Shown here: one piece after another, positions 1-55,862 of the stretch
Layout of the letters: every line of letters starts with the position of its first letter
How positions within the stretch are numbered: the stretch's first letter is position 1
Source of the DNA: a virus
IMG/VR virus record: IMGVR_UViG_3300045988_121401
Direction: 5' to 3' (one strand)
DNA: 55,862 nt
Position numbers and translations under genes: made by a program
The notes under the pieces: model-generated
Database searches by the model: none
What the model was told of the DNA's origin: nothing
The model's input: the letters and a program-made list of their open reading frames with translations, nothing else

Positions 1-55
1 CACACCGCCCCGCTCGGGCACACCGCCCCGCTCGGGCACACCGCCCCGCTCGGGC
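1..55. repeat. Terminal repeat: 3 tandem 18-nt units CACACCGCCCCGCTCGGG plus C, identical to 55808-55862
   Basis: Direct reading: nt 1-55 equal nt 55808-55862 (55/55). Implies a circular or terminally redundant molecule, or an assembly overlap. Confidence 0.9.
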
Positions 56-91
56 TTGCACCCACACCGTATGTCGGCATACAGTAGAGGC
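56..91 (+). promoter_or_regulatory. Promoter-operator module P1 (leaderless): -35 TTGCAC 56-61, palindrome GTATGTCGGCATAC 69-82, -10 TACAGT 80-85
   Basis: 18-nt spacer. The -10 ends 6 nt before the A of ATG 92. Same architecture at 2305(+), 3576(-), 4084(-), 55146(+). Confidence 0.6.
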
Positions 92-886
92 ATGAGCAAT
101 GACATGAACCGCCCCGCCAACCAGCAGCCCGCCCCGCAGACCTCGACCGACCGCCCGACCGCCACCTACCCGACCGACCCCGCCGCCATCTGGGCCGACC
201 CCGCCGGCTACCCGACCGACTGGCTGGCCGACCGCACGCCGACGGCGACCTACCCGGCCGGTTACCCCCAGGCCGCCCAGGCCGCCCCCCATGTCACGAC
301 AAATGCCCCTCAGAACGAGGGGCCGATCCAGGACATGGGCCGCCCCGGCCCCCTGTCGCGCCCCTCCATGCGGTGGCACCCCTCCCTCATGCAGCTCGCC
401 ATCGGCGCGGCGGTGGCCCTCCTCGCCCTCACCAGCATGTGCCACCTCGCCACCGAGGGGATGGCCGACGCCGCCAGGCACTGCCACGAGCTGGCCGCGA
501 GCGACTGGGACCGCGCCGAGCGCGAGTGCCGTGGCGCCGGATCCGCCACCCCCGCCCCCGAGCAGATCCCCTCATCCCCACATACCCCCTCTCCCGCCCC
601 CTCTCAGGCCCCCTCGCCCTCCACCCCGCCAGCGTTCACGCGCGTTAACAACCCCTCCCCCTCCACTCAGCCCTCCTCATCCCCTCAGGACGCCCCCACC
701 TGGGTCACCCTCGACACCGGCGCTCCCTACGCGAAGGACGACCCCCACGCCTCGCCCCTGGCCCTGCCCCGCTGCACGACCTCCCCCTCCACCCCCCTGC
801 CCTGCCTGGCCTCCCTCAGCTCGGACGGATCCCGGGCCGTCGTCCTGGAGGAGGACGCCTCGCTGACCGGCCTGGTGCGCCGCTGA
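92..886 (+). CDS. Pro/Ser/Thr-rich membrane-anchored protein, function unknown
   Basis: ORF 56..886 trimmed to ATG 92 (MSNDMNRP...), 6 nt after the P1 -10. One hydrophobic helix LMQLAIGAAVALLALTSM. No domain recognised. Confidence 0.6.
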   Translation: MSNDMNRPANQQPAPQTSTDRPTATYPTDPAAIWADPAGYPTDWLADRTPTATYPAGYPQAAQAAPHVTTNAPQNEGPIQDMGRPGPLSRPSMRWHPSLMQLAIGAAVALLALTSMCHLATEGMADAARHCHELAASDWDRAERECRGAGSATPAPEQIPSSPHTPSPAPSQAPSPSTPPAFTRVNNPSPSTQPSSSPQDAPTWVTLDTGAPYAKDDPHASPLALPRCTTSPSTPLPCLASLSSDGSRAVVLEEDASLTGLVRR

Positions 887-943
887 CGACCGCCACCGCA
901 CAGCCGCTGACAGCCCCGCACAGCCTCTGGAAAGGATCCACCC

Positions 944-1090
944 ATGTCCCCCTACCGCCCCGCCCACCGTCGCCGCCCTACGCGCCTGCCAGACCCCTCA
1001 GACATCCTCCTCCTGGCCCTGACCGCCGCCACCCTCCTGGCGGCCGCCCTCGTCACAGGCGGCCTGGCGGCCCACCCGTTCGCCGGCTAG
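944..1090 (+). CDS. Small membrane protein (48 aa), hypothetical
   Basis: Below the ORF-track cutoff. ATG 944 is preceded by GGAAAGGA with a 7-nt spacer. Hydrophobic core ILLLALTAATLLAAALVTGGLAA. Stop TAG 1088-1090. Confidence 0.35.
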   Translation: MSPYRPAHRRRPTRLPDPSDILLLALTAATLLAAALVTGGLAAHPFAG

Positions 1091-1112
1091 CTCCCTGCCT
1101 GGCGGCTCACCC

Positions 1113-1147
1113 GCCCGGCCCCCGGCCTCCCCGGCCTCCCCGGCCTT
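1113..1147. repeat. Tandem 9-nt repeat CCGGCCTCC (about 3.8 copies)
   Basis: Read directly in non-coding DNA. Confidence 0.8.
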
Positions 1148-1648
1148 GCGCACACGTCGTCGCGCACCGAGGGCGTAGCGGGCACCCTGAGCCCGGGGCG
1201 GTTCGCGAGGGCGCAGCGCAGCAAGCCCGAGCGACACCCCGCCCCGTGGCGAACCGCCCCGCACAGCCCTCCCCTGCCAAGATGGCGTATGCCCGCCATG
1301 CTCCCGCCGGCCCCTCAGGGCCGGGCGGTAGGAGTATGGCGGCATGCGCTTTCCTTGGCAGGGCACTGAGCCTCATAGGGCGAGTGTTCGAGGGGCGTGT
1401 ATGCCATGGCTGCGCACCGGCTCGCCCAGGTGCTCGCGTCGCGGAGCGCAGCGACGCGCTGGCACCGTAGCGAGCGGGGTGCACCCTGGCATGCACGCAG
1501 CCGAGGGCGCTCGCGCGCAGCCGCGGCCGACCGGCAGGCCGCTAGGCCGGTCGGACGGGGGCAAGCAGGGGGCGGACCGCCTCAAGGACGGGACCGTCCG
1601 GCACCCCTGCCCCGCCATTTTGTGTGACCCGCGCCACGGCTAGCCTAT

Positions 1649-1704
1649 GGGACGGGTACGGGTGCGGCACCGGCGCACGGCTGGCCTAATCCCGTCCCGG
1701 TTTT
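1649..1704 (+). terminator. Hairpin GGGACGGG...CCCGTCCC followed by GGTTTTCTC
   Basis: 8-bp stem (1649-1656 / 1691-1698), 34-nt interior containing GGTGC-G-GCACC, T-run 1701-1704. No annotated gene lies immediately upstream. Confidence 0.35.
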
Positions 1705-1712
1705 CTCAGGCC

Positions 1713-1748
1713 GTTGCAATTGCAACGAAAAGTCCGTTATGTATACAT
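1713..1748. repeat. Palindromes GTTGCAATTGCAAC (1713-1726) and ATGTATACAT (1739-1748) flanking an AAAAGTCC motif (1728-1735)
   Basis: Perfect palindromes read directly. AAAAGTCC recurs at 3074 and 22194. Confidence 0.8.
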
Positions 1749-2057
1749 ACATCGCCCCACTTTTCCGCATCATCCCACCGCCGCCCCTCAGGCCCGCCTG
1801 CTCCGCCTCCCGGCTCGTCATCCTTCGCGGTTATCGGGGCGCGACGGGCTCCCCACGCCGCGGTACGTAGACGTCCTGGGGCGGTTCGGTACAGCTCGGC
1901 CGGCCCCTCGGCAGCCGGTCCGACAGCCCGGACCCCTCTCCCGGTCCGTAGTGGTTCCCAGGGATCTTTCAGGTTTCTCAGGGCTCTCCCAGGTTCGGCC
2001 CCCGCTGTACCTACAGGTATGTGAATGCAGTCACTCAAATTAATTTCTCAAAGTGAC

Positions 2058-2188
2058 GTATGCCTGGTTGCATGAGATCTGGGTCACATGTAACTTAGCA
2101 TACACTTGTCCGGTCAAGATGTATGCAGGGCATACGTACTTTCCGTTGGAATGGCGCGGTTGTATGCTAAGTTATAAGTTAACTTATA
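2058..2188. promoter_or_regulatory. AT-rich nested-palindrome region
   Basis: Elements: GTATGCCTGGTTGCATG (2058-2074); inverted repeat TAACTTAGCATAC (2091-2103) / GTATGCTAAGTTA (2162-2174); central GTATGCAGGGCATAC (2121-2135); 16-bp palindrome TATAAGTTAACTTATA (2173-2188). The local sequence is much more AT-rich than the rest of the genome. Confidence 0.6.
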
Positions 2189-2217
2189 GGCTTCCTCCCC
2201 CGTAGGGGGAGGAAGCC
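2189..2217. terminator. Hairpin GGCTTCCTCCCCC-GTA-GGGGGAGGAAGCC (13-bp stem)
   Basis: Perfect stem, no clear U-tract on either strand. Same CCTCCCC/GGGGAGG core as the hairpins at 2976 and 22691. Confidence 0.5.
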
Positions 2218-2255
2218 ATAACTATAGAAACTACCTGTGGCTGGCGCCACACTAC

Positions 2256-2275
2256 GTTCCCAGGATGTTCCCAGG
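2256..2275. repeat. Direct repeat GTTCCCAGG x2 (11-nt period); related TTCCCAGG / TCCCAGG at 1955 and 1987
   Basis: Read directly. Lies about 30 nt upstream of the P2 -35. Confidence 0.7.
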
Positions 2276-2304
2276 TTCCGTCCACGCCGCCGCCTCTGCC
2301 CGGC

Positions 2305-2340
2305 TTGCGCCCCGCCCGGTATGCCTGCATACTTCTCCCC
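2305..2340 (+). promoter_or_regulatory. Promoter-operator module P2 (leaderless): -35 TTGCGC 2305-2310, palindrome GTATGCCTGCATAC 2319-2332, -10 CATACT 2328-2333
   Basis: 17-nt spacer. The -10 ends 7 nt before ATG 2341. Confidence 0.55.
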
Positions 2341-2829
2341 ATGAGCAACCGCTACTCCCTCAGCCAGACCGACAGCCCTCGAACCACCTACCGCGTCATC
2401 GACCACTCCCGCGACGACGAGCCGGCCCTGCACCCGGCCACCCTGCCCAGCGGCGCCCCGCACCCGCTGGCCGGTCAGCCGGCCTCCGTCGTCACCTCCC
2501 CGTCCCGGGCCTACCGCGTGCAGGGGGAGGGGCGGGCCCGGACTTGGGCCGAACTGGGCGGCTACGCCGTCGCCGTCATCGAGCAGGTCCCCGCGTGGGC
2601 CTCGGCCCCGGCGAGCACGGTCCTGCGCGAGGACCCTCACGCCTTCGACGGGATCCCGGAGGAGCTGGTCCTCTCCGCCGCCGGCGGGCTGTCGGTCCGA
2701 ACCTGGTTCGCCGCCCTCACCTCCACGGGCGCCCACCGGCTGCCCCGCTGGCAGGACCGCTACGCGGCCGCCGCCGCCCACGCCCCGTCGGCCCGTCTCG
2801 CCCTGAGACGCCTCCTAACCGCCCTGTAA
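2341..2829 (+). CDS. Hypothetical protein (162 aa)
   Basis: ORF 2305..2829 trimmed to ATG 2341 (MSNRYSLSQ...) by module P2. No domain recognised. Confidence 0.6.
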   Translation: MSNRYSLSQTDSPRTTYRVIDHSRDDEPALHPATLPSGAPHPLAGQPASVVTSPSRAYRVQGEGRARTWAELGGYAVAVIEQVPAWASAPASTVLREDPHAFDGIPEELVLSAAGGLSVRTWFAALTSTGAHRLPRWQDRYAAAAAHAPSARLALRRLLTAL

Positions 2830-2848
2830 GCCTCTCTGACGGCCTAAC
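2825..2848 (+). repeat. 24-nt perfect direct repeat TGTAAGCCTCTCTGACGGCCTAAC, copy 1 (starts in the stop codon of 2341..2829)
   Basis: Identical to 3015-3038. Related inverted copy at 22205-22228. Confidence 0.9.
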
Positions 2849-2975
2849 ACCCTCGCCCCGGTACCTGCACCTAGGTCCCGGGGCGCTGTGCCGTCTACGG
2901 CGCTCTGATGAGCTGCGAGGGACGTGGCTGCTGCCGGCGGCTCTCCTCTACCTGCGCCGGCCCGGCCCGAGCCGC

Positions 2976-2996
2976 CCTCCCGCCTTCGGCGGGAGG
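2976..2996 (+). terminator. Hairpin CCTCCCGCC-TTC-GGCGGGAGG (9-bp stem)
   Basis: Read directly, downstream of plus-strand gene 2341..2829. No U-tract. Confidence 0.4.
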
Positions 2997-3014
2997 CACG
3001 CCCCCTTCAGGCCG

Positions 3015-3038
3015 TGTAAGCCTCTCTGACGGCCTAAC
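3015..3038 (+). repeat. 24-nt perfect direct repeat TGTAAGCCTCTCTGACGGCCTAAC, copy 2
   Basis: Identical to 2825-2848. Its CTCTGACGG (3024-3032) can pair with CCGTCAGAG (3080-3088). Confidence 0.9.
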
Positions 3039-3180
3039 GGCCCCGCACCCGTATGACGGCCCTGCCCGGCCCTAAAAGTCCGTCAGAGGGGCTCCTAGAC
3101 CCCTTCACGGGCATGAAAAGGCCCCGCCCACCTCTCCGGTGGACGGGGCTCTCCGTCAGGGTGCCTGCGAGGCGCTCCCG

Positions 3181-3540
3181 TCAGGCGGGCAGGGGGGCCT
3201 CGAAGTGCTGCACGAGGGCGTCCAGCACGTCGGCCATGCCGCCGGCGACCTCACGGCCACCGCGCTCGCGGCCGGTCATCCGGGCCACGATCCGGCCATC
3301 CTCGACCCGCATGCGGGCCTGGAGCGGGCTGTGCTCCTTGATGAGGCCGATCCGGCCGGTGCGCCACTCGTTGACCCGGGTCAGGTCGAGGGATGCGGAG
3401 GCGGTGGCGGCGATCACTTTCATCTGGTCGGTCAGCTGGTCGTCGGTCAGGGTGGGGGTGAGGTCAGTGGTCTGGGTCACAGTGGGCTCCTGGGGGGTGA
3501 GGTGGTCGGTGGGCTGCTGGGCGGTTCGTGAATCGATCAT
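3181..3540 (-). CDS. Hypothetical protein (119 aa)
   Basis: ORF 3181..3576 trimmed to ATG 3540 (MIDSRTAQQ...), 6 nt after the -10 of module P3. Confidence 0.6.
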   Translation of the reverse strand: MIDSRTAQQPTDHLTPQEPTVTQTTDLTPTLTDDQLTDQMKVIAATASASLDLTRVNEWRTGRIGLIKEHSPLQARMRVEDGRIVARMTGRERGGREVAGGMADVLDALVQHFEAPLPA

Positions 3541-3576
3541 GGCTACAGCGTATGCCGGCATACGGTCGGGGCGCAA
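3541..3576 (-). promoter_or_regulatory. Promoter-operator module P3 (leaderless): -35 TTGCGC (3576-3571), palindrome GTATGCCGGCATAC 3550-3563, -10 TACGCT (3552-3547)
   Basis: 18-nt spacer. The -10 ends 6 nt before ATG 3540. Confidence 0.6.
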
Positions 3577-3586
3577 GCCGGGGCTC

Positions 3587-4048
3587 TCAGGCGGCCGACG
3601 GGCCCCGCTCGCTCACCCAGCCGCCGCGGCCGGGCACCCGGCCGGGCATGCGCGCCGGGCCTGTGACGTCCTCGCTGCCGAGCAGGACGTCCGGGCTGTC
3701 CGTGGCGGGGGTCAGGGCGCGGCCGTCGCTGTGGCGTGGTGCCCACAGGCCGCTGCCGCCCTCGTCGTGGCAGCGGGGCGAGCGGGGGGCGTGCTTGCAG
3801 GTGGCGCTGTCCGCGCCCCGCCCGACTGAGGGGTCCAAGAGCGGGACGGCCGCGGCGGTCGAGGAGCGCGGGCCCGCCTTCGGAGCGGAGGTCCCCTCCA
3901 GGTAGCAGGCCAGGGCGACCACGGCGACGGTGACGAGGATGGTGACTACCGCCGCAGCGATGGCGGCGACGAACATGGCCGCAAGGCTGGGGCGGCTGGC
4001 GGGGTGGGCGTGGCGGGCGATCGGGCGGGCTGTGCGGTTCGTTCTCAT
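3587..4048 (-). CDS. Membrane protein (153 aa), function unknown
   Basis: ORF 3587..4084 trimmed to ATG 4048 (MRTNRTARP...). TM helix MFVAAIAAAVVTILVTVAVVALACYL. Confidence 0.55.
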   Translation of the reverse strand: MRTNRTARPIARHAHPASRPSLAAMFVAAIAAAVVTILVTVAVVALACYLEGTSAPKAGPRSSTAAAVPLLDPSVGRGADSATCKHAPRSPRCHDEGGSGLWAPRHSDGRALTPATDSPDVLLGSEDVTGPARMPGRVPGRGGWVSERGPSAA

Positions 4049-4084
4049 GGCTCCAGTGTATGAACGCATACGCCCCGCCGGCAA
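4049..4084 (-). promoter_or_regulatory. Promoter-operator module P4 (leaderless): -35 TTGCCG (4084-4079), palindrome 4058-4071, -10 TACACT (4060-4055)
   Basis: 18-nt spacer. The -10 ends 6 nt before ATG 4048. Confidence 0.6.
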
Positions 4085-4120
4085 GCCGCTGGCGGGGCGT
4101 ATTCAGTGAGGTGGGTCACC

Positions 4121-4702
4121 CTAGAAGACCTTGGCCTGGTACAGGACCTCCTGCACCCGGCCCGCGTCTCGCCCGTGGACGCGCAACGCGCCGTTATCCG
4201 GGTTGAGCTCGACGGCGGCGACGGCCTGACCGCCCCATGGACGGACCTCCCGCAGGACGAGGCGGGGCCCGAGCCTCTCGGCCAGGTAACCGGCCACCCT
4301 CAGTACGGTCTCGGCCTCCCGCATCCTGCGCTCCCCGCACCCCAGGCGGATGACGAGGGGGAGGACGTAGATGATGGTGGGGTGCTCCTCCGGGCCCCCG
4401 GGGCAGTCCATGCGGAGGGGGCCTACGGAAGCCCACGGCCTGGGCTCGCTGCCCCCGTGGGTGAGTCGGGCCGAGTACCCCCGCACAGCGCCGGACGTCG
4501 TCAGGTGGGCGGTCACCTCGACCCGACCGTCCTCCCCGTCCCGCACGGTGACGGAGTGGTCCCCGTAGCGGGCGTAGTCGGCCCGAGGCTCCGGCAGGCG
4601 ACGCGTGGGGCCGAGGACGTCGCGCAGGACGTCCAGCAGCTCGACGGCGATGCGGTCGACCTTCTCGACGTAGGTCTCAGTGCCAATCTCAGTGTTGCTC
4701 AT
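4121..4702 (-). CDS. Hypothetical protein (193 aa)
   Basis: Long ORF, AAGGAA upstream of the ATG, plausible composition. No domain recognised. Confidence 0.65.
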   Translation of the reverse strand: MSNTEIGTETYVEKVDRIAVELLDVLRDVLGPTRRLPEPRADYARYGDHSVTVRDGEDGRVEVTAHLTTSGAVRGYSARLTHGGSEPRPWASVGPLRMDCPGGPEEHPTIIYVLPLVIRLGCGERRMREAETVLRVAGYLAERLGPRLVLREVRPWGGQAVAAVELNPDNGALRVHGRDAGRVQEVLYQAKVF

Positions 4703-4748
4703 GTCACATTCCTTTTGTGAGTTGTGTGGTCGGCTACGTACAAGATAA

Positions 4749-4780
4749 GGCTAGCGCCGCCTCTCAGGGCGGCGCTAGCC
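4749..4780 (-). terminator. Hairpin GGCTAGCGCCGCC-loop-GGCGGCGCTAGCC (13-bp stem)
   Basis: Directly downstream of 4810..5577. Followed on the minus strand by TTATCTT. Confidence 0.6.
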
Positions 4781-4809
4781 CGGTTATCCCCACATTTCAG
4801 TGACCCCGA

Positions 4810-5577
4810 TCACTCACCTCCCCGACTCAGCCGATCGATCTGCCGGTCTAGGTACTGGCGGGCCTTGCGCAGGTCCTCCAGCCGCTTCTCCTCGCCGCCC
4901 TTACGGCCCTGCCGCAGCAGGTACTTGCCGCAGTTCCACAGCAGCGGGTCGGACGGGAAGGCGGCGTCGAGCACGTCCCACGACTCGACGTTGACCGCAT
5001 CGCTCAGACCGAGTGCGGCGAGCGACTGGCCGAGCCACGTGTAGTGGCCGGGGGACTCTACGGCCTCCCCCGCGCCGGCCGCGGTCTGAACGGCCGGCGT
5101 CGGCGGCCCGTAGTCCTCCCAGATCTCCAGGTAGCGGCGGCTCGGGGTACCCCACTCGGAGAACCCCTTCTCGCGGTAGGCGGGCTCCAGGCTCTCCGGG
5201 ACGTACAGGGTCACGTCACCGTAGCCGTAGGGGTTCTGGGTCGGGTCGTCCAGGCCCGCCGGAGGTGTGGGTGAGGACCAGTAGAGCCGGCGAGGTCTTC
5301 CCGGGGGATCAGGAATCTGGTCCAATTTCTCAACGTACTCGTCGGGAAGGGTGAGCTGGACGTTTGGCTTGAGGCCCTCGCGGACCTCAAGCCAGGCACC
5401 CTCCCCCAGGTAGATCTCGATGTCGGGGTCCAGGCTCGGAAAGGTCTCCCGATCTATGACGTAGGTACCGTCCTCCAGGAGGATGCGGCCCCCGCCCTCG
5501 GCCAAGATCTCGCGGTACGCGTCCACGAGGGAGTCGGTATCTCGCACCAGCCGGTCAAACGATCCGTACCTGCTCAT
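4810..5577 (-). CDS. Protein with C-terminal DUF3310-like domain
   Basis: The C-terminus LLWNCGKYLLRQGRKGGEEKRLEDLRKARQYLDRQI resembles the phage DUF3310 signature (recalled, not searched). Confidence 0.65.
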   Translation of the reverse strand: MSRYGSFDRLVRDTDSLVDAYREILAEGGGRILLEDGTYVIDRETFPSLDPDIEIYLGEGAWLEVREGLKPNVQLTLPDEYVEKLDQIPDPPGRPRRLYWSSPTPPAGLDDPTQNPYGYGDVTLYVPESLEPAYREKGFSEWGTPSRRYLEIWEDYGPPTPAVQTAAGAGEAVESPGHYTWLGQSLAALGLSDAVNVESWDVLDAAFPSDPLLWNCGKYLLRQGRKGGEEKRLEDLRKARQYLDRQIDRLSRGGE

Positions 5578-5714
5578 GAGACGTCCTTTCGGGTGGTCGA
5601 GGTGTGCGGGCCGCCTAGGCGGCGCTCCCGCGAGGAGCGGATGCGCTCTCCGAGCGCGAAGATCGGCAGGCCGATGGCCAGGGCGGCGGTGGCGGCGGCG
5701 AGTGAGGCAGTCAT
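5574..5714 (-). CDS. Small membrane protein (46 aa)
   Basis: ATGA overlaps at both ends (5711-5714 and 5574-5577). MTASLAAATAALAIGLPIFALGE... Confidence 0.45.
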   Translation of the reverse strand: MTASLAAATAALAIGLPIFALGERIRSSRERRLGGPHTSTTRKDVS

Positions 5715-5983
5715 GACGCTGCCCCGTCCCGGGAGGCCATCCACGTTGTCACGGCCTCCAGGGCGGAGGCGCCGAACGCGGCGGGTATCGTCATGCCGGT
5801 CGGGTAGACGCCCCAGCAGCGCTGTCCGCAGCGCTTCAGCTGGGCGACTGCCTGCCCGTCCTCGTAGACGAGGCACGTCCTGGCCTCGTGCAGGGTGCTC
5901 GCGTCGAGCGGCTTGATTCGCGCCTGGGGGTGATGGAAGACGCGGGTCCAGGTGGTCTTGGTCGGTGAGGTCTCGGTGCTCAT
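5711..5983 (-). CDS. Hypothetical protein (90 aa)
   Basis: First ORF downstream of promoter P6, with AGCGAGGAAAC before the ATG. Confidence 0.6.
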   Translation of the reverse strand: MSTETSPTKTTWTRVFHHPQARIKPLDASTLHEARTCLVYEDGQAVAQLKRCGQRCWGVYPTGMTIPAAFGASALEAVTTWMASRDGAAS

Positions 5984-6010
5984 GTTTCCTCGCTAAGTGG
6001 TTGTAGGTGC

Positions 6011-6054
6011 GGGCTTGCCCTAAGCGTATGACGGCATACGTCCCAGGGCAAGCC
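6011..6054 (-). promoter_or_regulatory. Promoter-operator module P6: -35 TTGCCC (6051-6046), palindrome GTATGACGGCATAC 6026-6039, -10 TACGCT (6028-6023), nested in inverted repeat GGGCTTGCCC/GGGCAAGCCC
   Basis: 17-nt spacer. About 36-nt leader to ATG 5983. The flanking 10-bp inverted repeat could also act as the terminator of 6063..6542. Confidence 0.55.
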
Positions 6055-6062
6055 CGAATCGG

Positions 6063-6542
6063 TCAGATCAGTGTGAGAGGCGTCTCCTCCCCGGCGTCGA
6101 TCTTCGGCGGCTTACGCTTCCACTGACCGAGGACCTTGTCCACGGTCTGCCGGGTCATGCCTGAGACCGAGCTGAGGACGGACTTCGACACACCGCGCGA
6201 GTACGCGGCCAAGACCTCCTGCTGAAGCGCAGCGCGGGCGAGCTTCGCGTCCCGGCGGGCCTTGCGGTCGAGCCGGGCGGCCTCCTCCAGAGGGTCATCG
6301 AGAGGGGGCTCAGGCTCCAGGTCGTCGGTCTGAGAGGTAGGTAGCCGCTGCTCCAGAGCGTGGGCGCGCTCCTGAGAGTCCCCCAAGGCCTTCGCCTGCT
6401 GGACGGTCAGCAAGAGCAGCTTGCGCAGGTCCTCGACCATCTTGCGCTCGGCGTCGATCCCGAAGGCCCCGCGGTAGCCCTTGCCGTTGGCCCAGTCCTC
6501 CAGGCGCTTAGGCAGGTCTGCTACATCGTTGATGGATGTCAT
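6063..6542 (-). CDS. DNA-binding protein with C-terminal helix-turn-helix
   Basis: C-terminal GVSKSVLSSVSGMTRQTVDKVL reads as an HTH. ATAGGAGACACCT lies before the ATG. Confidence 0.6.
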   Translation of the reverse strand: MTSINDVADLPKRLEDWANGKGYRGAFGIDAERKMVEDLRKLLLLTVQQAKALGDSQERAHALEQRLPTSQTDDLEPEPPLDDPLEEAARLDRKARRDAKLARAALQQEVLAAYSRGVSKSVLSSVSGMTRQTVDKVLGQWKRKPPKIDAGEETPLTLI

Positions 6543-6551
6543 AGGTGTCTC

Positions 6552-6938
6552 CTATAGGAATTTGGTGAATGAATACTGATCGGCAGGCACTATGGCCCAC
6601 CACGAGTGCCTGGGCCGCTGGTAGTTCTCGGCCGATGTGCGGACTTTGTCCAGAACCTCCCGCATGTCTCTCAGACCGGAGAAACTCTTCCGAGCCTCGC
6701 CGTCCTTGGAGATCTCCACGGTAATCCCAGAATAGTTCCGGTCAAGGCGTACCAGGAAACCGCCGTCCCGTAATGTCAGGGCCCGCGCCCCTGTCGTCAG
6801 TACCGGGGAAGCGGTCTTTAGACGTAGTTTGAGACCGTTCCAGAAGGCTATGTACGCCAGATCGAGGGCGGCTGAGTAGCTGATCTTCAGATGACGGGCG
6901 ACGAAGAGTCCGGTCACCCTCGGTAATATGTTCAGCAC
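6552..6938 (-). CDS. Hypothetical protein (128 aa), lower-GC cassette
   Basis: ORF overlapping its upstream neighbour by 7 nt. No domain recognised. Confidence 0.6.
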   Translation of the reverse strand: MLNILPRVTGLFVARHLKISYSAALDLAYIAFWNGLKLRLKTASPVLTTGARALTLRDGGFLVRLDRNYSGITVEISKDGEARKSFSGLRDMREVLDKVRTSAENYQRPRHSWWAIVPADQYSFTKFL

Positions 6939-7150
6939 TCCAACGCCTCACAGTCCCCGTCGCCGAACTCCCGCAGCTTGACCGTGAACCCCTCACGCAG
7001 GGCACACCTGATGTACGGGCCTAGCCGGTCCGGGTCCGGCTCGTTCATGACGATCTTCTCTACCGTCCCGACGGGCTGGTCGCCGGCGTAGGCCATATCG
7101 AGCCGGTAGGGGTCAGGAAGGCGACCTACTCTCACGTCCATATCACTCAC
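6932..7150 (-). CDS. Hypothetical protein (72 aa)
   Basis: Overlap-coupled ORF between 7143..7937 and 6552..6938. Confidence 0.5.
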   Translation of the reverse strand: MSDMDVRVGRLPDPYRLDMAYAGDQPVGTVEKIVMNEPDPDRLGPYIRCALREGFTVKLREFGDGDCEALEC

Positions 7151-7937
7151 CCCCCTCTAAACACTCGGCCAGCAGGGCCAGCGCGTAGTGCGCGATGGTG
7201 AGAACAGGCTCAGTCAGGCCGCCGGCCAGCCTCCTCTGACCCTCCCCAGTCTCGCGAGCCTCATCGACCCGGGCCGCCGCGGTCCCGGCCAGGGAGGCCA
7301 CGGCGGGGAAGCCTCCGATGGCGGGGTCCGACTCGACCCGCTCCCGGACTTCGGCCAACACCTCCGATGCCTTTATGCCTACATCCGGGCGCCTCGGGGA
7401 GCCGATCTCAGCAATCCACTCGACGCAGAGGCGGACGATACGAGCCAAAGCTCGTTCCTTCTCCAGACTGGCCGGACCCCTCTCCAGGTCCTGAAAATCT
7501 GAGATAGCGCCTAGCAGGAGCGCCAGATACTCCTCGGAGGAGGTATCGGACATGGTCATCGACCCGCTCAGGGCCTCCTCCACCTTAGAGACGGCCTGAT
7601 CCAGGGGAGACCTGGCCGGAGGAGTTACGTGTGAGGTGACTTGTAGAAGAGCGCTCAGGCGCCGCTCGGAGAGGACGGCGCCTCTGAACTCGTCGCGCAA
7701 GCGCTTCAGATCAGCGGCGGGTACGGGCTCGACGTCCTCCCAAGCGCGAATGCTGCCGGTATCTGGGTCGTTACTGCGTAGGAGGTGTCCAGTACCTGAT
7801 CCCTGGATGATCTGATACTTAAAGTCCGTCCCGGCCGCTGCGAGCCCTGCCGATGCCGCTAGCGCGCCATGGAGCGGGACCCCTCGTAGATTCCCGGAGA
7901 TGATGCGGATAAGGGGGCTAGATGGCCAATCACCCAT
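7143..7937 (-). CDS. Hypothetical protein (264 aa); helical C-terminus ends like the adjacent MazG-like protein
   Basis: The C-terminal ...HYALALLAECLEGGE compares with ...IALALAWATRYLEGEEV of 7941..8459. Confidence 0.6.
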   Translation of the reverse strand: MGDWPSSPLIRIISGNLRGVPLHGALAASAGLAAAGTDFKYQIIQGSGTGHLLRSNDPDTGSIRAWEDVEPVPAADLKRLRDEFRGAVLSERRLSALLQVTSHVTPPARSPLDQAVSKVEEALSGSMTMSDTSSEEYLALLLGAISDFQDLERGPASLEKERALARIVRLCVEWIAEIGSPRRPDVGIKASEVLAEVRERVESDPAIGGFPAVASLAGTAAARVDEARETGEGQRRLAGGLTEPVLTIAHYALALLAECLEGGE

Positions 7938-7940
7938 CGC

Positions 7941-8459
7941 TCACACCTCCTCACCCTCAAGGTAGCGGGTAGCCCAGGCCAGGGCCAGGGCGATGACCTG
8001 GATCACCTCGGACTCCAGGTCCGAGCCGTGACCGGTCTCGGCCTCGTTGTCGTAGGTCAGGCAGGCGGCGACCTCGCCGATCTCCTCCACGAGGGCGAAC
8101 AGGCGCATGTCGTCAGTGGGGCCGTCGCAGTCCAGCGTCATGCCGGGGTGCTTCGCGGCGGCGCTGGTGTACTCGTCCAGGGCTAGGGCGAGGACGTCGT
8201 AATCCTTAGGCAGGATCCTGGCCGCCGCGTTGGCTAGTTTCCACAACCGCTCCCGGATCCCTGCCCTACCGAGGGCCTCGCCGTGGAGCAGCATGGACGC
8301 GTAGTGGCACATCCATGCCACCTCCTCGGCCGGGTCGGGCAGGATATCGCGGGCGATCTCTGACGGGAAGTCCTTGCGACCCTCCTCCCACGCTTCAGCC
8401 ATGCGGCTACGAGTGACAATCTCGGCGCGGGCGGGGGCGCTGTCTTGAGGCGGCGTCAT
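7941..8459 (-). CDS. mazG: MazG-like nucleotide pyrophosphohydrolase
   Basis: LVEEIGEVAACL ... LESEVIQVIALALAW matches the EExxE / ExxD-type helical MazG signature (recalled). Confidence 0.65.
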   Translation of the reverse strand: MTPPQDSAPARAEIVTRSRMAEAWEEGRKDFPSEIARDILPDPAEEVAWMCHYASMLLHGEALGRAGIRERLWKLANAAARILPKDYDVLALALDEYTSAAAKHPGMTLDCDGPTDDMRLFALVEEIGEVAACLTYDNEAETGHGSDLESEVIQVIALALAWATRYLEGEEV

Positions 8460-8478
8460 TCTGTCTCCTAACGTAGTT

Positions 8479-8510
8479 GGGGTGGACGTATGTAATCATA
8501 CGTCCACCCC
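8479..8510 (-). terminator. 32-nt palindrome GGGGTGGACGTATGTAATCATACGTCCACCCC containing GTATGTAATCATAC (8488-8501)
   Basis: Lies between the terL stop (8528) and the MazG start (8459). It is a hairpin and also carries the operator-type palindrome. Confidence 0.55.
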
Positions 8511-8527
8511 TCAGGAGATGCAAGCCG

Positions 8528-10219
8528 TCAGAACCTAGGAACCGCGCCTGCCAGTGAGAGACCGCTCACAGCGCGGCGGATCGTCCCCCTCGGGACGAAC
8601 AGCGACGCCTGGCCGGCGTCCCGCAGGCCGAGCAGGCCCATGCTCAGCGCGTCCACCTGGTCGTCGTGGCGTCCTGACGGGAACGCGCGCATCTCGGAGA
8701 TGAGCTCGTTCACCCACCCGTTACCCGGGTCCGACGGGTGGGGGAGGTAGACGTTGCCGGACTCGATCTCCGGCGTCACGGCGCGGGCCCGGACCTCCTT
8801 GGACGAGCGGGGCTTGATCGGCTTGATGCCGGCGACTTTCTTGCGCAGCACGTCGATGGCCGCCGTACCGTTGGCCGCGTCCTCTACGAGGCGCTGATGG
8901 ACGAACGATCCGCCGGGGGACACCTTGTCATCCAGGTCGCCGGCGTTGCACCAGCGCAGCATCTTCTCCAACGTTTGGGTGAAGCTCCACTGCCCGCGCT
9001 GCTGAGCGATCAGGAACCTGTCAGGCCCCTGCCGGCACCATCGCTGGCCTACGGCGTAGTCCGACGTCGAGCTTCCCTTGAAGGTGAGGTCCCACGAGTC
9101 GAGCCACTGTCCCCGCTCCAGCCGCTCGCGTGGCAGGAGGATGACGGAGTCGTCGCCCTCCTTCACCTTGGACGAGTCGGTCGTCCAGAACCGGAGCCAC
9201 CCGAGGTTGAAGATCGAGCCGTCGGCCGGCGTCGGGTGCTGCTGGTAGAGCGCCTCCCACATGTACGAACCGACCGACCGCTTGAGCGAGTCCCAGCGCT
9301 CCAGGGCCTCCTCGCGGGTCTCCTCCACGAGCGGGCTGTAGAGCGGGTCGCCCGGCTCTCGACCGAGTGGGTCGTCCTCCTCGGCGATGGCGGGGAAGAT
9401 CACGTTCTCCCACTTGCCGGCGTCCGGATTCTTGGCCGGGTTCAGGAGGCGGCCGATGAAGTCGTCCTCGTGCCAGCGGGTGGCGATGGCGATGCAGAGA
9501 AACGGAGGCTCCAGACGGGTGACGGCGTTAGCCTGCCACCAGTCCCAGATCGCTTCCCTCTTTGACTCACTGTGAGCGTCGGCGAAGTCCTTCACGACGT
9601 CGTCCATCAGCATCACCTTGAAACCCAGACCCGTGATGGACTGGCCCGGCGCTGAGCGGGAGACGATCCCGCCGCCCCGCGTCGTCTGCCACTCGCTCAC
9701 GGCGCCGGCGTCGGACGCGATCTTGATGCCCCACTTCTTCCCATCCTCCTCGACGAAGCGGCGGACCTGCCGGCCCCAGGCCGTGGCGAGCTGCGGAGAG
9801 TGTGAGATCAGGCCGATCTTCCAGTCCGGGTGCTGGCGCAGCAGCCAGATCGGGAGGTTGATCGAGGTCAGCGTGGACTTACCCATGCGCGGCGGCATCG
9901 AGATGGTCATGTAGCGGTTCTCCCCGGCCTCGACGGCGCGCACGGCCTCGGTCAGGCGGTCGGAGAGGTACTGGATGTGGGGACGGCCTGCGTATGCCTC
10001 ATCGAGCTGCTGGGCGCTCTCCAGCGGGCTGGCCGCCTGGCGGTAGGTCGGGTCGTGGGGGTACGGGGCGCCGGCGTGAGGCCTGCCGTCGCACGAGGGG
10101 AGAGAGCACTTCGGCTGGTTCTCCAGCCACGCCTGGCGCTTGATGAGGGCCTCCAGCTCCTCCTCCAGCTGGGCCGGCGTCATCTCCCACGGCTCCAGCG
10201 GCTTTTTCACTCGGGGCAT
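8528..10219 (-). CDS. terL: Terminase large subunit
   Basis: Walker A PPRMGKST, Walker B MLMDDV, nuclease-region TRWHEDD. 563 aa. Confidence 0.9.
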   Translation of the reverse strand: MPRVKKPLEPWEMTPAQLEEELEALIKRQAWLENQPKCSLPSCDGRPHAGAPYPHDPTYRQAASPLESAQQLDEAYAGRPHIQYLSDRLTEAVRAVEAGENRYMTISMPPRMGKSTLTSINLPIWLLRQHPDWKIGLISHSPQLATAWGRQVRRFVEEDGKKWGIKIASDAGAVSEWQTTRGGGIVSRSAPGQSITGLGFKVMLMDDVVKDFADAHSESKREAIWDWWQANAVTRLEPPFLCIAIATRWHEDDFIGRLLNPAKNPDAGKWENVIFPAIAEEDDPLGREPGDPLYSPLVEETREEALERWDSLKRSVGSYMWEALYQQHPTPADGSIFNLGWLRFWTTDSSKVKEGDDSVILLPRERLERGQWLDSWDLTFKGSSTSDYAVGQRWCRQGPDRFLIAQQRGQWSFTQTLEKMLRWCNAGDLDDKVSPGGSFVHQRLVEDAANGTAAIDVLRKKVAGIKPIKPRSSKEVRARAVTPEIESGNVYLPHPSDPGNGWVNELISEMRAFPSGRHDDQVDALSMGLLGLRDAGQASLFVPRGTIRRAVSGLSLAGAVPRF

Positions 10220-10258
10220 AGGTGTCTCCTATCGCTGAGGTGGACTTCCATATGGATA

Positions 10259-10299
10259 CAGAATACCGCCACCCCTCATGCCAGGGTGGCGGTATTCTG
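10259..10299 (-). terminator. Perfect 16-bp hairpin CAGAATACCGCCACCC-N9-GGGTGGCGGTATTCTG between terS and terL
   Basis: Read directly. No U-tract. Confidence 0.5.
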
Positions 10300-10321
10300 C
10301 CCCAATGTCCCGGGGTCAACT

Positions 10322-10918
10322 CTACTGCTCGGGATCGATCACCTCAACGTCAGCGGGTCCGACATCTATGAGACCCTGCTCACGCTTACGGCGCTCTACC
10401 TCTGCTACCAGCTGCTCGATCCTCGACGTCGTGGCCGAGGCCGTCATCTCGGCTAGGTTGGAGGAGACCTCGATCTGCACCTTGGCCGAGTCGGCCCCGG
10501 CGCCTGCCGCCTCTCGCTCGATACGTGCCGCGACGTCCATCATCTGGACGATGCCGTTCGCACTCATGCGGGCGATCCGGTCCTCGGTGAGGCTGTCGAG
10601 CCACAGCTCGGCCTTCTCCAGGGCCTTGCGGCCAAGGGCCCGGTGGCGGTCCCCCATGGCGATCCGATAGCGAACGAGCTCATTCGCCTCGGTCTCGGCC
10701 ATGTGCTTGTCCCAGGCCTCGACGCGCTCCTTCCAGGACCACCGGGCCGAGTAGGAGTTGCCGTTGGGGGCGTCACGCACCCGTCGGCGCTCCATGTCTC
10801 GGTAGGTCTTGAAGGAGGCGTAGGCGGCCTCGGTCTCGCCGTCCTGCCGCTTCCAGATCGGGCGGGTGTAGTCCAGCGGGGCCGGCTTTCTCGGCGCCGG
10901 CGGCTTCGCTGTAGTCAC
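10322..10918 (-). CDS. terS: Terminase small subunit (putative)
   Basis: Position immediately upstream of terL. The N-terminal ETEAAYASFKTYRDMERRRVRD is typical of actinophage small terminases (recalled). Confidence 0.6.
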   Translation of the reverse strand: MTTAKPPAPRKPAPLDYTRPIWKRQDGETEAAYASFKTYRDMERRRVRDAPNGNSYSARWSWKERVEAWDKHMAETEANELVRYRIAMGDRHRALGRKALEKAELWLDSLTEDRIARMSANGIVQMMDVAARIEREAAGAGADSAKVQIEVSSNLAEMTASATTSRIEQLVAEVERRKREQGLIDVGPADVEVIDPEQ

Positions 10919-11181
10919 AGCCCCTCCAGAGCAGAGCGCCAGTCCTGGGACGGCGCCATGGAGCGATTTATCAGCGCCCGCGCCAGGTCCTGGGCGAACT
11001 GCTCAGCGAACTCCTGGCTCCAGCCCTGGTCACTGACCATGCGCGTACGGATGCCGGCGCAGGCCGCCGTGATGGAGAGGATCGTCTCTCCAGCGATCAT
11101 GAGCGCATCACCGGCCTCGGACACTCCGCTCTCAGGCTGCTCCGGGATGTCGTCAATCACTTCACTTGCTGCGGTACTCAT
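10915..11181 (-). CDS. Hypothetical protein (88 aa)
   Basis: ATGA overlap with terS. Confidence 0.55.
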   Translation of the reverse strand: MSTAASEVIDDIPEQPESGVSEAGDALMIAGETILSITAACAGIRTRMVSDQGWSQEFAEQFAQDLARALINRSMAPSQDWRSALEGL

Positions 11182-11581
11182 GGAGCAAGTCCTCCTTCTC
11201 CTGTTGCTTCATCTGATCGACCATGATCCGGTAGATGCGGGCCACGGTCTTCGCGTGCCAGCACGACGCCCACCGAGAGTGCTGCCCGTGCTTGCAGGTG
11301 CACGTGAACCTGGGGTAGCCGTGGTCCGACTTCAGGACCACGTGGTGGAACCTCTTGCCGTCGGAGCGCTTCGTCTCTCCGGAGTTCCTGGCCGAGTAGG
11401 ACCGCACCCACCAGACTCGCGAGTTCACCTCGTCCTGATAGATGTCGCCGGTCCCCCACGTCTCGCGGGCTGCCTTCAGCTGGGCCGGGGTCATATGCTC
11501 CCACTCCAGCTGGCGCACGAAGTCAAATTCGGTCGCCGTCAGCCTAGCCCTCGCCACTGAGATCACCCCCAGCCCCGACAA
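11162..11581 (-). CDS. SWIM zinc-finger protein
   Basis: FTCTCKHGQHSRWASCWHAKTV fits CxC-Xn-CxH. The start is uncertain (38-nt overlap with the upstream gene). Confidence 0.6.
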   Translation of the reverse strand: MSGLGVISVARARLTATEFDFVRQLEWEHMTPAQLKAARETWGTGDIYQDEVNSRVWWVRSYSARNSGETKRSDGKRFHHVVLKSDHGYPRFTCTCKHGQHSRWASCWHAKTVARIYRIMVDQMKQQEKEDLLHEYRSK

Positions 11582-11927
11582 CCGGGTACATGCTCGACAA
11601 CGTCGAGCCGGTCAGCGCCTCACGCACAGCCCACTCCGCCTCGTCGGCGTCCAGGACGGTGCAGGCGGCGCCGCCGGCGGCACGTACGCGGCGAATCTGG
11701 CGGACCTGCTCGACCGACGTGCGGGCCAGCGCGTGCCTGCGAGACTCGCCGGGTTTCTGGTGCTTGACCTCCAGGAAGATCAAGCGCCCTTCGAGGCAGC
11801 ACAGCACGTCCGGGATGCCGGCCTCCATATAAATCGACCCGTGCATTTTCCAGGTGACCGAGTCCGGCCAGACCTGAGCGATGCGGCGGCGGATGGCGTC
11901 CACGACGCCGCTCTCCTTGCTAGCCAT
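11544..11927 (-). CDS. VRR-NUC family nuclease
   Basis: GIPDVLCC...LIFLEVK matches the PD-(D/E)xK core of VRR-NUC. Confidence 0.7.
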   Translation of the reverse strand: MASKESGVVDAIRRRIAQVWPDSVTWKMHGSIYMEAGIPDVLCCLEGRLIFLEVKHQKPGESRRHALARTSVEQVRQIRRVRAAGGAACTVLDADEAEWAVREALTGSTLSSMYPVVGAGGDLSGEG

Positions 11928-11946
11928 GTCACTCCTTTCCGGCTAA

Positions 11947-11976
11947 GGGGCGGCCCCGCCGAAGCGGGGCCGCCTC
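11947..11976 (-). terminator. Hairpin GGCGGCCCCGC-CGAA-GCGGGGCCGCC
   Basis: 11-bp stem directly after 11988..12515. Confidence 0.55.
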
Positions 11977-11987
11977 AGTGAGAGGAC

Positions 11988-12515
11988 TCAGAGGTCCAGA
12001 TCGTCGATGTCGAGGGCGTCAACGTCAATCTCGACGGGGCCGTCCTCGGCCGGTGCCGACTCGACCGGCGCGGCCTCCTCGGGCTCCCCCTCAGCGTCTG
12101 CCATCGGGTCGGCAGCGGCGGGCTTGGACTCCGCAGGCTTAGTGGCGCGAAGATACTCGCGCACCTCGGACTTGACCTTGCCGTTGTAGGGATCGCCGTC
12201 CTCCACGACGATGTCGACGGGGCGACCGATGAGGCTGCGCGGGTTCAGGGCGATCTTCTTCTTGGCGATCTTGACTCCGAGGGCCTGGAGGAAGGCAGCG
12301 CTGCGGAACATCGCCTTCTCCGTCTGCGGGAGTCGGTCGATGATCTGCTGTCCGGCGTGAGCGCCCTCAGTGATCTCCAGGTAGATGACGAACATCACGT
12401 TACCGGCCTTGGAGGTCGTCTCCTCGAAGTCCGAGACCTCGGCGTGATAGGTGCCGGCGGGAACATGGGCGGTGGAGGTGTCCTTGTAGTTGGTGAAGTC
12501 GAAGGTCAGAGCCAT
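11988..12515 (-). CDS. DUF669-type ssDNA-binding-like protein with acidic tail
   Basis: Sits next to the RecA-like ATPase, as in Sak4/DUF669 pairs. C-terminal DVDALDIDDLDL. Confidence 0.55.
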   Translation of the reverse strand: MALTFDFTNYKDTSTAHVPAGTYHAEVSDFEETTSKAGNVMFVIYLEITEGAHAGQQIIDRLPQTEKAMFRSAAFLQALGVKIAKKKIALNPRSLIGRPVDIVVEDGDPYNGKVKSEVREYLRATKPAESKPAAADPMADAEGEPEEAAPVESAPAEDGPVEIDVDALDIDDLDL

Positions 12516-12549
12516 GGTGATTTCTCCTGTGTGGTTGGGTTACTGGGTG

Positions 12550-13410
12550 TCAGTCGTCGGCCTTGGCCGACTTGCCGGCGGCGGGCTTACGCTCCGGGAC
12601 TCCGCCCACTCCGAGGAAGCGTGAGAGCTTCTCCAGAGTCACGGGGTGGTCGCGTCCCAGAACGGACGGGACCTTCCCGCGAAGGTTGTAGGGGATACGG
12701 GCCTTGGTCCCGTACTCCGGATCGGTGCCGAAGCGGACGATGTGCTTCAGCGAGGGGCCGTCGTCGCGGCCGGTGTTGTCTAGATCCTCCTCGACGTCGG
12801 TGTAGATGATGTAGTTCGGCGTGGCACGGATGATCGACTGGGCGCCGCGCTGGACGTCCGGCGAGCGGCGAACGCCGCCGTTGATCTCGTCCTCGACCAT
12901 CTTGACCTGCGCGGTCATGACGACGTGCATCGGCTCGGAACGGTTGCCGTCGGCCAGGCCGTACCAGAAAACCGCGGTGTCGGTCATGATGTCAAGCGCC
13001 TGGCCCCAGGTGCGCTGGTCGGCGGGTGCCGTCCCTTGCTTGATCTCGCGCACCGCGGTCTCCGAGAACCCAGTGAGGTAGCGCATCGTCATCTTCTGAA
13101 GGGCGGTGAGACTGTCGATGATGACGGCCTTATAACCGTGCCCTCCCTTGTCCAAGCTCCAGAAGATGTCGTCGAGAGCGGTGACGCTCTCGGGCCGGAC
13201 CACATCGATGTTCTTGGCGTAGGGGGCGTTCTTGAAGGACTGCGTGCCCTTCTCACCGGGCAGGTCGATGAACAATGTCTTGCCCATCGTGGCGACCGTG
13301 GAGGCCAGAGAACTCTTTCCTGAGCCGGGTGCCCCTAGGATCAGCCACCGGCCGTAGTCGGCCGCCTCCTCCTCAACGTCAACGATGTTGACGCCGGCAA
13401 AACTGGTCAT
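12550..13410 (-). CDS. RecA-like AAA ATPase (Sak4-like recombination protein)
   Basis: Walker A LILGAPGSGKSSL, Walker B AVIIDSL. Confidence 0.8.
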   Translation of the reverse strand: MTSFAGVNIVDVEEEAADYGRWLILGAPGSGKSSLASTVATMGKTLFIDLPGEKGTQSFKNAPYAKNIDVVRPESVTALDDIFWSLDKGGHGYKAVIIDSLTALQKMTMRYLTGFSETAVREIKQGTAPADQRTWGQALDIMTDTAVFWYGLADGNRSEPMHVVMTAQVKMVEDEINGGVRRSPDVQRGAQSIIRATPNYIIYTDVEEDLDNTGRDDGPSLKHIVRFGTDPEYGTKARIPYNLRGKVPSVLGRDHPVTLEKLSRFLGVGGVPERKPAAGKSAKADD

Positions 13411-13443
13411 TGAATTTCCTTCCGCTATTGGGTGGATGACTTA

Positions 13444-13473
13444 ACTGTAGGTGTATGCGGGCGGGCATTGCAA
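13444..13473 (-). promoter_or_regulatory. Promoter P7: -35 TTGCAA (13473-13468), 18-nt spacer with half palindrome GCCCGCATAC, -10 TACAGT (13449-13444)
   Basis: Same GGCTTGC -35 context as P1-P6. Upstream of 12550..13410. Confidence 0.5.
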
Positions 13474-13483
13474 GCCTGGAAGG

Positions 13484-14668
13484 CTACCGGCCGCTGTTAG
13501 ACGGGTCACGGTATCGGAGGCCGTACTCCTCCGGTGCGTACTCCCCGCCAGGTCCCCCGACCATCTGCGCACGGCACAGGTCGGCGAACTCGCAGAACTG
13601 GCAAGCCGCCTTCCCGAAGTTGCGGGGCGCCTCTCCACGCAGGTCCGCACGGACCCGCGTCCTAGAGATGTCCGAGCACGTGTCGGCCGCGGCCCGAAGG
13701 TGTGAGCGGACCAGGTGCGGGCTGATCGGGGTCAGGTGACGGGCGAACCACTGGGAGACGACTTGCTGAGAGGTCAGGCGCTCTATCTCGCCCTCCTCGG
13801 CCGTGTAGGTCCCCGCGGCGCTCCCGTCCCTCTTCATCCCCTCGAAGAAAACGCCGTCGGCGCACCACTCCAGGTACGTACGGAGGTCGTAGTCCTTGAC
13901 CGAGGCGGACAGCTTGCCGGCCTTCGTGAGCCGAGGCGTCTTCGGCGCCTTGGACCGTACTCGGTCGAAGGCAACGGCGCGCGGGGCGGGGAGGCCCCAC
14001 TTGGGGCAGTCCGGGGACAGTCCCCACGCGTAGAGCTGGACCTGGCTGTCCATCATCTCGTCCAGGCCCGTGACCTGACCGAGTGTGCCGGACGTCTTGC
14101 AGTCTCGCACCACGACGATGCCGCGCTTACGATCCAGGTAGACCTCGTCCACGTACCCCCACAGGACAACCCCCATCCCCGGGATCTCGCGCTCCCAGCG
14201 CTGCTCGACGGCGATGACGGCCTCGTTCTCCGACTCCTCGGCCCAACGCTCCTTCCACTCGGTATAGACGTGGGTGAGGCGGTCGGGGAGGGGCTGTCCT
14301 AGCCACTCAATCCAGGTCTCCCGGACCGTCTCGCCGAGCCTGTCCCAGTAGTCCTGGGAGGCTGCGATGATCTCATCCGGCGAGACGGTGCCGGGAAACG
14401 TGGGACCGGTGTCCGTGGTCTGGATCTCCTCGAGCTCGACCTTCAAAGTTCCCTCGGCTCGGCCTTTGGCCAGCCGGTCGGCGGCGCGGACGGCGTGGAA
14501 CCACGACCCGAAGTCGAGAGCGGGAGTGACCTCGGACCGGGCCCTGCGCAGGCCGTCGATGTAGCGGTACTTCCACGCCTGAGGGCAGCGGCGGTGGAGG
14601 GTCAGCGAGGAGTAGGTGGCCTTCTCGGCCGTGATGACGTCCTTCTCGGGGCACTGGGTGGGACTCAT
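13484..14668 (-). CDS. PD-(D/E)XK exonuclease, Cas4/RecB-like with Cys cluster
   Basis: HRCPQAWKY..., GYVDEVYLD...VVVRDCKT, QLYAWGL, C-terminal CQFCEFADLC. Confidence 0.8.
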   Translation of the reverse strand: MSPTQCPEKDVITAEKATYSSLTLHRRCPQAWKYRYIDGLRRARSEVTPALDFGSWFHAVRAADRLAKGRAEGTLKVELEEIQTTDTGPTFPGTVSPDEIIAASQDYWDRLGETVRETWIEWLGQPLPDRLTHVYTEWKERWAEESENEAVIAVEQRWEREIPGMGVVLWGYVDEVYLDRKRGIVVVRDCKTSGTLGQVTGLDEMMDSQVQLYAWGLSPDCPKWGLPAPRAVAFDRVRSKAPKTPRLTKAGKLSASVKDYDLRTYLEWCADGVFFEGMKRDGSAAGTYTAEEGEIERLTSQQVVSQWFARHLTPISPHLVRSHLRAAADTCSDISRTRVRADLRGEAPRNFGKAACQFCEFADLCRAQMVGGPGGEYAPEEYGLRYRDPSNSGR

Positions 14669-14673
14669 TGCTC

Positions 14674-16341
14674 TTACCTATCGTTGTAGATGTGACTCAT
14701 AAGGGCCTTCTCCAGGTCCGTGCGGTCCTGATAGGCCTGGAAGACTAGGTCGTCCACAGTGTTCGGTGCAAGTGCGTACCAGAACGTGGTTGCGCTTTTC
14801 TGGCCGAGGCGGTTGAGGCGGTCGCGGGCCTGAACGATGTCGTCGCGCTGCCAAGGCAGGGAGGCGAAGATCGCGTTCCGAGCGGTGACCAGCTCGTTCA
14901 CCGCTACCGACAGCGTCTTGATCTGAGCGACGATGACGAGCCGGGCAGGGTCGTCGGACCCGAAGCGCTGGCGCATCTTCAGCCGGTCCTCCGGCTTCGT
15001 GGAGCCGTCGATCCGCAGGACCGTGGTCCGCTTGTCGGCGATCTCCTCCTCCAGCGCGGCGAGCTCGCGGGTGAACGTCCCGAAGACGACGATGCGCTTC
15101 TCGTCCTCCAGCGTGTCGTGGATGAGGGAGGCGATGGTCTTCGCCTTGGACCGGCCGATCTCTCGGACCTGCCCCTCATCGTCCGGCAGGTGGCCAGCCG
15201 TGATCTGCCTCAGGCGGGTCATGCGGACCAAACGGCTGGCCGCGGTGGCAGCGTCCCCGCCGTCGGCCTCCTGCGTGTCGTCCTCCTCACGGAACTCGAC
15301 CTGGAGCTGCGTGCGCATGTCCTCGTACGCCTTCAGCTCCTTCGGGCTCAGGGCAACAGGGAGGACCGTATCGACGGCGTCGGGCAGGTCCAGGCACTCC
15401 TCCTTGATGGCGACCGATGAGCGCTCGCCCATGATCTCCTCCAGGCGGTCCAGGTTCTTGAAGCCGACCACCTCGTGCCCCATGTAGCCGCCCATTTCAG
15501 CGTAGTCCTCCTTGAAGTGCTTGAACGTCGCCACGCGGCGCTCGCCGTTCGGCTGCACCCGGCCGAAGGCTTTGGGGTCGAGAAACCTCCACTGTGCGTA
15601 GACGTCGAGCGGGGAGTGCGGGATGACGGTCCCGGTCAGGCCGATCCGGCGCTCGACGCGGGAACCGATCCGTCCCGCAAGGCGGGACGCGTTGGAGGAG
15701 ACGGACTTGATCTTGTGCATCTCGTCGATCACTACGAGGTCGGGATCGAAGTCGGTGACGGCGCTCAGCACGACGTCGGCCATCGTCCTGGACCCGACCT
15801 GCCGGCGCTGGGACAGGGTGTCCAGGTTGATCGCCTCAATCACGAGACGCGGCTTGGAGCTGCCCAGGACTTCCGGGCCGGCCTTGGCCGCCATCTTCCG
15901 GTCCAGCTCGACGCCGTCACGGCGGGCGGCCAGCGCCCAAGAGCGGTTCGCGTGGAGGGAGCGAACGTTGTCCCCAGCGCCGCGGCCCTTGCCACCAGTA
16001 GGCTTGGCGACGTCCTTACCGCCGCGGGAGCGCAGGGCCTCAACACGCTGCATGACTGACCCGCCCAGGGCCTCCGCCCAGACGTTGACCTGAGGGCTGA
16101 CCCACTTAGGGGCCTGGAGCGCCCACTGGTCGACGGCGGCGAGAGGGCCGATCACGAGGACGCGAGCCTCACGCCGCGGCGAGGACAGTGCCAGCAGGGA
16201 GCAGTAGTCCAGCGTGACCGCGGTCTTCCCAGTCCCCGGCTCCATGAGGAGGGCGCCGACGCCGCCGCAGGCGATGAGCTTGGCCAGGCCACGCTTCTGG
16301 TGGGCGAAGCGGGGAGGCCCGCCGAACTCGAACTTAATCAT
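14674..16341 (-). CDS. SNF2-family DEAD/H helicase
   Basis: LMEPGTGKT (motif I), VIDEMHKIK (motif II), helicase-C region VVFGTF...QARDRLNRLGQ. Confidence 0.85.
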   Translation of the reverse strand: MIKFEFGGPPRFAHQKRGLAKLIACGGVGALLMEPGTGKTAVTLDYCSLLALSSPRREARVLVIGPLAAVDQWALQAPKWVSPQVNVWAEALGGSVMQRVEALRSRGGKDVAKPTGGKGRGAGDNVRSLHANRSWALAARRDGVELDRKMAAKAGPEVLGSSKPRLVIEAINLDTLSQRRQVGSRTMADVVLSAVTDFDPDLVVIDEMHKIKSVSSNASRLAGRIGSRVERRIGLTGTVIPHSPLDVYAQWRFLDPKAFGRVQPNGERRVATFKHFKEDYAEMGGYMGHEVVGFKNLDRLEEIMGERSSVAIKEECLDLPDAVDTVLPVALSPKELKAYEDMRTQLQVEFREEDDTQEADGGDAATAASRLVRMTRLRQITAGHLPDDEGQVREIGRSKAKTIASLIHDTLEDEKRIVVFGTFTRELAALEEEIADKRTTVLRIDGSTKPEDRLKMRQRFGSDDPARLVIVAQIKTLSVAVNELVTARNAIFASLPWQRDDIVQARDRLNRLGQKSATTFWYALAPNTVDDLVFQAYQDRTDLEKALMSHIYNDR

Positions 16342-16912
16342 CCGAGGCCTCCCCCCGCATCCGGCTCAGCAGGTCGGCCACGTCGATCGGATCCCAGTCG
16401 AGAATGAGGTCATACTTGGGGTCGAGGAGCCAGTCGGACGCGACTCCGGGCTGCATATCCTGATCGACGGGGTAGTAGTAGGGGTCCCCGTCAGAGTCGT
16501 AGTGAAGCGCGAAGATGCCGAAGACCTTCTCGTTCTCATCAGCTTGCGTAGATCTCCGGCGAGCATCTTTGACGTAGATCAGGCCGCAGCAGGGCCAGAA
16601 CTCCTTCAGGAGGGAGCCGTTCTGAAACTGAAGCGGGGCGCCTTCCCGGATGGACGGATACACCTCGCACTCGTCGACGGGGATCTTGACCTCCTCGGCG
16701 CTGCCCTCGAGGCTCCCAGCCTTCTCGGCGTACAGGATCTCGCTCTCCATCGTGGTCCCGTTCCCGAGGACCTTCCACCAGCAGTCGCCATGGTAGATGA
16801 TCGCGTCGGCGATGATGTCGCTGCCCCGCTTGAGCGAGATGTACTTCCCCAGGGCCTGCACCCGTGAGTAGTCGGCGCTGTCGTTGTCGATATCGTAGGG
16901 GTAGGTGCTCAT
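16334..16912 (-). CDS. Hypothetical protein (192 aa)
   Basis: Overlap-coupled ORF with plausible composition. Confidence 0.65.
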   Translation of the reverse strand: MSTYPYDIDNDSADYSRVQALGKYISLKRGSDIIADAIIYHGDCWWKVLGNGTTMESEILYAEKAGSLEGSAEEVKIPVDECEVYPSIREGAPLQFQNGSLLKEFWPCCGLIYVKDARRRSTQADENEKVFGIFALHYDSDGDPYYYPVDQDMQPGVASDWLLDPKYDLILDWDPIDVADLLSRMRGEASDD

Positions 16913-17211
16913 GGGTTCTCTCTCAGGTGCAGTGCCGCGGCCTTCTCAGCCTCGGCGAGAATGTGTGCCTGCCGCTTCTCCTTCGGGATCCTCAGCAGGT
17001 CCTTACGTCGCTCGTGGATGTCGGTCAGGTAGCGGACGTACTCCCCGACGAGCTCGGCCTTGGTTCGGTTACGGCCGACACGCCGGCTAGGGACGTAGTC
17101 GATCGGCTTCTTGCCCTTGACGGCCTGGATGTCGGAGTCCCTGATGTCTCCTCCAGGGGAGGCCTTCACGCGGCGCATGATCTCCTCCGCACTGACGACG
17201 TGCCGGCTCAC
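16909..17211 (-). CDS. Hypothetical protein (100 aa), GTG start
   Basis: CTATAGGAGGAGG lies upstream of GTG 17211. Confidence 0.55.
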   Translation of the reverse strand: MSRHVVSAEEIMRRVKASPGGDIRDSDIQAVKGKKPIDYVPSRRVGRNRTKAELVGEYVRYLTDIHERRKDLLRIPKEKRQAHILAEAEKAAALHLRENP

Positions 17212-17266
17212 CTCGGCCTCCTCCTATAGGTCTTGATGATGAATGCGATAGCTCTCAGTAGTGTTC

Positions 17267-17566
17267 TCACAGGTACTCCTCCTCAGGTACCGAGACGAAG
17301 GCTCCCTCGCGGATCGAGAAGGCCAGGACCCTGCGGTCCCGAATGCCGGCCTTGATCGCCTTGACGCCGTAGCGGACGATCTGCACGGACTCGAAGAGCA
17401 TCCAGGCTCCCCACACGATGTCGAGGAGGCCGTCGGCCGTGGACAGGGTATGCAGGACCATGACGGCGATCGTGGCTCCGAGCGCCCAGTAGGCGTGCCT
17501 GATGGCGTGGTTGGCATGGACGGCGTTGGGTGAGGTCAGTGAGTAGGTTCCGGGCTTAGGGCTCAT
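17267..17566 (-). CDS. Membrane protein (99 aa)
   Basis: Two hydrophobic helices (HAYWALGATIAVMVLHTL, LLDIVWGAWMLF). Confidence 0.55.
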   Translation of the reverse strand: MSPKPGTYSLTSPNAVHANHAIRHAYWALGATIAVMVLHTLSTADGLLDIVWGAWMLFESVQIVRYGVKAIKAGIRDRRVLAFSIREGAFVSVPEEEYL

Positions 17567-17620
17567 GGTGATTCCTTATAGGTGGTGTGGATTGATAGGG
17601 ATCGGTGATCAGATGCCGGG

Positions 17621-17836
17621 TCAGGCCGCCGTGCCGCAGTCGCAGTACTGCTCGGGCTTCTCACAGGAGGGGCAGTACCGGTCGCCGGTCCACGGGTCCT
17701 CCAGGACGCCGGTCAGACTGTACTCCCGGTAAGCGCGGGCGAGGGCCTTCTCGTCGGTCACGTACATCTCGTTGCGGTACGCCTCCCACTTCGCCCAGCG
17801 CTTGCGCTGCTCCCGCATGGAGCCTTTGCGTGCCAT
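17621..17836 (-). CDS. Small Cys-containing protein (71 aa)
   Basis: C-terminal CPSC...CDC zinc-ribbon-like motif. Confidence 0.5.
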   Translation of the reverse strand: MARKGSMREQRKRWAKWEAYRNEMYVTDEKALARAYREYSLTGVLEDPWTGDRYCPSCEKPEQYCDCGTAA

Positions 17837-17923
17837 TTCAGTTCTCCTTTCCGCTTTCGCGGTCGTTTCTTTGATGGCTCAAGACTACGCAGCGCTTATG
17901 CTGCGATGCAAGCCCCGTAAAGG

Positions 17924-17955
17924 TCTACCCCAGTGACTTGCGTCACTGGGGTAGA
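17924..17955 (-). terminator. Hairpin TCTACCCCAGTGAC-TTGC-GTCACTGGGGTAGA (14-bp stem)
   Basis: In the 147-nt gap after 17984..18328. Followed on the minus strand by CTTT. Confidence 0.6.
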
Positions 17956-17983
17956 TTCCGTTGAAATTGCTCCGATTGGGGGC

Positions 17984-18328
17984 TTAATCTCCGCTGTAAT
18001 AGGCTCGGATCGCCTGTACGATCCTCCGCTCCCCGTCGACGTAGACATTCGCCGACGTCTGCCAAAGATGCCAGCCGCGAGAGTGCAGCATGGCAATGGC
18101 GTCAAGGATCTCCTCGAATTTCTTCAGGCCGAATGACGCGACGGTGATGTCGGGGACGTCGTTCTGTCGTAGCAGGGTCTCGATCGCCTTCCAGTCATTC
18201 AGGCCCCGCACACGGTATCCGCGATCGAACACGGGGTGGGCCGAGCCGCCCTCCTCCCACGCCCTCTCGAACGCCTCTTCAGGCGTCAGCAGGGGAAGCT
18301 TGTCGAAGTCACGCACCGGCGTCCTCAC
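17984..18328 (-). CDS. Hypothetical protein (114 aa)
   Basis: ORF overlapping the primase-helicase stop by 20 nt. Confidence 0.55.
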   Translation of the reverse strand: MRTPVRDFDKLPLLTPEEAFERAWEEGGSAHPVFDRGYRVRGLNDWKAIETLLRQNDVPDITVASFGLKKFEEILDAIAMLHSRGWHLWQTSANVYVDGERRIVQAIRAYYSGD

Positions 18329-20708
18329 TCTCCTCGTCGTCCAGGTTCCGCTCCGCAGGGCCGTCCTCGCCGACGGCGATCAAGGTGTACCGGTGTCCGC
18401 CGCGATCCCCGGCGGACATGATCCATCCTCGAGAGATCAGCCGGCCCAGGGCGGCCTTGGTACGCGACCTAGGCAGGTCCGGATCGATGATGTCGTACAG
18501 CTCCCGAGAGTTCATCTGGGTGCCGATCTCGCCGCGGAACGCCCCGATCACCGTGTCCTCGTCGTCCTGGCGCTGGGCGATCTTCTCCATCATCTTGGAC
18601 ATGTCGGTGAAGTCCAGCTCCACGCGACGCTCAACGTCGTTCACGTCCCCGCCCTCGGCGTTCAGGACGCCGCCACCCCCTGAGGGAGTGCGCCGCGGGG
18701 GAGTGATGACGAGGGACGAACGCCCCTCGGTGCGGCTGTCGAGCGTGACCACGCCGGCCACCTGAGCCTTTCCGCGCCCGCCCGTCTTCTGGGAGTGGGC
18801 ACGGACCTGGCCGGGCCGGTCCTTCAGCACGACCAGCTCCATCTCACCGACGTCGCCGGGCATGGGCTGCTTGATCGGCCACACCTGGAGCAGGGTCCCC
18901 TGCACCATGGCGACCTTGTGCTGAGAGCCGATGGGCATGGAGCCCTTCTCGGCGCTCTTGGCCTGGTGGTCGATGATGATCACCGTCGAGCGACCGTTGC
19001 GGGTCAGCCGCTTCAGCCACGACGTGATGACGTCCGTCGAGACGGCGTCATTCGCGTCCAGTCCGTGCAGGCCGTAGAGCGCCGTCATACCGTCGGCCAC
19101 GATGATGTCCGGGTCGAGCGAGGTCAGGGCCATGTCGAACTGATCCTGGGCGAACTCGCCGGACTTGGTCGGCTGGTCCTTGCCCCACTTGTTGCGCTGC
19201 ATGTCGGCCAGGGGGCCCTCGGGGCGAATGTAGGAGAACTGGGCCCGAAGGTCGTCGTCCACGGCGCCCAGCAGGCGCAGGCGGTTGAGCGTCTGGACAG
19301 GCTCATCCTCGAAGTCGAGGTACAGGGCGCGGCCGCCGGCCTCGATCTCCTGGAGGCAGATCGCCATGGCGATCCACGACTTCGCCGACTCCGAGGAGCC
19401 GAAGAGCATGTTCACGCGGCCCCGGTACATGAGACAGGCGCCGTCGTTGCGGCGGCAGACCTCCGGGTCCGGGACGGTGAGCTTCCCCGTCAGGTACGGC
19501 TCCAGGTCGACGGGGCTCCAGGACGACGGGCGCGCGTCCAGGGGGTCCAAGTCCTCGCAGGGGCCCTCATCGGGACCTTCCTCCTTGACTCCGTCCCCCC
19601 CAACGCCGTGCTCCGGGAGGAGAGCCCCGAGCGAACGGGGCCCTTCAGCGTCACCGGCCTCGACGAACTCGGGCCCCGGAGCCGAGTCGTCGAGCTCGAT
19701 CGTCAGGCCGTCCCACTGCCGTGCCCATGGCGGCTGCCATCCCGGCACGTCGCCGGCCACGTCCGGCACGAAGCCGGCCACGGCCTCAGCGTCGCGCACG
19801 AGGCGCTCTACGAGCTGCACGCTCTCCTCCCCGATGTACTCGGCCAGGCGGGTGAAGCCGGTGGCCTCCCCGCCCTCCCGAAGGCGGCGCTTCGTAGTGT
19901 AGATCGCCTCACGCTCGCGCTGCTCGGCCCCGTCCTCGTCGTGGGTGGCCAGGGCGAGGGTGCGGATGACGAGGCCCGCGTTGCGCTCCCAGAACGGGTG
20001 CACGGTCTGCGAGTCGCCGTAGCGAAGGAGGCCTCCGGCGAGGGCGACGTAGGCGTCGTGGCGCTGGCCCGGGCCCGGCCACGAGTCCAGCAGGACGGAG
20101 CACAGCCCGAGGAGGACGACCTGGGCCAGGAGCTCGGTGCCGTCCACGACGGCGGGGCCCTCGGCGCCGCCCCAAGGCTCACCCTCCCACTCGTAGGTCT
20201 CGGCCGTGGTGGGGTGGATCGAGGGCGGCACGAGGGTCTGGGCCCCGTTACCACGGATCTCGACTGACACGCCGGAGCCTCGGCCCGACTTGTCGGGCAT
20301 GCGCAGGCGCCGGGTCGCCGGCAGGGTGCCAGGCTTGGCGCGGTACCAGTAGTGCGACTTGCGGGACGTCTCGCGGCCGTGGACCGCTGCCGTGTAGGGC
20401 AGCAGGTACGACTTCAGCCGCGCCGCGGCGGGGTGGTCGAGGTCGACGTCGATCAGGTCGCCTGAGGCCTCGCCGAGGAGGATGCCGAGGTTGGTCGATC
20501 CGCCCGCCGTGTACTCCTCGAAGGCGGCGCGGACGGCGTCCTCGCCCTCGCCGGTGTCGATCGCGGGGTCCGGCCAGCGGAGCTTCGTCCAGCCGGCCAT
20601 CGTGGGGCTCTTGGAGTGACGAGTAATGGGCAGAGGCGTTAGTCCCCTACGGTACGCGTCAAGGGCCGCCTCGACGACGGCCGCGTTATGCTGCTCAGTT
20701 GTGCTCAT
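18309..20708 (-). CDS. Bifunctional primase-polymerase (prim-pol) / RecA-fold replicative helicase
   Basis: N-terminal LTPLPITRHSKSPTMAGWTKLRW and LIDVDLDHP (prim-pol). Central MLFGSSESAKSWIAMA...LYLDFED (AAA_25/DnaB-like). C-terminal winged-helix-like tail. Confidence 0.8.
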   Translation of the reverse strand: MSTTEQHNAAVVEAALDAYRRGLTPLPITRHSKSPTMAGWTKLRWPDPAIDTGEGEDAVRAAFEEYTAGGSTNLGILLGEASGDLIDVDLDHPAAARLKSYLLPYTAAVHGRETSRKSHYWYRAKPGTLPATRRLRMPDKSGRGSGVSVEIRGNGAQTLVPPSIHPTTAETYEWEGEPWGGAEGPAVVDGTELLAQVVLLGLCSVLLDSWPGPGQRHDAYVALAGGLLRYGDSQTVHPFWERNAGLVIRTLALATHDEDGAEQREREAIYTTKRRLREGGEATGFTRLAEYIGEESVQLVERLVRDAEAVAGFVPDVAGDVPGWQPPWARQWDGLTIELDDSAPGPEFVEAGDAEGPRSLGALLPEHGVGGDGVKEEGPDEGPCEDLDPLDARPSSWSPVDLEPYLTGKLTVPDPEVCRRNDGACLMYRGRVNMLFGSSESAKSWIAMAICLQEIEAGGRALYLDFEDEPVQTLNRLRLLGAVDDDLRAQFSYIRPEGPLADMQRNKWGKDQPTKSGEFAQDQFDMALTSLDPDIIVADGMTALYGLHGLDANDAVSTDVITSWLKRLTRNGRSTVIIIDHQAKSAEKGSMPIGSQHKVAMVQGTLLQVWPIKQPMPGDVGEMELVVLKDRPGQVRAHSQKTGGRGKAQVAGVVTLDSRTEGRSSLVITPPRRTPSGGGGVLNAEGGDVNDVERRVELDFTDMSKMMEKIAQRQDDEDTVIGAFRGEIGTQMNSRELYDIIDPDLPRSRTKAALGRLISRGWIMSAGDRGGHRYTLIAVGEDGPAERNLDDEESEDAGA

Positions 20709-20756
20709 GGGTCCTGGGTAAGTCGCTAGGTGGGACAGTGGAGGCAGATGCCCTGA

Positions 20757-20789
20757 AACCGGTGACCGGTAGTCAGCCGGTCACCGGTT
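20757..20789 (-). terminator. Hairpin AACCGGTGACCGG-N7-CCGGTCACCGGTT overlapping the stop of 20781..21125, followed by TTTCAGGG
   Basis: 13-bp perfect stem. Confidence 0.6.
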
Positions 20790-21125
20790 CGAGGGGTTGT
20801 CTGGATTGGTGAAGGTGGTCCGATGGGGAGTCACCTTGATCCCCGAAGGGTGTGGAGCCAGATCTAGCTCGCGATTCCCGTACGCCTCCATGAGGCGCGC
20901 TAGGACGATCCTGGGCTGAAGGCCCTGGCGCTCTGCCCGGCGGACGACGCGGTCCCAGGTAGCCTCCCTCATCCTGAAGCTGACCGACTTGCGAGGTCCG
21001 GAAGGGTCACCCGGCTTCCGGCCGAAGTCGATCGATGTGGGGGCATCCAACGGTGCGAACCGCTGGTCGAGGTCTGGGCGGTCGTCCACGTAGGGAACGA
21101 GCTTGTCCTTGCTGGGGCGGGGCAT
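20781..21125 (-). CDS. Ribbon-helix-helix (CopG/Arc-like) DNA-binding protein
   Basis: Trimmed to ATG 21125 (GAGGAG SD). KSVSFRMREATWDRVVRRAERQGLQPRIVLARLMEAY fits RHH. Confidence 0.6.
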   Translation of the reverse strand: MPRPSKDKLVPYVDDRPDLDQRFAPLDAPTSIDFGRKPGDPSGPRKSVSFRMREATWDRVVRRAERQGLQPRIVLARLMEAYGNRELDLAPHPSGIKVTPHRTTFTNPDNPSNR

Positions 21126-21144
21126 GTCATCTCCTCTGTCGGGT

Positions 21145-21159
21145 GTATGCCCCGCATAC
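21145..21159 (-). promoter_or_regulatory. Palindrome GTATGCCCCGCATAC (N5 variant) 19 nt upstream of the RHH start codon
   Basis: Read directly. Same half-sites as P1-P6. Confidence 0.45.
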
Positions 21160-22071
21160 ACTACCCGAAGGGTATTGGAACCTCAAGGCTCCGAGGGCCT
21201 AGGTGGCCGGGCGGTTGCCGCGTCCCGCGGCTGGTAAGTCCATTCTTTACGAAGGCTCATGGGACGTTGACTAGACGTCCGGGCGAATCTTGTGTCTCAG
21301 GTCCTGCATACGCGGCCGATTGATCCATCACGCATTCGCACGGTCCCGCAGAGGCAGTTCCCCTCGCTCGATGTTCTCAAGTCCCGTACCCCGCCCGAGC
21401 TCGACAGTGATGATGAAGCGCTCGTAAGGGGCCGTTTTACATGGGAATACCGAGGAAGCGTTTCAGCGGGGAACCCTTGCGAGCAGCTTCCCCCCACGTC
21501 TCGGGACCTGTCGATGACGCCGTGAGCACGCTTCGAGCTGGTCGTCCGGCTCGTCACCTCGTCGCTCGGCAGCGCGAGTTTACCGATACCGGACGGGCTC
21601 TCAACCCGTGCTCCCCCTCCGCCCACTTTGGAGACTCCAACCGCGGTGTCCTCCCCGACTACGAGCCAGGTTTGGTGTGAGGGCCTACGAGGTCCATTCC
21701 TCCGCTGCGTAAAGATGGTTAGCGGAATCCAGTTGTCCGAGCCCTGCGAGCCTTCTAGCGGTGGTCGACTTGGCTTAGGGCCCTCGGCTGATCCTCCGAG
21801 GCTGCCCCGTCCGTCCAGGCCATCGCGTACTCGCAAAGCCTCCCGGCTTACCGGGTATCGCCCCGCCTCGGGTTAGTTCCTCACTCAGTTAGAACCGGGC
21901 CGTTTCCACCGCTGAATCGCGGTGGCCGGTCCTAGGAGTTTCGCTCCCTCGGCGGCGCTGGAACTATTAAACCACATCCCCGGGGGGCGGGCGCAAGTCG
22001 AAATGAGATTTCCTGCCGTGAGTGTCGTCACATTTGCGCGGGGCGGGTGGCGCGGCCCTCCCGGAACGAAG

Positions 22072-22086
22072 GTGTGTGTGTGTGTG
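22072..22086. repeat. (GT)7 alternating purine-pyrimidine tract
   Basis: Read directly. Confidence 0.9.
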
Positions 22087-22199
22087 GGCCGGCACTGCCC
22101 GCCGCGGGCCGGCGCCGGAGTTCCTCTGAGGCGTTCTAAGCCATTCTGAGCGCCTTTCAGGGCCGTACCCCTCCGGGAGTGCGGGGACGGGGTAAAAGT

Positions 22200-22230
22200 C
22201 CCTCAGAAGGGCTTACACGGCCTCTGAGGG
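22200..22230. repeat. Hairpin CCCTCAGA-N15-TCTGAGGG; its minus strand carries GCCGTGTAAGCCCTTCTGAGGG, an inverted copy of the 2825/3015 repeat
   Basis: Compared by eye with 3011-3032 (GCCGTGTAAGCCTCTCTGACGG). Confidence 0.7.
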
Positions 22231-22353
22231 GCATGTACGGGCCTCTCCCCGGCACGAAGGTGCGGTGGCGGGTACGTCCAAGCCTTGGATCGAAGGCTGT
22301 TCGGGACTGACCGCCGTCGGAGTCCGAGGTCGCTGAGAGGCCCGAGGGGCGGG

Positions 22354-22395
22354 CGTGTTGACCGAGCGCAGCGCAGCGGAGCGAGCCTCAACACG
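22354..22395. repeat. Twin hairpin A: stem CGTGTTGA/TCAACACG, loop contains AGCGCAGCGCAGCGGAGCGAG (22365-22385)
   Basis: Read directly. Confidence 0.85.
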
Positions 22396-22549
22396 GCGAC
22401 CCGAGGAAAGCCTCTCCGCCGGGGAGCCGAGAACCTGCGAGGACCCGCGGGCGACCGGCGCCCCAGCGCCGCAGCGCCTTTCGCGGGGACACCGCAGGGG
22501 CGAGCCTCCCAGGCGCTTGCGACGGCCGCGGTTCGAACCGGGGTTCAAA

Positions 22550-22593
22550 GACCCGACCCCGAAGCGCAGCGCAGCGGAGCGAGGGGTCGGGTC
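22550..22593. repeat. Twin hairpin B: stem GACCCGACCCC/GGGGTCGGGTC, loop contains the same 21-mer (22563-22583)
   Basis: Read directly. The stem is unrelated to hairpin A and the loop 21-mer is identical. Confidence 0.85.
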
Positions 22594-22644
22594 GGAACCG
22601 GCAACGGGTGCGGAACCGGCACCGGCAACGGAGTGGCCCAGGTC

Positions 22645-22661
22645 ACATATATACATATATT
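22645..22661. other. AT island ACATATATACATATATT in GC-rich context
   Basis: Read directly. Confidence 0.8.
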
Positions 22662-22690
22662 CCACTACCCACACAACACGAGCGCCCCTC

Positions 22691-22729
22691 GGGTCTCCTC
22701 CCCCCCTGACTTCGTCAGGGGGAGGAGAC
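22691..22729. terminator. Long hairpin GGGTCTCCT-C7-TGAC-TTC-GTCA-G5-AGGAGACCC
   Basis: About 18 bp with a 2-nt bulge. No U-tract. Confidence 0.5.
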
Positions 22730-22932
22730 CCGGGGGCGCGAGTGTGTGTGGGCGCGCGCGGGCGCGCATGATGGCAAATTCCGGGGCGGAATTCAAGCGC
22801 AAAACGATGATGTTGTTCACGGAATAGGCCCGTAAAAGTGGGATATTCATCACAGGCCGATTTGGGAATACGGTCCGACACGCCGATGAACCCCAGCAAT
22901 AGCGCAAAAGTGCAAACTTTGCGGGGCAAACC

Positions 22933-22957
22933 GTATGACTCCATACAACCAGCATAC
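22933..22957 (-). promoter_or_regulatory. GTATGACTCCATAC (22933-22946) overlapping a copy of GTATGC(C)TGGTTGyATG (22941-22957, minus); -10-like TACGGT on the minus strand
   Basis: Similar to 2058-2074. No good -35. Confidence 0.35.
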
Positions 22958-23004
22958 ATGTGTCCAGAATGTGAGACGGGAGGCTGCGGAAGGGCTGAAA
23001 GGGC

Positions 23005-23057
23005 GTGACCGGCGTCACTTGTCTCACTATGCGGACACCTGTCTCAGCATGCGGACA
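23005..23057. promoter_or_regulatory. GTGAC-CGGC-GTCAC (23005-23018) plus direct repeat TGTCTCANNATGCGGACA x2 (23020-23037, 23040-23057)
   Basis: Read directly. TGTCTCA is the half-site of the palindromes at 23720 and 23831. Confidence 0.6.
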
Positions 23058-23090
23058 GGCGGCCTGGGGAGTGATTCAGGGCACACAAAA

Positions 23091-23117
23091 GGGCCCCAGC
23101 CGCGATGGCTGGGGCCC
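23091..23117 (-). terminator. Intrinsic terminator GGGCCCCAGCC-GCGAT-GGCTGGGGCCC followed by TTTTGTGTG
   Basis: 11-bp GC stem plus U-tract on the minus strand, 14 nt after the stop of 23131..23622. Confidence 0.8.
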
Positions 23118-23130
23118 TCCGATCCGGGGC

Positions 23131-23622
23131 TCAGGCGTCCCTCGGAGCCCGTCGGTAGGGGGTCTTGTTGCGGGCCGGGCGGCGTGTCCCGCCCCTCGTC
23201 ATCGTGCCTGGGAAGGTCGGGTCGATACGGCGAGCCCTGCGTAGCCAGGAGTCCACGGTATAGATGCTGCGGCCCAGCTCCTTGGCGATGTCGGTGCGGG
23301 TCTTGCCCTCCTCGATCATGGTCCGCAGCGTCTCGACGGGCGCCCCTCGGTACTGGTTGCCCCCTCGTGCAGGCTTCTCGGCCCTCTCAAGCACGTTTGC
23401 GGCGATTTCACAGAGGGTCCTGTGGGGGACACTGTCGGGGAAGCGAACGCCCTCGTCTGGGCGGCACAGGAGGTTCACGACGTGGTAGCGGCCGCCGGCG
23501 TCCGGCTCCTCGGTGATCTCGACCCAGTACTCGATCTCGTTCTTCGTGTCCCTGACCTGGACGGCTGGGCGGCCCTGGATAGTGGCCTTGCGGGCGGGGT
23601 AGGTACGAAGCGCGTTGCGCAT
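23131..23622 (-). CDS. DNA-binding protein with C-terminal helix-turn-helix
   Basis: Trimmed to ATG 23622 (TAGGAGACACC before the ATG). TRTDIAKELGRSIYTVDSWLRRAR reads as an HTH. Confidence 0.65.
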   Translation of the reverse strand: MRNALRTYPARKATIQGRPAVQVRDTKNEIEYWVEITEEPDAGGRYHVVNLLCRPDEGVRFPDSVPHRTLCEIAANVLERAEKPARGGNQYRGAPVETLRTMIEEGKTRTDIAKELGRSIYTVDSWLRRARRIDPTFPGTMTRGGTRRPARNKTPYRRAPRDA

Positions 23623-23678
23623 GGTGTCTCCTAAAGTGTGGTGTGATGCAGGTCTCTTGGCTAGTTGGGAATAGGCTA

Positions 23679-23846
23679 GAATACGTTGCAATCACTGCGT
23701 ATTCCCGATTTCTGAGTTTTGAGACGTATGTCTCAGGAGATGTGGGGTGAAAGTGTGATGCATGTCTCCGAGAATGCGGGAATACAGGACTTTCCCCAGC
23801 GTTTCCAACGTATTCCCGGTTTTGAGGTTTTGAGACGTAAGTCTCA
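23679..23846. promoter_or_regulatory. Operator array: two 38-nt direct repeats (23698-23735, 23809-23846; 34/38 identical), each ending in TGAGAC-N4-GTCTCA and each paired with an upstream inverted GGGAATAC(G) arm
   Basis: Palindromes at 23720-23735 and 23831-23846. Inverted arms at 23679-23685/23698-23704 and 23777-23785/23810-23818. Confidence 0.7.
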
Positions 23847-23847
23847 A

Positions 23848-25941
23848 TCAGACGGCTGGGAGCGGGTCGTCCTCATCGTGCAGGTCGTGCACGCCCCACC
23901 GGGTGCCGGCCGAGGGACCTGCCACTACGGGCACGTCCATCTGGCAGTCGAGCGGGCGCAGGAACGTGTTGACGTCCTCCATCCGGCGCTTGCACTCGAT
24001 AAGGATCTCCTGCCAGCGGTCCTCGGGGACCTCGATGCAGATCTCGTCATGCACGGTGGCCACGACATGCGCCCCTTCGACGCGGGGGAGCGGGTAGCCG
24101 GGCAGCGTGCCCATGATCGACGCAGCGGCCATCTGCATGAGGTCCGAGCCGAAGCCCTGCACGGGACTGTTCAGGGCGTTGCGCTCAGCGTGGGAGGACT
24201 TAAACGAGCTCTTCGAGTACAGGTCGCTGAGCCACTGAGTGCGGCCTATGGGGGACGTCACATAGCCACGCTCGTAGGCCCGGCGCTTGGCTCGCTCGTG
24301 CCACTGGCGCATGCCATCCCACATCTCGAAGAATGCGCTGTGGACGGCCTGAGCCTCGGCCAAAGTGAGAGAAACGTCATAGGCAGTGGCGGCGTAGGAC
24401 TGGAATCCGCCAGGGCTCATGCCGTAGAGGAGGCCGAAGTTGCCGGCCTTCGCCCGCTTGCGCTCCATCGAGGTCACGTCCTCGGGCGCCTTGCCGGCGA
24501 TCCTCGCGGCGAGGAGCCTGTGAAGATCATCACCCCGCTGGAACGCCTCGATCATAGGCCCCGATCGCGAGATGAAAGCCGCCACCCGTAGCTCGACCTG
24601 GCTGTAGTCGAGGTCGAGCAGAACGTGACCGGGTCGGGGGATGAAGGCCGGTTTTAGTGAGCTTGCACACTGCTGGAGGTTCGGGGAGGCACAACTTAAT
24701 CTTCCCGTGCGGACAAATCCCACGTTGTAGGTGGCGTGGATCACGTTGTTGGGGTCCTTGAGCTTCAGCCAGGAGCGCAGGAACTCCAGCGTCTTCGTCG
24801 CGTCACGGTGGCGCAGCAGCGCGTCGGCGGCCGGGCTGCCCTGCCGCTGCTGGGCGATGAGGACCGCCTTGTTCCACTGAGCGTTTCCGGAGTCCGTGCG
24901 CGCCGTCACACGCAGGTCGCCCGCCTCGATGGCTTGAGCCACGAAGCCCTGGAACCACTTCGACGTGGCCGCCGTGGTCACGCCGTCCTTCGCCGGAGCC
25001 GGCGCCGGGGCGGTCCCGTACAGGCCGAGGATGTCCTCGCAGGCCTTCAGGCGCAGGGAGTCCATCTCCTCGATCTTGGCATGGACCCAGTCGACGTCGA
25101 GGAGGAAGCCCCTCTGCTCCACCTTTGTGAGGGTCTTCACAGTAGGCATGGAGACGCAGGTGGCGACCTTGCCCAGGCGGGCCATCTGGATGTCGTCGGA
25201 GTCGAAGGGCTCCTCGTCACCGGTGAGGAACATCTGGTCGCGGTGCTCCTCCTCGATCTTCCAGGTGTAGTAGGTGTCACGCGCCGCGTACTCGCCGAGC
25301 TGGATCAGGTCCACCTGCTCGGCGGCGCCGGGAGTGCTGAGGTCGAAGTCGTCCCACTCTTCGATCCCGAAGTCGCGCGCGGCGCGAATCTTCAGACGGG
25401 TGCGGGCCTCGGTGTCCACCAGCTGGGACGATACGGTCGTATCCCACTCGATACGGTCGGACAGGTCCACGCCGGCCTGGGCGAAAACCCAGCGGGCGTC
25501 GAACTTGATGTTCGCGTTGACGAAGGGCTTCCCGCTGCGGTTGATCTCACGGCCGATGATCGCCATGACCTTTCTCCACGCGCCGAGCAGCGGCGAGGCC
25601 GGGTGTGAGAGGGGTACGAGGTAGGTCATCGGCTGCTCGCCGTCGAAGGTGCGCCAGTTGTAGGCGCCGGCCGCGGCGCGCTCAGCGCTCGGGAGGGTAA
25701 GGGAGGCCAGGACGATCCGGGCGGGGTAGCCGCCGTTGGTGTCTCCGCCGGCCTCCGCGTACTCGTCCAGGCCGGTGGTCTCGAGGTCCATGACGACCCT
25801 CTGCGAGGCGCGGATGGCCTTGAGGAGGACCTTAAGGTCCTCCTTACCCCAGACCCACGTGATCGGGCCGCAGGGCGTGTGCGAGCCCTGGGCGGCCTTC
25901 CTGGCCCGGCCCACAATCTTCTCCAGGTCCATGATGCTCAT
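23848..25941 (-). CDS. Family A DNA polymerase (Pol I-like) with 3'-5' exonuclease domain
   Basis: VMDLETTGLD (Exo I), RKRAKAGNFGLLYGMS (motif B), ATVHDEICIEV (motif C). Confidence 0.9.
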   Translation of the reverse strand: MSIMDLEKIVGRARKAAQGSHTPCGPITWVWGKEDLKVLLKAIRASQRVVMDLETTGLDEYAEAGGDTNGGYPARIVLASLTLPSAERAAAGAYNWRTFDGEQPMTYLVPLSHPASPLLGAWRKVMAIIGREINRSGKPFVNANIKFDARWVFAQAGVDLSDRIEWDTTVSSQLVDTEARTRLKIRAARDFGIEEWDDFDLSTPGAAEQVDLIQLGEYAARDTYYTWKIEEEHRDQMFLTGDEEPFDSDDIQMARLGKVATCVSMPTVKTLTKVEQRGFLLDVDWVHAKIEEMDSLRLKACEDILGLYGTAPAPAPAKDGVTTAATSKWFQGFVAQAIEAGDLRVTARTDSGNAQWNKAVLIAQQRQGSPAADALLRHRDATKTLEFLRSWLKLKDPNNVIHATYNVGFVRTGRLSCASPNLQQCASSLKPAFIPRPGHVLLDLDYSQVELRVAAFISRSGPMIEAFQRGDDLHRLLAARIAGKAPEDVTSMERKRAKAGNFGLLYGMSPGGFQSYAATAYDVSLTLAEAQAVHSAFFEMWDGMRQWHERAKRRAYERGYVTSPIGRTQWLSDLYSKSSFKSSHAERNALNSPVQGFGSDLMQMAAASIMGTLPGYPLPRVEGAHVVATVHDEICIEVPEDRWQEILIECKRRMEDVNTFLRPLDCQMDVPVVAGPSAGTRWGVHDLHDEDDPLPAV

Positions 25942-26004
25942 GACTGCTCCTATCTGGGACGGCGGATGCCGTCGCCGGGTGATGGGTACAGCCTACATTT
26001 TGTG

Positions 26005-26041
26005 AGGTGACGGGTGAAGGGCTCACAAAATCTATGAGAGT
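26005..26041. promoter_or_regulatory. Inverted repeat ATTTTGTGAG-N17-CTCACAAAAT upstream of the DNA polymerase gene
   Basis: 10-bp arms read directly. Confidence 0.45.
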
Positions 26042-26053
26042 GATCTAGGCAAC

Positions 26054-26087
26054 AGAAAACCCCCGGGTAGTCAATCCGAGGGTTTCT
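26054..26087 (-). terminator. Imperfect hairpin ending in GGGGGTTTTCTGTT on the minus strand
   Basis: Downstream of 26139..26459. Confidence 0.5.
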
Positions 26088-26138
26088 GGCGGCGTCCTTG
26101 CCTTCGCAGGCCGACTCTCCAAAGGCGGTGGGCGAGAG

Positions 26139-26459
26139 TCAGATCTCGTGCAGGAGAGAGACTAGCACGTCCTGGAGGTTGCCGACCTTGTATGAGTACT
26201 CGACACGGCTGCTGCGGGAGTAGATCTCCATAGTCCACAGAGGCCAGCGGCCTCGCTTCTCGTCGGACTCGGTGAGGGTCAGCACGAGGTCATGGCCGTT
26301 CTCCGCCAGGACGGCTGGGGCGTCGTCTTTTGTCACAGTGCTCACGTAGCGCAGGTAGGGGCGGAGGGCGTTGACCCATGACTGTGCGGTCACGCGCCGC
26401 TCGGTCAGCGGGTTGAAGTTGCCGGGGAAGGCGAGGTGATTGGTAGAGAGGGATGTCAT
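26139..26459 (-). CDS. Hypothetical protein (106 aa)
   Basis: CTATAGGAGAATCCA lies before the ATG. Confidence 0.6.
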   Translation of the reverse strand: MTSLSTNHLAFPGNFNPLTERRVTAQSWVNALRPYLRYVSTVTKDDAPAVLAENGHDLVLTLTESDEKRGRWPLWTMEIYSRSSRVEYSYKVGNLQDVLVSLLHEI

Positions 26460-26508
26460 TGGATTCTCCTATAGTTTGGGATGGAGTGACGGTCGATGTG
26501 TGTTCTAT

Positions 26509-26979
26509 CTAGGCCTGCTCCTGGATCACGGTAGCCGAGTCCTTCAAGCCGTCGACCGCAGCCTCAGCTCCAGGTTGACCCTTCTGGGGGAGGAAGACTC
26601 TAGTCCTCCCGGTAGCAGTAACGGTTACCGAGTCCGATCTGGCGTAGACGGTTGCGTCATCCTGGGCGCTCACCACGGCGTTGCCGTACGCGTACACCGT
26701 GGAGGAGGCCCGGGCTTCCACGTAACTGTTCTCGGAGGCATGCACGACGACCGATCCCTCGGCCCTGAGGGTTGCCTCACCGGATAGCCACACGGGCGCA
26801 GGACCCTCCGCAATTACGTTCAGGTTGTAGAGACGGTTGTCGACGGGTATGGGATGCCCTACCTCCCCACGGATTACGAACAGAGAGTTGTAGAAAGTTA
26901 ACTCGACACCCTCCGCGAGGGCCTGGCTCCGGGCGACTGTTACGGCGCCGCCTGAATTGATGATGTGTTCGTACTTCAT
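26509..26979 (-). CDS. Repeat-containing (beta-solenoid-like) protein, paralog 1
   Basis: Shares YNSxF..RG..G.PI.VD...GPAPVW..GE...TVYAY...V.LP..G..G.EA with 26992..27492. Confidence 0.65.
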   Translation of the reverse strand: MKYEHIINSGGAVTVARSQALAEGVELTFYNSLFVIRGEVGHPIPVDNRLYNLNVIAEGPAPVWLSGEATLRAEGSVVVHASENSYVEARASSTVYAYGNAVVSAQDDATVYARSDSVTVTATGRTRVFLPQKGQPGAEAAVDGLKDSATVIQEQA

Positions 26980-26991
26980 TGGATATTCCTA

Positions 26992-27492
26992 TCAGTTGGC
27001 GGAGGCGTCGGATGGCGCGACGCCGCGGATGATCTGGGCGGCATTTTCAAGGCGTACCTGGGCCTCGGAACCGGCCGTGCCCGGAGCGGGGAGATAGACC
27101 TTCGAGTTTCCCCAGGCTTCGACGTCCGCGTCGTCTGAGGCTACGTATACGGCCGCATTCATTTGGACGACCACCTCGGAGCGATCGTAGGCGTAGACGG
27201 TGGCCGAGTCGTAAGCATCCACAACGCCGCCCTCCGTGGCGTATACAACCGCAGACTCCTCGGCGATAACGGTCGTCTCACCCTCTCCAGCGACCCAGAC
27301 CGGGGCGGGGCCGTAGGTCACAACGTGGAGGTGCGCCAGGGAGTCATCTACCGAGATGGGCTCGCCGGCGGTGCCTCGGAGGTAGAAGGCCGAGTTGTAG
27401 TGATTGAGCCAGTACCCCTCGTGCTCGGCCTCCGTTAGAGCTCTAGTGATGTCTTCCGTTGAGTTGATTGTGTACTCGTACTGATTCTTCAT
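26992..27492 (-). CDS. Repeat-containing (beta-solenoid-like) protein, paralog 2
   Basis: Tandem paralog of 26509..26979. Short xVxAxxxSxV-type repeats. Confidence 0.65.
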   Translation of the reverse strand: MKNQYEYTINSTEDITRALTEAEHEGYWLNHYNSAFYLRGTAGEPISVDDSLAHLHVVTYGPAPVWVAGEGETTVIAEESAVVYATEGGVVDAYDSATVYAYDRSEVVVQMNAAVYVASDDADVEAWGNSKVYLPAPGTAGSEAQVRLENAAQIIRGVAPSDASAN

Positions 27493-27692
27493 GGCGGGAC
27501 CTATCTACTGGGTTGGCCGTATCTCGGCCTACATCGACTGTAGGTCAGTAGTGAGGCGAAGGCAACCTCTGCCCAGGTCCATGTATGTGATTTACGCAAC
27601 CCAGTCTCAATATGTTCGGGGATTGTGGAAAAGGTTGGGGATGGGGGATAAACTGTCCTCAGCATTCCCAGCAACCTCACGATAGGAGACCT

Positions 27693-28859
27693 ATGAGCCC
27701 GCTGGATGAGGCGATCATCGCCAACGACGCGCTGCCTGAGAGGGAGCGAAAGACGAACATCGACCTGGCCGAGGAGTTCAACACCTCCGAGGCGACCGTG
27801 CGTCGGCACCGGCGCGCCCTGAAGCGCAAGAGCCGGGATGAGCTCAGCCGAGACGAGTTCTTCGACCTTCCCGTAGGCGCCATCACGAAGCGCGGCAAGA
27901 CGGTCCGCCTCGCCGACGGCAGTTACGAGAAGATCGAGTACCGCCCCGGCTCCATCGAGATGGAGGAGGCCAAGCGCCTCTCCTACGAGGACCTGGAGCA
28001 GGTCTTCCGGGAGCCCCTCCTGCCGAAGCCTGCACCGATCCTCAAGGATTACGAAGACACCCTTGTGGTCTGCCTCGCGGACTTCCAGATGGGAGCGACA
28101 GGCAGCGGCGGGGGCACCGAGGATACGGTGCGTCTCGTCCGTAGAGCTATCCACGACATCGCAGACGACACCCGCTTCAGAGGCTCCTACAAGCGCATCA
28201 TCCTCGCCGACGTCGGAGACAGCACTGAGGGTTTCTGGAACGTGGCCGCCCAGGCCCAGACCAACGACCTGAGCCTCACCGACCAGATCCGCACCGTGCA
28301 GCGTCTCTATGCCGAGGCCCTCCGCACGTTCGCGCCGCTGTGCAGCTCCATGTACTACGTTGCGGTCCCGTCCAACCACTGCGCGGTGCGGACCGGCATG
28401 GGGAAGAGCAGCCGCGCCAACGCACCGGACGACGACTTCGGCATCATGATCTCCCACAACATCGAGGACATCCTGGAGGACCGCTCCGGCTTTGAGCACG
28501 TGTCGTTCCACCGGCCCGAGAAGTGGGAGGAGGCCGTCACCGTGGACGCCGCGGACGGCACCCGCATAGGCTTCACGCACGGCCATCTGGCGGGCTCGCA
28601 GAGCAAGGTGCCTACCTGGTTCAGGGACCTAGCGTTCGGCCGCCGTAGCGGCCTCTACGACGCCCGGATCTTAGTGCACGGGCACTGGCACAACTTCGGC
28701 GTTCGCCAGGTCGGGGACGCACGCTGGATCATCTCCTGCCCCTCCGCCGACCGCGGCTCAGACTGGTGGACGAACATCTCCGGGGACTCCACCAAGCCCG
28801 CCATCCTCACCTTCGAGGCCCGGGACGGGAACGCATCGTCCTGGGAGCTCTACTCCTGA
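27693..28859 (+). CDS. Metallophosphoesterase (calcineurin-like) with N-terminal HTH
   Basis: Trimmed to ATG 27693 (GATAGGAGACCT before the ATG). Motifs ADVGDSTEG, VPSNHC, GFTHGH, LVHGHWHN. N-terminal NIDLAEEFNTSEATVRRH. Confidence 0.8.
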   Translation: MSPLDEAIIANDALPERERKTNIDLAEEFNTSEATVRRHRRALKRKSRDELSRDEFFDLPVGAITKRGKTVRLADGSYEKIEYRPGSIEMEEAKRLSYEDLEQVFREPLLPKPAPILKDYEDTLVVCLADFQMGATGSGGGTEDTVRLVRRAIHDIADDTRFRGSYKRIILADVGDSTEGFWNVAAQAQTNDLSLTDQIRTVQRLYAEALRTFAPLCSSMYYVAVPSNHCAVRTGMGKSSRANAPDDDFGIMISHNIEDILEDRSGFEHVSFHRPEKWEEAVTVDAADGTRIGFTHGHLAGSQSKVPTWFRDLAFGRRSGLYDARILVHGHWHNFGVRQVGDARWIISCPSADRGSDWWTNISGDSTKPAILTFEARDGNASSWELYS

Positions 28860-28865
28860 AACGCT

Positions 28866-28907
28866 AAGGCTCCCGCTTGTAACCGGACTGGTACAAGCGG
28901 GAGCCTT
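28866..28907. terminator. Bidirectional hairpin AAGGCTCCCGCTTGTA-N10-TACAAGCGGGAGCCTT between convergent genes
   Basis: 16-bp perfect stem. Confidence 0.7.
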
Positions 28908-28916
28908 GTCGTGCCG

Positions 28917-31016
28917 TCAGCCCTTGATAGCGGCCAGAGCCTCAGCCGTAGGCACGGCCCAGCCGACGATGGTCACGCCGGCCGCCTGGGCGGCGCTCTT
29001 GGCGGTCTCCTGCTCGTCCTTGGACTCGACGAGCACCCACACGCCGTCAGGGAAGGTCGTCTTGGCGGCTCTCCACACCGGTGCGCCGGCCTTGGAGGCC
29101 GACAGGATGCCCTTCTGGGCGTCCTTGACCGTGTCCGTGAGCATCCAGTCCGCTGTGGCGTCCGTAGCGTCCACGACGCGGGTAAACGTCGGGTACTCGG
29201 TATTCATGATGCCGCGCAGCTTGGACTGCCCGCGGCCGTGGATCGACTGGTACGTCTTCCCGACCCGCTTGCCGAGGAGGGTGTGGATCTTCCCGTCCGA
29301 GGACTTGTACCACGCGGCCGCCGCGTCGGAGAGTCCGTTGCGGACGTTCGGCAGGACCTCGATGCCGGCGGCCTCGAGCGCGTCGATCGCCTCAACCATG
29401 CCCGACACGTCGATACCGAGATTGCGTAGCCCCTGAAGCGAACTGTCCGAGAACTTCCGACTCGTGCCGATGTTGTCGTTAGCGGCCGGTGGGATAGCGA
29501 CAGCGGCGTCGGCCGTGTCGACGGTGTTCTGGATCGGGAGGGCCACCTGGGAGGGCTTCAGGGCGGCGACAGCGCTGAGGTCCGCGGCCGAGTAGCCGAC
29601 CCGGTCAGCGGTACCCCACCCGCCGGAGAGCCACGCCATTACCGGCAGGCCATCGCCCTGAGCCGGCGGCGGGGTAGGCGGAGCTGCGGGCGCGGCCGGG
29701 ACGACTGGCCCATGAGCCTTGGCCCACGAGGCCAGGGAGGCCACAGCGTCGGCGATCCGCTTCGCAGCGGCGGCCCCGAAGGCGGCCGCGCCCATCTTGG
29801 TCGGGTGCGTATCGTCGCTCAGAAGGAGGGTGTCGCGGGTGCCGTCGCCCTTGGCCGCGCCGGAGTTGCCAGTACCGGACAGGACGTCGGACACCTGGAC
29901 GACGGGGGCGTCTGACGAGAGCGGAGTCTGACCGGATACGGGCACCCAGGCCCGGGTCACCCGGTAGGCGACTCCGTTGTAGATCACCACGTCGCCTGTA
30001 GCGCACACACGGCCGTCACGCCACGGCACCGCCTGGCTGTCGACCACGCCGAGCCAGTCCACGAAGGCGATGCCCGCCGTGAGCCCGCCGCTGGCAATCA
30101 CGCCGGCCTTCGTCGCCTCGACGTTGACGTGGGCGGAGCGGGACTGGAGGCGGGCCACCGAGGACGGCTGCGGGCCGAGCACGACGATCGGCACGTTGGG
30201 GAGCTTGGCGCGGACCTTGGAGATGAACGACTTCACGGCCTCCGTGATCGCCGAGCCGGTAGCGTCGCCGTTGTCGATCACCTTGTCGGCGTTCAGGGAG
30301 CCGATGGTGACGATGAGGTTCGGAGCGGCTGCGCAGACGGCGTTGACGCGGGAGTCCACCTCGAAGCCGTCACGGCCCGAGGCCGAGTAGCCGAAGCCGG
30401 AGCCGTCTACCGCGCTGAACGCCGGAACGCAGCCCAGCGCGCGCGACACGACGGACGGCAGGTTGAAGCCCTGCCCCATAGTGCTCTCGGTGCTCCAGGA
30501 GTCACCAAAGAACCCGACGGTCGGGACTCCCTGCCCGGCACGGAGCGGGAGCGCTGCGAGCGGGGCGTCGGCAGGAGCCGGGGACGGGGCGGGAGATCCG
30601 CCGCCCTGCTGGTTCTTGACCTGCTCCAGCTCAGTTTTCGTGGCGTAGGTGCTGGTAGCGTCGGTCTTCCGCAGGTAGTCTCCCAGCTCGGCCTTGGTTG
30701 CGGAGGCGTCAATGCGCTGGCCGAGGGCCGTGTCGGCGGCCCGCACCTCAGCCTTCGTCGCGAGTCCGGAGAGGTCAGGAGCCTGGCCGCCGCCGCCCAG
30801 CTGAGCCTGGGCGAGCTCGGCCTTCGTGGCGTAGGTGGTGGCGGCGGTGGCCGCTGGCAGGGCCGCCTCAGCCGTAGCCTTAACGGCGTCGATCCGCTCG
30901 CCCAGGGAGACGTCGCCCTGAGTGCTCTCCTCCTTCGAGGCCAGGCCGGAGGCCTCGCTCTTCGTCAGGAAGCGCTGGTCCGCGCCCTCGCGGCTGTACC
31001 ATGTGAGATCGGCCAT
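28917..31016 (-). CDS. Multidomain fibre-like SGNH/GDSL esterase
   Basis: N-terminal YATKAEL/ATKAEV repeats. FFGDSWS ... DDTHP (SGNH). GDVVIYNGVAYRV (small carbohydrate-binding-like motif). Long unassigned C-terminal domain. Confidence 0.7.
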   Translation of the reverse strand: MADLTWYSREGADQRFLTKSEASGLASKEESTQGDVSLGERIDAVKATAEAALPAATAATTYATKAELAQAQLGGGGQAPDLSGLATKAEVRAADTALGQRIDASATKAELGDYLRKTDATSTYATKTELEQVKNQQGGGSPAPSPAPADAPLAALPLRAGQGVPTVGFFGDSWSTESTMGQGFNLPSVVSRALGCVPAFSAVDGSGFGYSASGRDGFEVDSRVNAVCAAAPNLIVTIGSLNADKVIDNGDATGSAITEAVKSFISKVRAKLPNVPIVVLGPQPSSVARLQSRSAHVNVEATKAGVIASGGLTAGIAFVDWLGVVDSQAVPWRDGRVCATGDVVIYNGVAYRVTRAWVPVSGQTPLSSDAPVVQVSDVLSGTGNSGAAKGDGTRDTLLLSDDTHPTKMGAAAFGAAAAKRIADAVASLASWAKAHGPVVPAAPAAPPTPPPAQGDGLPVMAWLSGGWGTADRVGYSAADLSAVAALKPSQVALPIQNTVDTADAAVAIPPAANDNIGTSRKFSDSSLQGLRNLGIDVSGMVEAIDALEAAGIEVLPNVRNGLSDAAAAWYKSSDGKIHTLLGKRVGKTYQSIHGRGQSKLRGIMNTEYPTFTRVVDATDATADWMLTDTVKDAQKGILSASKAGAPVWRAAKTTFPDGVWVLVESKDEQETAKSAAQAAGVTIVGWAVPTAEALAAIKG

Positions 31017-31022
31017 AGCCGT

Positions 31023-31631
31023 CTACCTCCAGGTGAGTGCTCCATTGCCAAGGTCTATGACCGAGGCCTTATCCATAGCCTCAAGGATACCCGGAGTGTC
31101 CGCATCCTGGACACCTCGACCGTCTGGACGGACCAGCCCGTCGTCAATCTTTCGCCAGGTGAGGACCCCGTCCCCGAGGTCAACGACCTCGACCGGGTTG
31201 ACGGCCTCCAGGGCGTCCAGGCCGCCGGAGTGGCGGACCTCGTGACCGCCCGGAGTCAGGATTCCGTCTGTCGGCGGCTGGGGAGTGGGTGGCGTGGGTG
31301 GCCGGGGAGGGGTATAGGTCCCCGACAGCAGATCCGCGAGCGTGAAGGTCTGGCCCGAGGAGAGCGTTACTCGCCGGCGCAGGTGGACGCCAGAGTCTCC
31401 GGGGATATTGAGATCTATCTCATAGTCTCCGGGGGAAATAGTGACCGTCCGGCCGGCCGGGCCTACTAGATATCCGTCAGTGTCGAGGCGGAACGAGGCT
31501 CGACCCGCGACGACGTCCCGGTCCGGGAGAGGGGCGCTGAGACTGGTGGGGGTGAGGATGAGGCGGCCCAGGCGCCCCAGACCGTCAGGGCCTACGACTC
31601 GGCCGGTGATTGTTGCGGTGGGGGAGGTCAT
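31023..31631 (-). CDS. Hypothetical structural/fibre-associated protein (202 aa)
   Basis: ITGRVVGPDG... Ig/carboxypeptidase-regulatory-like N-terminus, Pro-rich linker. Confidence 0.55.
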   Translation of the reverse strand: MTSPTATITGRVVGPDGLGRLGRLILTPTSLSAPLPDRDVVAGRASFRLDTDGYLVGPAGRTVTISPGDYEIDLNIPGDSGVHLRRRVTLSSGQTFTLADLLSGTYTPPRPPTPPTPQPPTDGILTPGGHEVRHSGGLDALEAVNPVEVVDLGDGVLTWRKIDDGLVRPDGRGVQDADTPGILEAMDKASVIDLGNGALTWR

Positions 31632-32113
31632 CTGGGCTCCTGACGTAACGGTTTCGTCTCAGACTTTACCCTATCAATACGATCATGTAATGATTGGACC
31701 TCCGTGTATAGGTGGGACCTATCAGTACGGGCGTCATTGCGGACGCCCTCGATCTGCGTCTCCAGGCGGGCCATGCGGGCGTCGTGCTGCCGGTCCGACT
31801 CGCGGAGGTCGTCGACCAACGCGGTCAGGCGGGCCAGCCCGTCGAGAACCTGTCCGAATTTGGAGTCGAGGTCGTCTCGCAGGTTCTCGCTGTGGTTGTT
31901 GTGGACGCCCTCCGAGGCCGACTCGGCTGCGTTTGCCGCTCTCACGACGTGGGCGTCCATTCGGGTCATCCTCTCCTCCAGGCGCTGCTGCTGCTTGTTG
32001 ATCGTGACCCTGAGCCAGGCGAGGAGTGCGGCCAGCAGGGCCGTCCCCGCCGTGATGACCTCCGGCGAGGCGAGCACTGCGAGGATCGGCGAGGACTGCC
32101 CTGCTGAATCCAC
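31628..32113 (-). CDS. Membrane-anchored coiled-coil protein (lysis-cassette associated)
   Basis: N-terminal TM ILAVLASPEVITAGTALLAALLAWL, then a heptad-like helical region. Confidence 0.6.
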   Translation of the reverse strand: MDSAGQSSPILAVLASPEVITAGTALLAALLAWLRVTINKQQQRLEERMTRMDAHVVRAANAAESASEGVHNNHSENLRDDLDSKFGQVLDGLARLTALVDDLRESDRQHDARMARLETQIEGVRNDARTDRSHLYTEVQSLHDRIDRVKSETKPLRQEPR

Positions 32114-32122
32114 GGGACTACC

Positions 32123-32398
32123 TCAGTCGGCCAGGCCGGAGGCGTGGCGGGGGTTGTAGGCCTCCACCTCGGCCGAGGCCACGGCGCGGTCGGTCTCCTC
32201 GGGCAGGGAGAACGACTTCAGGACCGAGGCCAGGGCGGCCGCTCCGGCGATGCCCAGAGCGCCCTTCCAGTCCAGGCCGAAGAGCGAGGTGCCGACACCG
32301 AAGGCGCCCACGAGGGACTGCGCAAAGGTGGAGATGGCGCGCTCGGCCAGGCCCTCCCAGAACGTCGCGGTTGCGTACTTCACATGTTCTCCTTCCAT
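32123..32398 (-). CDS. Holin (putative)
   Basis: Small, with two hydrophobic segments, adjacent to the endolysin. An alternative GTG start at 32383 has a better SD (AGGAG, 5-nt spacer). Confidence 0.55.
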   Translation of the reverse strand: MEGEHVKYATATFWEGLAERAISTFAQSLVGAFGVGTSLFGLDWKGALGIAGAAALASVLKSFSLPEETDRAVASAEVEAYNPRHASGLAD

Positions 32399-32401
32399 AG
32401 G

Positions 32402-32434
32402 TAAGGGCGGGGACCTCGTGAGTCCCCGCCCTTA
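32402..32434 (-). terminator. Hairpin TAAGGGCGGGGAC-N7-GTCCCCGCCCTTA between the endolysin and holin genes
   Basis: 13-bp stem. Confidence 0.5.
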
Positions 32435-32487
32435 GTGTATCCCTATGAGTCTGTGAGCTTTCTATAGGTCACGACGATGTCACGACC

Positions 32488-34218
32488 TCACCACAGCCTC
32501 CGGGATCCGGCCTTGGAGTTGTTGAGAGCGCGCTGGAGAGCGCCGATCGTGGCAGTGCCGGGTTCCCCGTCGACCCAGTCCGCGAAGTCCCACCCCTGTG
32601 GCAGGTACTCCTTGTGCCAGGCCATGATGAGGAACTGGAGCGTCCTCCACGTGGCTTCTCCGAGGACTCCGTCCTCAGCCAGGCGGGGCGAGTCGTTCAA
32701 GGCGGTCTGAGTGGACGCCGGGACGGCGGCGTTCAGGAACGCCTGAAGCCTGGAGACGGCGGGGCTGCCGTCCTCGTTCAGGACGCCGTCGATCGGGGTC
32801 CCCATGACCTGCTGGAGCCGCCCGATCGTAGCGATCCCGAAGACCCCGTTGCAGATCAGCTCCGATTGGCCGTCGGACTTGTTCTTCTTGCCGGTGTAGG
32901 GGCTCGCCGACGGCGTGGCCGAGGCTGCGGGAGCTGCGGGTGCGGAGGTGACTGCTCCGCCGTTGATCATCCGGTCCCATGCTGAGCGGTCGCGCAGGCG
33001 GTTCAGGTCGAGCGTGCCCGAGTAGCCTGGCAGGCTGCCGTCCTCGGTGTACTGGTGAATGAGCGGCTGACCCCAGTAGGAGACATTAGGCACGGCCGGG
33101 TCCGAGTAGGGCTGCCCGTAGTCCGAGTAGTTCGGACCACCCGCGTACCAGAGCGGGTACTGGGAGGCCACAGCAGACCAGTCGTAGCCGTTCACGGCGC
33201 TGCCGTTCATGTAGATGCCCGGCGTTGAGCCGGTCAGGGACTTCACGGTGTCCAGGAACGTCTTCGCCCAGGAGGGGCCCTGCGCGACGGCGTTGTCCTC
33301 CCAGTCGAGCCACAGGGTGGCCCTGCTGCGGAGGGAGCCGACGGCGGATACGAAGTACCTGGCCTGGGCAGCCGCGTCACCTGGGCGGGCGAAGTGGTAG
33401 AACCCCAGGCGCTTCGAGGCGGCAAGCGTCGCGTTGGCTTGGGAGACCATGTACGGATTGGCGTAGTCGTCGTCCTCGGTCGCCTTGACGATGACGAAGT
33501 CGGCCCAGATCCCTGCCACGTTCAGGCCGGCCTGGTGGCTGGAGATGTCGATCCCGTGAGCGTGCTGCGGCGCGGCCGTCTGGGCGGCCGGGGCGGCCGG
33601 CTTGGCCGGAGCCGACGCCTTCCACTTGGCGAACTGAGGCCACTGCTGGAGGAACTTCGCCTCGTTGAAGCGGTGGCAGGATGTCCACGCGCCGCGCTGG
33701 GTGTGCGGGTGGCTGCTGTAGCGGACGGTGCGGGTCTCCTGGCCCGTGGTGTCGCCGGCGTAGCCGTCTATGCTCCCGTCCTCAGCGATCCACGCCTCGG
33801 ACACGAGCGGGTCGCTGCCACTCTCGACGACGACCACGACGTGGCCGACGCCGCCCTCGTTAGCGGCCGACAGAATGATGTCGCCCACCTGGAAGCCGCC
33901 GTCGGGCGTGAGGTTCTCGTCTGACCAGTGGACCTCGTTGAAGCCGTGCGACTCCATCCCGGCACGCATGTTGCCGGTCCAGTAGTCGTTGATCTCCAGG
34001 AGGGCGGCATGTCCCCACGGCACACCGTAGGTGTGATGGATGCCATAGGAGATGGCACCACACGCCAGGGACGAACAGTCCGCGTTCTGCGGGCTGGAGA
34101 CGCGCCCGCGGGCGTCGGCCGCGGCGTACCACGACCGGCGCTCGGGCTGGCTGTAGCCGACGTTCTCGCTGTCGCAGATGCGACGGGCGATCTCGGCGGT
34201 AACGGATCCTACGGTCAC
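32488..34218 (-). CDS. Endolysin: N-terminal Cys-peptidase (CHAP/NlpC-like), GH25 muramidase, C-terminal peptidoglycan-binding repeats
   Basis: NADCSSLACG...GHVVVVV. HGIDISSHQ...FVIVKATE...GFYHFARP...LWLDWED. Two GxxGxxT...LQ repeats. Confidence 0.85.
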   Translation of the reverse strand: MTVGSVTAEIARRICDSENVGYSQPERRSWYAAADARGRVSSPQNADCSSLACGAISYGIHHTYGVPWGHAALLEINDYWTGNMRAGMESHGFNEVHWSDENLTPDGGFQVGDIILSAANEGGVGHVVVVVESGSDPLVSEAWIAEDGSIDGYAGDTTGQETRTVRYSSHPHTQRGAWTSCHRFNEAKFLQQWPQFAKWKASAPAKPAAPAAQTAAPQHAHGIDISSHQAGLNVAGIWADFVIVKATEDDDYANPYMVSQANATLAASKRLGFYHFARPGDAAAQARYFVSAVGSLRSRATLWLDWEDNAVAQGPSWAKTFLDTVKSLTGSTPGIYMNGSAVNGYDWSAVASQYPLWYAGGPNYSDYGQPYSDPAVPNVSYWGQPLIHQYTEDGSLPGYSGTLDLNRLRDRSAWDRMINGGAVTSAPAAPAASATPSASPYTGKKNKSDGQSELICNGVFGIATIGRLQQVMGTPIDGVLNEDGSPAVSRLQAFLNAAVPASTQTALNDSPRLAEDGVLGEATWRTLQFLIMAWHKEYLPQGWDFADWVDGEPGTATIGALQRALNNSKAGSRRLW

Positions 34219-34370
34219 TTGCTCTCCTTGCTCTCGCTCTTCTCGGCCATGAGGGCCGCTACCTGCTGCTCAGCCACCACGGCTCTGCGGGTCAGGGCGG
34301 CGATCTCCATCGTCAGCGCGTCGATCACGGCGAGCGCGTCGACCTGGCTACTCTGCGGTTCCATTGTCAT
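34215..34370 (-). CDS. Small coiled-coil protein (51 aa), tentative
   Basis: MTMEPQSSQVDALAVIDALTMEIAAL... Overlaps the end of 34348..36255 by about 20 nt and the endolysin start by 4 nt. Confidence 0.3.
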   Translation of the reverse strand: MTMEPQSSQVDALAVIDALTMEIAALTRRAVVAEQQVAALMAEKSESKESK

Positions 34371-36255
34371 TGCTCCAATCTTCTGGGCGAGGTACAGGTC
34401 CATAGTACGTGCCGGGCAGGGACATGTCGTCCCCCGAGGCTGGTTCATCTCCGCCGGGGTCCCCGCCCCCGTTAGGGTTGGGTGGAAGCTCCCACCGAGA
34501 CTTTCGGGAGTCGTCCCGCAGGATCGGCTCGCCATCCTCATCCACGTCCCCGAAGTCGACCATGCGGGCGCCCTTGACAAGGACGTCTACGGCCGCGCCA
34601 GGGTCTCCGGAGACCCGCACCACCCACTCGTCTGGGTTGGACTTGTCCAGCGTCGCCGTAGCGGTGCCCGAGGCGAAGACGACCCACGGGGCCTTGGGAG
34701 AGGCGATCAGGGGCACGTAGTCCGGCAACGCCCACGAGGTGTGCCCGGAGTCGTCCAGCCTCAGGTTCTCCCAGTACTCGAGGCCGTCGTAGGGCGACTC
34801 GGTACAGGCGTGGGACAGCCACATGCCCTTCTCCTTGGTCAACTTCGGGACCGGCATTGTGAACTTCTTGTTACCCGTCATGTGAATGCCGGAGTTATCC
34901 AGGTAGATCCTGGGTTCGAGTCTCCAGGCAAACGCTACTCCGCTGTTGTCTGACCACACCCCAGTGTTCTTGTTTCCCAGCATGGCGAGGCTGACCCAGT
35001 TACGGCCCACTCCCAGGTAGGAGAAGTTGTTGTCCGAGATCTTCCGGTAGGCGATCTCCCCGTCGCTATAGGCTAAGGACGCCGAGTTCACCCGGGATGA
35101 GAACCCGAACTTGCTCAGCGCCAAGGTCCCCCAGTTCGCGTTAGGACCGATCGAGATCGACACCTGCTGGGTACCCAGGACGAGGGACGGCCGCTCAGCG
35201 GCCCCCTTCGGAGCCGCCGACTGCAACGTGATCGACGGGGAGCGGGTCTGAGAGTCCCGCTGGATGAAGAGTCCGCCGTCCTCCCAGTCGTCCTCCAGGG
35301 AGTTGAACACTAGGCCGCACCCGATCTTCGCCCCGGTACGGGAGGTGTCCGTGCCGGTCTGTGCCCACACGATGTCGTCGAAGTAGCACTCCGACCACGT
35401 GTCGCGCCGCCCGAGGCGGCCGTTGATGATGATGTCCCCGTTCCACGCGTTGATGTCCAAGGCCTTCCAGCCGTTGGACGCGTACACCTGCATGCCGGAG
35501 TTGGAGATCTTCATTCCGCGATTAGGGGTCCGATTGGTCTGGATCGTCGCCCCGGTGATGACCATGCCGTCGATAGCGCCCGCCTGGATCTTGTTGGCGG
35601 TGATCGCGTTGGCAGCGATCATCCCCGCGTGGATCTGCTCGTACTCACCCTGCTTAGCGGTCACGATCTCCGACCACACGTGGTGGGCGGTGGCGTTCAC
35701 GAAGGAGGCGTTACCGGTGACGGTGAGCTGGTCCGTGGTGATCTCCAGGAAGCGGCCGACGTCGGAGGCGATCTTGCGGGCAGTGACCTCGGCGATGTTG
35801 GCGGCGCCGGCCGTCAGCTTTCCGACGTCGAGGTTGCTGATCTGCTCACTCGTGACCTTCATCCGTTCCCAGTGCGCGCCGTCCCAGCGCCACTCCGCCG
35901 TGATGTTCAGGGTCTGAGCGTCCTGGACGCGGCAGGTGTCGCCAACGGCGGTGCCTGAGAACGGCGGCACGGTCTCAGAATCGCCACGGATGTAGAAGAC
36001 CTCCCCGAAGGATGTCTTGACGCGGCGCACCGCGGACTCCATCGTGGCGGCGGTCAGCTTGGAGACCGTCTTGGAGTAGTCGTCCCCGGCCTCCTCCCAC
36101 TTCCACCCCTTGGGGGAGTAGACGACGGTTGAGCCCGGAGCGTCCCGCGAGTTGGACGGGGACGAGTGTCCGGGGGCGGCGAACGCCGGGACGGTTACGT
36201 ACTGGGCGCCGCGTGCCCCCTCGCCGGCGAGGAACGGCTTCTTCGGGCCCGGCAT
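34348..36255 (-). CDS. Minor tail protein / fibre
   Basis: 635 aa in the tail module. Repeated AANAITANKIQAGAIDG-type segments. Confidence 0.7.
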   Translation of the reverse strand: MPGPKKPFLAGEGARGAQYVTVPAFAAPGHSSPSNSRDAPGSTVVYSPKGWKWEEAGDDYSKTVSKLTAATMESAVRRVKTSFGEVFYIRGDSETVPPFSGTAVGDTCRVQDAQTLNITAEWRWDGAHWERMKVTSEQISNLDVGKLTAGAANIAEVTARKIASDVGRFLEITTDQLTVTGNASFVNATAHHVWSEIVTAKQGEYEQIHAGMIAANAITANKIQAGAIDGMVITGATIQTNRTPNRGMKISNSGMQVYASNGWKALDINAWNGDIIINGRLGRRDTWSECYFDDIVWAQTGTDTSRTGAKIGCGLVFNSLEDDWEDGGLFIQRDSQTRSPSITLQSAAPKGAAERPSLVLGTQQVSISIGPNANWGTLALSKFGFSSRVNSASLAYSDGEIAYRKISDNNFSYLGVGRNWVSLAMLGNKNTGVWSDNSGVAFAWRLEPRIYLDNSGIHMTGNKKFTMPVPKLTKEKGMWLSHACTESPYDGLEYWENLRLDDSGHTSWALPDYVPLIASPKAPWVVFASGTATATLDKSNPDEWVVRVSGDPGAAVDVLVKGARMVDFGDVDEDGEPILRDDSRKSRWELPPNPNGGGDPGGDEPASGDDMSLPGTYYGPVPRPEDWSNDNGTAE

Positions 36256-36959
36256 TACAGCGCCCTGATGATGTAGATCGTGCCGAGGTACGGCTGGCGC
36301 ACGTCAATCGGCGCGCCCGAGCCGGTGGAGGCCGCGATCGGGCTACGGCCAGATTCGTTGTTGCCGGTGGACGTCAGGTAGGTGTAGCCCGACGTGCCGA
36401 TGCCGATGTCCTGGTTAGCGGTGCGCGCCTGGAAGCGGCGGTTCTGGTCCTCCACCTCACCGATATTGTGGGTGTGCGCGGGCAGCTGGTCCACCGTCAG
36501 GTTGATGGTCGTGGCGCCACCCTTGTCGTTCAGGTCGTACTTTGAGCCGTTGCCGGCGCCGACCGGGACGCGCTCCCGGAAGTCCGGCACCCGGAAGTTG
36601 GAGACCGTGGTCGAACCGAACTTGGTGCCGATCACGCGGAACAGCGTCGGGTAGGTGTTGCGATCAACCAGGCGCCCGTCGCAGCGGATCCACCCCTCGG
36701 GGTCCGCGTCGGCGCCGTACATGGCGATGGTGCCGATCGGGATGGCCTTGTTCATCATCGTCTTGATGCCCTCGGCGATCGTCTGGACCTGCTTCAGGAT
36801 CTCGGCGGGCTGGCCGTTAACCTTCGTCTCCAGGTTGGTCACGCCCTGGGTGGCGGCGCTGATGCCGTCCTCGATGTGGATGAGGTCGGCAGCAGTTATG
36901 CGGGTCTCGTTCGCGCCGAACCCGTCCCTCCACTGCTTAGCGGCTGCGTATGGCTGCAT
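36255..36959 (-). CDS. Tail-collar domain fibre protein
   Basis: Trimmed to ATG 36959 (TAATG overlap). PIGTIAMYG...PEGWIRCDG...YPTLFRVIGTKFG...FRVPDFRERVPVG...LPAHTH matches the phage tail-collar signature. Confidence 0.75.
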   Translation of the reverse strand: MQPYAAAKQWRDGFGANETRITAADLIHIEDGISAATQGVTNLETKVNGQPAEILKQVQTIAEGIKTMMNKAIPIGTIAMYGADADPEGWIRCDGRLVDRNTYPTLFRVIGTKFGSTTVSNFRVPDFRERVPVGAGNGSKYDLNDKGGATTINLTVDQLPAHTHNIGEVEDQNRRFQARTANQDIGIGTSGYTYLTSTGNNESGRSPIAASTGSGAPIDVRQPYLGTIYIIRAL

Positions 36960-39031
36960 TAGTCGTCTCCTTTGGCTCTGAGGACGAAGATCCGCCCGTC
37001 GGGTGCGATCCACATGCTGGACCCTATTGTCCCACTATCCGGCGGGACGGGTCCTGACGTTACGAGGTTGGTGGCCACCTGGGTCATGGCCTCGGTGAGG
37101 TGCTTCATCTCCTTGAGCGTGCCCTCGCGAGCCGCCTGCTGCATGGCGTCGGAGTTCTTGAGCTTCTCCTCGACCTGCTTGACGATGGCGTCCGTGTCGA
37201 CGTTCTGCTTGAGCGTTACCCGGGCGCCGGGACCCCACTCCGAGCGGTTGCCGGCCCGGTCGTAGGACCTCAGGCGCACCTCCCACTCACGGATCTCCAG
37301 TCCCGCGAGGTTGGTGCGCTGAAGCGGCACCGGCATGTCCGCGAATTTCTGGGGCGTCAGGCCAGGCTCACGCACCGACACCTCGATGCCCGCGAAGTCG
37401 GAAGGCATGCCCGCCCCGCCGGTGCCCATGCCGTTCCAGTAGATGCCGAGCACGCCTAGGGTCTGAGTGAGGACCGGCGCCGTCGGCACCGGCGGCGGAT
37501 CGGTGTCGATCGCCATCGTGGCCTCGACCTCCTGCGACCACGTGCCGGTTGTGTCCGCGGTCACGGCACGGACCTTGAACGCGTACTTCAGGCCGGCCGT
37601 CAGGTTGGCGATCTGGGCCTGCGTCTCCTTGGAGGTGCTCATCGGGCCGGACAGGAACGGCAGCTGACGCGCCGAGATCTCATAGCCGGTGACGTCCACG
37701 GCTACTCCCAGGGCGTCGGTCTCGACGGGGGACCACTTCAGGGTTGCGACGGCGCGAGGCCAGCCCTGATCGTTGATCACCACGTCCGAGGTGACGACAA
37801 GCCCCTGAGGAGGCACCGGCGCGTACTTGCTCTTCGGTTTCTCCGGCCGAGGGTTCTTCCCGTCGGAGTTGACTGCCCCGAGAATGCCTTTCTGCCGCTT
37901 GGCGAGGCGCGACAGGACGTCGTCCAGCACGGTGCCGAAGGTCGTGTGGCCCTGGCAGCGGCCGTTCTCCGTCACCGAGATGGAGATCTGCGAGACCCGC
38001 ATGCGCTCCAGGCCATTGGACCGCTCCACGCGGATCCAGTCGCCCAGGGCGTAGTCCTCGAAGGGAAGCCACTGAAGGTCGTCGGCCTCCCACTCGCGCT
38101 TGACCTCCGCCGCCGGGGAGGCGCCGGTCTTCATAGTCAGAGCGGCAACCCTGCGGGCGGTGGCCTCCAGGGTCACGCCGCCGGCGTCCACAACCTTCTC
38201 GGTGCGGGGCATGCCCGCCGGCGCCTCAGGGTTGGGGAAGGTCCAGGTCTTGCCCTCGTCCCCCTTCACCAGGACGTGAGTGCACAGCTGCGACCAGTCC
38301 AGCTTCTCCGGGGCGGACTTCGTGCCGGCCGCCAGGCGCCACACGACGTCGAGGTTGTCGCGCTTGAGCGCGGCGTCGGGGTTGTAGACCTGGAGAGTGC
38401 GGCCCCTCCAGCGGTAGTCGAGCATGCCCATGTTCATGAGCGAGTCCAGGATGGACTTGATCGACACCGACGGGTCGAAGGCGATGGTCGTGATCAGCGC
38501 CCAGCGCTGCCCGGCTGAGTCGGACGTGGCGGACACGTCCAGGTCCAGGCCCTTGCCCCAGCCGCGCTTGACGGCTGCGTCCCACACGGTGCGCAGGATC
38601 TCGCCGGCGTTGCGGTCGCGGAAGCGGTACTTGCCGTCCTTGTCCATTGCCGCGAAGGGGACGTCCCACACGAGGGCGCCCTCCAGGCGGTGCCCGATGT
38701 GGATCAGGTCCGCGTGTCGGTGCTCGGTGCCGTCGTCGACCAGGTTCCACTCAGAGGACAGGTTGATGAACCGAGCGTTGTACGGCTCGGACCAGATCTG
38801 CCCGTCGTAGCAGAGCTCGACGGCGAGCTCCACGTCCGAGTCCAGCAGGGTCCCGCGTACGCCGAGGTCCCCGTTCGGGTAGGACAGGGTGAGCGACGGC
38901 GTGGCCTGGCGCGGGCACGTGAACGTCCCGGCCAAGGCGTCTGGGAGCACGCCGAGGCGGGCTCCGGTGGCCTGGTCGTAGGCGACGTAGCGCATGGCCA
39001 GGCCGCGCGCGAATGCGGGATTGCGCGGCAT
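36959..39031 (-). CDS. Minor tail protein (Tal-like, with FN3-like repeats)
   Basis: 690 aa immediately after the Dit-like gene. 1-nt TGATG overlap. Confidence 0.7.
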   Translation of the reverse strand: MPRNPAFARGLAMRYVAYDQATGARLGVLPDALAGTFTCPRQATPSLTLSYPNGDLGVRGTLLDSDVELAVELCYDGQIWSEPYNARFINLSSEWNLVDDGTEHRHADLIHIGHRLEGALVWDVPFAAMDKDGKYRFRDRNAGEILRTVWDAAVKRGWGKGLDLDVSATSDSAGQRWALITTIAFDPSVSIKSILDSLMNMGMLDYRWRGRTLQVYNPDAALKRDNLDVVWRLAAGTKSAPEKLDWSQLCTHVLVKGDEGKTWTFPNPEAPAGMPRTEKVVDAGGVTLEATARRVAALTMKTGASPAAEVKREWEADDLQWLPFEDYALGDWIRVERSNGLERMRVSQISISVTENGRCQGHTTFGTVLDDVLSRLAKRQKGILGAVNSDGKNPRPEKPKSKYAPVPPQGLVVTSDVVINDQGWPRAVATLKWSPVETDALGVAVDVTGYEISARQLPFLSGPMSTSKETQAQIANLTAGLKYAFKVRAVTADTTGTWSQEVEATMAIDTDPPPVPTAPVLTQTLGVLGIYWNGMGTGGAGMPSDFAGIEVSVREPGLTPQKFADMPVPLQRTNLAGLEIREWEVRLRSYDRAGNRSEWGPGARVTLKQNVDTDAIVKQVEEKLKNSDAMQQAAREGTLKEMKHLTEAMTQVATNLVTSGPVPPDSGTIGSSMWIAPDGRIFVLRAKGDD

Positions 39032-39846
39032 CAGTAGGCCATCCTTCCGCGGAAGCGGCCGGTCGTGCCGGTCAGCGTCATCGAGATGCGGCCGTCAGCG
39101 CTGGGCGTGGCCCGGAAGCCCCCAGGACTCATGGAGATCTCGCCGTCGGCGGACCTAGATCCCGGGGGGGCCGTCCAGTCCTGGGAGAGAGTCTTCCAGG
39201 CCCGGTAGTTGGCGATGTCCACCAGCAGGCGCTCCCCGCTGTTCAGGGTGCCGGTGAAGGTGAACGAGGTGCCCGAGACGTTGTCCTTGACCGTACCGGT
39301 AGGGGCGGTCGGCTCCAGGAGGAGCTTCCCGTCCGGGATCGGCATCACGCATCCGTTGAACTTCGACATGTCATGCAGGTGGTCCACGATGTCTACCGTT
39401 CCACGCCACAGGCCGGAGGCGATCTCGTAGGTAACTGCGAACGTGATCGTCTCCGAGTGCGGGTCGAGGACCGGCTCGACGGACGACGTCGGCCGGACCC
39501 GGGCCTCGCGGACGGGCTGCCCGGCCGGGGTGTACTGGAGCGTCTGCATGCGGCCGAAAGCGAACAGCCGACGCAGGAGGTTCTGGTAGTTCGTCTCCAG
39601 CTGGGCCAACCCGCCCTTGCAGCGAGAGCCTTCACGGTTGTCGGCCCACGAGAACACTGTGAACTTCAGGGCGACAGTGGCGGACTTGGTGACCGACGGC
39701 GCGATGGGGAGGATCCCGAACCGGCCGGGGATGTCCACTGAGGCGTTCCAGGGCTCTCCACGGGTCGACAGCGCCGTTCCCTCGGTAAGCACCCAGCGTC
39801 CGAGAGGGTCATCCAGATCGGTCCCGTCTAAGGAGTAGATGGCCAT
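39031..39846 (-). CDS. Distal tail protein (Dit-like)
   Basis: 271 aa directly downstream of the tape measure gene. Confidence 0.6.
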   Translation of the reverse strand: MAIYSLDGTDLDDPLGRWVLTEGTALSTRGEPWNASVDIPGRFGILPIAPSVTKSATVALKFTVFSWADNREGSRCKGGLAQLETNYQNLLRRLFAFGRMQTLQYTPAGQPVREARVRPTSSVEPVLDPHSETITFAVTYEIASGLWRGTVDIVDHLHDMSKFNGCVMPIPDGKLLLEPTAPTGTVKDNVSGTSFTFTGTLNSGERLLVDIANYRAWKTLSQDWTAPPGSRSADGEISMSPGGFRATPSADGRISMTLTGTTGRFRGRMAY

Positions 39847-39862
39847 GGGCGGGTGACCTTTC

Positions 39863-42800
39863 TTACACGATGGCGGCTAGCCGCAGGCCCTCAGCGACCT
39901 CATCGCGAGTCTTGCTGTCAGGCTTCGCCTGCGGATAGTGATTAGTTATGTTGATTGTAGCGCCTCCAAGGTTGCTCTTATGGAACGGCTCCGAGGCGGA
40001 GATCGAGCCGGAGGACGTCACCCTCCCGGTTGAGGCGCGGGCGGGGAGCGGGCGCACGTTCGCGCTCAGCCCGATCGTGGCGGGCTTGGCAATGTCCTCT
40101 GTCAGGCCGGCCAGCGACTTGCGGACGGTGCCGTACTGGCTCTCCAGGCCCTTGACGAAGCCCTTCATGATCAGCTCACCGGCGGGGGTGAGCAGGACCT
40201 TGTCGACAGGCTCAGGACCCTTCCAGGACGTCAGCTTGCTGGTCAAGTCTCCCAGCGTCGACTTCACCGAGCCGAACATGTTCTTGATGCCGTCGATCAG
40301 GCCGTTGATGATGTTCCTACCCGCGCTGATCAGCCAGGACCCCGCGTTGGAGAAGATGTTCTTGATGCTGTTGGGCAGGTTCCTCACAAAGTTGAGGGCG
40401 CGGTTCACTCCGTTGGAGATCGTGGACGTGAGGCTGTTCCAGGCCGCGGAAGCGTTGGCCTGGATCGTGTTCCACCCGTTGGAGATGAAGTTGCGGACGT
40501 TGTTGATCCATCCGGTGACCGTGCTCAGGATGCTCTTACAGGCGTTGATGATCGCGGTCCAGATGTAGTTCCACGCCGCCGTGGCGATGCCTCCGAGCGT
40601 CGCACCGAACGCCTGGAAGGCGAACTTGATCGCGTTCCAGATGACGCTGGCAATCTGCTCGATGCCGGTCCACACCCGAGACCAGTCGCCGGAGATCAGC
40701 CCGAGGGCGATGTTGATGATGCCCTTGATCGTGTTGATCGCCCCGGAGACGACCGTCATGATCAGCTGCCAGGTCGCCACCATGTAGGGCGCCATGATCT
40801 GCATCGTGGCGCCGACCAGCTGAATCGCTGGAATGAGCGCCTCCGCGATCTGCTGGACGATCGGTACCAGCAGCGGGAGGATCTGCGACAGCATGTCCGC
40901 CACGATCGGACCAAGCACGGCAACGAGCTCGGCCAGAACCGGACCGAGAGCCTGGATCGTCGGCAGCAGCGCGGCCGCCAGCTGCTCGATGATCGGAGTG
41001 AGGATCGGCACCAGCTGCTGGATGATCGGGGCCAACTGCTCAACGAGGGCCGCGATCAGGGGAGCGATGGAGGCCAGTAGCTGCCCGCCGATAGTCGCAA
41101 GGGCTCCGAAGGCAGTACCAAGCGCAGGCATGGCCGGGGCAAGGGCCTGTACGGCCGTCAGCACGCCCTGGAAGAACGCCACCAGTCCGCCCTGGAAGGC
41201 CGGGTTCTGGAGCGCCGCCGAGATGCCGTTCAGCCCGACCTCGATGATCTGGCCGACCAGCGGAAGGATCGTGGACAGGGTGGGTGCCAGCGACACGAAC
41301 GCCTGGCCGAGGGAGCCGACGCCCGAGAACGCGTGCGTGGCCGCCTCACCCATCGCCGAGAAGATCGTCGTCAGAGTGCCCTGCCACAGCGGCCCGTTGA
41401 CCGCCTTGTTGGCCCGGTCCAGGCCGTCGGCGATGGCGCTCAGAGGCGTGGAGCCCGCGGCCATGGCGGAGAAGACCCCGCCCAGGATTCCGGCCAGGTC
41501 GAAGACGATGTCCTTCAGGGTGCCGAAGGTCTTGGCGGCGGACTGGATGGCCTTGTCCATCTCGCCCGAGGCGGTCTTGGCCTGCACCCAGCTCTGGAAC
41601 TTGAGGGCGACGTTGTTGGCCCACTCCGCGATGGACGGCAGGTACTTAGCACCAGTCTCCCCGAGGGACAGGATCGCGTCCGTGAACGCCGCGGCCCCGA
41701 CGCCGCCGATGTCCATGGCCGCTGCCAGGTAGCCCAGCGACTGCTGGAACCCTGGTAGGTGCTCCTGGGCCACTGAGGCGACGGCGGCGGTCATCGTTCC
41801 CATGGAGGACGCGACCGCGTTGATCGCCGGCGTCAGGGCGTCCAGGCCGGCGGTGATGAACTCGCGTACCGCCCCCTCGGCCTCGCCCCAGAACGACGTG
41901 GAGATCGACTCCTGGAGCGCGGTGAACGACGGCCCTAGGTCCTCCAGGACCGTGGAGGCATTCTTCATGGCGACCACGAAGATGCCGATGCCGGCGGCGG
42001 CCGCGCCCAGGATGCCGGGCATGGCGAGCAGGGCCGGGAGCGTGTGGGCGATGCCCACGCCGAACTGGGAGATCGTGCCGAGGCTGGCCCCGACGATGGA
42101 GGCGAGCCCGAGGACGGCTGTGCCCACGCTGGCCATCTTCACGGAGAAGGTGTCCAGGTTGGTGAAGATGTCCTTCAGGCTATTCTTCAGGTTGCTGAAG
42201 ATGTTCCCGCCGGCCAGGGCCTTGAGCTGGGTAGCGACCTTGGCCAGCGACGCCTTTGACAGCCGGACGCTGATGTCGATGTAGCGCGGCTTCTTGGTCA
42301 GCCGATTCAGGTCGAAGCGGGCCTTCCCGTCGTCAAGGTCGACGTTGACGGTGGCCTTGCCGTCGAGCTTGTTCAGCTCGTGCTTCAGCTTTTTCTTGGA
42401 CGCCTCGGACAGGTGGGCGTGGGCCTCGACGTCCCCGTCGATCCTCTTGAGCTGTTCCTTGATCTTGGCGCGGGTAGCGCTGTCCAGCTCGGCCCCGGCC
42501 TTCAGCTTCGCGTCGATCTTGGAGATCTGCTCCTTGATCTTGCGCTGGGCAGCCTTCTCCAGGGACGCGTCGACCTTCAGGTCGGACTTGATGTTGGCGA
42601 TCTTCTCCTTGAGCTCGGCAACGTCCTTGGCCTTGATGTCGACACGGGCGTCAATGTCCGCCTCGGTAGCCTCGATAGCCTTGAGCGCCTTCTTGCGGGA
42701 CACCTCGTCGATGTCAACGCGGGCCTTGATCGCGGCCTTCATCTCGTCGAGCTCGCGGCCCATCTTGGCCACCGCGTTGTCGTCCAGGACCGGCTTGACC

Positions 42801-43132
42801 GGCGTGCGCCACTCGGCCCGACGGAGCTTCTGCTTGATCTCCTCCAGGTCGCGGGCGGAGATCCCGACGTCGGGCGACGCCTTCGTGCGGGAGATGGCCG
42901 CCTCGATGCGGCGCAGGTCCTTCGGGTCGATCTTGGCGTTGACCTGCAGCACGAGCCCGTCAAGAGCGTCCTTGACGGAGTCACGCATCTCGCGCGCCCA
43001 CTTCTCGGCTGCGCGCTCGATCCGCTTGCCGATTTTCTTGAGGCTCTTCTCGATGCCTCGCTCAGCGTCGCCGCGGAAGTCGCGCGCGTCAGCGCCGACC
43101 TCTACGACTACCTCGCCGATCTTGTCTGCCAC
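39863..43132 (-). CDS. Tape measure protein
   Basis: 1089 aa, GTG start with GGGAGGG SD. Coiled-coil N-terminus, Gly/Ala-rich hydrophobic central repeats. Confidence 0.9.
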   Translation of the reverse strand: MADKIGEVVVEVGADARDFRGDAERGIEKSLKKIGKRIERAAEKWAREMRDSVKDALDGLVLQVNAKIDPKDLRRIEAAISRTKASPDVGISARDLEEIKQKLRRAEWRTPVKPVLDDNAVAKMGRELDEMKAAIKARVDIDEVSRKKALKAIEATEADIDARVDIKAKDVAELKEKIANIKSDLKVDASLEKAAQRKIKEQISKIDAKLKAGAELDSATRAKIKEQLKRIDGDVEAHAHLSEASKKKLKHELNKLDGKATVNVDLDDGKARFDLNRLTKKPRYIDISVRLSKASLAKVATQLKALAGGNIFSNLKNSLKDIFTNLDTFSVKMASVGTAVLGLASIVGASLGTISQFGVGIAHTLPALLAMPGILGAAAAGIGIFVVAMKNASTVLEDLGPSFTALQESISTSFWGEAEGAVREFITAGLDALTPAINAVASSMGTMTAAVASVAQEHLPGFQQSLGYLAAAMDIGGVGAAAFTDAILSLGETGAKYLPSIAEWANNVALKFQSWVQAKTASGEMDKAIQSAAKTFGTLKDIVFDLAGILGGVFSAMAAGSTPLSAIADGLDRANKAVNGPLWQGTLTTIFSAMGEAATHAFSGVGSLGQAFVSLAPTLSTILPLVGQIIEVGLNGISAALQNPAFQGGLVAFFQGVLTAVQALAPAMPALGTAFGALATIGGQLLASIAPLIAALVEQLAPIIQQLVPILTPIIEQLAAALLPTIQALGPVLAELVAVLGPIVADMLSQILPLLVPIVQQIAEALIPAIQLVGATMQIMAPYMVATWQLIMTVVSGAINTIKGIINIALGLISGDWSRVWTGIEQIASVIWNAIKFAFQAFGATLGGIATAAWNYIWTAIINACKSILSTVTGWINNVRNFISNGWNTIQANASAAWNSLTSTISNGVNRALNFVRNLPNSIKNIFSNAGSWLISAGRNIINGLIDGIKNMFGSVKSTLGDLTSKLTSWKGPEPVDKVLLTPAGELIMKGFVKGLESQYGTVRKSLAGLTEDIAKPATIGLSANVRPLPARASTGRVTSSGSISASEPFHKSNLGGATINITNHYPQAKPDSKTRDEVAEGLRLAAIV

Positions 43133-43232
43133 GGGCTACCCTCCCCGCTCGTACGTCGAGCGGGCGGCATCGCGGCCCGACTCCTGTCTGAGGCCATGAT
43201 ACCGCCCGCATAGGCGTGCCCTATAGGTGCTG

Positions 43233-43825
43233 TCACATCCCGAGGGCTGACTTAAGGGACCCGAAGCCACTGGACTCGTTGCCGGAGTACCACGGGCTGC
43301 GCGGATCAGTGACCTCGACGTCCTTGGGCGGTAGCCACAGGTCCCTCTTCAGCTTCTCGGTAGCGCCCTCGTCCTCGGCGTTGCGGGTGAGGATCCACCA
43401 CATGACGTGGCAGAACCGGTTCAGGGGCAGGGTCTCCAGGTCGATCCCGTGCCCGAGGCAGAACCCGTCGATGTAGTCCCACTCCCGGTAGGCCGAGGCC
43501 AGAAGACGCTGAACTACGTAGGAGGGTTCTCCCCAGCCTCCTCCATGACGGCGGAGATGAGGTCGGTCAGGTCGGAGATGTCGAGGTTGTCGGCGGGGTT
43601 CTTGAGCCGGGCGATGACCTCGGCGCCGGTCTCCTTGCCGAAGAGGACGCGGCACCACTTCGACAGGCCGTCGATGATCTTCTCCGCATCCTCGTCGGAG
43701 TCCTTGAGCGCCTGGGAGAGGAAGATGGCGACGGCGGACTTGGGAGGGCGGACCTTGTACTCGGTGCCGACCAGCTCGACGGTGATGGACTTCCGGGTCT
43801 TGCCGGGGATCGTGATAGTAACCAT
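43233..43825 (-). CDS. Tail assembly chaperone, frameshifted long form (putative -1 shift)
   Basis: The -1 frame stays open across the end of 43514..43825 and continues to stop 43233. The shift site is not identified. Confidence 0.4.
43514..43825 (-). CDS. Tail assembly chaperone (short form)
   Basis: 103 aa immediately upstream of the tape measure region. Acidic C-terminus. Confidence 0.65.
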   Translation of the reverse strand: MVTITIPGKTRKSITVELVGTEYKVRPPKSAVAIFLSQALKDSDEDAEKIIDGLSKWCRVLFGKETGAEVIARLKNPADNLDISDLTDLISAVMEEAGENPPT

Positions 43826-43834
43826 GAGGCGATT

Positions 43835-44242
43835 CTAATGGAAGTCAGAGGGCTTGATAAGACGTACCGCGTCCCGGACGAAGTGCGCGCCCTTGATGCC
43901 CTTGACCCACTTGGCGAAGACGGTCTGGCTGGAGCCCTTCGGGGTGAAGACCATGCGCGACGCCTTGACCGGCCCGTGCGGACGCGTGCCCTTCTCCTGG
44001 TAGGCGGCGTACGGCGTACGCGCCCCGATCTCGAAGGTCGGGTTGAGCGGGTGCTTGCCGGGGACGCGTTCAATGGTGACGGAGTTCACCATACGGCCGG
44101 AGTTGATCCGACCCTTAGCGCGGATGTTGCGCTGGATGCGCCCCTGAGTGCGCTTGGACGCCTTCAGGGCTGCCTGTTTAGTGATCTGGGCCACCTTGTG
44201 CTCCTGGATGGGGCCCTTGAACCGTACTCTTACGTGAACCAT
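43835..44242 (-). CDS. HK97 gp10-like head-tail joining / tail completion protein
   Basis: 135 aa. ...TPYAAYQEKGTRPH... resembles the gp10 family (recalled). Confidence 0.55.
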   Translation of the reverse strand: MVHVRVRFKGPIQEHKVAQITKQAALKASKRTQGRIQRNIRAKGRINSGRMVNSVTIERVPGKHPLNPTFEIGARTPYAAYQEKGTRPHGPVKASRMVFTPKGSSQTVFAKWVKGIKGAHFVRDAVRLIKPSDFH

Positions 44243-44269
44243 CTCACATCCTGCCGTAGCCGGGAGCGC

Positions 44270-44806
44270 TCACTGGCAGTTGAGCCGGACCGTGAAGGTC
44301 CACTCACCGGCCACGCAGCCGCCGTCGGGCCCGGAGGCGTCCCACTCCATCGAGTCCGCGTTCGTGGACGACGTGAGGAACTTGCCCAGGTCGGCCATGT
44401 CCTGATGTAGCACAGCCGCGTCAGCGGTCAGGTCGAAGGGGCGCGGGCCTCGGCCGCGGTCGTCCACGACCTCGACGCAGCGCAGCGTCCCCAGAGCGTA
44501 GGTAGCGGCCCAGTAGCGCACCGAGCACGCCTCGCCGTCGGCGGCGCGTGGGCCGAAGACGGGGGAGACGGAGACGGTGCGGACGTAGAGGTGCCCGGCG
44601 CAGCACTCGTCCCAGGCCACCTCGGCGCCAGGGGCGACGTAGGCCTGCGAGACGGCGTTGGACAGCGCAGCGGCGCCGCCCTTGAGCAGGGCGAGCGCGG
44701 TGGAGTGGACGACGGAGGGCACCGGCGAGGCGGCTCGGCCCGACAGGGCGGCGTAGTCCTCGCTCTGGGGGCGGTTGCGTCGGGTCAGGCGCGGGGCCGG
44801 GCTCAC
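44270..44806 (-). CDS. Head-tail connector protein
   Basis: Position in the module. VAWDECCAGHLYV motif seen in actinophage connector proteins (recalled). Confidence 0.5.
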   Translation of the reverse strand: MSPAPRLTRRNRPQSEDYAALSGRAASPVPSVVHSTALALLKGGAAALSNAVSQAYVAPGAEVAWDECCAGHLYVRTVSVSPVFGPRAADGEACSVRYWAATYALGTLRCVEVVDDRGRGPRPFDLTADAAVLHQDMADLGKFLTSSTNADSMEWDASGPDGGCVAGEWTFTVRLNCQ

Positions 44807-45660
44807 CAGATCACCCCGCCGCGGCGGTTGGACGGCTGGCGGCGAGCGTAGTCGTCGGGGTTGTAGGCCCTAGCGGCCTGGCGAGGCTTGCGGATCGAGG
44901 TGACCCAGGAGTCGACCAGCCAGATGCCGGTGCGTCCCTCCTGCATCTCGTCGAAGTCGTCCTGCACCTGCACGGTGACGCCCTGGCGGGTGACCGACTG
45001 GAGGCGCGCCGGGAGGGCGCAGTCGCGGTCCATGCAGGCGGCCTTGGCCAGCTCAAGCGCGAGCACGCCGGCGGCGACCTGACCGCCCTCCGGGACCGGG
45101 ACACCCTGCGAGTAGCGGATCTCCCAGGTGCCCTCCTCCGTCGTCGGCCGTGAGAGATCTTGTACCGAGGGGAATACAAGCGGAACGTCTGGACCAAGCG
45201 GTGAGGTACGCCCCGTGAGCTGAAGCACGGAGTGGTTGATGAGTCGGTACGCGCCCAGCGGGAGCACTTTGCCATTGATCGTGACCTGGTGCACACGGTG
45301 GACGTTGCCGGGCAGGCGGATGGCCGGGGTCCCGTGAGTGTGGGTGCAGTAGGGGCCGCACAGACCGCACACGACGTCGTGCAGGACACCCCCCAGTCGG
45401 AACGGGAGGAAGCCTCGCAGGTAGTCCTGGGACTGGTAGGTGGGCGGCGGCACGCAGTCGGCCGGCTCGGGCCGGATCACGACGATGTCGGTCCCGAACC
45501 GGCGCCCGGTCCACTCCCACAGGAGCTGGGTAGCCATGGCCTCGAAGGTGTGCTGCTGCTCAGGCCTGCCGGCCTCGTCCAGGTACTCCTTCAGGTCCTC
45601 GCACGCGCTGTAGGAGACCGGCCAGTCTCCTGGGCCGTAGCCCCTGTCAATGTCCTGCAT
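44803..45660 (-). CDS. Head-to-tail adaptor
   Basis: Trimmed to ATG 45660 (TAGGAGAGGGA before the ATG). LLWEWTGRRFG..., Cys pairs, LPARLQSVTRQGVTV. Confidence 0.55.
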   Translation of the reverse strand: MQDIDRGYGPGDWPVSYSACEDLKEYLDEAGRPEQQHTFEAMATQLLWEWTGRRFGTDIVVIRPEPADCVPPPTYQSQDYLRGFLPFRLGGVLHDVVCGLCGPYCTHTHGTPAIRLPGNVHRVHQVTINGKVLPLGAYRLINHSVLQLTGRTSPLGPDVPLVFPSVQDLSRPTTEEGTWEIRYSQGVPVPEGGQVAAGVLALELAKAACMDRDCALPARLQSVTRQGVTVQVQDDFDEMQEGRTGIWLVDSWVTSIRKPRQAARAYNPDDYARRQPSNRRGGVIW

Positions 45661-45791
45661 TCCCTCTCCTACAATGCGTGCGTGGTGCGGGATGGCTACG
45701 CCGCCTGATATAGGTGGTGCCCGCACGGATGAGTATACCTATAGGGGCCGCCTAAGGGGCGTAGAGAGGGTTTGGATGGGCGCCGGTACGG

Positions 45792-45833
45792 TGACAGCCC
45801 CGTAGGGCGTTTGTGCGCTCTACGGGGCTGTCA
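45792..45833 (-). terminator. Hairpin TGACAGCCCCGTAG-N14-CTACGGGGCTGTCA after 45850..46551
   Basis: 14-bp stem. Confidence 0.55.
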
Positions 45834-45849
45834 GTGCCTCTGAGGGGTA

Positions 45850-46551
45850 TCAGGGGACGGTGACGGGCTGGTCGCTGTCCGGCGGGGGAGCGAGAGCCGT
45901 GTCGATCATGAGGAGGTGGTCGAGCGGGTCGAGGGCGGTGGGGAGCTTCGCGTTCTCGAAGCCGCCGCCACCGGCCTTGGCCTTCTTGACCACGTCGTAG
46001 GGGCCGACGCCCCAGGCGTTGCCGGACTTGGTGACGGCTCCGGTCATGGAGAACGAGATGGCGTCCTCGCCCGTGACCTCGATGTCGCCGACGGTCCCGG
46101 CGGTGACGAAGGGCAGCAGCAGGTAGCCGCTGGCGTCCTCGGCACCAGCCGCACAGGCCTGACCGGACAGGCCGGTCCACAGCTCCAGCGCGAACTTCTT
46201 CTCGATCTTGCCGTAGGCGACCTTGAAGCCTGCGGTGTCGCCCGCGTGGTCCAGGTACTTCGTGGCGTTGGTCACGATGTCCAGGACGGAGGGGTTCACG
46301 CCGCAGAACTCGAGCTCGACCGTGAAGTACTTGAAGGTGTTGGACTGCTTCTCGTTGACGCACAGGGAGCCGTCGGCCTTGCGGACCGTGATCTCCGTGC
46401 CGTCCTCGACCTCGGCGGCGAGCTTGACCGACACGAAGCCGGAGGTCGCCACCGGCTTGTGCTGTGCCTTGTCGAACTTGCCGCAGGTGTCCAGCGGGGT
46501 GACGCGGATGCGCTTCCCCAGCACTGGTGTGTATGAGTGCGTCTTAGCCAT
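45850..46551 (-). CDS. Major tail (tube) protein candidate
   Basis: 233 aa. KRIRVTPLDTCGK...FTVELEFCGVNP pattern recalled from tail-tube-like actinophage proteins. Unusual position upstream of the connectors. Confidence 0.4.
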   Translation of the reverse strand: MAKTHSYTPVLGKRIRVTPLDTCGKFDKAQHKPVATSGFVSVKLAAEVEDGTEITVRKADGSLCVNEKQSNTFKYFTVELEFCGVNPSVLDIVTNATKYLDHAGDTAGFKVAYGKIEKKFALELWTGLSGQACAAGAEDASGYLLLPFVTAGTVGDIEVTGEDAISFSMTGAVTKSGNAWGVGPYDVVKKAKAGGGGFENAKLPTALDPLDHLLMIDTALAPPPDSDQPVTVP

Positions 46552-46605
46552 GGCTCAGCGCATCCTTCCCATTGGTGTTGGAGTTGGTGAGTAGGTCATC
46601 TGGGC

Positions 46606-47445
46606 TCAGAACTGGCGGGCCACGTACTTGCCGGAGCCGGGATCCGTAGCTATCTTCACGGAGTAGGCGTCGTCCGGGTTGAACGCGATGACGTACTGCC
46701 GCTCGGCGACCGCCGTCAGGTCGTTCTGGCCCTTGTCGAATCCGCCTGCCCCGTTGGTCGAGGTGAAGACGTCCCCGCGGTAGACCAGGACCGGCCCGGT
46801 GGACGCGATGATCGTCGGCTTGTCGGCGTACCCATCACCCAGGACCACGGGGGTCCCCAAGGCGGTGTACGCCTCGCCAGTCTTCGGGTCCACCTTGATG
46901 TACTTGCGCCCGGCGAGCAGGGCGCCGTGGCGCCGCGAGATGTGGAAGGTCGGGGCCACGCCCGCGGTGTGGGCGTAGTGCTCGGCCGCGTTCCAAGCGC
47001 TCTCGGGCGCCTGGGCGCCTGCGTTGTTGGACCACTCCTGTACGCGGATGAGGGCTGGACCCGCGCCGCCGACGCCGTTCCACAGAACGCTCTCGACCGC
47101 GGACTCCTCGTACTGGGCGAGGCGCTGAGCCGCGATGGCGACGGCCTCCTCCGGAGTGTGGTCGAGAGGCGTGGTGCGGAACGTGGCGTAGACGGTGATC
47201 GGCTCCATCGACTCGACGGTCACGCCCTTAGGATTGTCCAGGACCTTGGGCAGGCCCTTGACGGTGCCCGGCTTCTGATACTGGCCGATGGTGCCGACGT
47301 CGGTGCGCGCGACGTCCTCCCAGGTGACGCCGTTCTCCCACCGGATCGAGGAGTCCTCGATCGGGGCGAACCGGGAGAAGAGGCCGCCCTTGAGGCGCTG
47401 AGTGACTGGCGCCTCGATGCGCTGCTTCGGTGCGATGATGGGCAT
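46606..47445 (-). CDS. Structural protein, HK97-capsid-like by eye
   Basis: 279 aa. AVAIAAQRLAQYEESAVESVLWNG spine-helix-like segment and a C-terminal ...NDLTAVAERQYVIAF... segment. Confidence 0.4.
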   Translation of the reverse strand: MPIIAPKQRIEAPVTQRLKGGLFSRFAPIEDSSIRWENGVTWEDVARTDVGTIGQYQKPGTVKGLPKVLDNPKGVTVESMEPITVYATFRTTPLDHTPEEAVAIAAQRLAQYEESAVESVLWNGVGGAGPALIRVQEWSNNAGAQAPESAWNAAEHYAHTAGVAPTFHISRRHGALLAGRKYIKVDPKTGEAYTALGTPVVLGDGYADKPTIIASTGPVLVYRGDVFTSTNGAGGFDKGQNDLTAVAERQYVIAFNPDDAYSVKIATDPGSGKYVARQF

Positions 47446-47486
47446 CTGTCCTCCTTGCTGGACGGTGACTGGCTATGGACGATCAC

Positions 47487-47518
47487 GGGGCGGGCGGGGA
47501 CTGGCCGCCGCCCGCCCC
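47487..47518 (-). terminator. Hairpin GGGGCGGGCGG-N10-CCGCCCGCCCC after the capsid gene
   Basis: 11-bp GC stem. Confidence 0.55.
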
Positions 47519-47525
47519 GGAGTCA

Positions 47526-49421
47526 TCACTTGGCCGGGTCAGCCGTGCCGTTGGCGAGGAGCTTGATGCCGGTGCCGGTGCCACCGTTCGGGTTGATCGG
47601 CACCGTCACGACGCGGGCGTCGTGGCCACGCTTGGCAACGAGGTAGCCCTCCTCGGTGAACAGGGCGGTGTAGTCGTTCTGGCCGAGCAGGACCGAGTCG
47701 TAGACGGTGTCCAGGGTGATGACGTCCTGGCCGCCCTTGACGAAAGTGCCCGCGCTGTAGAGCAGGAACTTCAGGCTGCCCGCCCAAACCTTGAAGGCCG
47801 AGGCGTCGCCAGTGATGGCCTGCCAGTCGTAGACGAACTGGGGGTTCACGCCGCGGGCCTTGAACCATGCGTCGATACGGGCGTCGTTGACGTCGGTGAG
47901 GTCGACGCCCTGACGGCGGGACAGGTCGGTGCGGATGGCGCCGTGGACCCAGTAGGGGAAGACCGCCTCCAGGGTGGTGGAGCGGGAGAGGCGCTGAGCG
48001 TAGCGGTAGTGCTCGACCTGGAGCTCGATGGCGGTCAGGATCGGAGCAGCCGCGCCGATCTGGCCGGCGTCGAGGGAGACCGCAGTGGACTGCTTCTCCA
48101 TGGAGGCGATGATGCGCTCACTCATCTTGTGCTCGTGGGCAACGAGGGCGCCGCGGAGGGTGCGGGCGACGAGCTCGGGGTAGCCGCGCTGCTGGAGCAG
48201 GTTGGCCTGGACGTGGATACCGGCCGCGGAGAGGCGGACCTCCTCGAACTCGGTGCAGGGCACGTTGTAGACGGGCTTGGCGCCGACCTTGTTGGTCGGG
48301 TCGGTGGCGGAGGTGGGGGCGTACTTGCCCGCCTTCGCCTCCTCCTCGGTGAAGTTGAAGGAGGGGGCCGCGTACAGGTCGGCGAACTTGGGGCCCTTGG
48401 TGAACTTGATGCCGCCGCGGGTGACGTTGATCTCAGGCAGGGAGATCAGGCCGTCGCGGGACTCGTCCTCGAGCAGGTCGTAGACGGTCTCGGAGGGGGC
48501 GCACCAGCCACCGGCCGCGACGAGGGAGCCGCCGGGGAGATTCTTCTCGTTGACGGCGAAGGCCATAGCGGCGTCGGCCGACTCGGGGGAGGAGACGGTG
48601 GCGCGCTCGTCGAAGGTCTTGCGGACGACGGCGAGGCTGTGGCGCTCGCTCATAGCGCGGCCGGCTCGGGCTGCGGCGGCGTAGGCGCCGGAGTTGAAGC
48701 CCTGGAGGCGGCGGTCGAGGGCGACGGCCAGGTCCTCGAAGGACGCGTCGGAGTCGGCGGCGAAGCCGGGAACGTCGGCCACGGTCAGGCGGGCCTTAGC
48801 GGTGTCCTCCACGGAGGTCTCCTCAGTGATCGCAGGTGCGGGGGTGTGAACGTGCCGACGGATGCCGGACAGCTTGATGGGGCCGCGGGGAGCGGCTGCG
48901 GTGACGGCCTCGGCCACGACGTCGACCTGAGCCTCGGGCTCGACGTCGGCCGCAGCGGCCTTGGCCTTCTTCTGAGCCTGCTCGGCCTCGTCCTCAGCGG
49001 CATCGGCCTTCTTCTCGGCCGGGGTGTCGTCCGCGCCATCCGCGTCATCGGCGGGAGTGTCGTCCTCGTCGTCATCGGCGGGGGCGGGCTTGGAGTCATC
49101 GGCCGGCTTGTCGGCCCCGACCTTGGCAGCCATCTCGGCGGCCTTGGCGGCGCGCTCGGCGGCGGCCTGCTCGCGGGCGCTGATCTCGGCGGAGAGGACC
49201 TCGATGCCGTCGGTCAGGGTGCCGAGGGTGGCAAGGTCCTCATCGGTGAACTCACCATTGGCGTACAGAGTCTGGAAGGCGTCGACGGCCTTGGAGCGCA
49301 GGTCGCCGAGGTCGGCGGCGCTCAGGTCGGACAGGTTCTCGGGGATCTCCAGGTCGAAGGTCTCGACCGGGGCGTCGTCGGCCTGGTCGGCGAAGACGGT
49401 GATGTCGAAGTGCTTACGCAT
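47526..49421 (-). CDS. Major capsid protein with N-terminal scaffold-like acidic coiled-coil domain
   Basis: Trimmed to ATG 49421 (GGAGGA SD). About 270 aa rich in Ala/Asp/Glu/Lys, then about 350 aa that read as capsid-like. Follows the protease gene. Confidence 0.65.
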   Translation of the reverse strand: MRKHFDITVFADQADDAPVETFDLEIPENLSDLSAADLGDLRSKAVDAFQTLYANGEFTDEDLATLGTLTDGIEVLSAEISAREQAAAERAAKAAEMAAKVGADKPADDSKPAPADDDEDDTPADDADGADDTPAEKKADAAEDEAEQAQKKAKAAAADVEPEAQVDVVAEAVTAAAPRGPIKLSGIRRHVHTPAPAITEETSVEDTAKARLTVADVPGFAADSDASFEDLAVALDRRLQGFNSGAYAAAARAGRAMSERHSLAVVRKTFDERATVSSPESADAAMAFAVNEKNLPGGSLVAAGGWCAPSETVYDLLEDESRDGLISLPEINVTRGGIKFTKGPKFADLYAAPSFNFTEEEAKAGKYAPTSATDPTNKVGAKPVYNVPCTEFEEVRLSAAGIHVQANLLQQRGYPELVARTLRGALVAHEHKMSERIIASMEKQSTAVSLDAGQIGAAAPILTAIELQVEHYRYAQRLSRSTTLEAVFPYWVHGAIRTDLSRRQGVDLTDVNDARIDAWFKARGVNPQFVYDWQAITGDASAFKVWAGSLKFLLYSAGTFVKGGQDVITLDTVYDSVLLGQNDYTALFTEEGYLVAKRGHDARVVTVPINPNGGTGTGIKLLANGTADPAK

Positions 49422-49551
49422 GTTGAGGGTCCTCCGTGTCTTGGTGCTGGGCAGGGTTCCCGTCCCCAGCGGGGTACACGAGGCCCTGCTGCCATGCCGT
49501 TGGCTCAAAGGATACACCTATGAGTGAGACAGCCCTCCATAGGGTAGACAA

Positions 49552-49586
49552 AACCCCGCACCGCCATGAGCAAACGGTGCGGGGTT
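49552..49586 (-). terminator. Canonical intrinsic terminator AACCCCGCACCG-N11-CGGTGCGGGGTT followed by TTGTCT
   Basis: 12-bp stem plus U-tract on the minus strand, lying between the protease and capsid genes. Confidence 0.75.
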
Positions 49587-49805
49587 CTGCCTGATCCACC
49601 CAGCGTCAGGAGTCCATGAGACCTCTAACGGGGACCATCATAGCCGATGACGATGAGTGGCGCTACGCCTAGAAGCGAGTGATCGGTGAGGAGTCCTTGG
49701 AGCCCTCGCCGGGCAGGGTGCCGTCGGCCAGGGGCCTGGGCTCGGTGCCTACCGGGGGAGTTGTAGTACGTCCACATCCACATCCCATGATTTCTGTTCC
49801 TTTCC

Positions 49806-52151
49806 TCAGATGGATCCGAGACGGCGCGCCATCTGCGCCGCCTTTGCCAGTGTACCCGCGCGCTCGACCCGCGCTCGCATCCTGTCGGCGGCCGTAGCGC
49901 GCTGCAAGTCACGGCGCCGCTCGGACTCTGCCAGGCGCTTCAGGTAGGAGATATCGCCGAGCGTCAGGCCGTCGCCTGCCATCCGGCTCGAGGGGTGCGC
50001 TGCCCGGGCAGCGGAGTCGTCATGGGCCACTACGCCCGACGCCTGGAGGGAGCGGACCTCGCCGGAGGCGAGGAGGCCCCGCGGGCGGGGCACCGGGAAG
50101 CCGGGGACATTGACCGCCAGGGCGCCGACGAGCTCGAGAGAGCCACGAATCGTGCGCCAGTCTCCGGAGATCGGGGCGGAGCGGGCCACGCGGACCTGCT
50201 CGGCAGTGATTCCGGGGCGAAGGGAGCCCGCTACCCAGATGCCGTAGGCGTCCTCGCCGGCCGCCACGTCGGCGAAGACGGTGCCGGTGTTGTCGTAGTG
50301 CTCGGCCGCAGCGTTGGCGGAGTCGCGCGGACCGGCGTGACCCGTGCCCATTGTGAGATGCCCCACAGCAACGGAGGTGCCCTCGGCCGTGCGCAGGGCG
50401 CCGGTGCGGAAGTAGGCGTAGTTCGAGGCCGACGTGGGTGGCTCCACGCACTTACCGACCTGGCCGATGTGGCAGGTGCCCCAGGCGGCGATGTGGCCGT
50501 AGACGCGCCCGTCGTCCTCGACCACGAGGGCGGTCGGGCCGGTCAGCTGCGGGTCCTTGAACCACGCCTCCGGCGGGGCCGTGGGGATGGCCGCAGCGGT
50601 CAGCGAGTCACGGCTCGGAGCGACGGGCTCAGCCGACGCCTCCAGCGTCTCCTCAGGCTCGGAGTCCTCGACTGGCTTAGCCGGAGCCTGCCCAGCGGCG
50701 TAGACGCACGCCGTGGCGAAAGCGGGGACGGCCACGAGCGTGGCGGCGCGCAGCCGGGCCGACTCGATGACCGTCAGCTCGTCAGAGGAGGACATGGCGG
50801 CAACCTTGACGCGGCCCTCGGCGTCATTGTCGGAATCTGCAACGTCGGCCTCGGACATGTCTGCCTTCGCCATGATCCTGAACGTCACGTCGTCCGTGTC
50901 GATGGATACTCCGTTGGACATCTGCTCGCTGACCTGGCGGAACGCCTCGGTGCCTACGGCGGAGCCGAGGTCGAAGATGCCGGTGGCGTAGATGTCGCCA
51001 CCGTCACGGCGCTCGACGGTCTCGATCCGGCCGCAGACCTCGGCGCCGTCGTGGCCTCCGGCGTCCTTGAACGCGACGCGCAGCGGGATGGGGAGGTCGT
51101 CCCACCGCAGGGCGCCGGCCTCGATGAGGCGGCCGTCGCCGGTCATCTCACCCTCTCGGGCGATGACGCCCTCCCAGCGGCCGTCAAGGGAGGAGGCCTG
51201 GGCGTCGGGCGTCGGAGCCGGATCCGGCTCCGGGACGGTGTCGCCGACGGGCTTCGAGTCCTCGGCCCGAAGGTCGGCGAACTCGCCCACGCGGTGGGCT
51301 GTCTCCTCGATGCGGAGCTTCATGGCTGTCCTTTCGATGTCTGCGGCTGAGTACTTGACGTTGACGGCCGGGCTTGGGTGAGGTCGGGCGTCGGTCGGGA
51401 TGAGGATGCAGCGGCAGTTCGCCACCTCCTTCGGCGGCCCGGCGGGGTCGCCGGGGTAGAGGAGGAGGGAGTCCCCGACGTGGAACGGGGTGCCGAGGTC
51501 CTGCACCTGGCCGTCGGCCTCGACGTGGGTGGGCCGCACCCGGTTGTCGTGGACCGTGACCCAGCGCAGCCGGCCCCGCTTACGGGCCAGGTCCGAGGTC
51601 GCCATGCGGTGAGCGGCGTTCGCCGTGGCCGCGGTGCGGGCCAGGGTGCGGAGACGGGCCGCGTAGGCGGTCGTGGCCTCCCCCTTGCGGCGGGAGGTGC
51701 CGAGCAGGCGGCCGAGCTTGATCTTCGTCTTCCGCTCGCCCCAGCCCTCGGAGGCGGCGCGCTTCAGGAGAGCGCGGACGTCCTCGTAGACCATGACCGG
51801 CAGGCCAGAGTCCTCCAGGATGCGCTGCACGGTCGCGTACTGAGGCAGGCGTCGGCGGCCGCGGCCGTCGCGAATGAGGTCGCGGATGGCGGCCTGCCAC
51901 GCGCTTCGAACAGATGTCCAGGCGAACGGATTCGGCACCAGGTCACCGGCCGCCGTCAGGACCGGGGAGTCCAGGGAGTCCTCGGCCAGGGCGCGAACCC
52001 GCTTCAGGAAGTCGTTCAGGACCGGCTCGGCCAGGTCGAGGTACTGGTCCTCGATCGCGTCACGCCAGTCCGCCACCGCCTTAGGGGACTCCCAGTCCGA
52101 AGGCCCATCGGCCCGCAGGTCGACGTCGGGGGAGGTCGAGGCGGAGGCCAT
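49806..52151 (-). CDS. MuF-like minor capsid protein fused to capsid maturation protease
   Basis: [13 protein letters not shown]...NCRCILIP (MuF/SPP1 gp7-like). [12 protein letters not shown]...NGVSID and [11 protein letters not shown]...[11 protein letters not shown] (protease-like). Confidence 0.75.
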
Positions 52152-52588
52152 TAGCGCACCTCCTCAAGGGCCGCCCGGTTCAGGCTGGGCGTGCGAATGA
52201 GGGCGTTCTCCGGCAGGACGTAGCGCAGCGCGGTCACGAGCCGGTCCAGGCGGTGCGGGGCGCCGTGCGTGGCGACCTGGGACACGTAGGCGTCCAGCAG
52301 GGTCACGACGCGGCCGGACTCGACGCCGGGGCAGCCGTGGTTGTCGAGCAGGGCCGGGACGACGTCCCAGGCGCCCTTAGTGGCCTTGCTCACGGTGATG
52401 ATGCCCGTCGGCCACAGGACGTGCGCCTCGTGGAACGGCCGGCCCTTGAGCGCGTTGAAGCGGGCCCTGTCGGCGCGCACGATCCTCTTGCCGACGGCCT
52501 CCAGGGCCTTGACGACCAGGACGTCAACGACCGCCACGAGGGCGGTGGCGTCAACGTCCTGGTCGGATGCGGGTGGGGTAGGTGTCAT
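52151..52588 (-). CDS. Hypothetical protein (145 aa)
   Basis: Trimmed to ATG 52588 (AGGAG SD after the portal stop). TAATG overlap with the next gene. Confidence 0.6.
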
Positions 52589-52601
52589 GGGTTCTCCTGG
52601 G

Positions 52602-54413
52602 TCAGGCCCCGGCGGGGGCCGTGGTGGACGACTCCGGGCGGGCGTCGCCGGATGAGATCGGCGCCCCGCTATTCGGAACCCTACCCGGCTCGGCCGCGTC
52701 GGCGCCACTCGGCGGGCGGCCGGGGCCGTCCTGGTCAGGCCTGGGGGCTGAGGAGCCCTCCTCGGCGGGGTCGGTGGGAGGGGTCGGCGGCAGAGCGAGC
52801 TCGCGAATGGCCTCGGACGGGGCCGAGTAGTCGCCCTTGTACGCCTTCAGGATCTCCTCGGTCAGTGGGCCGATGCCGATCGTGCCCATCAGGTCCGGCC
52901 GCTTGGTGACCATGGCCAGGGCCTGCATGAGGGCCCGCTCGTCCAGGGGCTTGGCGTCGGAGTCGTCGAAGCCCGAGGCCTCGCGCAGCGCCTCGTCCGA
53001 CACGGCGCCGGCGCGGTGGAGGTTCAGCGCCTCCTCGGACCGGTTCGGCCTGGCCACGAGGGCGGAGACGTCGTAGCCGACGGAAAGTGTGCGGACCTCG
53101 TCCTCGCTCAGGCCCGCCGAGCGCAGGACCGGGCGAAGGTACTGGCTGGTCAGGGCGTCGCAGATGAGGGCGAGGACCGGCTCGATGTGCGTGGTCACCG
53201 TGTCCTCGCGGGTGAGCCACGCCCCCCAGTGGTTCATGGCACCCGAGCCGAGCAGCAGCTCCGGCGGGGCGTCCTGGGCCAGGGCCAGGCGGCGGATCGC
53301 CTCATCACGCAGGTCGCGGGCGCCGGCGTCCAGGGCCGAGGAGAACGTGAGGTGGCTCATCTTGTCCGCCGCCTCATCCGGCACGGTCACGACGAGGGGC
53401 ACGACGGCGGACGCGTCGTCCCGGTTCTCGATCGGCCGCAGCATCGAGTCCATCAGGGCGGCCACGAACGGGTCCGGCGCGCCGTAGGCGTTCTGGTCGG
53501 ACGCGTCCGCGGCCAGGGCCGCTGAGGCCGAGGAGGGCACGACCAGGATGCCGGCGCCGGCCAGGCGGGAGTCGATCTGGGCGCTGATGTGTCGCGTCAG
53601 CCCGATCAGCTCGCGCAGGATCGGCAGGCAGGCCCGCGTCGGGCTGTCCGCCTCCCAGTAGCGGGCCGGGTGCGGGCGCCACACGCGAACCATGTAGACG
53701 TCCTGCGAGGGGACCTCGACCGGCGCCGATCCGTCGGTGCCCAGGTTCAGGCGCACGGCGCGCCCGTCGGCCCCGACGGAGGAGACCTCCGTGACCGCCA
53801 GCACGCGCCACACAAGGTCGCTGAGGCTGGGGTCGGGCGAGGGGGCGGTGACCGCCGGGGCCGAGGACGGGGAGACCTCGTCGATGACGTGGCGCGGCAC
53901 GCCGACCAGCCACCCCTCGCCGGCGACGAACAGGTTCGTCGCGAGGCGCTGGAGCATCTGGCCGAGGTCCTGCTGAGACGCGCCGAGCGCGGACAGGACC
54001 GCCTCGGCCAGGGCGGCGGTGGGGCCGGTGGCGGTGTCGGTCGCGTCGGTCTCGTCGTCGCGGAGGGACGAGTGCGGGCCGGTGGCTGGCTTGTGCTGGA
54101 CGTAGAGGCGCGCCTGGCTCAGGCGGCCGGCCAGGGTCGAGGCCAGGAACCTCTCCTCACCGACCTCGTCGTAGGCAGCCCACGCCTCAGCCTGCCACGA
54201 GCGTGAGCCGAGAGAGGCGCCTCGCGCGGCGCCTCGCGCGGCGCCTGCGGCTGAGGACGCGGCGCGGGAACGGGAGGAAGCCGCCGGCCTGGAGGCCGCC
54301 GCGGTCAGGGCCGTGGCGCGGGGGCCGGCCGGCGGCTGCTGGACGATGACGCCACGGCGGGCCAGGGCGCGGGAGCGGTAGGCGTCGAGGCTGGAGACGG
54401 GAGAGGCGGTCAC
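52602..54413 (-). CDS. Portal protein
   Basis: 603 aa, GTG start with GTGA overlap. Position and conserved central region typical of siphovirus portals. Confidence 0.8.
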   Translation of the reverse strand: MTASPVSSLDAYRSRALARRGVIVQQPPAGPRATALTAAASRPAASSRSRAASSAAGAARGAARGASLGSRSWQAEAWAAYDEVGEERFLASTLAGRLSQARLYVQHKPATGPHSSLRDDETDATDTATGPTAALAEAVLSALGASQQDLGQMLQRLATNLFVAGEGWLVGVPRHVIDEVSPSSAPAVTAPSPDPSLSDLVWRVLAVTEVSSVGADGRAVRLNLGTDGSAPVEVPSQDVYMVRVWRPHPARYWEADSPTRACLPILRELIGLTRHISAQIDSRLAGAGILVVPSSASAALAADASDQNAYGAPDPFVAALMDSMLRPIENRDDASAVVPLVVTVPDEAADKMSHLTFSSALDAGARDLRDEAIRRLALAQDAPPELLLGSGAMNHWGAWLTREDTVTTHIEPVLALICDALTSQYLRPVLRSAGLSEDEVRTLSVGYDVSALVARPNRSEEALNLHRAGAVSDEALREASGFDDSDAKPLDERALMQALAMVTKRPDLMGTIGIGPLTEEILKAYKGDYSAPSEAIRELALPPTPPTDPAEEGSSAPRPDQDGPGRPPSGADAAEPGRVPNSGAPISSGDARPESSTTAPAGA

Positions 54414-54874
54414 TTCGAGTCCTTCGTCGCGGCGGGCTGGGCGGCGGGCGTGTCGAGCCGGTGCGAGACGTGGCCCACGACGTAGGCCGCCGCGAGGGAT
54501 GCCGAGGCGGCGCGCAGGGCGCGTCCGAGCGGGGAGCGGCGCCGCGGGCGCGAGGACGTGAGGGCCAGCGCGGTCCCCAGGAGGAGGGTCGCCTGCGTGC
54601 CGACGCAGAACGGGCAGTCCAGGGCCGACACGGTCCGGTGGCGCCAGGCCTGGGGAGGGGCGAGGTAGCCGAAGGGCTGGCCCGGCTCACGCCTGGAGGC
54701 CCACCGGTGCAGCGGGTCCGACAGGACCCAGCCGCCCAGGACGTCGGTCGTGGCGAAGCGGGTGACGCGCAGCGCCGCGCCGACGGTCAGGGCGGCATCG
54801 ACGGCGAGCAGGGCCGCGTCGGCCAGCGCCTCGCGGGCGCCTCCAGCCTGAGAGGTCGTGGGGGAAGGTGACAT
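54410..54874 (-). CDS. DUF1360-like membrane protein
   Basis: RVTRFATTDVL ... LDCPFCVG matches the DUF1360 signature (recalled). The start is ATG 54874 or 54886. Confidence 0.55.
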   Translation of the reverse strand: MSPSPTTSQAGGAREALADAALLAVDAALTVGAALRVTRFATTDVLGGWVLSDPLHRWASRREPGQPFGYLAPPQAWRHRTVSALDCPFCVGTQATLLLGTALALTSSRPRRRSPLGRALRAASASLAAAYVVGHVSHRLDTPAAQPAATKDSK

Positions 54875-54888
54875 GTATGCTCCCATAC
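54875..54888 (-). promoter_or_regulatory. Palindrome GTATGCTCCCATAC abutting the first start codon of the structural operon
   Basis: Read directly. No matching GGCTTGC -35. Confidence 0.4.
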
Positions 54889-55110
54889 AAAAGGTTGAGG
54901 GTGGGGGATTGGTACTGATTATAGGGGGGTCAAGCCCACCCCCTCCCTATCAGTCTCGCCGTGAACTTTTCGAAACCCCTATGGGTGAGGGCTCGGCCCC
55001 ATCGGTCGGGCCTGATCGAGAGGGGGTGCCTATCGGCCATCGGTCGGCCCCGGACGGTAGGCGATGCCTATGAGTGGACGGCCCCGCGCTCGCGGATCCT
55101 ATGAGCGAGG

Positions 55111-55144
55111 GCGGGGCAGGGCGGGGCAGGGCGGGGCAGGGCGG
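55111..55144. repeat. Tandem 10-nt repeat GCGGGGCAGG (3.4 copies) ending at the P5 -35
   Basis: Read directly. Confidence 0.85.
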
Positions 55145-55145
55145 C

Positions 55146-55181
55146 TTGCCCTGCATGGGTATGCCCGCATACGCTAGGGGC
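55146..55181 (+). promoter_or_regulatory. Promoter-operator module P5 (leaderless): -35 TTGCCC 55146-55151, palindrome GTATGCCCGCATAC 55159-55172, -10 TACGCT 55170-55175
   Basis: 18-nt spacer. The -10 ends 6 nt before ATG 55182. Confidence 0.6.
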
Positions 55182-55598
55182 ATGAGCACAGAGACCACTG
55201 CCTACCGGATCCAGTCAGCCACCCGCCCGGTCGAGGCCCTGCTCGACCCCGAGCAGCAGCTGTCGTTCCCCATGGACGAAGACGACGAGATGGTCCGCCA
55301 CGGCGTGAGTGGCTGCCTGACCCTCGCCGACCTGGCTGCCTACACCGCCACCCACGCCATCAGCTCCGGCGCGGGCGGTCCGGTCCTGGTGAGGATCACC
55401 GGGCCCCTGTCCGAGGACACCCCCTGCGACGAGGATGACGGTGAGGTGCTGCTCCTCCCCACCCGCGCTGAGGTGGTCGAGGATGACGCTGCCCTCTTCG
55501 AGCTGGTGTCCGACCTGGTCGACCTGCACCTCACCAACCCTGCCCGCTACGACTGCGCGGCCCTGCGCGAGATCGCGGCCGAGCGCCTGCCCGGCTGA
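55182..55598 (+). CDS. Acidic hypothetical protein (138 aa)
   Basis: ORF 55074..55598 trimmed to ATG 55182 (MSTETTAYRIQ...). Confidence 0.6.
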   Translation: MSTETTAYRIQSATRPVEALLDPEQQLSFPMDEDDEMVRHGVSGCLTLADLAAYTATHAISSGAGGPVLVRITGPLSEDTPCDEDDGEVLLLPTRAEVVEDDAALFELVSDLVDLHLTNPARYDCAALREIAAERLPG

Positions 55599-55602
55599 CC
55601 CT

Positions 55603-55627
55603 CGCACCTCCCGCACCTCCCGCACCT
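55603..55627. repeat. Tandem 9-nt repeat CGCACCTCC (2.8 copies)
   Basis: Read directly, starting 5 nt after the stop of 55182..55598. Confidence 0.8.
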
Positions 55628-55742
55628 GAGGCCTGCCCACGCTAGGACCTAGGTCCCACACCCCCCCTCCCTCTGCTGTGCCATCGGGCGCGCACACACG
55701 CGGCCGTGCGCGCAGGCATATAGGCATAGCCCCTTCGGGCTG

Positions 55743-55773
55743 CCTGCCCACCGCCTGCCCACCGCCTGCCCCG
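55743..55773. repeat. Tandem 11-nt repeat GCCTGCCCACC (2.8 copies)
   Basis: Read directly. Confidence 0.8.
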
Positions 55774-55807
55774 GAACGAGGAGGAGGGGGCGCCGCCGGC
55801 GGTGTCC

Positions 55808-55862
55808 CACACCGCCCCGCTCGGGCACACCGCCCCGCTCGGGCACACCGCCCCGCTCGGGC
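55808..55862. repeat. Terminal repeat, identical to nt 1-55
   Basis: Read directly. Confidence 0.9.

Follow-up and report, generated by a model that had tools for sequence, protein, structure and literature searches.

A repeated promoter-palindrome cassette with predicted leaderless starts in a probable Actinomyces phage

In lambdoid phages, Cro and CI bind the OR and OL operators, and the cI mRNA made from PRM is leaderless. The Streptomyces phage phiC31 carries conserved inverted repeats (CIRs) to which the c repressor binds at many early promoters. In mycobacteriophage L5, the 'stoperators' of gp71 lie within transcribed regions; each is an asymmetric site of 13 bp whose orientation follows that of transcription. 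In mycobacteria, Corynebacterium and Streptomyces, a large minority of transcripts are leaderless mRNAs, for which a 5′ AUG or GUG suffices, and translation directly from a 5′ ATG is a common route in Actinobacteria.

The window analyzed here (the whole 55,862-nucleotide stretch of IMG/VR record IMGVR_UViG_3300045988_121401) is the circular assembly of a 55.8-kb, 67% GC, siphovirus-like phage. The phage is uncultured and probably infects Actinomyces. A first-pass annotation had marked five sites at which a promoter, a palindrome and a start codon share one arrangement, and all five were found where it placed them. The fixed layout is GGCTTGC, an 18-nt spacer, TACNNT, 6 nt and ATG; reading the −10 as TAC[AG][CG]T puts its end 6 nt 5′ of the A of the ATG and gives a −35/−10 spacer of 18 nt. 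The string GGCTTGC-N9-GTATG-N4-CATAC is exact at 53(+), 55143(+), 3579(−) and 4087(−), compared to 0.03 occurrences expected with up to three mismatches. In module 2, the palindrome comes N10 after the −35 and is followed by 8 nt instead of 9, so the −35-to-ATG distance is still 36 nt. The proposal that the −10 begins with the TAC of the palindrome holds at four sites, while at 2302(+) CATACT is a better hexamer than TACTTC. The modules and their predicted genes are as follows.

53-94, plus strand: module 1; −35 GGCTTGCA at 53-60, palindrome GTATGTCGGCATAC at 69-82, −10 TACAGT at 80-85, predicted +1 on the A of ATG 92; three 18-nt tandem repeats adjoin the −35
2302-2343, plus strand: module 2, with a 1-nt shift; −35 GGCTTGCG, palindrome 2319-2332, −10 CATACT at 2328-2333, ATG 2341
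3538-3579, minus strand: module 3; −35 at 3573-3579, palindrome 3550-3563, −10 TACGCT, ATG 3540; −35 and spacer 95% identical over 20 nt to module 2 (repeat I3)
4046-4087, minus strand: module 4; −35 at 4081-4087, in the loop of hairpin 4068-4102 (inverted repeat I14), palindrome 4058-4071, −10 TACACT, ATG 4048
55143-55184, plus strand: module 5; −35 GGCTTGCC, adjoined by a 10-nt tandem repeat (x3.7), palindrome 55159-55172, −10 TACGCT, ATG 55182
92-886, plus strand: predicted leaderless coding sequence, 264 aa, Pro-rich, one hydrophobic helix, no family match
2341-2829, plus strand: predicted leaderless coding sequence, 162 aa, no family match
3181-3540, minus strand: predicted leaderless coding sequence, 119 aa, followed by an intrinsic terminator at 3149-3121
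3587-4048, minus strand: predicted leaderless coding sequence, 153 aa, one hydrophobic helix
55182-55598, plus strand: predicted leaderless coding sequence, 138 aa, pI 4.1; fold predicted with confidence but without a known neighbor; a homologue is found in an Actinomyces prophage

The geometry of these cassettes would make the A of the start codon the first transcribed base, giving an mRNA with neither leader nor Shine-Dalgarno sequence. Comparative evidence supports the promoter-like layout in which −35, spacer and −10 set +1 at this A, and on sequence grounds the five genes are best read as leaderless. As had been argued from the lack of room, none of the five has a Shine-Dalgarno sequence at usable spacing, compared to 38 of the 51 other genes in the window, where it is often AGGAGA. 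Coding frames counted from the five ATGs have a GC3 of 0.90-0.93, and an obvious hydrophobic helix in two products agrees with the two transmembrane proteins counted earlier. Four open reading frames (56-886, 2305-2829, 3181-3576 and 3587-4084) do begin 36 nt early, each at a TTG, but the fifth, said to do likewise, is listed from GTG 55074; its TTG at 55146 is in frame. The MPAYTRGM N-termini reported by gene callers are artefactual, being the translated palindrome. Among relatives, 20 of 87 modules have an in-frame stop between palindrome and ATG, making an upstream start impossible in those copies, and the start is ATG in 65/65 unique, protein-anchored modules, a set assembled with the ATG 9 nt after the palindrome.

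It is highly improbable that the genes start elsewhere and that the fixed ATG distance merely records duplication of one cassette. Cassette duplication is real, given the near identity of the modules at 2302 and 3579 over the −35 and spacer. However, ATG or GTG stands at the predicted +1 before at least five unrelated genes and in dozens of diverged genomes, and both the in-frame stops and the five genes lacking a Shine-Dalgarno sequence speak against it. Shine-Dalgarno leaders, moreover, show up exactly where ATC replaces ATG: a 39-kb phage family, unrelated to the window phage, keeps the module with ATC in place of ATG, and this is followed by a Shine-Dalgarno leader (ATC, then GAAAGGAA-ATG). 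As in leaderless actinobacterial mRNAs, the ATG or GTG is preceded at 6-7 nt by a TANNNT −10 and has no Shine-Dalgarno sequence. The difference here is a rigid cassette that is repeatedly copied, fused to a putative operator and common to two phage families.

The palindrome GTATG-N4-CATAC is strongly enriched. Nine exact copies occur in the window (0.013 expected), making it the commonest of all 5-N4-5 palindromes there, and 12 sites are found with up to one mismatch (0.27 expected). Two conserved N5 variants add to the nine, and 11/11 of these sites fall within the non-coding DNA that makes up 12% of the window (p about 7e-11). The original set of five was therefore incomplete, having missed exact palindromes at 6026, 8488, 22933 and 54875 and the N5 variants at 2121 and 21145. 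The 11 sites occur in five or more contexts, among them leadered promoters, the replication region and, for the first virion-block gene, the ribosome-binding site; degenerate copies are present at 1287, 1334 and 1737. The additional sites are listed below.

5981-6054, minus strand: sixth full module, leadered; GGGCTTGCCCT, palindrome 6026-6039 and TACGCT, mirrored by AGGGCAAGCCC; predicted +1 near 6016, 33-nt leader, Shine-Dalgarno GAGGAAA, ATG 5983
8457-8526, minus strand: seventh, leadered promoter, after TerL; −35 GGCTTGCAT at 8520-8526, Shine-Dalgarno AGGAGA, ATG 8459; a perfect 32-bp palindrome at 8479-8510 around GTATGATTACATAC contains the −10 TATGAT
54872-54936, minus strand: entry to the virion (portal-to-tail) block; TATAAT at 54918-54923, 29 nt, palindrome GTATGGGAGCATAC at 54875-54888, ATG 54874
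21123-21186, minus strand: N5 variant GTATGCGGGGCATAC at 21145-21159, covering −10/+1 of the promoter TTGAGG-N17-TAGTGT; an RHH-like gene (ATG 21125) and primase lie downstream
2121-2135, unstranded: N5 palindrome in non-coding region 1091-2340, where GTATG/CATAC half-sites are clustered
22933-22946, unstranded: exact palindrome within 21126-23130, the second large non-coding region; one more half-site precedes it

The spacer of the 54875 palindrome, GGAG, is itself the Shine-Dalgarno sequence of the first virion-block gene, and no stable RNA hairpin was found at this site. The 'circular junction' around which the five genes were said to sit is a 55-bp assembly overlap, that is, an artefact with an arbitrary breakpoint. 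Their description as an immunity cluster is unsupported, because no integrase was found among the ORFs scanned in the window and no prophage copy of the module in a scan of 185,579 species genomes, and because the phages related by their capsid infect Microbacterium, Mycobacterium and Gordonia.

More than 60 IMG/VR contigs carry the module, as does Dulem virus 38, in line with the recurrence predicted for related genomes. By megablast, Dulem virus 38 aligns with the window at the DNA level only at 6008-6558 (79% identity), and it carries the palindrome at homologous positions. The 54875 site is identical there, as are the palindrome and promoter of the 21145 site (at 44562), the 2121 site is kept at 6710, and the 8457-8526 promoter has a homologous site at 1719. 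The homologue of module 2 has a palindrome with one mismatch, no GGCTTGC and a GTG start; in relatives, this module reads ...CATAC TTCTACCC ATGAGCAACCGCTAC. A motif scan of IMG/VR returned 76 loci with the module and 225 exact palindromes in 734 kb, and 62 loci picked by the HTH protein described below, not by motif, held 216 exact palindromes in 693 kb.

Each cassette would be a promoter for the host principal sigma factor, with GGCTTGC as −35, an 18-nt spacer and TACNNT as −10, and the 14-bp dyad would be a separate operator for a dimeric DNA-binding protein. Across the 65 unique modules, GTATG and CATAC are invariant, as are the final T of the −10, C−1, A+1 and the TG of the ATG, and the N4 spacer is variable. 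Such invariant half-sites around a free spacer mark the dyad as a protein site of its own and favor the earlier proposal of a dimeric operator overlapping the −10. Promoter and dyad are separable: GGCTTGC promoters without the palindrome occur at 17914 and 13476, and the palindrome lies over a different −10 at 8488, over −10/+1 at 21145 and over a ribosome-binding site at 54875. Every promoter-linked palindrome overlaps the core promoter. In the fixed module, the dyad spans −23 to −10 and one half-site supplies the TA of the −10; a bound protein would therefore block sigma and open-complex formation, and so would act as a repressor. An activator, of MerR type or recruiting RNA polymerase, could instead fire these promoters, a reading suggested by the dyad in the −35/−10 spacer, as in MerR sites, and by the imperfect −35 elements (TTGCNN). 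We consider this very unlikely, as the spacer is 18 nt, not 19-20, the dyad is off-center and overlaps the −10, other sites take repressing positions over −10/+1 or downstream of the start, and the same core serves GGCTTGC promoters without a dyad.

A phage regulator most likely binds the palindrome, and the best candidate for such an autoregulated repressor is a small HTH protein.

6063-6542, minus strand: candidate operator-binding protein, 159 aa; long helix 84-115, C-terminal HTH 120-142, recognition helix GMTRQTVDKVLGQWKR

The binder would use the long helix to dimerize and the HTH to contact DNA. The HTH gene and the operator are linked. The stop codon of the gene adjoins the sixth module, and an exact palindrome follows within 100 nt of the stop in 57/62 protein-anchored loci; a subfamily with 62% identity has no site after the gene. 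The HTH motif is present at 54/76 module loci, compared to 0/36 chance matches in bacterial genomes. In its best 120 cluster hits, the protein is 87-100% identical, the C-terminal 65 residues being nearly invariant. The 39-kb family encodes a 60-74-aa helix-plus-HTH protein with the same recognition helix in 16/20 loci (BLASTP 2e-6), GxTRQTxD being common to the small HTH proteins of both families, and in 8 of these 16 the HTH stop codon is followed 17 nt later by the start of the palindrome. In one locus (L171), the sole palindrome in 20 kb is in the promoter of the HTH-encoding operon. Pfam and PHROG matches of the window protein are weak, its AlphaFold model is moderate (pLDDT 62.6), and a Foldseek search with the model gave nothing significant.

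Two other proteins had been proposed as binders, the HTH protein 23131-23622 and the RHH-like protein 20781-21125, and neither gained evidence; only 6063-6542 has a conserved position by the module and a shared recognition helix. That one of these other phage proteins binds the dyad is unlikely: the recognition helix of 23131-23622 is unlike that of 6063-6542, neither protein is at a conserved position by N4 sites, and no counterpart of either was detected in those parts of the 39-kb family that were captured, a family with the same dyad. This is so even though 23131-23622 matches the same PHROG HTH family, as well as Sigma70_r4/HTH_23, and the RHH-like gene is directly downstream of a conserved N5 site.

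An Actinomyces factor used by both phage families, with the phage HTH proteins acting elsewhere, is an unlikely explanation. It would account for an identical dyad and promoter cassette in families whose only shared proteins, at the threshold used, are a MazG-like protein and one other, and the host genus appears to be common to both, based on homologues in Actinomyces sp. 432 and an A. massiliensis assembly. Nevertheless, in both families an HTH protein with one and the same recognition helix is encoded beside or downstream of the operator, and in the Actinomyces prophage the homologue of the 55182 gene uses a different dyad. Matches to the module in the 185,579 species genomes were single, taxonomically scattered and at chance level, in a scan that demanded GGCTTGC and so would miss a host regulon using the palindrome alone.

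With moderate confidence, we favor a phage-wide regulon of sigma-factor promoters and an operator dyad, with the 6063-6542 product as repressor. The HTH gene ends the operon headed by the operator-bearing promoter at 8526, implying that the protein would feed back on the operon that encodes it as well as on the small genes, which we infer to be early. This feedback would be Cro-like, with the replication operon (21145) and virion-block entry (54875) as further targets. The N5 variants are hard to fit to a rigid dimer.

The cassette system is real and widely conserved, but it is an ordinary kind of phage gene control. As in lambdoid OR/OL, putative dyad operators overlap −35/−10, an HTH dimer would repress early promoters and its own synthesis, and, as predicted here, phage mRNA begins at AUG. 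Lambda, however, has tripartite cooperative operators, compared to one dyad per promoter here, where the −10 TA comes from the operator half-site itself, the genome has 11 or more scattered sites, and there is no divergent repressor/cro gene pair and no integrase among the ORFs scanned. The candidate protein also appears to be a long helix plus a C-terminal HTH, not the lambda-repressor fold. phiC31 is likewise an actinophage with one inverted repeat at many early-region promoters and a common promoter consensus, but it is temperate and its repressor maintains lysogeny, whereas no lysogeny gene was found here; dyad sequence and protein are unrelated as far as tested. To our knowledge, fixed leaderless geometry has not been described for CIR promoters. 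Like L5 stoperators, many short putative repressor sites are scattered over an actinophage genome, some downstream of promoters, although here they are symmetric, all intergenic and mostly over core promoters. The 54875 site, on a ribosome-binding site, does not fit a simple early-shut-off repressor; it could act as a roadblock in the manner of L5 stoperators.

Five promoter cassettes, each combining a −35 element, a GTATG-N4-CATAC palindrome (the dyad), a −10 element and an ATG, begin at 53(+), 2302(+), 3579(−), 4087(−) and 55143(+). They precede the genes 92–886(+), 2341–2829(+), 3181–3540(−), 3587–4048(−) and 55182–55598(+). Motif matching and sequence inspection located all five exactly where, and in the form in which, the first-pass annotation had described them. 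GGCTTGC-N9-GTATG-N4-CATAC is matched perfectly at 4/5 sites, versus 0.03 expected; at site 2302 the palindrome is displaced by 1 nt and the −35-to-ATG distance is unchanged. The fixed module is composed of a −35 GGCTTGC, an 18-nt spacer and a −10 TAC[AG][CG]T, whose TAC is the end of the palindrome, with the A of the ATG six nt further on. Principal-sigma actinobacterial (SigA/HrdB-type) promoters have a −35 TTGNNN, a 16–19-nt spacer and a −10 TANNNT, and initiate in vivo 6–8 nt past the −10, the canonical +1 position. The modules carry TTGC[ACGT]N, 18 nt and TAC[AG][CG]T, the last T being kept in 65/65 unique copies, and their geometry predicts +1 on the A of the ATG. An E. coli-calibrated promoter scan detected none of the modules because the −35 agrees with TTGACA at only 3–4 of 6 positions. 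MerR-type activated promoters separate −35 and −10 by 19–20 nt and place the dyad midway; the modules differ from this, having an 18-nt spacer and a dyad that is centred 5 bp toward the −10 and overlaps it.

Some of the cassettes look duplicated, as 2299–2318 and 3563–3582 are 95% identical over 20 nt with unrelated genes downstream. Larger hairpins hold several cassettes (4068–4102, 6012–6054 and 8479–8510), with the −35 in the loop or stem; one of these is a 32-bp perfect palindrome, and they probably double as terminators of the upstream gene. A perfect 18-nt × 3.1 tandem repeat (CACACCGCCCCGCTCGGG; 1–55, identical to 55808–55862) directly abuts the −35 of one module, and a perfect 10-nt × 3.7 repeat (AGGGCGGGGC; 55108–55144) that of another. 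Among relatives, the sequence at the position of the −35-abutting repeat differs. The repeats at the −35 could be upstream regulator sites or simple slippage. A further 38-nt × 1.9 repeat (54999–55071) lies in the divergent region ahead of the portal block.

Leaderless initiation is common in Actinobacteria, and five agreeing lines provide strong indirect support for the prediction that the five genes are leaderless. As had been claimed, they lack a Shine-Dalgarno: 0/5 have one at usable spacing, versus 38/51 other genes, often with a strong AGGAGA. The 9 nt before the ATG vary (GCTGTAGCC, ACTTAAGCC and others), none with a Shine-Dalgarno. The ATG is kept in 65/65 unique copies, with a GTG at one site of the deposited relative Dulem virus 38, and this start holds its position before at least five unrelated genes. 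An in-frame TAA, TGA or TAG falls within the 9 nt before the ATG in 20/87 unique modules (e.g., ACT TAA GCC ATG); therefore, the upstream extension made by ORF finders is untranslatable. The mechanical ORF list starts 4/5 genes at the −35 TTG, 36 nt 5′ of the ATG. This early start had been reported for all five genes, and for the fifth what holds is that the −35 TTG is in frame. Database proteins starting MPAYTRGM... are the palindrome read as peptide, as the first-pass annotation had recognized in the ORF calls. The analysis corrects this systematic error of gene callers, which place the starts of these genes at the −35 TTG or within the palindrome, and it predicts exactly where transcription and translation begin in a very abundant phage family that is uncultured and has a probable Actinomyces host. 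In a second, unrelated phage family of about 39 kb, the module has ATC at +1, and a GAAAGGAA Shine-Dalgarno and ATG follow 20–30 nt later.

The palindrome had been described at the five modules. Those copies stand, and exact copies are also found at 6026, 8488, 22933 and 54875, giving 9 in the window versus 0.013 expected from composition. GTATG-N4-CATAC is the commonest 5-N4-5 palindrome of the genome, though it is AT-rich amid GC-rich sequence. Versions of the dyad with N5 occur at 2121 and 21145, and degenerate copies lie within the 1091–2340 non-coding region. The non-coding 12% of the genome holds 11/11 palindrome sites. Four of the additional sites have the following contexts:

6026, minus strand: sixth module, of the same form, with a 33-nt leader after it that contains the Shine-Dalgarno GAGGAAA
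8488, minus strand: leadered promoter, with the dyad as the centre of a 32-bp perfect palindrome and a Shine-Dalgarno leader following
21145, minus strand: N5 site, with the dyad over the −10/+1 of TTGAGG-N17-TAGTGT, 5′ of the RHH-like gene and primase
54875, minus strand: virion-block entry site, with the dyad 29 nt past a perfect TATAAT

The 6026 module is inside a larger inverted repeat (GGGCTTGCCCT...AGGGCAAGCCC), directly 3′ of the stop codon of a gene for a helix-turn-helix (HTH) protein at 6063–6542. At 8488, the left half of the dyad supplies the −10 TATGAT, 17 nt past GGCTTGCAT. At 54875, the GGAG within the dyad serves as both its spacer and the Shine-Dalgarno for the virion block's first gene. 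An RNA hairpin with this Shine-Dalgarno in its loop was considered and rejected, as the fold was no better than shuffled sequence (z = 0.38). ATAGG-N5-CCTAT was likewise rejected as a second dyad: its identical copies at 6541 and 10218 are the conserved ribosome-binding context ATAGGAGACACCT-ATG, an assignment that covers at least these two starts. This context, which scores as ATAGG-N5-CCTAT, is common to many leadered gene starts (6541–6555, 10218–10232 and others).

Comparison to Dulem virus 38 shows DNA alignment (megablast) only over 6008–6558, at 79% identity, and the dyad is present at every homologous position. Among the sites in this relative are both N5 sites, two leaderless modules and a 1-mismatch copy that precedes the GTG start; GTATGGGAGCATAC-ATG is identical in the two genomes. 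The search of related genomes proposed as a check on the module was positive: an IMG/VR scan with 17 specified bases of the module returned 76 loci and 86 unique modules, nearly all with TACNNT-N6-AT after the palindrome. To avoid motif-based selection, we also fetched 62 loci via the HTH protein. These hold 216 exact palindromes in 693 kb, and a palindrome stands right after the HTH stop codon in 57/62. The 65 unique copies with an ATG 9 nt past the palindrome show no variation in the half-sites, the final −10 T, the ATG or the C preceding it; N4 and most of the −35/−10 spacer are variable. Such conservation is the mark of a protein-binding site joined to a promoter.

A module scan of 185,579 species genomes gave 36 scattered hits, mostly in Bacteroidota, Proteobacteria and other non-actinobacterial lineages. 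They occur one per locus, with the HTH motif in none, which is the chance expectation; no prophage copies or host promoters of the exact module type were found in this set. A host regulon or a prophage origin of the module was rejected on this chance-level result.

Operators of dimeric repressors have dyad symmetry, conserved half-sites, a free central spacer and overlap with the core promoter. Here neither GTATG nor CATAC varies, and N4 does so unless it doubles as the −10 (8488 class) or as the Shine-Dalgarno (54875 class). The dyad lies at −23 to −10, within the −10, at −7 to +8 or, at one site, downstream. Two promoters have the same GGCTTGCA...TA..NT...AGNC-AT core without the GTATG dyad:

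17860–17914, minus strand: dyad-less promoter with a GGCTTGCA / TA..NT / ..AG.C-ATC core
13420–13476, minus strand: dyad-less promoter with the same core

Because the site geometries differ and the promoters at 17914 and 13476 are dyad-less, palindrome and promoter are separable elements, with the palindrome overlapping the core wherever both meet. For the earlier proposal of a dimeric repressor operator, dyad symmetry, core-promoter overlap and separability hold up, and what points to the binder is gene–operator linkage only. Where the dyad would be, the 17914 promoter has a different inverted repeat (CGCAGC...GCTGCG), suggestive of another regulator that uses this architecture. A prophage of Actinomyces sp. 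432 (CP025249.1) holds a homologue of the 55182 gene that adjoins the integrase and has a TTGCCC-N18-TATAGT promoter and an ordinary Shine-Dalgarno leader. The spacer of this promoter (9900–10000 of the fetched locus) carries the near-palindrome CTACGGGATATCCCATAG, a module-like design with a different operator. The operator-in-spacer design thus recurs with other specificities.

The main candidate for binding the dyad is the HTH protein (6063–6542, minus strand; 159 aa). Its AlphaFold model, of moderate confidence (pLDDT 62.6), has a long helix followed by a C-terminal HTH. As a candidate Fis/NtrC-like or HTH_23-like C-terminal HTH protein it has weak profile matches (HTH_Crp_2, 18 bits against a cut-off of 27; phrog_7061, 3e-07), Foldseek and PDB sequence searches gave no significant match, and depositors have named its homologues ‘InsA C-terminal’, ‘catabolite gene activator’ and ‘ZraR’. 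The protein is 87–100% identical in the best 120 of 591 homologue clusters, the C-terminal 65 residues being almost invariant, and the helix GMTRQT(V/I)DR is kept in a diverged HTH subfamily and in Dulem virus 38. At the threshold used, only two proteins are common to the 39-kb family and the window, one of them MazG-like. A 60–74-aa helix and HTH protein with the same recognition helix, GVTRQTLD(K/R)WLG, is found in 16/20 loci of that family (BLASTP 2e-6), and in eight of the loci with this protein the palindrome starts 17 nt past its stop codon. One 39-kb-family locus (L171) has a single palindrome across 20 kb, located within the promoter of the HTH-containing operon. The HTH gene of the window is the last in a co-directional operon from the dyad-bearing 8526 promoter. 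On the simplest reading, the HTH protein would be an autoregulated repressor of the early promoters, and the analysis thereby names a candidate regulator–operator pair.

The MazG-like protein (7941–8459), the most similar protein between the two families, was rejected as the binder on sequence judgement, its conserved C-terminus being EExxE MazG-type and without an HTH. Other readings assign the dyad to the product of 23131–23622, to the RHH-like protein (20781–21125), whose gene has the N5 site 5′ of it, or to a host factor. The N5 variants, the ribosome-binding-site dyad at the first gene of the virion block (54875) and the half-site cluster in 1091–2340 fit less neatly. They suggest that the regulator does more than early-gene shut-off, or else that the sites are read by more than one protein. 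A broader proposal, which we consider rather unlikely, is that promoter, operator and leaderless start form a portable cassette that moved with its cognate HTH between otherwise unrelated Actinomyces phage families, one protein reading at least 11 dyads in the 56-kb family. If this were true, a single HTH protein would set the timing of virion-block entry and of the replication operon as well as of the early genes and its own operon. This would amount either to a one-protein global switch in a phage lacking an integrase or to the silencing of a non-integrative carrier state that has gone unrecognised.

On the main reading, the cassettes would work like the classical phage operator–promoter regulons of lambda Cro/CI and the phiC31 CIRs, adding to their design an Actinobacteria-type leaderless initiation. 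L5-type stoperators are in part alike. These are asymmetric 13-bp sites, oriented with transcription and inside transcribed or coding regions, whereas the dyad is symmetric and intergenic in 11/11 copies, so it does not classify as a stoperator. A divergent repressor/cro-like pair around shared operators is absent, the HTH gene having no divergent partner. Integrase, excisionase and partition genes were not found among the ~50 ORFs scanned, which include some of the small ORFs. The five genes had been called an immunity or early-gene cluster; the early-gene label is reasonable, and immunity is not upheld, there being no integrase, excisionase or partition gene in the scanned ORFs and no prophage module. 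The mechanism type is well known, and knowledge of how phages regulate early genes is unchanged. As far as we found, there is no earlier description of this dyad, of a rigid cassette whose −10 comes from the operator and whose predicted +1 coincides with the start codon, of the 11-site spread, or of the sharing with a cognate HTH by two phage families; a literature search on this phage family or motif found nothing. The cassette offers a compact, repressible, leaderless expression unit for high-GC Gram-positive bacteria.

The first 55 bases of the window equal the last 55 (1–55 = 55808–55862), indicating a circular assembly of ~55.8 kb, with 67% GC. The ends are thus an identical overlap, and the circular junction, previously treated as a landmark, has no biological meaning. 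Nearly all genes belong to the minus strand; read from 54874 to 3181, their order is:

Minus strand, first block: portal, MuF-like protein, major capsid, tail genes, tape measure, endolysin
Minus strand, second block: DNA polymerase, primase, helicase, exonuclease, Sak4, SSB
Minus strand, third block: TerS, TerL
Minus strand, last block: small genes

The five predicted leaderless genes fall in the interval that separates the TerL-downstream block, at its end, from the beginning of the portal block. The terminase genes (8528–10918) and the portal gene (52602–54413) stand at opposite ends of this long minus-strand series; the distance is about 44 kb in window coordinates but about 10 kb when measured through the assembly junction. 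The major capsid protein is ~50% identical to capsids of Microbacterium, Mycobacterium and Gordonia phages, and the only deposited relative, Dulem virus 38 from lemur saliva, is syntenic with the window. The host genus is probably Actinomyces because of the homologue in the Actinomyces sp. 432 prophage and because the small HTH protein of the 39-kb family is recorded from an Actinomyces massiliensis assembly.

None of the five products has a Pfam or PHROGs match. The 55182–55598 product is acidic (pI 4.1; 138 aa), has 106 homologue clusters and gave a confident AlphaFold model (pLDDT 90.8). With no Foldseek neighbour in PDB or BFVD, the modeled protein may represent a new fold. An anti-restriction or DNA-mimic role for it could not be supported.

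The non-coding regions contain no Rfam families or tRNAs. The 1.25-kb region at 1091–2340 is AT-rich over 1700–2250 and includes nine half-sites (GTATG/CATAC), the 2121 N5 dyad and a TTGCAATTGCAA palindrome; parts of it are conserved in Dulem virus 38 (6710, 7105). Possible roles for it are those of an origin, a pac site or a regulator sink. Another large non-coding stretch (21126–23130 and 23623–23847) separates the DNA polymerase/HTH genes from the primase operon. It contains AT-rich patches, 18–20-nt tandem repeats (22588–22632, 23016–23057) and the 22933 dyad with an extra half-site, and could serve as a replication origin. In the convergent gap between 2341–2829(+) and 3181–3540(−), an exact 24-nt direct repeat (TGTAAGCCTCTCTGACGGCCTAAC) occurs at 2825–2848 and 3015–3038, inside a 56-nt repeat of 80% identity.

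What the first reader, a model, noticed from the sequence alone, without database searches (positions are those of the whole stretch)
21160..23090. About 1.9-kb coding desert between the DNA polymerase and primase-helicase modules: candidate large structured ncRNA and/or replication origin
Elsewhere genes abut or overlap by 1-8 nt. Here 1.93 kb has no credible ORF. The longest frames (179 and 248 aa, minus strand) are Arg/Gly/Ser/Pro-rich. A hand count of third-position GC in the 21292 frame gives about 65%, versus clearly higher values in flanking genes. The block is insulated. Upstream on the minus strand is a canonical U-tailed terminator (23091-23117), and downstream are the RHH gene's own palindrome and promoter. 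Inside it are many nested helices (e.g. 21454-21490, 21592-21608, 21784-21803, 21905-21925, 22200-22230, 22354-22395, 22444-22487, 22550-22593, 22691-22729), a (GT)7 tract, an AT island and copies of elements found in the other desert. Large ornate phage-borne RNAs (GOLLD and ROOL classes) are a known precedent. An origin next to the replication genes is the alternative. I cannot assign it to any family by eye.
Basis: partly seen in the sequence, partly recalled or inferred. Interest (0 to 1): 0.8.

Follow-up and report, generated by a model that had tools for sequence, protein, structure and literature searches.

The report
Structured non-coding region in oral phage
A 2-kb gene-free stretch between the DNA polymerase and primase genes of an uncultivated high-GC phage is real and kept in all 34 related genomes that span it, and its core is a roughly 300-base element that folds on one strand, most likely an undescribed non-coding RNA lying beside DNA repeats that resemble a replication origin.

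Summary
The coding desert is real. Window 21162-23130 has no GC3 periodicity, no conserved ORF and no 3-periodic substitution. A 1.8-2.5 kb gap sits at this position in all 34 IMG/VR and GenBank relatives that span it. It is not one 1.9-kb RNA but a mosaic.

The core, SD (22329-22599, + strand), is a closing helix plus three long hairpins. On 26 sequences it has 97 pairs, 99.4% of cells paired and 16 pairs with compensatory changes. A covariance model built from the close clade alone finds the same hairpin in a divergent clade. Rare G·T variants occur in 11 helix pairs and A·C in none, so the + strand folds, antisense to the flanking genes.

Hairpins A and C carry an identical (GCGNA)4 tip. 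A second domain with such tips (SD2, 1165-1560, +) ends at a + strand terminator.

Around SD lie a sequence-conserved inverted-repeat block (E2), short iterons, an AT island and an 85-bp palindrome.

Nothing matches Rfam (no GOLLD, ROOL, tRNA or tmRNA).

Best reading: a new + strand structured ncRNA beside origin-like or regulatory DNA (0.45). Main rival: single-stranded-DNA priming signals of an origin (0.33).

The parts
21162..23130 (.). Whole non-coding interval between the RHH ORF (20781-21161, minus; the true start may be the ATG at 21125) and the 186-aa HTH ORF (23131-23691, minus)
   Evidence: No GC3 periodicity. No conserved ORF in 35 genomes. No 3-periodic substitution. A gap of 1.8-2.5 kb in all 34 spanning relatives.
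22329..22599 (+). SD, the structured core. P1 is 22329-22334 with 22518-22523. Hairpin A is 22335-22416. Hairpin B is 22417-22515. Hairpin C is 22550-22593, with an outer helix 22542-22546 / 22595-22599.
   Evidence: fold_alignment gives 97 pairs, 16 of them compensatory. The count of structure pairs gives 99.4% of cells paired and 106 double-change cells against 36±4 in shuffles, with slid controls at 0-3. G·T variants occur in 11 pairs and A·C in 0. Single-sequence fold z is -3.0 for + and -0.8 for -.
22365..22385 (+). Tip of hairpin A: AGCGCAGCGCAGCGGAGCGAG, i.e. (GCGNA)4, a GC-GNA-GC mini-hairpin stacked on a GNA/GGA internal loop
   Evidence: Identical 21-mer at 22563-22583. Only the N positions vary among relatives. 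The motif occurs only on this strand.
22563..22583 (+). Tip of hairpin C, the same 21-mer
   Evidence: Covariation at alignment columns 250/264 (CG, GC, UA) supports the mini-hairpin register.
22122..22262 (.). E2: a block conserved in sequence in all clades. It carries inverted 14-mers TAAGCCNTTCTGAG (22137-22150 on +, 22202-22215 on -) and extra CTCTGAGG copies. Probably protein-binding sites (operator, or origin- or promoter-associated).
   Evidence: nhmmer hits in every clade and in both orientations. The alignment of 45 sequences gives almost no consensus fold, -0.3 / -5.9 kcal/mol. 14-mer search.
22060..22074 (+). Direct 15-mer CCCGGAACGAAGGTG, with a second copy at 22248-22262. Each copy is followed by a hypervariable spacer (22076-22120 and 22263-22328).
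   Evidence: (D6).
22593..22632 (+). Iteron-like repeats: 18-mers x2.2, containing CGGCAACGG, CGGCACCGG and CGGCAACGG
   Evidence: Analogous GGCAACGG repeats sit at the same place in the divergent clade.
22644..22662 (.). AT island CACATATATACATATATTC, conserved in both clades
22668..22752 (.). PAL: an 85-bp near-perfect palindrome (arms 22668-22710 and 22714-22752, loop TTC), followed by a conserved GC block 22753-22767
   Evidence: Matched indels on both arms. Conserved in all clades, with a CTTCGG or CTTCG centre in the divergent clade.
23016..23055 (.). Tandem 20-mers CACYTGTCTCANYATGCGGA
   Evidence: Conservation 0.93.
23082..23118 (-). Intrinsic terminator of the HTH gene: 12-bp stem, 5-nt loop, tail TTTTGTGTG
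   Evidence: I8; 4 covarying pairs.
21162..22059 (.). Left part: non-coding and less constrained. Local hairpins with covariation at 21215-21233, 21259-21280 and 21469-21494. Presumably the promoter, operator and leader of the RHH-primase operon.
   Evidence: No strand asymmetry: 37 G·T against 44 A·C pairs.
1165..1626 (+). SD2: a second structured domain (1165-1560) with GCGNAGC-bearing hairpins, ended by a hairpin plus TTTTGTGTG terminator (1556-1626) on the same strand. It lies downstream of + strand ORFs 92-886 and 944-1090.
   Evidence: 26 covarying pairs in 11 sequences; G·T 11 against A·C 3.

Best explanation
The gap is a lineage-specific, truly non-coding control region made of separate modules. 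Its core (SD, 22329-22599) is most likely a non-coding RNA of about 0.3-0.45 kb. This RNA would be transcribed from the + strand, antisense to the flanking replication genes.

The RNA would fold into a closing helix and three long hairpins, two of which display the same (GCGNA)4 tip. Transcription would start in or just after the conserved inverted-repeat block E2, cross an unconstrained leader, and end at the 85-bp palindrome PAL. The repeated identical tips here, in the paralogous domain SD2 and in the divergent clade suggest a scaffold that binds several copies of one protein.

Given the neighbours (Prim-Pol helicase, family A polymerase, iterons, AT island), the most likely role is control or start of phage DNA replication. 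The remainder of the gap is DNA-level signals: operator-like repeats, the leader of the RHH-primase operon, and terminators.

**Shown:** non-coding status, conservation, the fold, the folding strand, and the absence from Rfam.

**Inferred:** that the folded molecule is RNA, its ends, the protein partner, and the replication role.
For: **Non-coding and conserved:**

**Structure:**
- 97 pairs with 99.4% of cells paired; 16 compensatory pairs; slid controls 0-3.
- The long-range helix P1 closes a multibranch junction, and its sixth pair covaries (AU/CG/UA).
- A model built from the close clade alone recovers hairpin A in the divergent clade at the same place and strand (E about 1e-3). That alignment has 9 of 27 pairs compensatory.
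- The L036-type clade has the same order of hairpins, five further compensatory pairs inside those hairpins, and three invariant G·U pairs on the + strand.

**Strand:**
- G·T variants in 11 helix pairs against A·C in 0.
- The + strand fold is lower in energy in 26 of 26 sequences.
- z is -3.0 for the + strand and -0.8 for the - strand.

**RNA rather than DNA:**
- SD2 shares the tip motif and the strand.
- SD2 lies inside a + strand gene block and is directly followed by a hairpin plus TTTTGTGTG tail on the + strand. The only other copy of this tail is at the confirmed terminator of the HTH gene.
- SD2 and the divergent clade keep G·U pairs as the majority state.

**Dispensability:** a natural variant, L048, lacks most of SD, which fits an accessory element better than a sole origin.
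Against: - No promoter could be identified for a + strand transcript. The sigma-70 scan is at chance level, and E2 has no TANNNT-type -10 at a sensible spacing (my reading).
- PAL has no U-tract on the + strand, so the 3' end is a guess.
- In the close clade SD has almost no fixed G·U pairs, which is also what a DNA hairpin would show.
- The tip motif GCGNAGC is the 'mini-hairpin DNA' motif. It is far more stable as DNA than as RNA and recurs at ssDNA priming sites (PMC13037366).
- Iterons, the AT island and the palindrome next to SD are classic origin features.
- Eight of the compensatory pairs in hairpin B travel together as two or more linked haplotypes, so the independent events are far fewer than the 106 cells counted.
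- There are no expression data.
Confidence: 0.45

Rival explanations
1. SD (and SD2) act as single-stranded DNA. They would be single-strand initiation signals of the phage replication origin. After an initiator binds E2 and/or the iterons and the AT island melts, the + strand folds. The (GCGNA)4 mini-hairpin tips then direct the adjacent Prim-Pol primase-helicase to lay down a primer. That primer would be extended in the same direction as transcription of almost all genes. This follows the logic of RSF1010 oriV (iterons, AT-rich segment, ssiA/ssiB recognised by RepB').
For: - GCGNAGC with free N is exactly the hyperstable DNA mini-hairpin (Tm 70-76 °C; RNA versions are much weaker). It is reported at G4, St-1 and alpha3 priming sites, RSF1010 ssiA and N4 hairpin promoters (PMC13037366).
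- GCA loops closed by sheared G:A pairs mark Streptomyces telomere overhangs bound by Tap (PMC4513846).
- Only the N positions of the tips vary.
- The element sits between the family A polymerase and the Prim-Pol/AAA_25 helicase.
- Iterons, the AT island, the palindrome and the GC block have the same order in both clades.
- The fold is equally significant with DNA energy parameters (z = -3.4).
- SD in the close clade has nearly no fixed G·T pairs. G·T is tolerated only at low frequency and A·C never.
Against: - Both tip-bearing hairpins, and SD2, lie on the same strand. RSF1010 has one ssi on each strand.
- A 190-nt long-range closing helix and 100-nt hairpins with conserved internal loops are unusual for ssi signals.
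- SD2 lies in a transcription unit and ends at a same-strand terminator.
- Majority G·T pairs occur in SD2 and in the divergent clade.
- L048 lacks most of SD.
- GC skew gives no clear switch at 21-23 kb; the best change-point is at 43.5 kb.
- The iterons are only 2-3 short copies.
Confidence: 0.33
2. There is no dedicated RNA or origin. The interval is an insulator or regulatory spacer between two minus-strand operons: terminator hairpins, operator repeats and a long leader. The hairpins would be kept only as transcription or replication barriers, or maintained by DNA-level quasipalindrome correction.
For: - A confirmed terminator sits at 23090-23118.
- PAL, read on the minus strand, is followed by a U/A-rich tract, which is clearest in the divergent clade.
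- E2 is conserved in sequence without a fold.
- Hypervariable spacers exist.
- The left 960 nt have no strand asymmetry.
- Template-switch repair can create compensatory changes in palindromes without selection on structure (established knowledge).
Against: - SD is the most conserved part of the gap, with 0.90-0.95 majority identity.
- Its bulges and internal loops are conserved rather than being perfected into palindromes.
- Its loops are invariant except at the N positions.
- The long-range helix P1 covaries.
- The fold is strand-specific, on the strand opposite to the operons it would insulate.
- A second, non-homologous domain of the same style exists.
Confidence: 0.12
3. The region holds decayed or unusual protein-coding genes, as the GenBank annotation of Dulem virus 38 implies with six 'hypothetical protein' CDS.
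For: Long ORFs exist by chance in 66% GC DNA. The Dulem virus 38 record annotates CDS there.
Against: - No GC3 bias.
- ORFs are not conserved in position or frame.
- Indels are not multiples of three.
- No 3-periodic substitution.
- The nearest isolates (Microbacterium phages, 44-46% primase identity) have two small genes and no 2-kb gap between polymerase and primase.
Confidence: 0.02
4. It is a diverged member of a described RNA family: GOLLD, ROOL, OLE, 6S/Ms1, tmRNA, RNase P, a group I/II intron or a riboswitch.
For: None beyond size and phage context.
Against: - Rfam 15 returns 0 hits at gathering thresholds over the whole 55.9-kb genome.
- E-value mode on the gap, on SD2 and on a divergent relative gives only generic long-hairpin hits.
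- ARAGORN finds nothing.
Confidence: 0.01

Closest known systems
RSF1010 (IncQ) oriV with ssiA/ssiB recognised by primase RepB'
   Same: The order of short iterons, AT-rich segment, GC-rich block and hairpins. The hairpins have tips containing a GNA mini-hairpin. A primase of a non-DnaG type and a helicase are encoded nearby. The folding is strand-specific.
   Different: Here the two tip-bearing hairpins, and SD2, are all on one strand. The hairpins are 60-100 nt and closed by a long-range helix. There are only 2-3 iteron copies. No priming assay exists. Membership is not shown.
Large phage-borne structured RNAs (GOLLD, ROOL)
   Same: Phage-encoded, multi-stem, supported by covariation, function unknown, found in a gene-free stretch.
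   Different: No match to their Rfam models. The structured core is about 300 nt rather than 500-800 nt. No adjacent tRNAs. The host range (high-GC oral Actinobacteria-like) differs.
Multi-hairpin protein-binding RNAs (CsrB/RsmZ type; 6S/Ms1 type)
   Same: Several hairpins present the same short motif at their tips, and the copy number varies between clades.
   Different: The motif is (GCGNA)n and not GGA. No partner protein is known. The comparison is an analogy from general knowledge and was not tested.
Origin transcripts (ColE1 RNA II; phage T4 and T7 origin RNAs)
   Same: A structured transcript lies just upstream of an AT-rich unwinding region, beside a family A DNA polymerase.
   Different: No promoter, RNase H site or R-loop evidence. 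No sequence similarity. Purely a functional analogy.
Streptomyces telomere palindromes (GCA loops with sheared G:A, bound by Tap)
   Same: Actinobacterial context. GC-GNA-GC hairpin tips on one strand serve as protein-recognition points for starting DNA synthesis (PMC4513846).
   Different: Those lie at physical 3' overhangs of linear replicons. Here the element is internal to a circularly assembled phage genome, and no Tap or Tpg homologue was seen.

Membership tests
Protein-coding gene | Codon-position GC bias typical of this genome (GC3 0.8-0.94) | tested here: not met
   GC3 is 0.54-0.76 in every long ORF of 35 deserts.
Protein-coding gene | A reading frame conserved among relatives, with 3n indels and 3-periodic substitution | tested here: not met
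Described RNA families (Rfam 15, incl. GOLLD, ROOL, tmRNA, introns, riboswitches) | Covariance-model score at or above the family's gathering threshold | tested here: not met
   One search gives 0 hits in the whole window. Searches give only sub-threshold generic hairpin hits. One search finds no tRNA or tmRNA.
Structured non-coding RNA (generic) | Conserved secondary structure with compensatory base changes above controls | tested here: met
   (16 pairs, 106 cells, against slid controls of 0-3).
Structured non-coding RNA (generic) | Strand-specific signal (G·U tolerated, A·C not) | tested here: met
   (11 against 0 for SD; 11 against 3 for SD2). ssDNA would give the same signal.
Structured non-coding RNA (generic) | Own promoter upstream and terminator downstream on the folding strand | tested here: inconclusive
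   No promoter was found. PAL lacks a + strand U-tract. SD2 does have a same-strand terminator.
Structured non-coding RNA (generic) | Detected transcript | not testable with these tools
   No expression data were available.
Iteron-type replication origin (RSF1010 / lambda-like) | Cluster of directly repeated initiator sites | tested here: inconclusive
   Three 9-mers lie within 33 nt (two exact copies out of three exact in the genome). Analogous repeats occur in the other clade. E2 inverted 14-mers.
Iteron-type replication origin (RSF1010 / lambda-like) | Adjacent AT-rich unwinding element | tested here: met
   a 15-19 nt AT island in 66% GC DNA, conserved in both clades.
Iteron-type replication origin (RSF1010 / lambda-like) | ssi hairpins on both strands | tested here: not met
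   the tip motif occurs on one strand only.
Iteron-type replication origin (RSF1010 / lambda-like) | Replication starts here (skew switch, marker frequency) | tested here: inconclusive
   Cumulative skew starts to rise near 20-22 kb, but the best change-point is at 43.5 kb. Marker frequency is not testable.
Mini-hairpin DNA motif (GCGNAGC) | GC-GNA-GC heptamer with any N, at a hairpin tip | tested here: met
   The motif definition comes from PMC13037366. Whether it forms as DNA in vivo was not tested.
Intrinsic terminator (23082-23118, minus strand) | GC-rich stem-loop followed by a U-rich tail, after a gene | tested here: met

The most novel reading that the evidence does not exclude
SD and SD2 would be founding members of a new class of phage single-strand scaffolds. 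Each genome would carry two non-homologous domains whose long hairpins display the same (GCGNA)n tips. These tips would recruit the phage's Prim-Pol helicase, or a host replication or repair protein, to defined sites on the template strand of nearly all genes. DNA synthesis would therefore be primed at only a few programmed sites and run co-directionally with transcription. The scaffold could be RNA or unwound DNA.
Probability: 0.2. Interest if true: 0.8.

Novelty: new member of a known kind. Interest (0 to 1): 0.58.

Why it matters
Phages rarely spend 3.5% of a tightly packed genome on non-coding DNA, yet this lineage keeps the interval across a whole clade from human and lemur mouths.

The core element has covariation support comparable to curated RNA families but is absent from Rfam. 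It therefore adds a new structured element from an under-sampled host group, the high-GC oral bacteria.

Its tips match a motif known from single-stranded-DNA priming sites, and it lies beside a Prim-Pol helicase. That makes a concrete question testable: how do Prim-Pol-type phage replisomes choose their start sites, and is the signal read as RNA or as DNA?

It also shows that the CDS annotated in this interval in the one GenBank relative are probably spurious.

Tried and rejected
**Searches that found nothing**
- Rfam at gathering and E-value thresholds on the window, SD2 and a divergent relative.
- tRNA/tmRNA search.
- Search of 185,579 species genomes with a primase alignment for prophage copies or a host: no relatives, so the host is still unknown.

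**Tests that were uninformative**
- Sigma-70 promoter and terminator scan: one promoter hit, at chance level, and it missed the real terminator.
- GC-skew change-point as an origin test: the best break is at 43.5 kb.

**Ideas tested and rejected**
- Coding potential by GC3, ORF conservation and substitution periodicity. A weak phase signal at 22640-22880 matches the frame of a 120-aa minus ORF, but 1- and 8-nt indels and the lack of periodicity exclude it.
- BLAST between the non-coding regions of the genome: no shared segments, only short motifs.
- E2 as an RNA structure: consensus fold energy near zero across 45 sequences.
- Scan of IMG/VR for the tip motif outside this lineage: the 12 other hits I folded do not place the motif at the tip of a long hairpin like A or C.
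- An N4-like hairpin-promoter idea: the genome encodes no RNA polymerase, and the 1089-aa protein is the tape measure.
- The HTH protein as an ECF sigma factor: only weak region-4 similarity.
- PAL as a protelomerase target: its centre (TTC) is not palindromic (my reading).
Full report
**What the window is.** The 55,862-nt window is a circular assembly. Bases 1-55 repeat at 55808-55862. It is a 66% GC siphovirus-like genome with nearly all genes on the minus strand.
- Packaging and structural genes: TerS/TerL at 8.5-10.9 kb; portal, capsid, tape measure and endolysin at 54-32 kb.
- Replication genes: a family A DNA polymerase (23848-25941), a Prim-Pol + AAA_25 primase-helicase (18309-20708), a helicase, exonucleases and a Sak4-like protein.
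- The only close GenBank relative is Dulem virus 38 from lemur saliva.
- IMG/VR holds 57 related contigs, many with HMP-style sample identifiers (human oral origin is my inference from the contig names).
- No relative was found in 185,579 species genomes.
- The nearest isolates by primase are Microbacterium phages at 44-46% identity. They have polymerase, two small genes and primase, without a large gap.

**The observation.** The interval 21162-23130 lacks the strong codon-phase GC signal that every flanking gene shows. Its long ORFs have GC3 of 0.64-0.73.
- All 34 relatives that span the interval have a gap there: 1777-1994 nt in the close clade and 2231-2524 nt in a clade with about 74% primase identity.
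- No ORF is conserved. Indels are not multiples of three, and substitutions are not 3-periodic.
- In the 24 close IMG/VR relatives, identity to the window averages 71-80% (58% for Dulem virus 38). This compares with 58-75% at four-fold sites and 91-98% at codon positions 1-2 of the flanking genes, so constraint is patchy.
- The conservation profile shows a mosaic. Blocks at 0.90-0.95 (22122-22262, 22332-22691) are separated by hypervariable spacers at 0.32-0.38 (22092-22121, 22272-22301).

**The structured core (SD).** The strongest consensus folding lies at 22290-22640. On 26 distinct sequences RNAalifold predicts four elements:
- a closing helix P1 (GTCGC/GCGAC);
- hairpin A (22335-22416);
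- hairpin B (22417-22515);
- hairpin C (22550-22593).

The prediction has 97 pairs, 16 of them with compensatory changes. The pair count gives 99.4% of cells paired and 106 double-change cells against 36±4 in shuffles. Structures slid by 1-3 columns give 0-3. Eight compensatory pairs in hairpin B segregate as linked haplotypes, so the independent events are fewer than the cells, but every variant is fully paired.

The fold extends beyond the close clade.
- A covariance model of hairpin A built only from the close clade finds the homologous hairpin at the same place and strand in a divergent subclade (E about 1e-3).
- It also finds hairpin C of the window as a paralogue (E = 0.026).
- In that alignment 9 of 27 pairs are compensatory.
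- The L036-type subclade, too diverged for BLAST, has the same order: a hypervariable leader, a GAGAGG...CCTCTC hairpin with a GCGAGCGCAGCGAGC tip, a 100-nt hairpin with a CCCC(C/T)A apex, and further hairpins. It also has five more compensatory pairs inside those hairpins and three invariant G·U pairs.

**Which strand folds.** In helices validated by covariation, rare one-sided variants are G·T in 11 pairs and A·C in none. The + strand consensus and all 26 single-sequence folds are lower in energy than the minus strand. The window's + strand has z = -3.0 and the minus strand -0.8. The folding strand is thus the + strand. This is antisense to the flanking genes and is the template strand for almost all genes.

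**The tips.** Hairpins A and C have different stems but an identical 21-nt tip, AGCGCAGCGCAGCGGAGCGAG.
- This is (GCGNA)4, read as a GC-GNA-GC mini-hairpin stacked on a GNA/GGA internal loop.
- Among relatives only the N positions vary (C, A, G, T). One flanking pair covaries (CG/GC/UA), which fixes the register.
- Runs of two or more GCGNA units occur 109 times on this strand and 20 times on the other across all fetched loci. In the loci I inspected nearly all lie in SD or SD2.
- The literature describes GCGNAGC as 'mini-hairpin DNA', with Tm of 70-76 °C for any N. RNA versions are much less stable. The motif is found at G4, St-1 and alpha3 priming sites, RSF1010 ssiA and N4 hairpin promoters (PMC13037366).
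- GCA loops with sheared G:A pairs mark the Streptomyces telomere overhang bound by Tap (PMC4513846).

**A second domain (SD2).** Window 1165-1560 (+) is another non-coding domain, with three long hairpins, GCGNAGC-containing tips and 26 covarying pairs in 11 sequences.
- It again favours the + strand (G·T 11 against A·C 3; 8 majority G·T pairs).
- It follows + strand ORFs (92-886, 944-1090) and is directly followed by a hairpin with the tail TTTTGTGTG on the + strand.
- That 9-mer occurs only twice in the genome. The other copy is the tail of the confirmed minus-strand terminator at 23082-23118.
- SD2 therefore very probably exists as RNA, the 3' part of a + strand transcript. This is the main reason I rank RNA above ssDNA for SD.

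**The DNA around SD.**
- E2 (22122-22262) is conserved in sequence in every clade, matches itself in both orientations, and has essentially no consensus fold. It contains inverted 14-mers TAAGCCNTTCTGAG and extra CTCTGAGG copies. This is the pattern expected of sites for a dimeric DNA-binding protein; an RHH protein and an HTH protein are encoded on either side.
- A 15-mer CCCGG(A/C)ACGAAGGTG flanks E2 on both sides, each copy followed by a hypervariable spacer.
- After SD, and in the same order in both clades, come CGGCAACGG-type repeats, a 15-19 nt AT island, an 85-bp palindrome whose arms carry matched indels, and a GC block.
- The right end holds tandem 20-mers and the terminator of the HTH gene.
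- The left 960 nt are less constrained, with a few covarying local hairpins and no strand asymmetry.

**Interpretation.** Three things are shown: the region is non-coding, it is conserved as a mosaic, and its core folds on the + strand. Whether that single strand is a transcript or unwound DNA cannot be decided from sequence.
- For RNA: SD2's transcription-unit context and terminator; the long-range closing helix and multibranch junction; fixed G·U pairs in SD2 and the divergent clade; and a natural genome (L048) that has lost most of SD by recombination between the two identical tips.
- For ssDNA or an origin: the mini-hairpin motif; the position between polymerase and Prim-Pol helicase; the order of iterons, AT island, palindrome and GC block, which resembles RSF1010 oriV; the near absence of fixed G·T pairs in SD; and the lack of a recognisable + strand promoter or U-tailed terminator.
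- GC skew does not settle it.
- I commit to a + strand ncRNA that acts as a multivalent protein-binding scaffold tied to replication control (0.45). The ssDNA initiation-signal model is the close rival (0.33).
- The two models are not mutually exclusive at the level of the whole gap. It may hold both an RNA gene and an origin.

**Comparison with known systems, and novelty.** The element fails the membership test for every Rfam family and for a coding gene. It meets the generic criteria for a structured RNA except promoter, terminator and expression. It meets some criteria of an iteron-type origin (AT island, repeats) but not others (ssi on both strands, skew switch). It is best called a new family within a known kind: a phage-borne structured non-coding element or origin region. 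It is restricted, as far as IMG/VR shows, to one lineage of oral high-GC phages.

**Verdict.** Interest is moderate to high. The signal is strong and unrecorded, and it makes a specific question about Prim-Pol start-site choice testable. However, the function is inferred and the host is unknown.

Noticed in passing
window 1-55 and 55808-55862: The two ends are identical over 55 nt, a circular assembly overlap. The junction lies inside an 18-nt x3 tandem repeat, CACACCGCCCCGCTCGGG.
   Followed up: partly
window 1165-1626 (+): A second covariation-supported structured domain (SD2; 26 covarying pairs in 11 sequences) with GCGNAGC tips. It ends at a + strand terminator with the same TTTTGTGTG tail as the HTH-gene terminator.
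   Followed up: yes
window 1626-2340: A further 700 nt of non-coding DNA holding several features: palindrome GTTGCAATTGCAAC (1717-1730), AT-rich patches (1737-1753, 2020-2190, within the 2001-2500 bin, one of the lowest-GC bins of the genome), TTCCCAGG x3, and a perfect 13-bp hairpin at 2189-2217 whose arms resemble the centre of PAL. It could be another origin, cos or regulatory site.
   Followed up: partly
window about 24685-24701; L001 9558-10348: The DNA polymerase gene of Dulem virus 38 carries about 790 extra nt here. The polymerases of L003, L004, L026, L030, L039 and L048 align to the window's only up to residues 421-451. This suggests an intein or homing-endonuclease insertion polymorphism.
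   Followed up: no
L048 (57.3-kb contig), equivalent to window 22387-22575: A natural deletion between the two identical 21-nt tips of hairpins A and C removes hairpin B and half of A and C.
   Followed up: partly
L001 (Dulem virus 38, PP511596.1) locus 6047-7952: The GenBank record annotates six 'hypothetical protein' CDS inside the homologous non-coding interval. None has GC3 bias or conservation, so they are probably spurious calls.
   Followed up: partly
window 8528-10918 versus 49806-54413: The terminase genes are about 10 kb (around the circle) from the portal gene. Between them lie small genes and a + strand island (55074-55598, 92-886, 944-1090, SD2, 2341-2829). This is unusual packaging-module synteny.
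   Followed up: no
window 2827-2840 and 3017-3030 (+): Two copies of TAAGCCTCTCTGAC, each 2 mismatches from the E2 14-mer. Four matches were found in the genome, against 0.55 expected.
   Followed up: no
window 23016-23055: Each tandem 20-mer carries CAT(A/G)(G/C)T on the minus strand, 35 nt downstream of the HTH-gene terminator. They may be minus-strand promoters or operators for a short transcript ending at PAL.
   Followed up: no
window 92-886 (+): A proline-rich ORF in 74% GC, strongly C-skewed DNA, with no PHROG match. It lies in the + strand island upstream of SD2.
   Followed up: no

What the first reader, a model, noticed from the sequence alone, without database searches (positions are those of the whole stretch)
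22354..22593. Twin hairpins with unrelated stems but an identical 21-nt loop
Hairpin A has stem CGTGTTGA/TCAACACG (22354-22361 / 22388-22395). Hairpin B has stem GACCCGACCCC/GGGGTCGGGTC (22550-22560 / 22583-22593). Both present the same 21-mer AGCGCAGCGCAGCGGAGCGAG in the loop (22365-22385 and 22563-22583), 198 nt apart. Different stems with a conserved displayed loop suggest selection for structure plus a loop recognised by a protein or a partner nucleic acid. GCGCAGCGCAGC also occurs at 1211-1222 in the other desert. Between the twins lies a nested helix (CCCGCG 22444-22449 / CGCGGG 22482-22487, enclosing GGCGC...GCGCC). After hairpin B come direct repeats CGGAACCGGCA and CCGGCAACGG. Possible roles are single-strand initiation signals for the adjacent prim-pol, RNA kissing loops or protein landing pads.
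Basis: seen in the sequence. Interest (0 to 1): 0.7.

Follow-up and report, generated by a model that had tools for sequence, protein, structure and literature searches.

The report
Purine-capped twin DNA hairpins, phage origin region
The two hairpins are real and evolutionarily conserved, and their shared "loop" is a self-folding (AGCGN)n purine cap that also sits on the packaged strand of unrelated single-stranded DNA viruses, so they are most likely fold-back signals used in DNA replication.

Summary
Confirmed. The 21-mer occurs twice, on the + strand only, capping an 8-bp and an 11-bp stem; 0 matches are expected by chance.

The window is a ~56-kb oral actinobacterial siphophage. The hairpins lie in a 1.9-kb non-coding stretch between the PolA/HTH genes and the prim-pol/helicase gene.

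In 24 distinct relatives a three-hairpin fold (A, middle, B) is 99.5% paired. Sixteen pairs show compensatory changes. Dulem virus 38 and a 74%-identity clade keep the cap on entirely different stems.

The "loop" is overlapping GCGNAGC mini-hairpin units with G·A mismatches. One pair inside it covaries. Every one-sided stem change gives G·T on the + strand (9 sites against 0), so the + strand folds.

Directly after hairpin B come a unique (CGGNNN)7 array, a conserved AT-rich box and a GC-rich palindrome. A second, collinear module lies at 1100–2300.

The cap recurs in at least 119 IMG/VR loci. In 5 of 5 CRESS viruses and 3 of 3 Microviridae it is on the packaged strand.

- **Best reading (about 0.42):** single-stranded-DNA hairpins near an origin that mark priming or replisome entry.
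- **Main rival (about 0.30):** a new + strand structured RNA.
- **Known families:** no Rfam family matches.

The parts
22116..22265 (+). Conserved block 1 upstream of the hairpins. It holds inverted TCTGAG/CTCAGA repeats around CCTCCGGGAGTG.
   Evidence: Column conservation is 0.83-0.92, flanked by hypervariable linkers. It is the part most similar to Dulem virus 38. The 12-mer CCTCCGGGAGTG, followed by an AAAG-TCCC ... CTCAGA stretch, recurs next to the prim-pol gene of Microbacterium phage Leaf.
22330..22334 (+). 5' half of closing stem P1, which pairs with 22518-22522.
   Evidence: RNAalifold consensus on alignment A2, columns 1-5 with 191-195. Four pairs are invariant and one covaries CG/AU.
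22335..22416 (+). Extended hairpin A. Core stem 22354-61/22388-95; outer stem GAGAGGC 22335-41 / GCCTCTC 22410-16; two CGAG/CGAG internal loops.
   Evidence: Helices 2-4 are 99.7-100% paired. Compensatory changes occur at 22356/22393 and 22359/22390. Dulem virus 38 has an unrelated 18-bp stem with the same type of cap.
22364..22385 (+). Cap A, GAGCGCAGCGCAGCGGAGCGAG. Three overlapping GCGNAGC units start at 22366, 22371 and 22376.
   Evidence: The N positions vary among C, A, G and T in relatives while AGCG stays fixed.
22417..22515 (+).
   Evidence: Helices 5-8. Eight pairs show compensatory changes, for example CTGCG/CGCAG to GCCCG/CGGGC and CCCGCG/CGCGGG to CGCGTG/CACGCG.
22518..22522 (+). 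3' half of closing stem P1.
22542..22599 (+). Extended hairpin B. Core stem 22550-60/22583-93; outer GGTTC 22542-46 / GAACC 22595-99.
   Evidence: Helices 10-13. Four compensatory stem pairs occur at 22554-57/22586-89. The whole hairpin folds with z -4.3 to -5.2.
22561..22582 (+). Cap B, GAAGCGCAGCGCAGCGGAGCGA. GCGNAGC units start at 22564, 22569 and 22574.
   Evidence: The inner pair 22565/22579 covaries CG/GC/UA. Two pentamer units are deleted in L009 and L055.
22593..22634 (+). (CGGNNN)7: seven CGG triplets at a strict 6-nt period, starting at the last base of hairpin B.
   Evidence: It is the only trinucleotide array with 6 or more copies at period 6 in the 55.9-kb window, on either strand. 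In relatives CGG is fixed while NNN drifts. Arrays of 3-7 copies adjoin the AT-rich box in the other clades that were checked; none of 3 or more was found in L040.
22645..22661 (.). Conserved AT-rich box ACATATATACATATATT in a 66% GC genome. It includes TATATT at 22656-61.
   Evidence: Conservation is about 0.90. TATATT is one of only two -10-like TANNNT hexamers conserved across 21200-23140. Comparable AT-rich boxes occur in the divergent clades.
22676..22745 (.). Long GC-rich palindrome. Outer arms (ACACGAGCGCCCC / GGGGCGCGAGTGT) are conserved; the inner part varies in length but stays palindromic.
   Evidence: Inverted repeats I3 and I19. Length variation is seen in relatives, and the same outer arms appear in the divergent clades.
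1150..1700 (+). Second, collinear structured module ('desert 1'). It contains GCGTAGC at 1173, the hairpin 1194-1261 capped by GCGCAGCGCAGC, a GCGGAGC/GCGCAGC-containing hairpin near 1436-1462, and (CGGNNN)4 at 1653.
   Evidence: (DNA fold z -5.5). In 12-13 relatives, 32 pairs show compensatory changes, with G·T cells far outnumbering A·C cells on the + strand.

Best explanation
The twin hairpins belong to a strand-specific fold-back element on the + strand. The element is a closing stem around hairpin A and a middle hairpin, followed by hairpin B.

Each of the two hairpins is capped by a self-folding purine motif, (AGCGN)4. This motif consists of GC-GNA-GC mini-hairpin units joined by G·A mismatches.

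The proposed mechanism has four steps.
1. The DNA opens at the adjacent AT-rich box, or the + strand is displaced as lagging-strand template.
2. The + strand snaps into these very stable hairpins.
3. Their caps resist melting by single-strand binding protein.
4. They therefore mark fixed places where a primase (the phage prim-pol/helicase or the host enzyme) and the replisome start complementary-strand synthesis.

The (CGGNNN)7 array between hairpin B and the AT-rich box would be the single-strand or initiator binding track.

**Shown here:** the structure, its conservation, the folded strand, the motif content, the neighbourhood, and the strand bias in ssDNA viruses.

**Inferred:** that the folded molecule is DNA rather than RNA, that the region is an origin, and that priming starts here.
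For: 1. **Structure under selection.** 89 pairs are 99.5% paired. Sixteen pairs have compensatory changes. 0 of 500 shuffles reach the observed values, and slid controls are only 36-44% paired. Dulem virus 38 and the 74%-identity clade carry entirely different stems under the same cap.
2. **The + strand folds.** One-sided changes give G·T at 9 pair sites and A·C at none. All cap mismatches are G·A on the + strand and would be C·T on the other. The consensus fold is -163 against -145 kcal/mol.
3. **The cap matches motifs characterised in DNA.** GCGNAGC mini-hairpins are much more stable as DNA than as RNA. They are reported at the G4/St-1/alpha3 priming origins, in the RepB' ssiA hairpin and in the N4 hairpin promoter (PMC13037366). 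CGAG blocks with sheared G:A pairs form stable DNA hairpins (PMC10085684).
4. **Replication neighbourhood.** The element lies between PolA and the prim-pol + AAA_25 helicase gene. It directly adjoins a unique (CGGNNN)7 array, a conserved AT-rich box and a palindrome.
5. **A second module on the same absolute strand.** It sits at 1100-2300 although its flanking genes face the other way.
6. **Packaged strand of ssDNA viruses.** The same cap lies on the nonanucleotide strand in 5 of 5 CRESS viruses. In L193 that strand is opposite to both genes. In 3 of 3 Microviridae it is intergenic on the virion strand.
7. **No promoter for a + strand RNA.** No conserved -10-like hexamer lies upstream of the hairpins on the + strand, and no Rfam family matches.
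8. **GC skew.** The + strand skew turns persistently positive from about 20-22 kb.
Against: - Nothing here shows that the folded molecule is DNA. G·T tolerance and a multi-helix fold with a 190-nt closing stem are equally typical of RNA.
- No origin has been mapped, and the GC-skew change is shallow.
- Microbacterium phages with a related prim-pol lack these hairpins. The cap also occurs in viruses without any primase, so recognition by this prim-pol in particular is unsupported.
- In RSF1010 the two ssi hairpins lie on opposite strands; here both are on one strand.
- In several low-GC phages the cap lies next to terminase genes rather than replication genes.
- Many of the cross-family hits have no clear flanking stem.
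- The strand bias in ssDNA viruses rests on 8 genomes.
- No cluster of DnaA boxes is present.
Confidence: 0.42

Rival explanations
1. A new structured non-coding RNA is transcribed from the + strand, about 22100-22740. A paralogue would lie at 1100-1700. The hairpins would be RNA arms whose G·A-rich caps bind a protein or build a tertiary structure.
For: Compensatory covariation, with G·U as the only tolerated one-sided change, is the classic RNA signature. The multi-helix architecture has a closing stem. The GC-rich palindrome at 22676-22745 could be a factor-independent terminator. In the second module the flanking genes are on the + strand, so that copy could be co-transcribed. Across one-sided viral contigs the cap is on the coding strand in 16 cases against 4 (tallied by hand from the table).
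Against: No conserved TANNNT hexamer lies upstream on the + strand between 21200 and 22330. At 22330-22600 the RNA would be antisense to every neighbouring gene. GNA triloops are weak in RNA and strong in DNA (PMC13037366). No Rfam family matches, even at E-values up to 5. In CRESS contig L193 the cap lies on the virion strand, opposite to both genes.
Confidence: 0.3
2. A double-stranded regulatory or architectural region. The inverted repeats would extrude as cruciforms or serve as binding sites for the neighbouring helix-turn-helix protein or another phage factor, controlling early or middle transcription.
For: An HTH / sigma-region-4-like protein is encoded next door at 23131-23691. Direct repeats and GCATAC-type motifs lie at 22940-23060. 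A -10-like TATATT sits in the AT-rich box. Alternating purine-pyrimidine tracts flank the region.
Against: Binding sites on duplex DNA do not need compensatory stem changes or wholesale stem replacement. A cruciform needs both strands to fold, yet the mismatches are G·A on one strand and C·T on the other, and one-sided changes are all G·T on the + strand. The cap lies on the packaged strand of ssDNA viruses.
Confidence: 0.12
3. A long 5' leader of the prim-pol operon on the minus strand. The hairpins would display open pyrimidine loops (CUCGCUCCGCUGCGCUGCGCU) to an antiterminator or other RNA-binding factor, in the manner of nut or put sites.
For: All neighbouring genes are on the minus strand. 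A hairpin followed by a T-run (23090-23118) ends the upstream operon, so a promoter and leader must lie in this region. On this strand the 21 nt would be truly unpaired.
Against: The nine one-sided changes would all be A·C mismatches on this strand. The pair that covaries inside the cap makes little sense between pyrimidine mismatches. The consensus fold is less stable. No conserved -10-like hexamer was found on the minus strand.
Confidence: 0.06
4. Nothing functional: either a low-complexity GC-rich repeat with chance complementarity, or part of the 248-aa ORF 22213-22959 (annotated as a hypothetical protein in Dulem virus 38).
For: (AGCGN)n is a simple pentamer repeat whose copy number varies. 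Related repeats are common in viral contigs, and some lie inside ORFs of GC-rich contigs. An ORF does span the site.
Against: Chance expectation is 0. Covariation is strong. There is no third-position GC periodicity across 21200-23130. No conserved reading frame exists across clades, and indels are not multiples of three. The two ORF translations do not resemble each other.
Confidence: 0.02

Closest known systems
Single-strand initiation signals ssiA/ssiB in oriV of plasmid RSF1010 (RepB' primase, RepA helicase, RepC initiator)
   Same: Both have two stable hairpins next to an AT-rich stretch and repeats, beside genes for a primase with an archaeo-eukaryotic-type fold and a helicase. ssiA carries a GNA-type mini-hairpin cap, CCGAAGG (PMC13037366; PMC8567376).
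   Different: ssiA and ssiB are 40-nt inverted copies on opposite strands; here the hairpins are direct and on one strand. Here they are longer, are joined to a third hairpin by a closing stem, and carry a four-unit cap. No RepC-like initiator or 20-bp iterons were found. Priming was not tested.
Complementary-strand origins of Microviridae G4, St-1 and alpha3 (primase-dependent hairpins)
   Same: Both are hairpins on single-stranded phage DNA that contain GCGNNAGC-type mini-hairpins, bind SSB poorly and mark the primer start (PMC13037366). Three metagenomic Microviridae carry the (AGCGN)4 cap in an intergenic region of the virion strand.
   Different: Those phages have ssDNA genomes and use host DnaG. 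The window is a 56-kb dsDNA phage with its own prim-pol.
Hairpin promoters of phage N4 virion RNA polymerase
   Same: Both have a small DNA hairpin with a GGA or GAA triloop.
   Different: No N4-like or T7-like RNA polymerase was found in the ORFs searched (about 40; not the whole window). N4 hairpins have 5-7 bp stems and a single triloop.
CGAG-block and mini-hairpin DNA structures (AUTS2 promoter oligonucleotides; d(GCGAAGC))
   Same: The building blocks are the same: G:C pairs alternating with G:A pairs in 5'-CGAG contexts, plus GNA triloops (PMC10085684; PMC13037366).
   Different: Those are biophysical motifs without an assigned replication role. Here they cap long Watson-Crick stems that are conserved in evolution.
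Two-site phage origins (P4 ori/crr; SPP1 oriL/oriR), single-strand origins of rolling-circle plasmids and Streptomyces telomere palindromes (recalled from memory, not checked here)
   Same: Like P4 and SPP1, there are two related non-coding modules in one genome. Like the plasmid single-strand origins and the telomere palindromes, the fold-backs are strand-specific, with an AGCG-containing loop or GNA loops closed by sheared G:A pairs.
   Different: No sequence similarity was found to plasmids. A literature search for the TAGCGT loop motif gave nothing usable. There is no rolling-circle Rep or terminal protein here.

Membership tests
Single-strand initiation (ssi) signals / primase-dependent complementary-strand origins | A stable, strand-specific hairpin that forms in single-stranded DNA | tested here: inconclusive
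   The strand-specific conserved fold is shown. Whether it forms in DNA rather than RNA is not.
Single-strand initiation (ssi) signals / primase-dependent complementary-strand origins | Primer synthesis starts at a defined nucleotide next to the hairpin, made by a cognate or host primase | not testable with these tools
   This needs priming assays on cloned + strand ssDNA.
Single-strand initiation (ssi) signals / primase-dependent complementary-strand origins | Location in or beside a replication origin (repeats plus an AT-rich unwinding stretch) | tested here: inconclusive
   A (CGGNNN)7 array, an AT-rich box and a palindrome directly follow hairpin B, between the PolA and prim-pol genes. No origin has been mapped. 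There is no DnaA-box cluster.
RSF1010-type oriV (ssiA/ssiB) | Two ssi hairpins on opposite strands, priming both leading strands | tested here: not met
   Both caps and both hairpins are on the + strand.
Mini-hairpin DNA (GCGNAGC) and CGAG-block motifs | The sequence GCGNAGC (two G-C pairs closing a GNA loop), and 5'-CGAG facing 5'-CGAG | tested here: met
   Each cap has three overlapping GCGNAGC units. CGAG counts are 9 on the + strand against 0 on the minus strand in 22201-22600. N is the position that varies. The sheared geometry and thermal stability are not testable here.
Any described RNA family (Rfam 15) | A covariance-model match at or near the gathering score | tested here: not met
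   There are 0 matches at gathering score in the whole window. At E up to 5 only palindrome-driven miRNA-like noise appears. Nothing overlaps the cap in 15 unrelated loci. No tRNA was found.
Protein-coding gene (ORF 22213-22959; Dulem virus 38 XCD05743.1) | Codon-position composition and a reading frame conserved across relatives | tested here: not met
   No GC3 periodicity. No cross-clade tblastn hit stands out above multi-frame noise. Indels shift the frame.
CRISPR repeats or phage solitary repeat units | The repeat (stem) sequence is conserved while the sequence between repeats varies | tested here: not met
   The pattern here is the opposite. Stems differ and turn over, the cap is conserved, and the 100-nt segment between the hairpins is highly conserved.

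The most novel reading that the evidence does not exclude
The (AGCGN)4 purine cap is a portable, self-folding single-stranded-DNA signal used across very different viruses: oral actinophages, low-GC tailed phages, Microviridae and CRESS-DNA viruses. It would sit on the strand that becomes or is packaged as single-stranded, and mark where complementary-strand synthesis or replisome entry begins. It would be a previously unrecognised general class of viral replication signal, recognised through its shape by a conserved host factor (primase, SSB or polymerase).
Probability: 0.3. Interest if true: 0.85.

Novelty: new variant of a known kind. Interest (0 to 1): 0.7.

Why it matters
How tailed phages that carry prim-pol/helicase fusions choose where to start DNA synthesis is largely unknown. 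So is the complementary-strand origin of most CRESS viruses and metagenomic Microviridae.

This work gives a concrete, short and easily synthesised candidate signal. It comes with clear predictions for strand, structure and position, which makes these questions directly testable in vitro.

It also has three practical consequences.
- It flags a recurrent annotation error, in which a spurious "hypothetical protein" is called over the element.
- It identifies a structure likely to stall polymerases and break assemblies.
- It offers a strand marker for ssDNA viruses.

Tried and rejected
- **Rfam and tRNA:** Rfam at gathering score and at E up to 5, and a tRNA scan, gave nothing relevant.
- **Coding potential:** rejected.
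- **Kissing loops:** rejected, because the only self-complementary piece is not conserved.
- **Minus-strand RNA:** disfavoured by 9 G·T sites against 0 A·C sites.
- **Promoter and terminator scan:** it found one weak minus-strand site at 21604-21577 and no terminator. It did not flag the hairpin plus T-run at 23090-23118 that is visible in the sequence.
- **Conserved -10 search:** only two sites were found, both on the + strand at 22656 and 22869, downstream of the hairpins.
- **DnaA boxes:** no cluster.
- **Similarity searches:** the plasmid collection gave no match. The phage collection gave only Dulem virus 38.
- **Prim-pol against solved structures and NCBIfam:** no hit.
- **Phage RNA polymerase, HUH Rep or reverse transcriptase:** none was found in the ORFs that were searched.
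- **Three-unit cap with CC..GG closing, in viral contigs:** 0 hits.
- **Literature:** the search for ssoA/TAGCGT gave nothing usable. No paper mentions the pentamer repeat in a viral context.
- **A -35-like TTGAC in stem A (a Frpo/M13-type ssDNA promoter idea):** dropped, because 7 of 24 relatives have TCGAC.
- **IS200/IS605-type ends or a miniature mobile element:** dropped, because the element is fixed at the same locus with a highly conserved interior in all relatives.
Full report
**1.

- With up to three mismatches the 21-mer occurs only at 22365-22385 and 22563-22583, both on the + strand. Shuffles give none.
- Hairpin B folds much better than shuffled sequence (z -5.2 as RNA, -4.3 as DNA). 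Hairpin A alone is marginal.

**2. Context.**

The window is a roughly 56-kb, 66% GC tailed-phage genome.
- **Gene content.** It encodes a tape-measure protein, portal, large terminase and endolysin.
- **Relatives.** They are Dulem virus 38 from lemur saliva and 57 IMG/VR loci. Some of their sample ids look like human-microbiome project samples; that reading rests on my memory of the id format, not on a tool result.
- **Neighbours.** The hairpins lie between a prim-pol + AAA_25 helicase gene (18309-20708, minus strand) and an HTH protein gene plus PolA (23131-25941, minus strand).
- **Non-coding.** The stretch 21200-23130 has no third-position GC periodicity. It has no reading frame conserved across clades. 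Its alignment to Dulem virus 38 has frame-breaking indels. The 248-aa ORF here and the "hypothetical protein" annotated in Dulem virus 38 are therefore spurious.
- **Conservation pattern.** Blocks as conserved as the flanking genes (0.9-0.97) alternate with hypervariable linkers.

**3. The stems are under selection.**

- **Close relatives.** Stem A occurs as CGTGTTGA, CGCGTTGA, CGTGTCGA and CGTGTTGG. Stem B occurs as GACCCGACCCC, GACCCGAGCCC and GACCGACCCCC. Each variant has the matching partner arm.
- **Distant relatives.** Dulem virus 38 and the clade with 74% prim-pol identity carry completely different, longer stems under the same kind of cap.
- **Consensus fold.** On 24 distinct sequences (alignment A2) the fold is a 5-bp closing stem (22330-34/22518-22), an extended hairpin A (22335-22416), a 100-nt middle hairpin (22417-22515) and an extended hairpin B (22542-22599).
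- **Statistics.** Of 89 pairs, 99.5% of cells are paired and 16 pairs show changes on both sides. No shuffle out of 500 reaches the observed pairing or covariation. Sliding the partners by 1-3 columns drops pairing to 36-44%.
- **Caveat.** The sequences fall into a few haplotype groups, so independent events are fewer than cells. Even so, several different sets of sequences carry the changes.

**4. The "loop" is a folded cap.**

- **Composition.** It is a pentamer repeat (AGCGN)n, that is, overlapping GCGNAGC units.
- **What varies.** The varying position is N, which takes C, A, G or T. The number of units also varies: two are missing from hairpin B in L009 and L055, and units are lost in the other module too.
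- **Predicted fold.** Folding gives short GC helices separated by G/A mismatches around a GNA triloop.
- **Internal covariation.** The pair 22565/22579 inside cap B changes from C-G to G-C in four relatives and to T-A in one.
- **Flanks.** They supply 5'-CGAG facing 5'-CGAG.
- **Literature.** GCGNAGC is the "mini-hairpin DNA" motif. It has two G-C pairs and a sheared G-A pair and is far more stable as DNA than as RNA. It has been noted at the G4, St-1 and alpha3 priming origins, in ssiA bound by RepB', and as GCGGAGC in the N4 hairpin promoter (PMC13037366). CGAG repeats form stable DNA hairpins of G:C and sheared G:A pairs (PMC10085684).

**5. Which strand folds.**

- In hairpins A, M and B every one-sided substitution gives G·T on the + strand. 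That is 9 pair sites; none gives A·C.
- All cap mismatches are purine-purine on the + strand and would be pyrimidine-pyrimidine on the other.
- The + strand consensus fold is more stable: -163 against -145 kcal/mol with RNA parameters. For the single sequence with DNA parameters it is -86 against -80.
- The + strand is antisense to all neighbouring genes.

**6. The hairpins are part of a larger conserved module.**

- **Hexamer array.** Starting at the last base of hairpin B there are seven CGG triplets at a strict 6-nt period (22593-22634). It is the only such array of six or more copies in the window. In relatives CGG is fixed while the other three bases drift. Arrays of three to seven copies sit at the same place in the other clades checked; none of 3 or more was found in L040.
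- **AT-rich box.** Next comes a conserved AT-rich box (22645-22661).
- **Palindrome.** A GC-rich palindrome follows. Its outer arms are conserved in all clades and its centre varies while staying palindromic.
- **Block 1.** Upstream lies conserved block 1 (22116-22265).
- **Second module.** A second non-coding region (1100-2300) repeats the same order on the same strand: GCGNAGC-capped hairpins, a CCGCGGNCGACCGGC helix, ACGGGTGCGGNACCGGC with (CGGNNN)4, an AT-rich stretch and a palindrome. It is conserved in relatives, with 32 compensatory pairs. Its flanking genes are on the + strand.

**7. The cap is not confined to this phage family.**

- **Spread.** GAGCGNAGCGNAGCGNAGCGAG matches 49 IMG/VR loci. 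They include contigs of 28-71% GC.
- **Setting.** In low-GC contigs the cap is mostly intergenic. It often caps unrelated stems, for example GGGCTCGGGG/CCCCGAGCCC in L155, and CCC...GGG in L078, L105, L110 and L115.
- **CRESS viruses.** Five small circular contigs have a genuine CRESS-virus origin stem-loop (TAGTATTAC). All five carry the purine-rich cap on the nonanucleotide strand. Rep was confirmed for L088 and L193. In L193 both genes are on the other strand.
- **Microviridae.** Three contigs with an F capsid protein carry the cap in an intergenic region of the virion strand. Together with the CRESS contigs that makes 8 of 8 on the packaged strand.
- **Known descriptions.** No Rfam family covers it. 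No paper in the library mentions the repeat in a viral context.

**8. DNA or RNA.**

For DNA:
- the motif chemistry;
- the replication-gene neighbourhood and the AT-rich box;
- the same absolute strand at two loci with oppositely oriented neighbours;
- the packaged-strand rule in ssDNA viruses;
- no conserved TANNNT upstream on the + strand;
- a + strand GC skew that turns persistently positive near 20-22 kb.

For RNA:
- the G·U-tolerant covariation;
- a long-range closing stem;
- a palindrome that could terminate transcription;
- a general bias of the cap towards the coding strand, 16 against 4 by my hand tally.

The evidence leans to DNA but does not settle the question.

**9. Proposed mechanism (about 0.42).**

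When the + strand becomes single-stranded, it folds into the A-M-B hairpins. This could follow opening at the AT-rich box or displacement as lagging-strand template. The purine caps keep the hairpins closed against SSB. A primase and helicase (the phage prim-pol/AAA_25 protein or host enzymes) use them, together with the adjoining CGG track, as a fixed entry and priming site. The second module would act like a second origin or a cis-acting replication site.

The structure, strand, motifs and neighbourhood are shown. The rest is inference.

**10. Comparison with known systems.**

- **Closest.** The nearest are the RSF1010 oriV ssiA/ssiB signals and the primase-dependent origins of G4-type Microviridae.
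- **Membership.** Membership in the RSF1010 type fails on strand arrangement, since both hairpins are on one strand. Priming itself could not be tested.
- **Prim-pol link.** Microbacterium phages with a 44-46% identical prim-pol lack the hairpins. Next to their prim-pol gene they do share block-1-like repeats and a palindrome with GTGTG/CACAC arms. The hairpin module is therefore an addition, not an obligatory partner of this enzyme.

**11. Verdict.**

This is a real, conserved, strand-specific structured element, undescribed in Rfam 15 or the searched literature. Its cap turns out to be a widespread viral motif. I rate it a new variant of a known kind (single-strand initiation-type hairpins). 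There is a substantial chance that it is instead a new RNA family, and a fair chance that the cap defines a general class of ssDNA signal.

Noticed in passing
window 1100-2300: A second non-coding, strongly structured module is collinear with the one studied and lies on the same strand. It has GCGNAGC-capped hairpins, a shared 17-mer ACGGGTGCGGNACCGGC, (CGGNNN)4, an AT-rich stretch and the palindrome 2189-2217. It is conserved in relatives, with compensatory changes.
   Followed up: partly
window 22593-22634: Seven CGG triplets at an exact 6-nt period, unique in the genome. In relatives CGG is fixed while the three bases in between drift. No known counterpart was identified. The hexamer Rep sites of circoviruses and DnaA-trios came to mind, from memory only.
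   Followed up: partly
IMG/VR loci L078-L203: The (AGCGN)4 cap occurs in at least 119 viral contigs of all GC contents. They include 5 CRESS viruses and 3 Microviridae, always on the packaged strand. In low-GC tailed phages L080, L105 and L110 it lies just upstream of terminase genes, and in L105 and L110 also near contig ends.
   Followed up: partly
window 22160-22210 and L063:8320-8620 (Microbacterium phage Leaf): The 12-mer CCTCCGGGAGTG, followed by an AAAG-TCCC ... CTCAGA stretch inside CTGAG/CTCAG inverted repeats, is shared between block 1 and the intergenic region just after the Leaf prim-pol gene. That region also has an AT-rich stretch and a GTGTG/CACAC palindrome.
   Followed up: no
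L052 (IMGVR_UViG_3300045988_143493), equivalent to window 22386-22583: This contig joins the 5' arm of hairpin A to the 3' arm of hairpin B through a single cap. That is a 198-nt deletion between the two repeats. It is either a natural recombinant or an assembly collapse of the 20-nt repeat.
   Followed up: partly
L001:4082-4801 (Dulem virus 38, XCD05743.1): The annotated 239-aa hypothetical protein lies over the non-coding structured region. Its sequence bears no resemblance to the equivalent ORF in the window, so it is probably not a gene.
   Followed up: yes
window 22940-23120: Two 20-nt direct repeats (23016-23035 and 23036-23055; CACYTGTCTCA..ATGCGGA) and GCATAC/GTATGC-type motifs lie beside the HTH gene. 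Similar GCATAC motifs occur at 2020-2180. A perfect 12-bp hairpin at 23090-23118, followed on the minus strand by TTTTGTGTG, looks like the terminator of the PolA-HTH operon, yet the scan tool did not list it.
   Followed up: no
window 22072-22086 and 22040-22116: A (GT)7 tract lies in a linker that is hypervariable in length among relatives. The 15-mer CCCGGMACGAAGGTG occurs just before this linker (22060) and just before the next variable linker (22248).
   Followed up: no
window 2265-3029: By third-position GC the real gene here is 2305-2829 on the + strand, not the longer ORF 2265-3029. Genes 56-886, 944-1090 and 2305-2829 form a small + strand island in an otherwise minus-strand genome.
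   Followed up: partly
window 1-3500 and loci L065-L074: Several independent roughly 56-kb contigs of this phage family start or end within a few kilobases of the second module (at window equivalents of about -300, 1, 595, 1127 and 3442). This hints at genome ends, or at assembly breaks, in this very GC-rich, hairpin-rich region.
   Followed up: no
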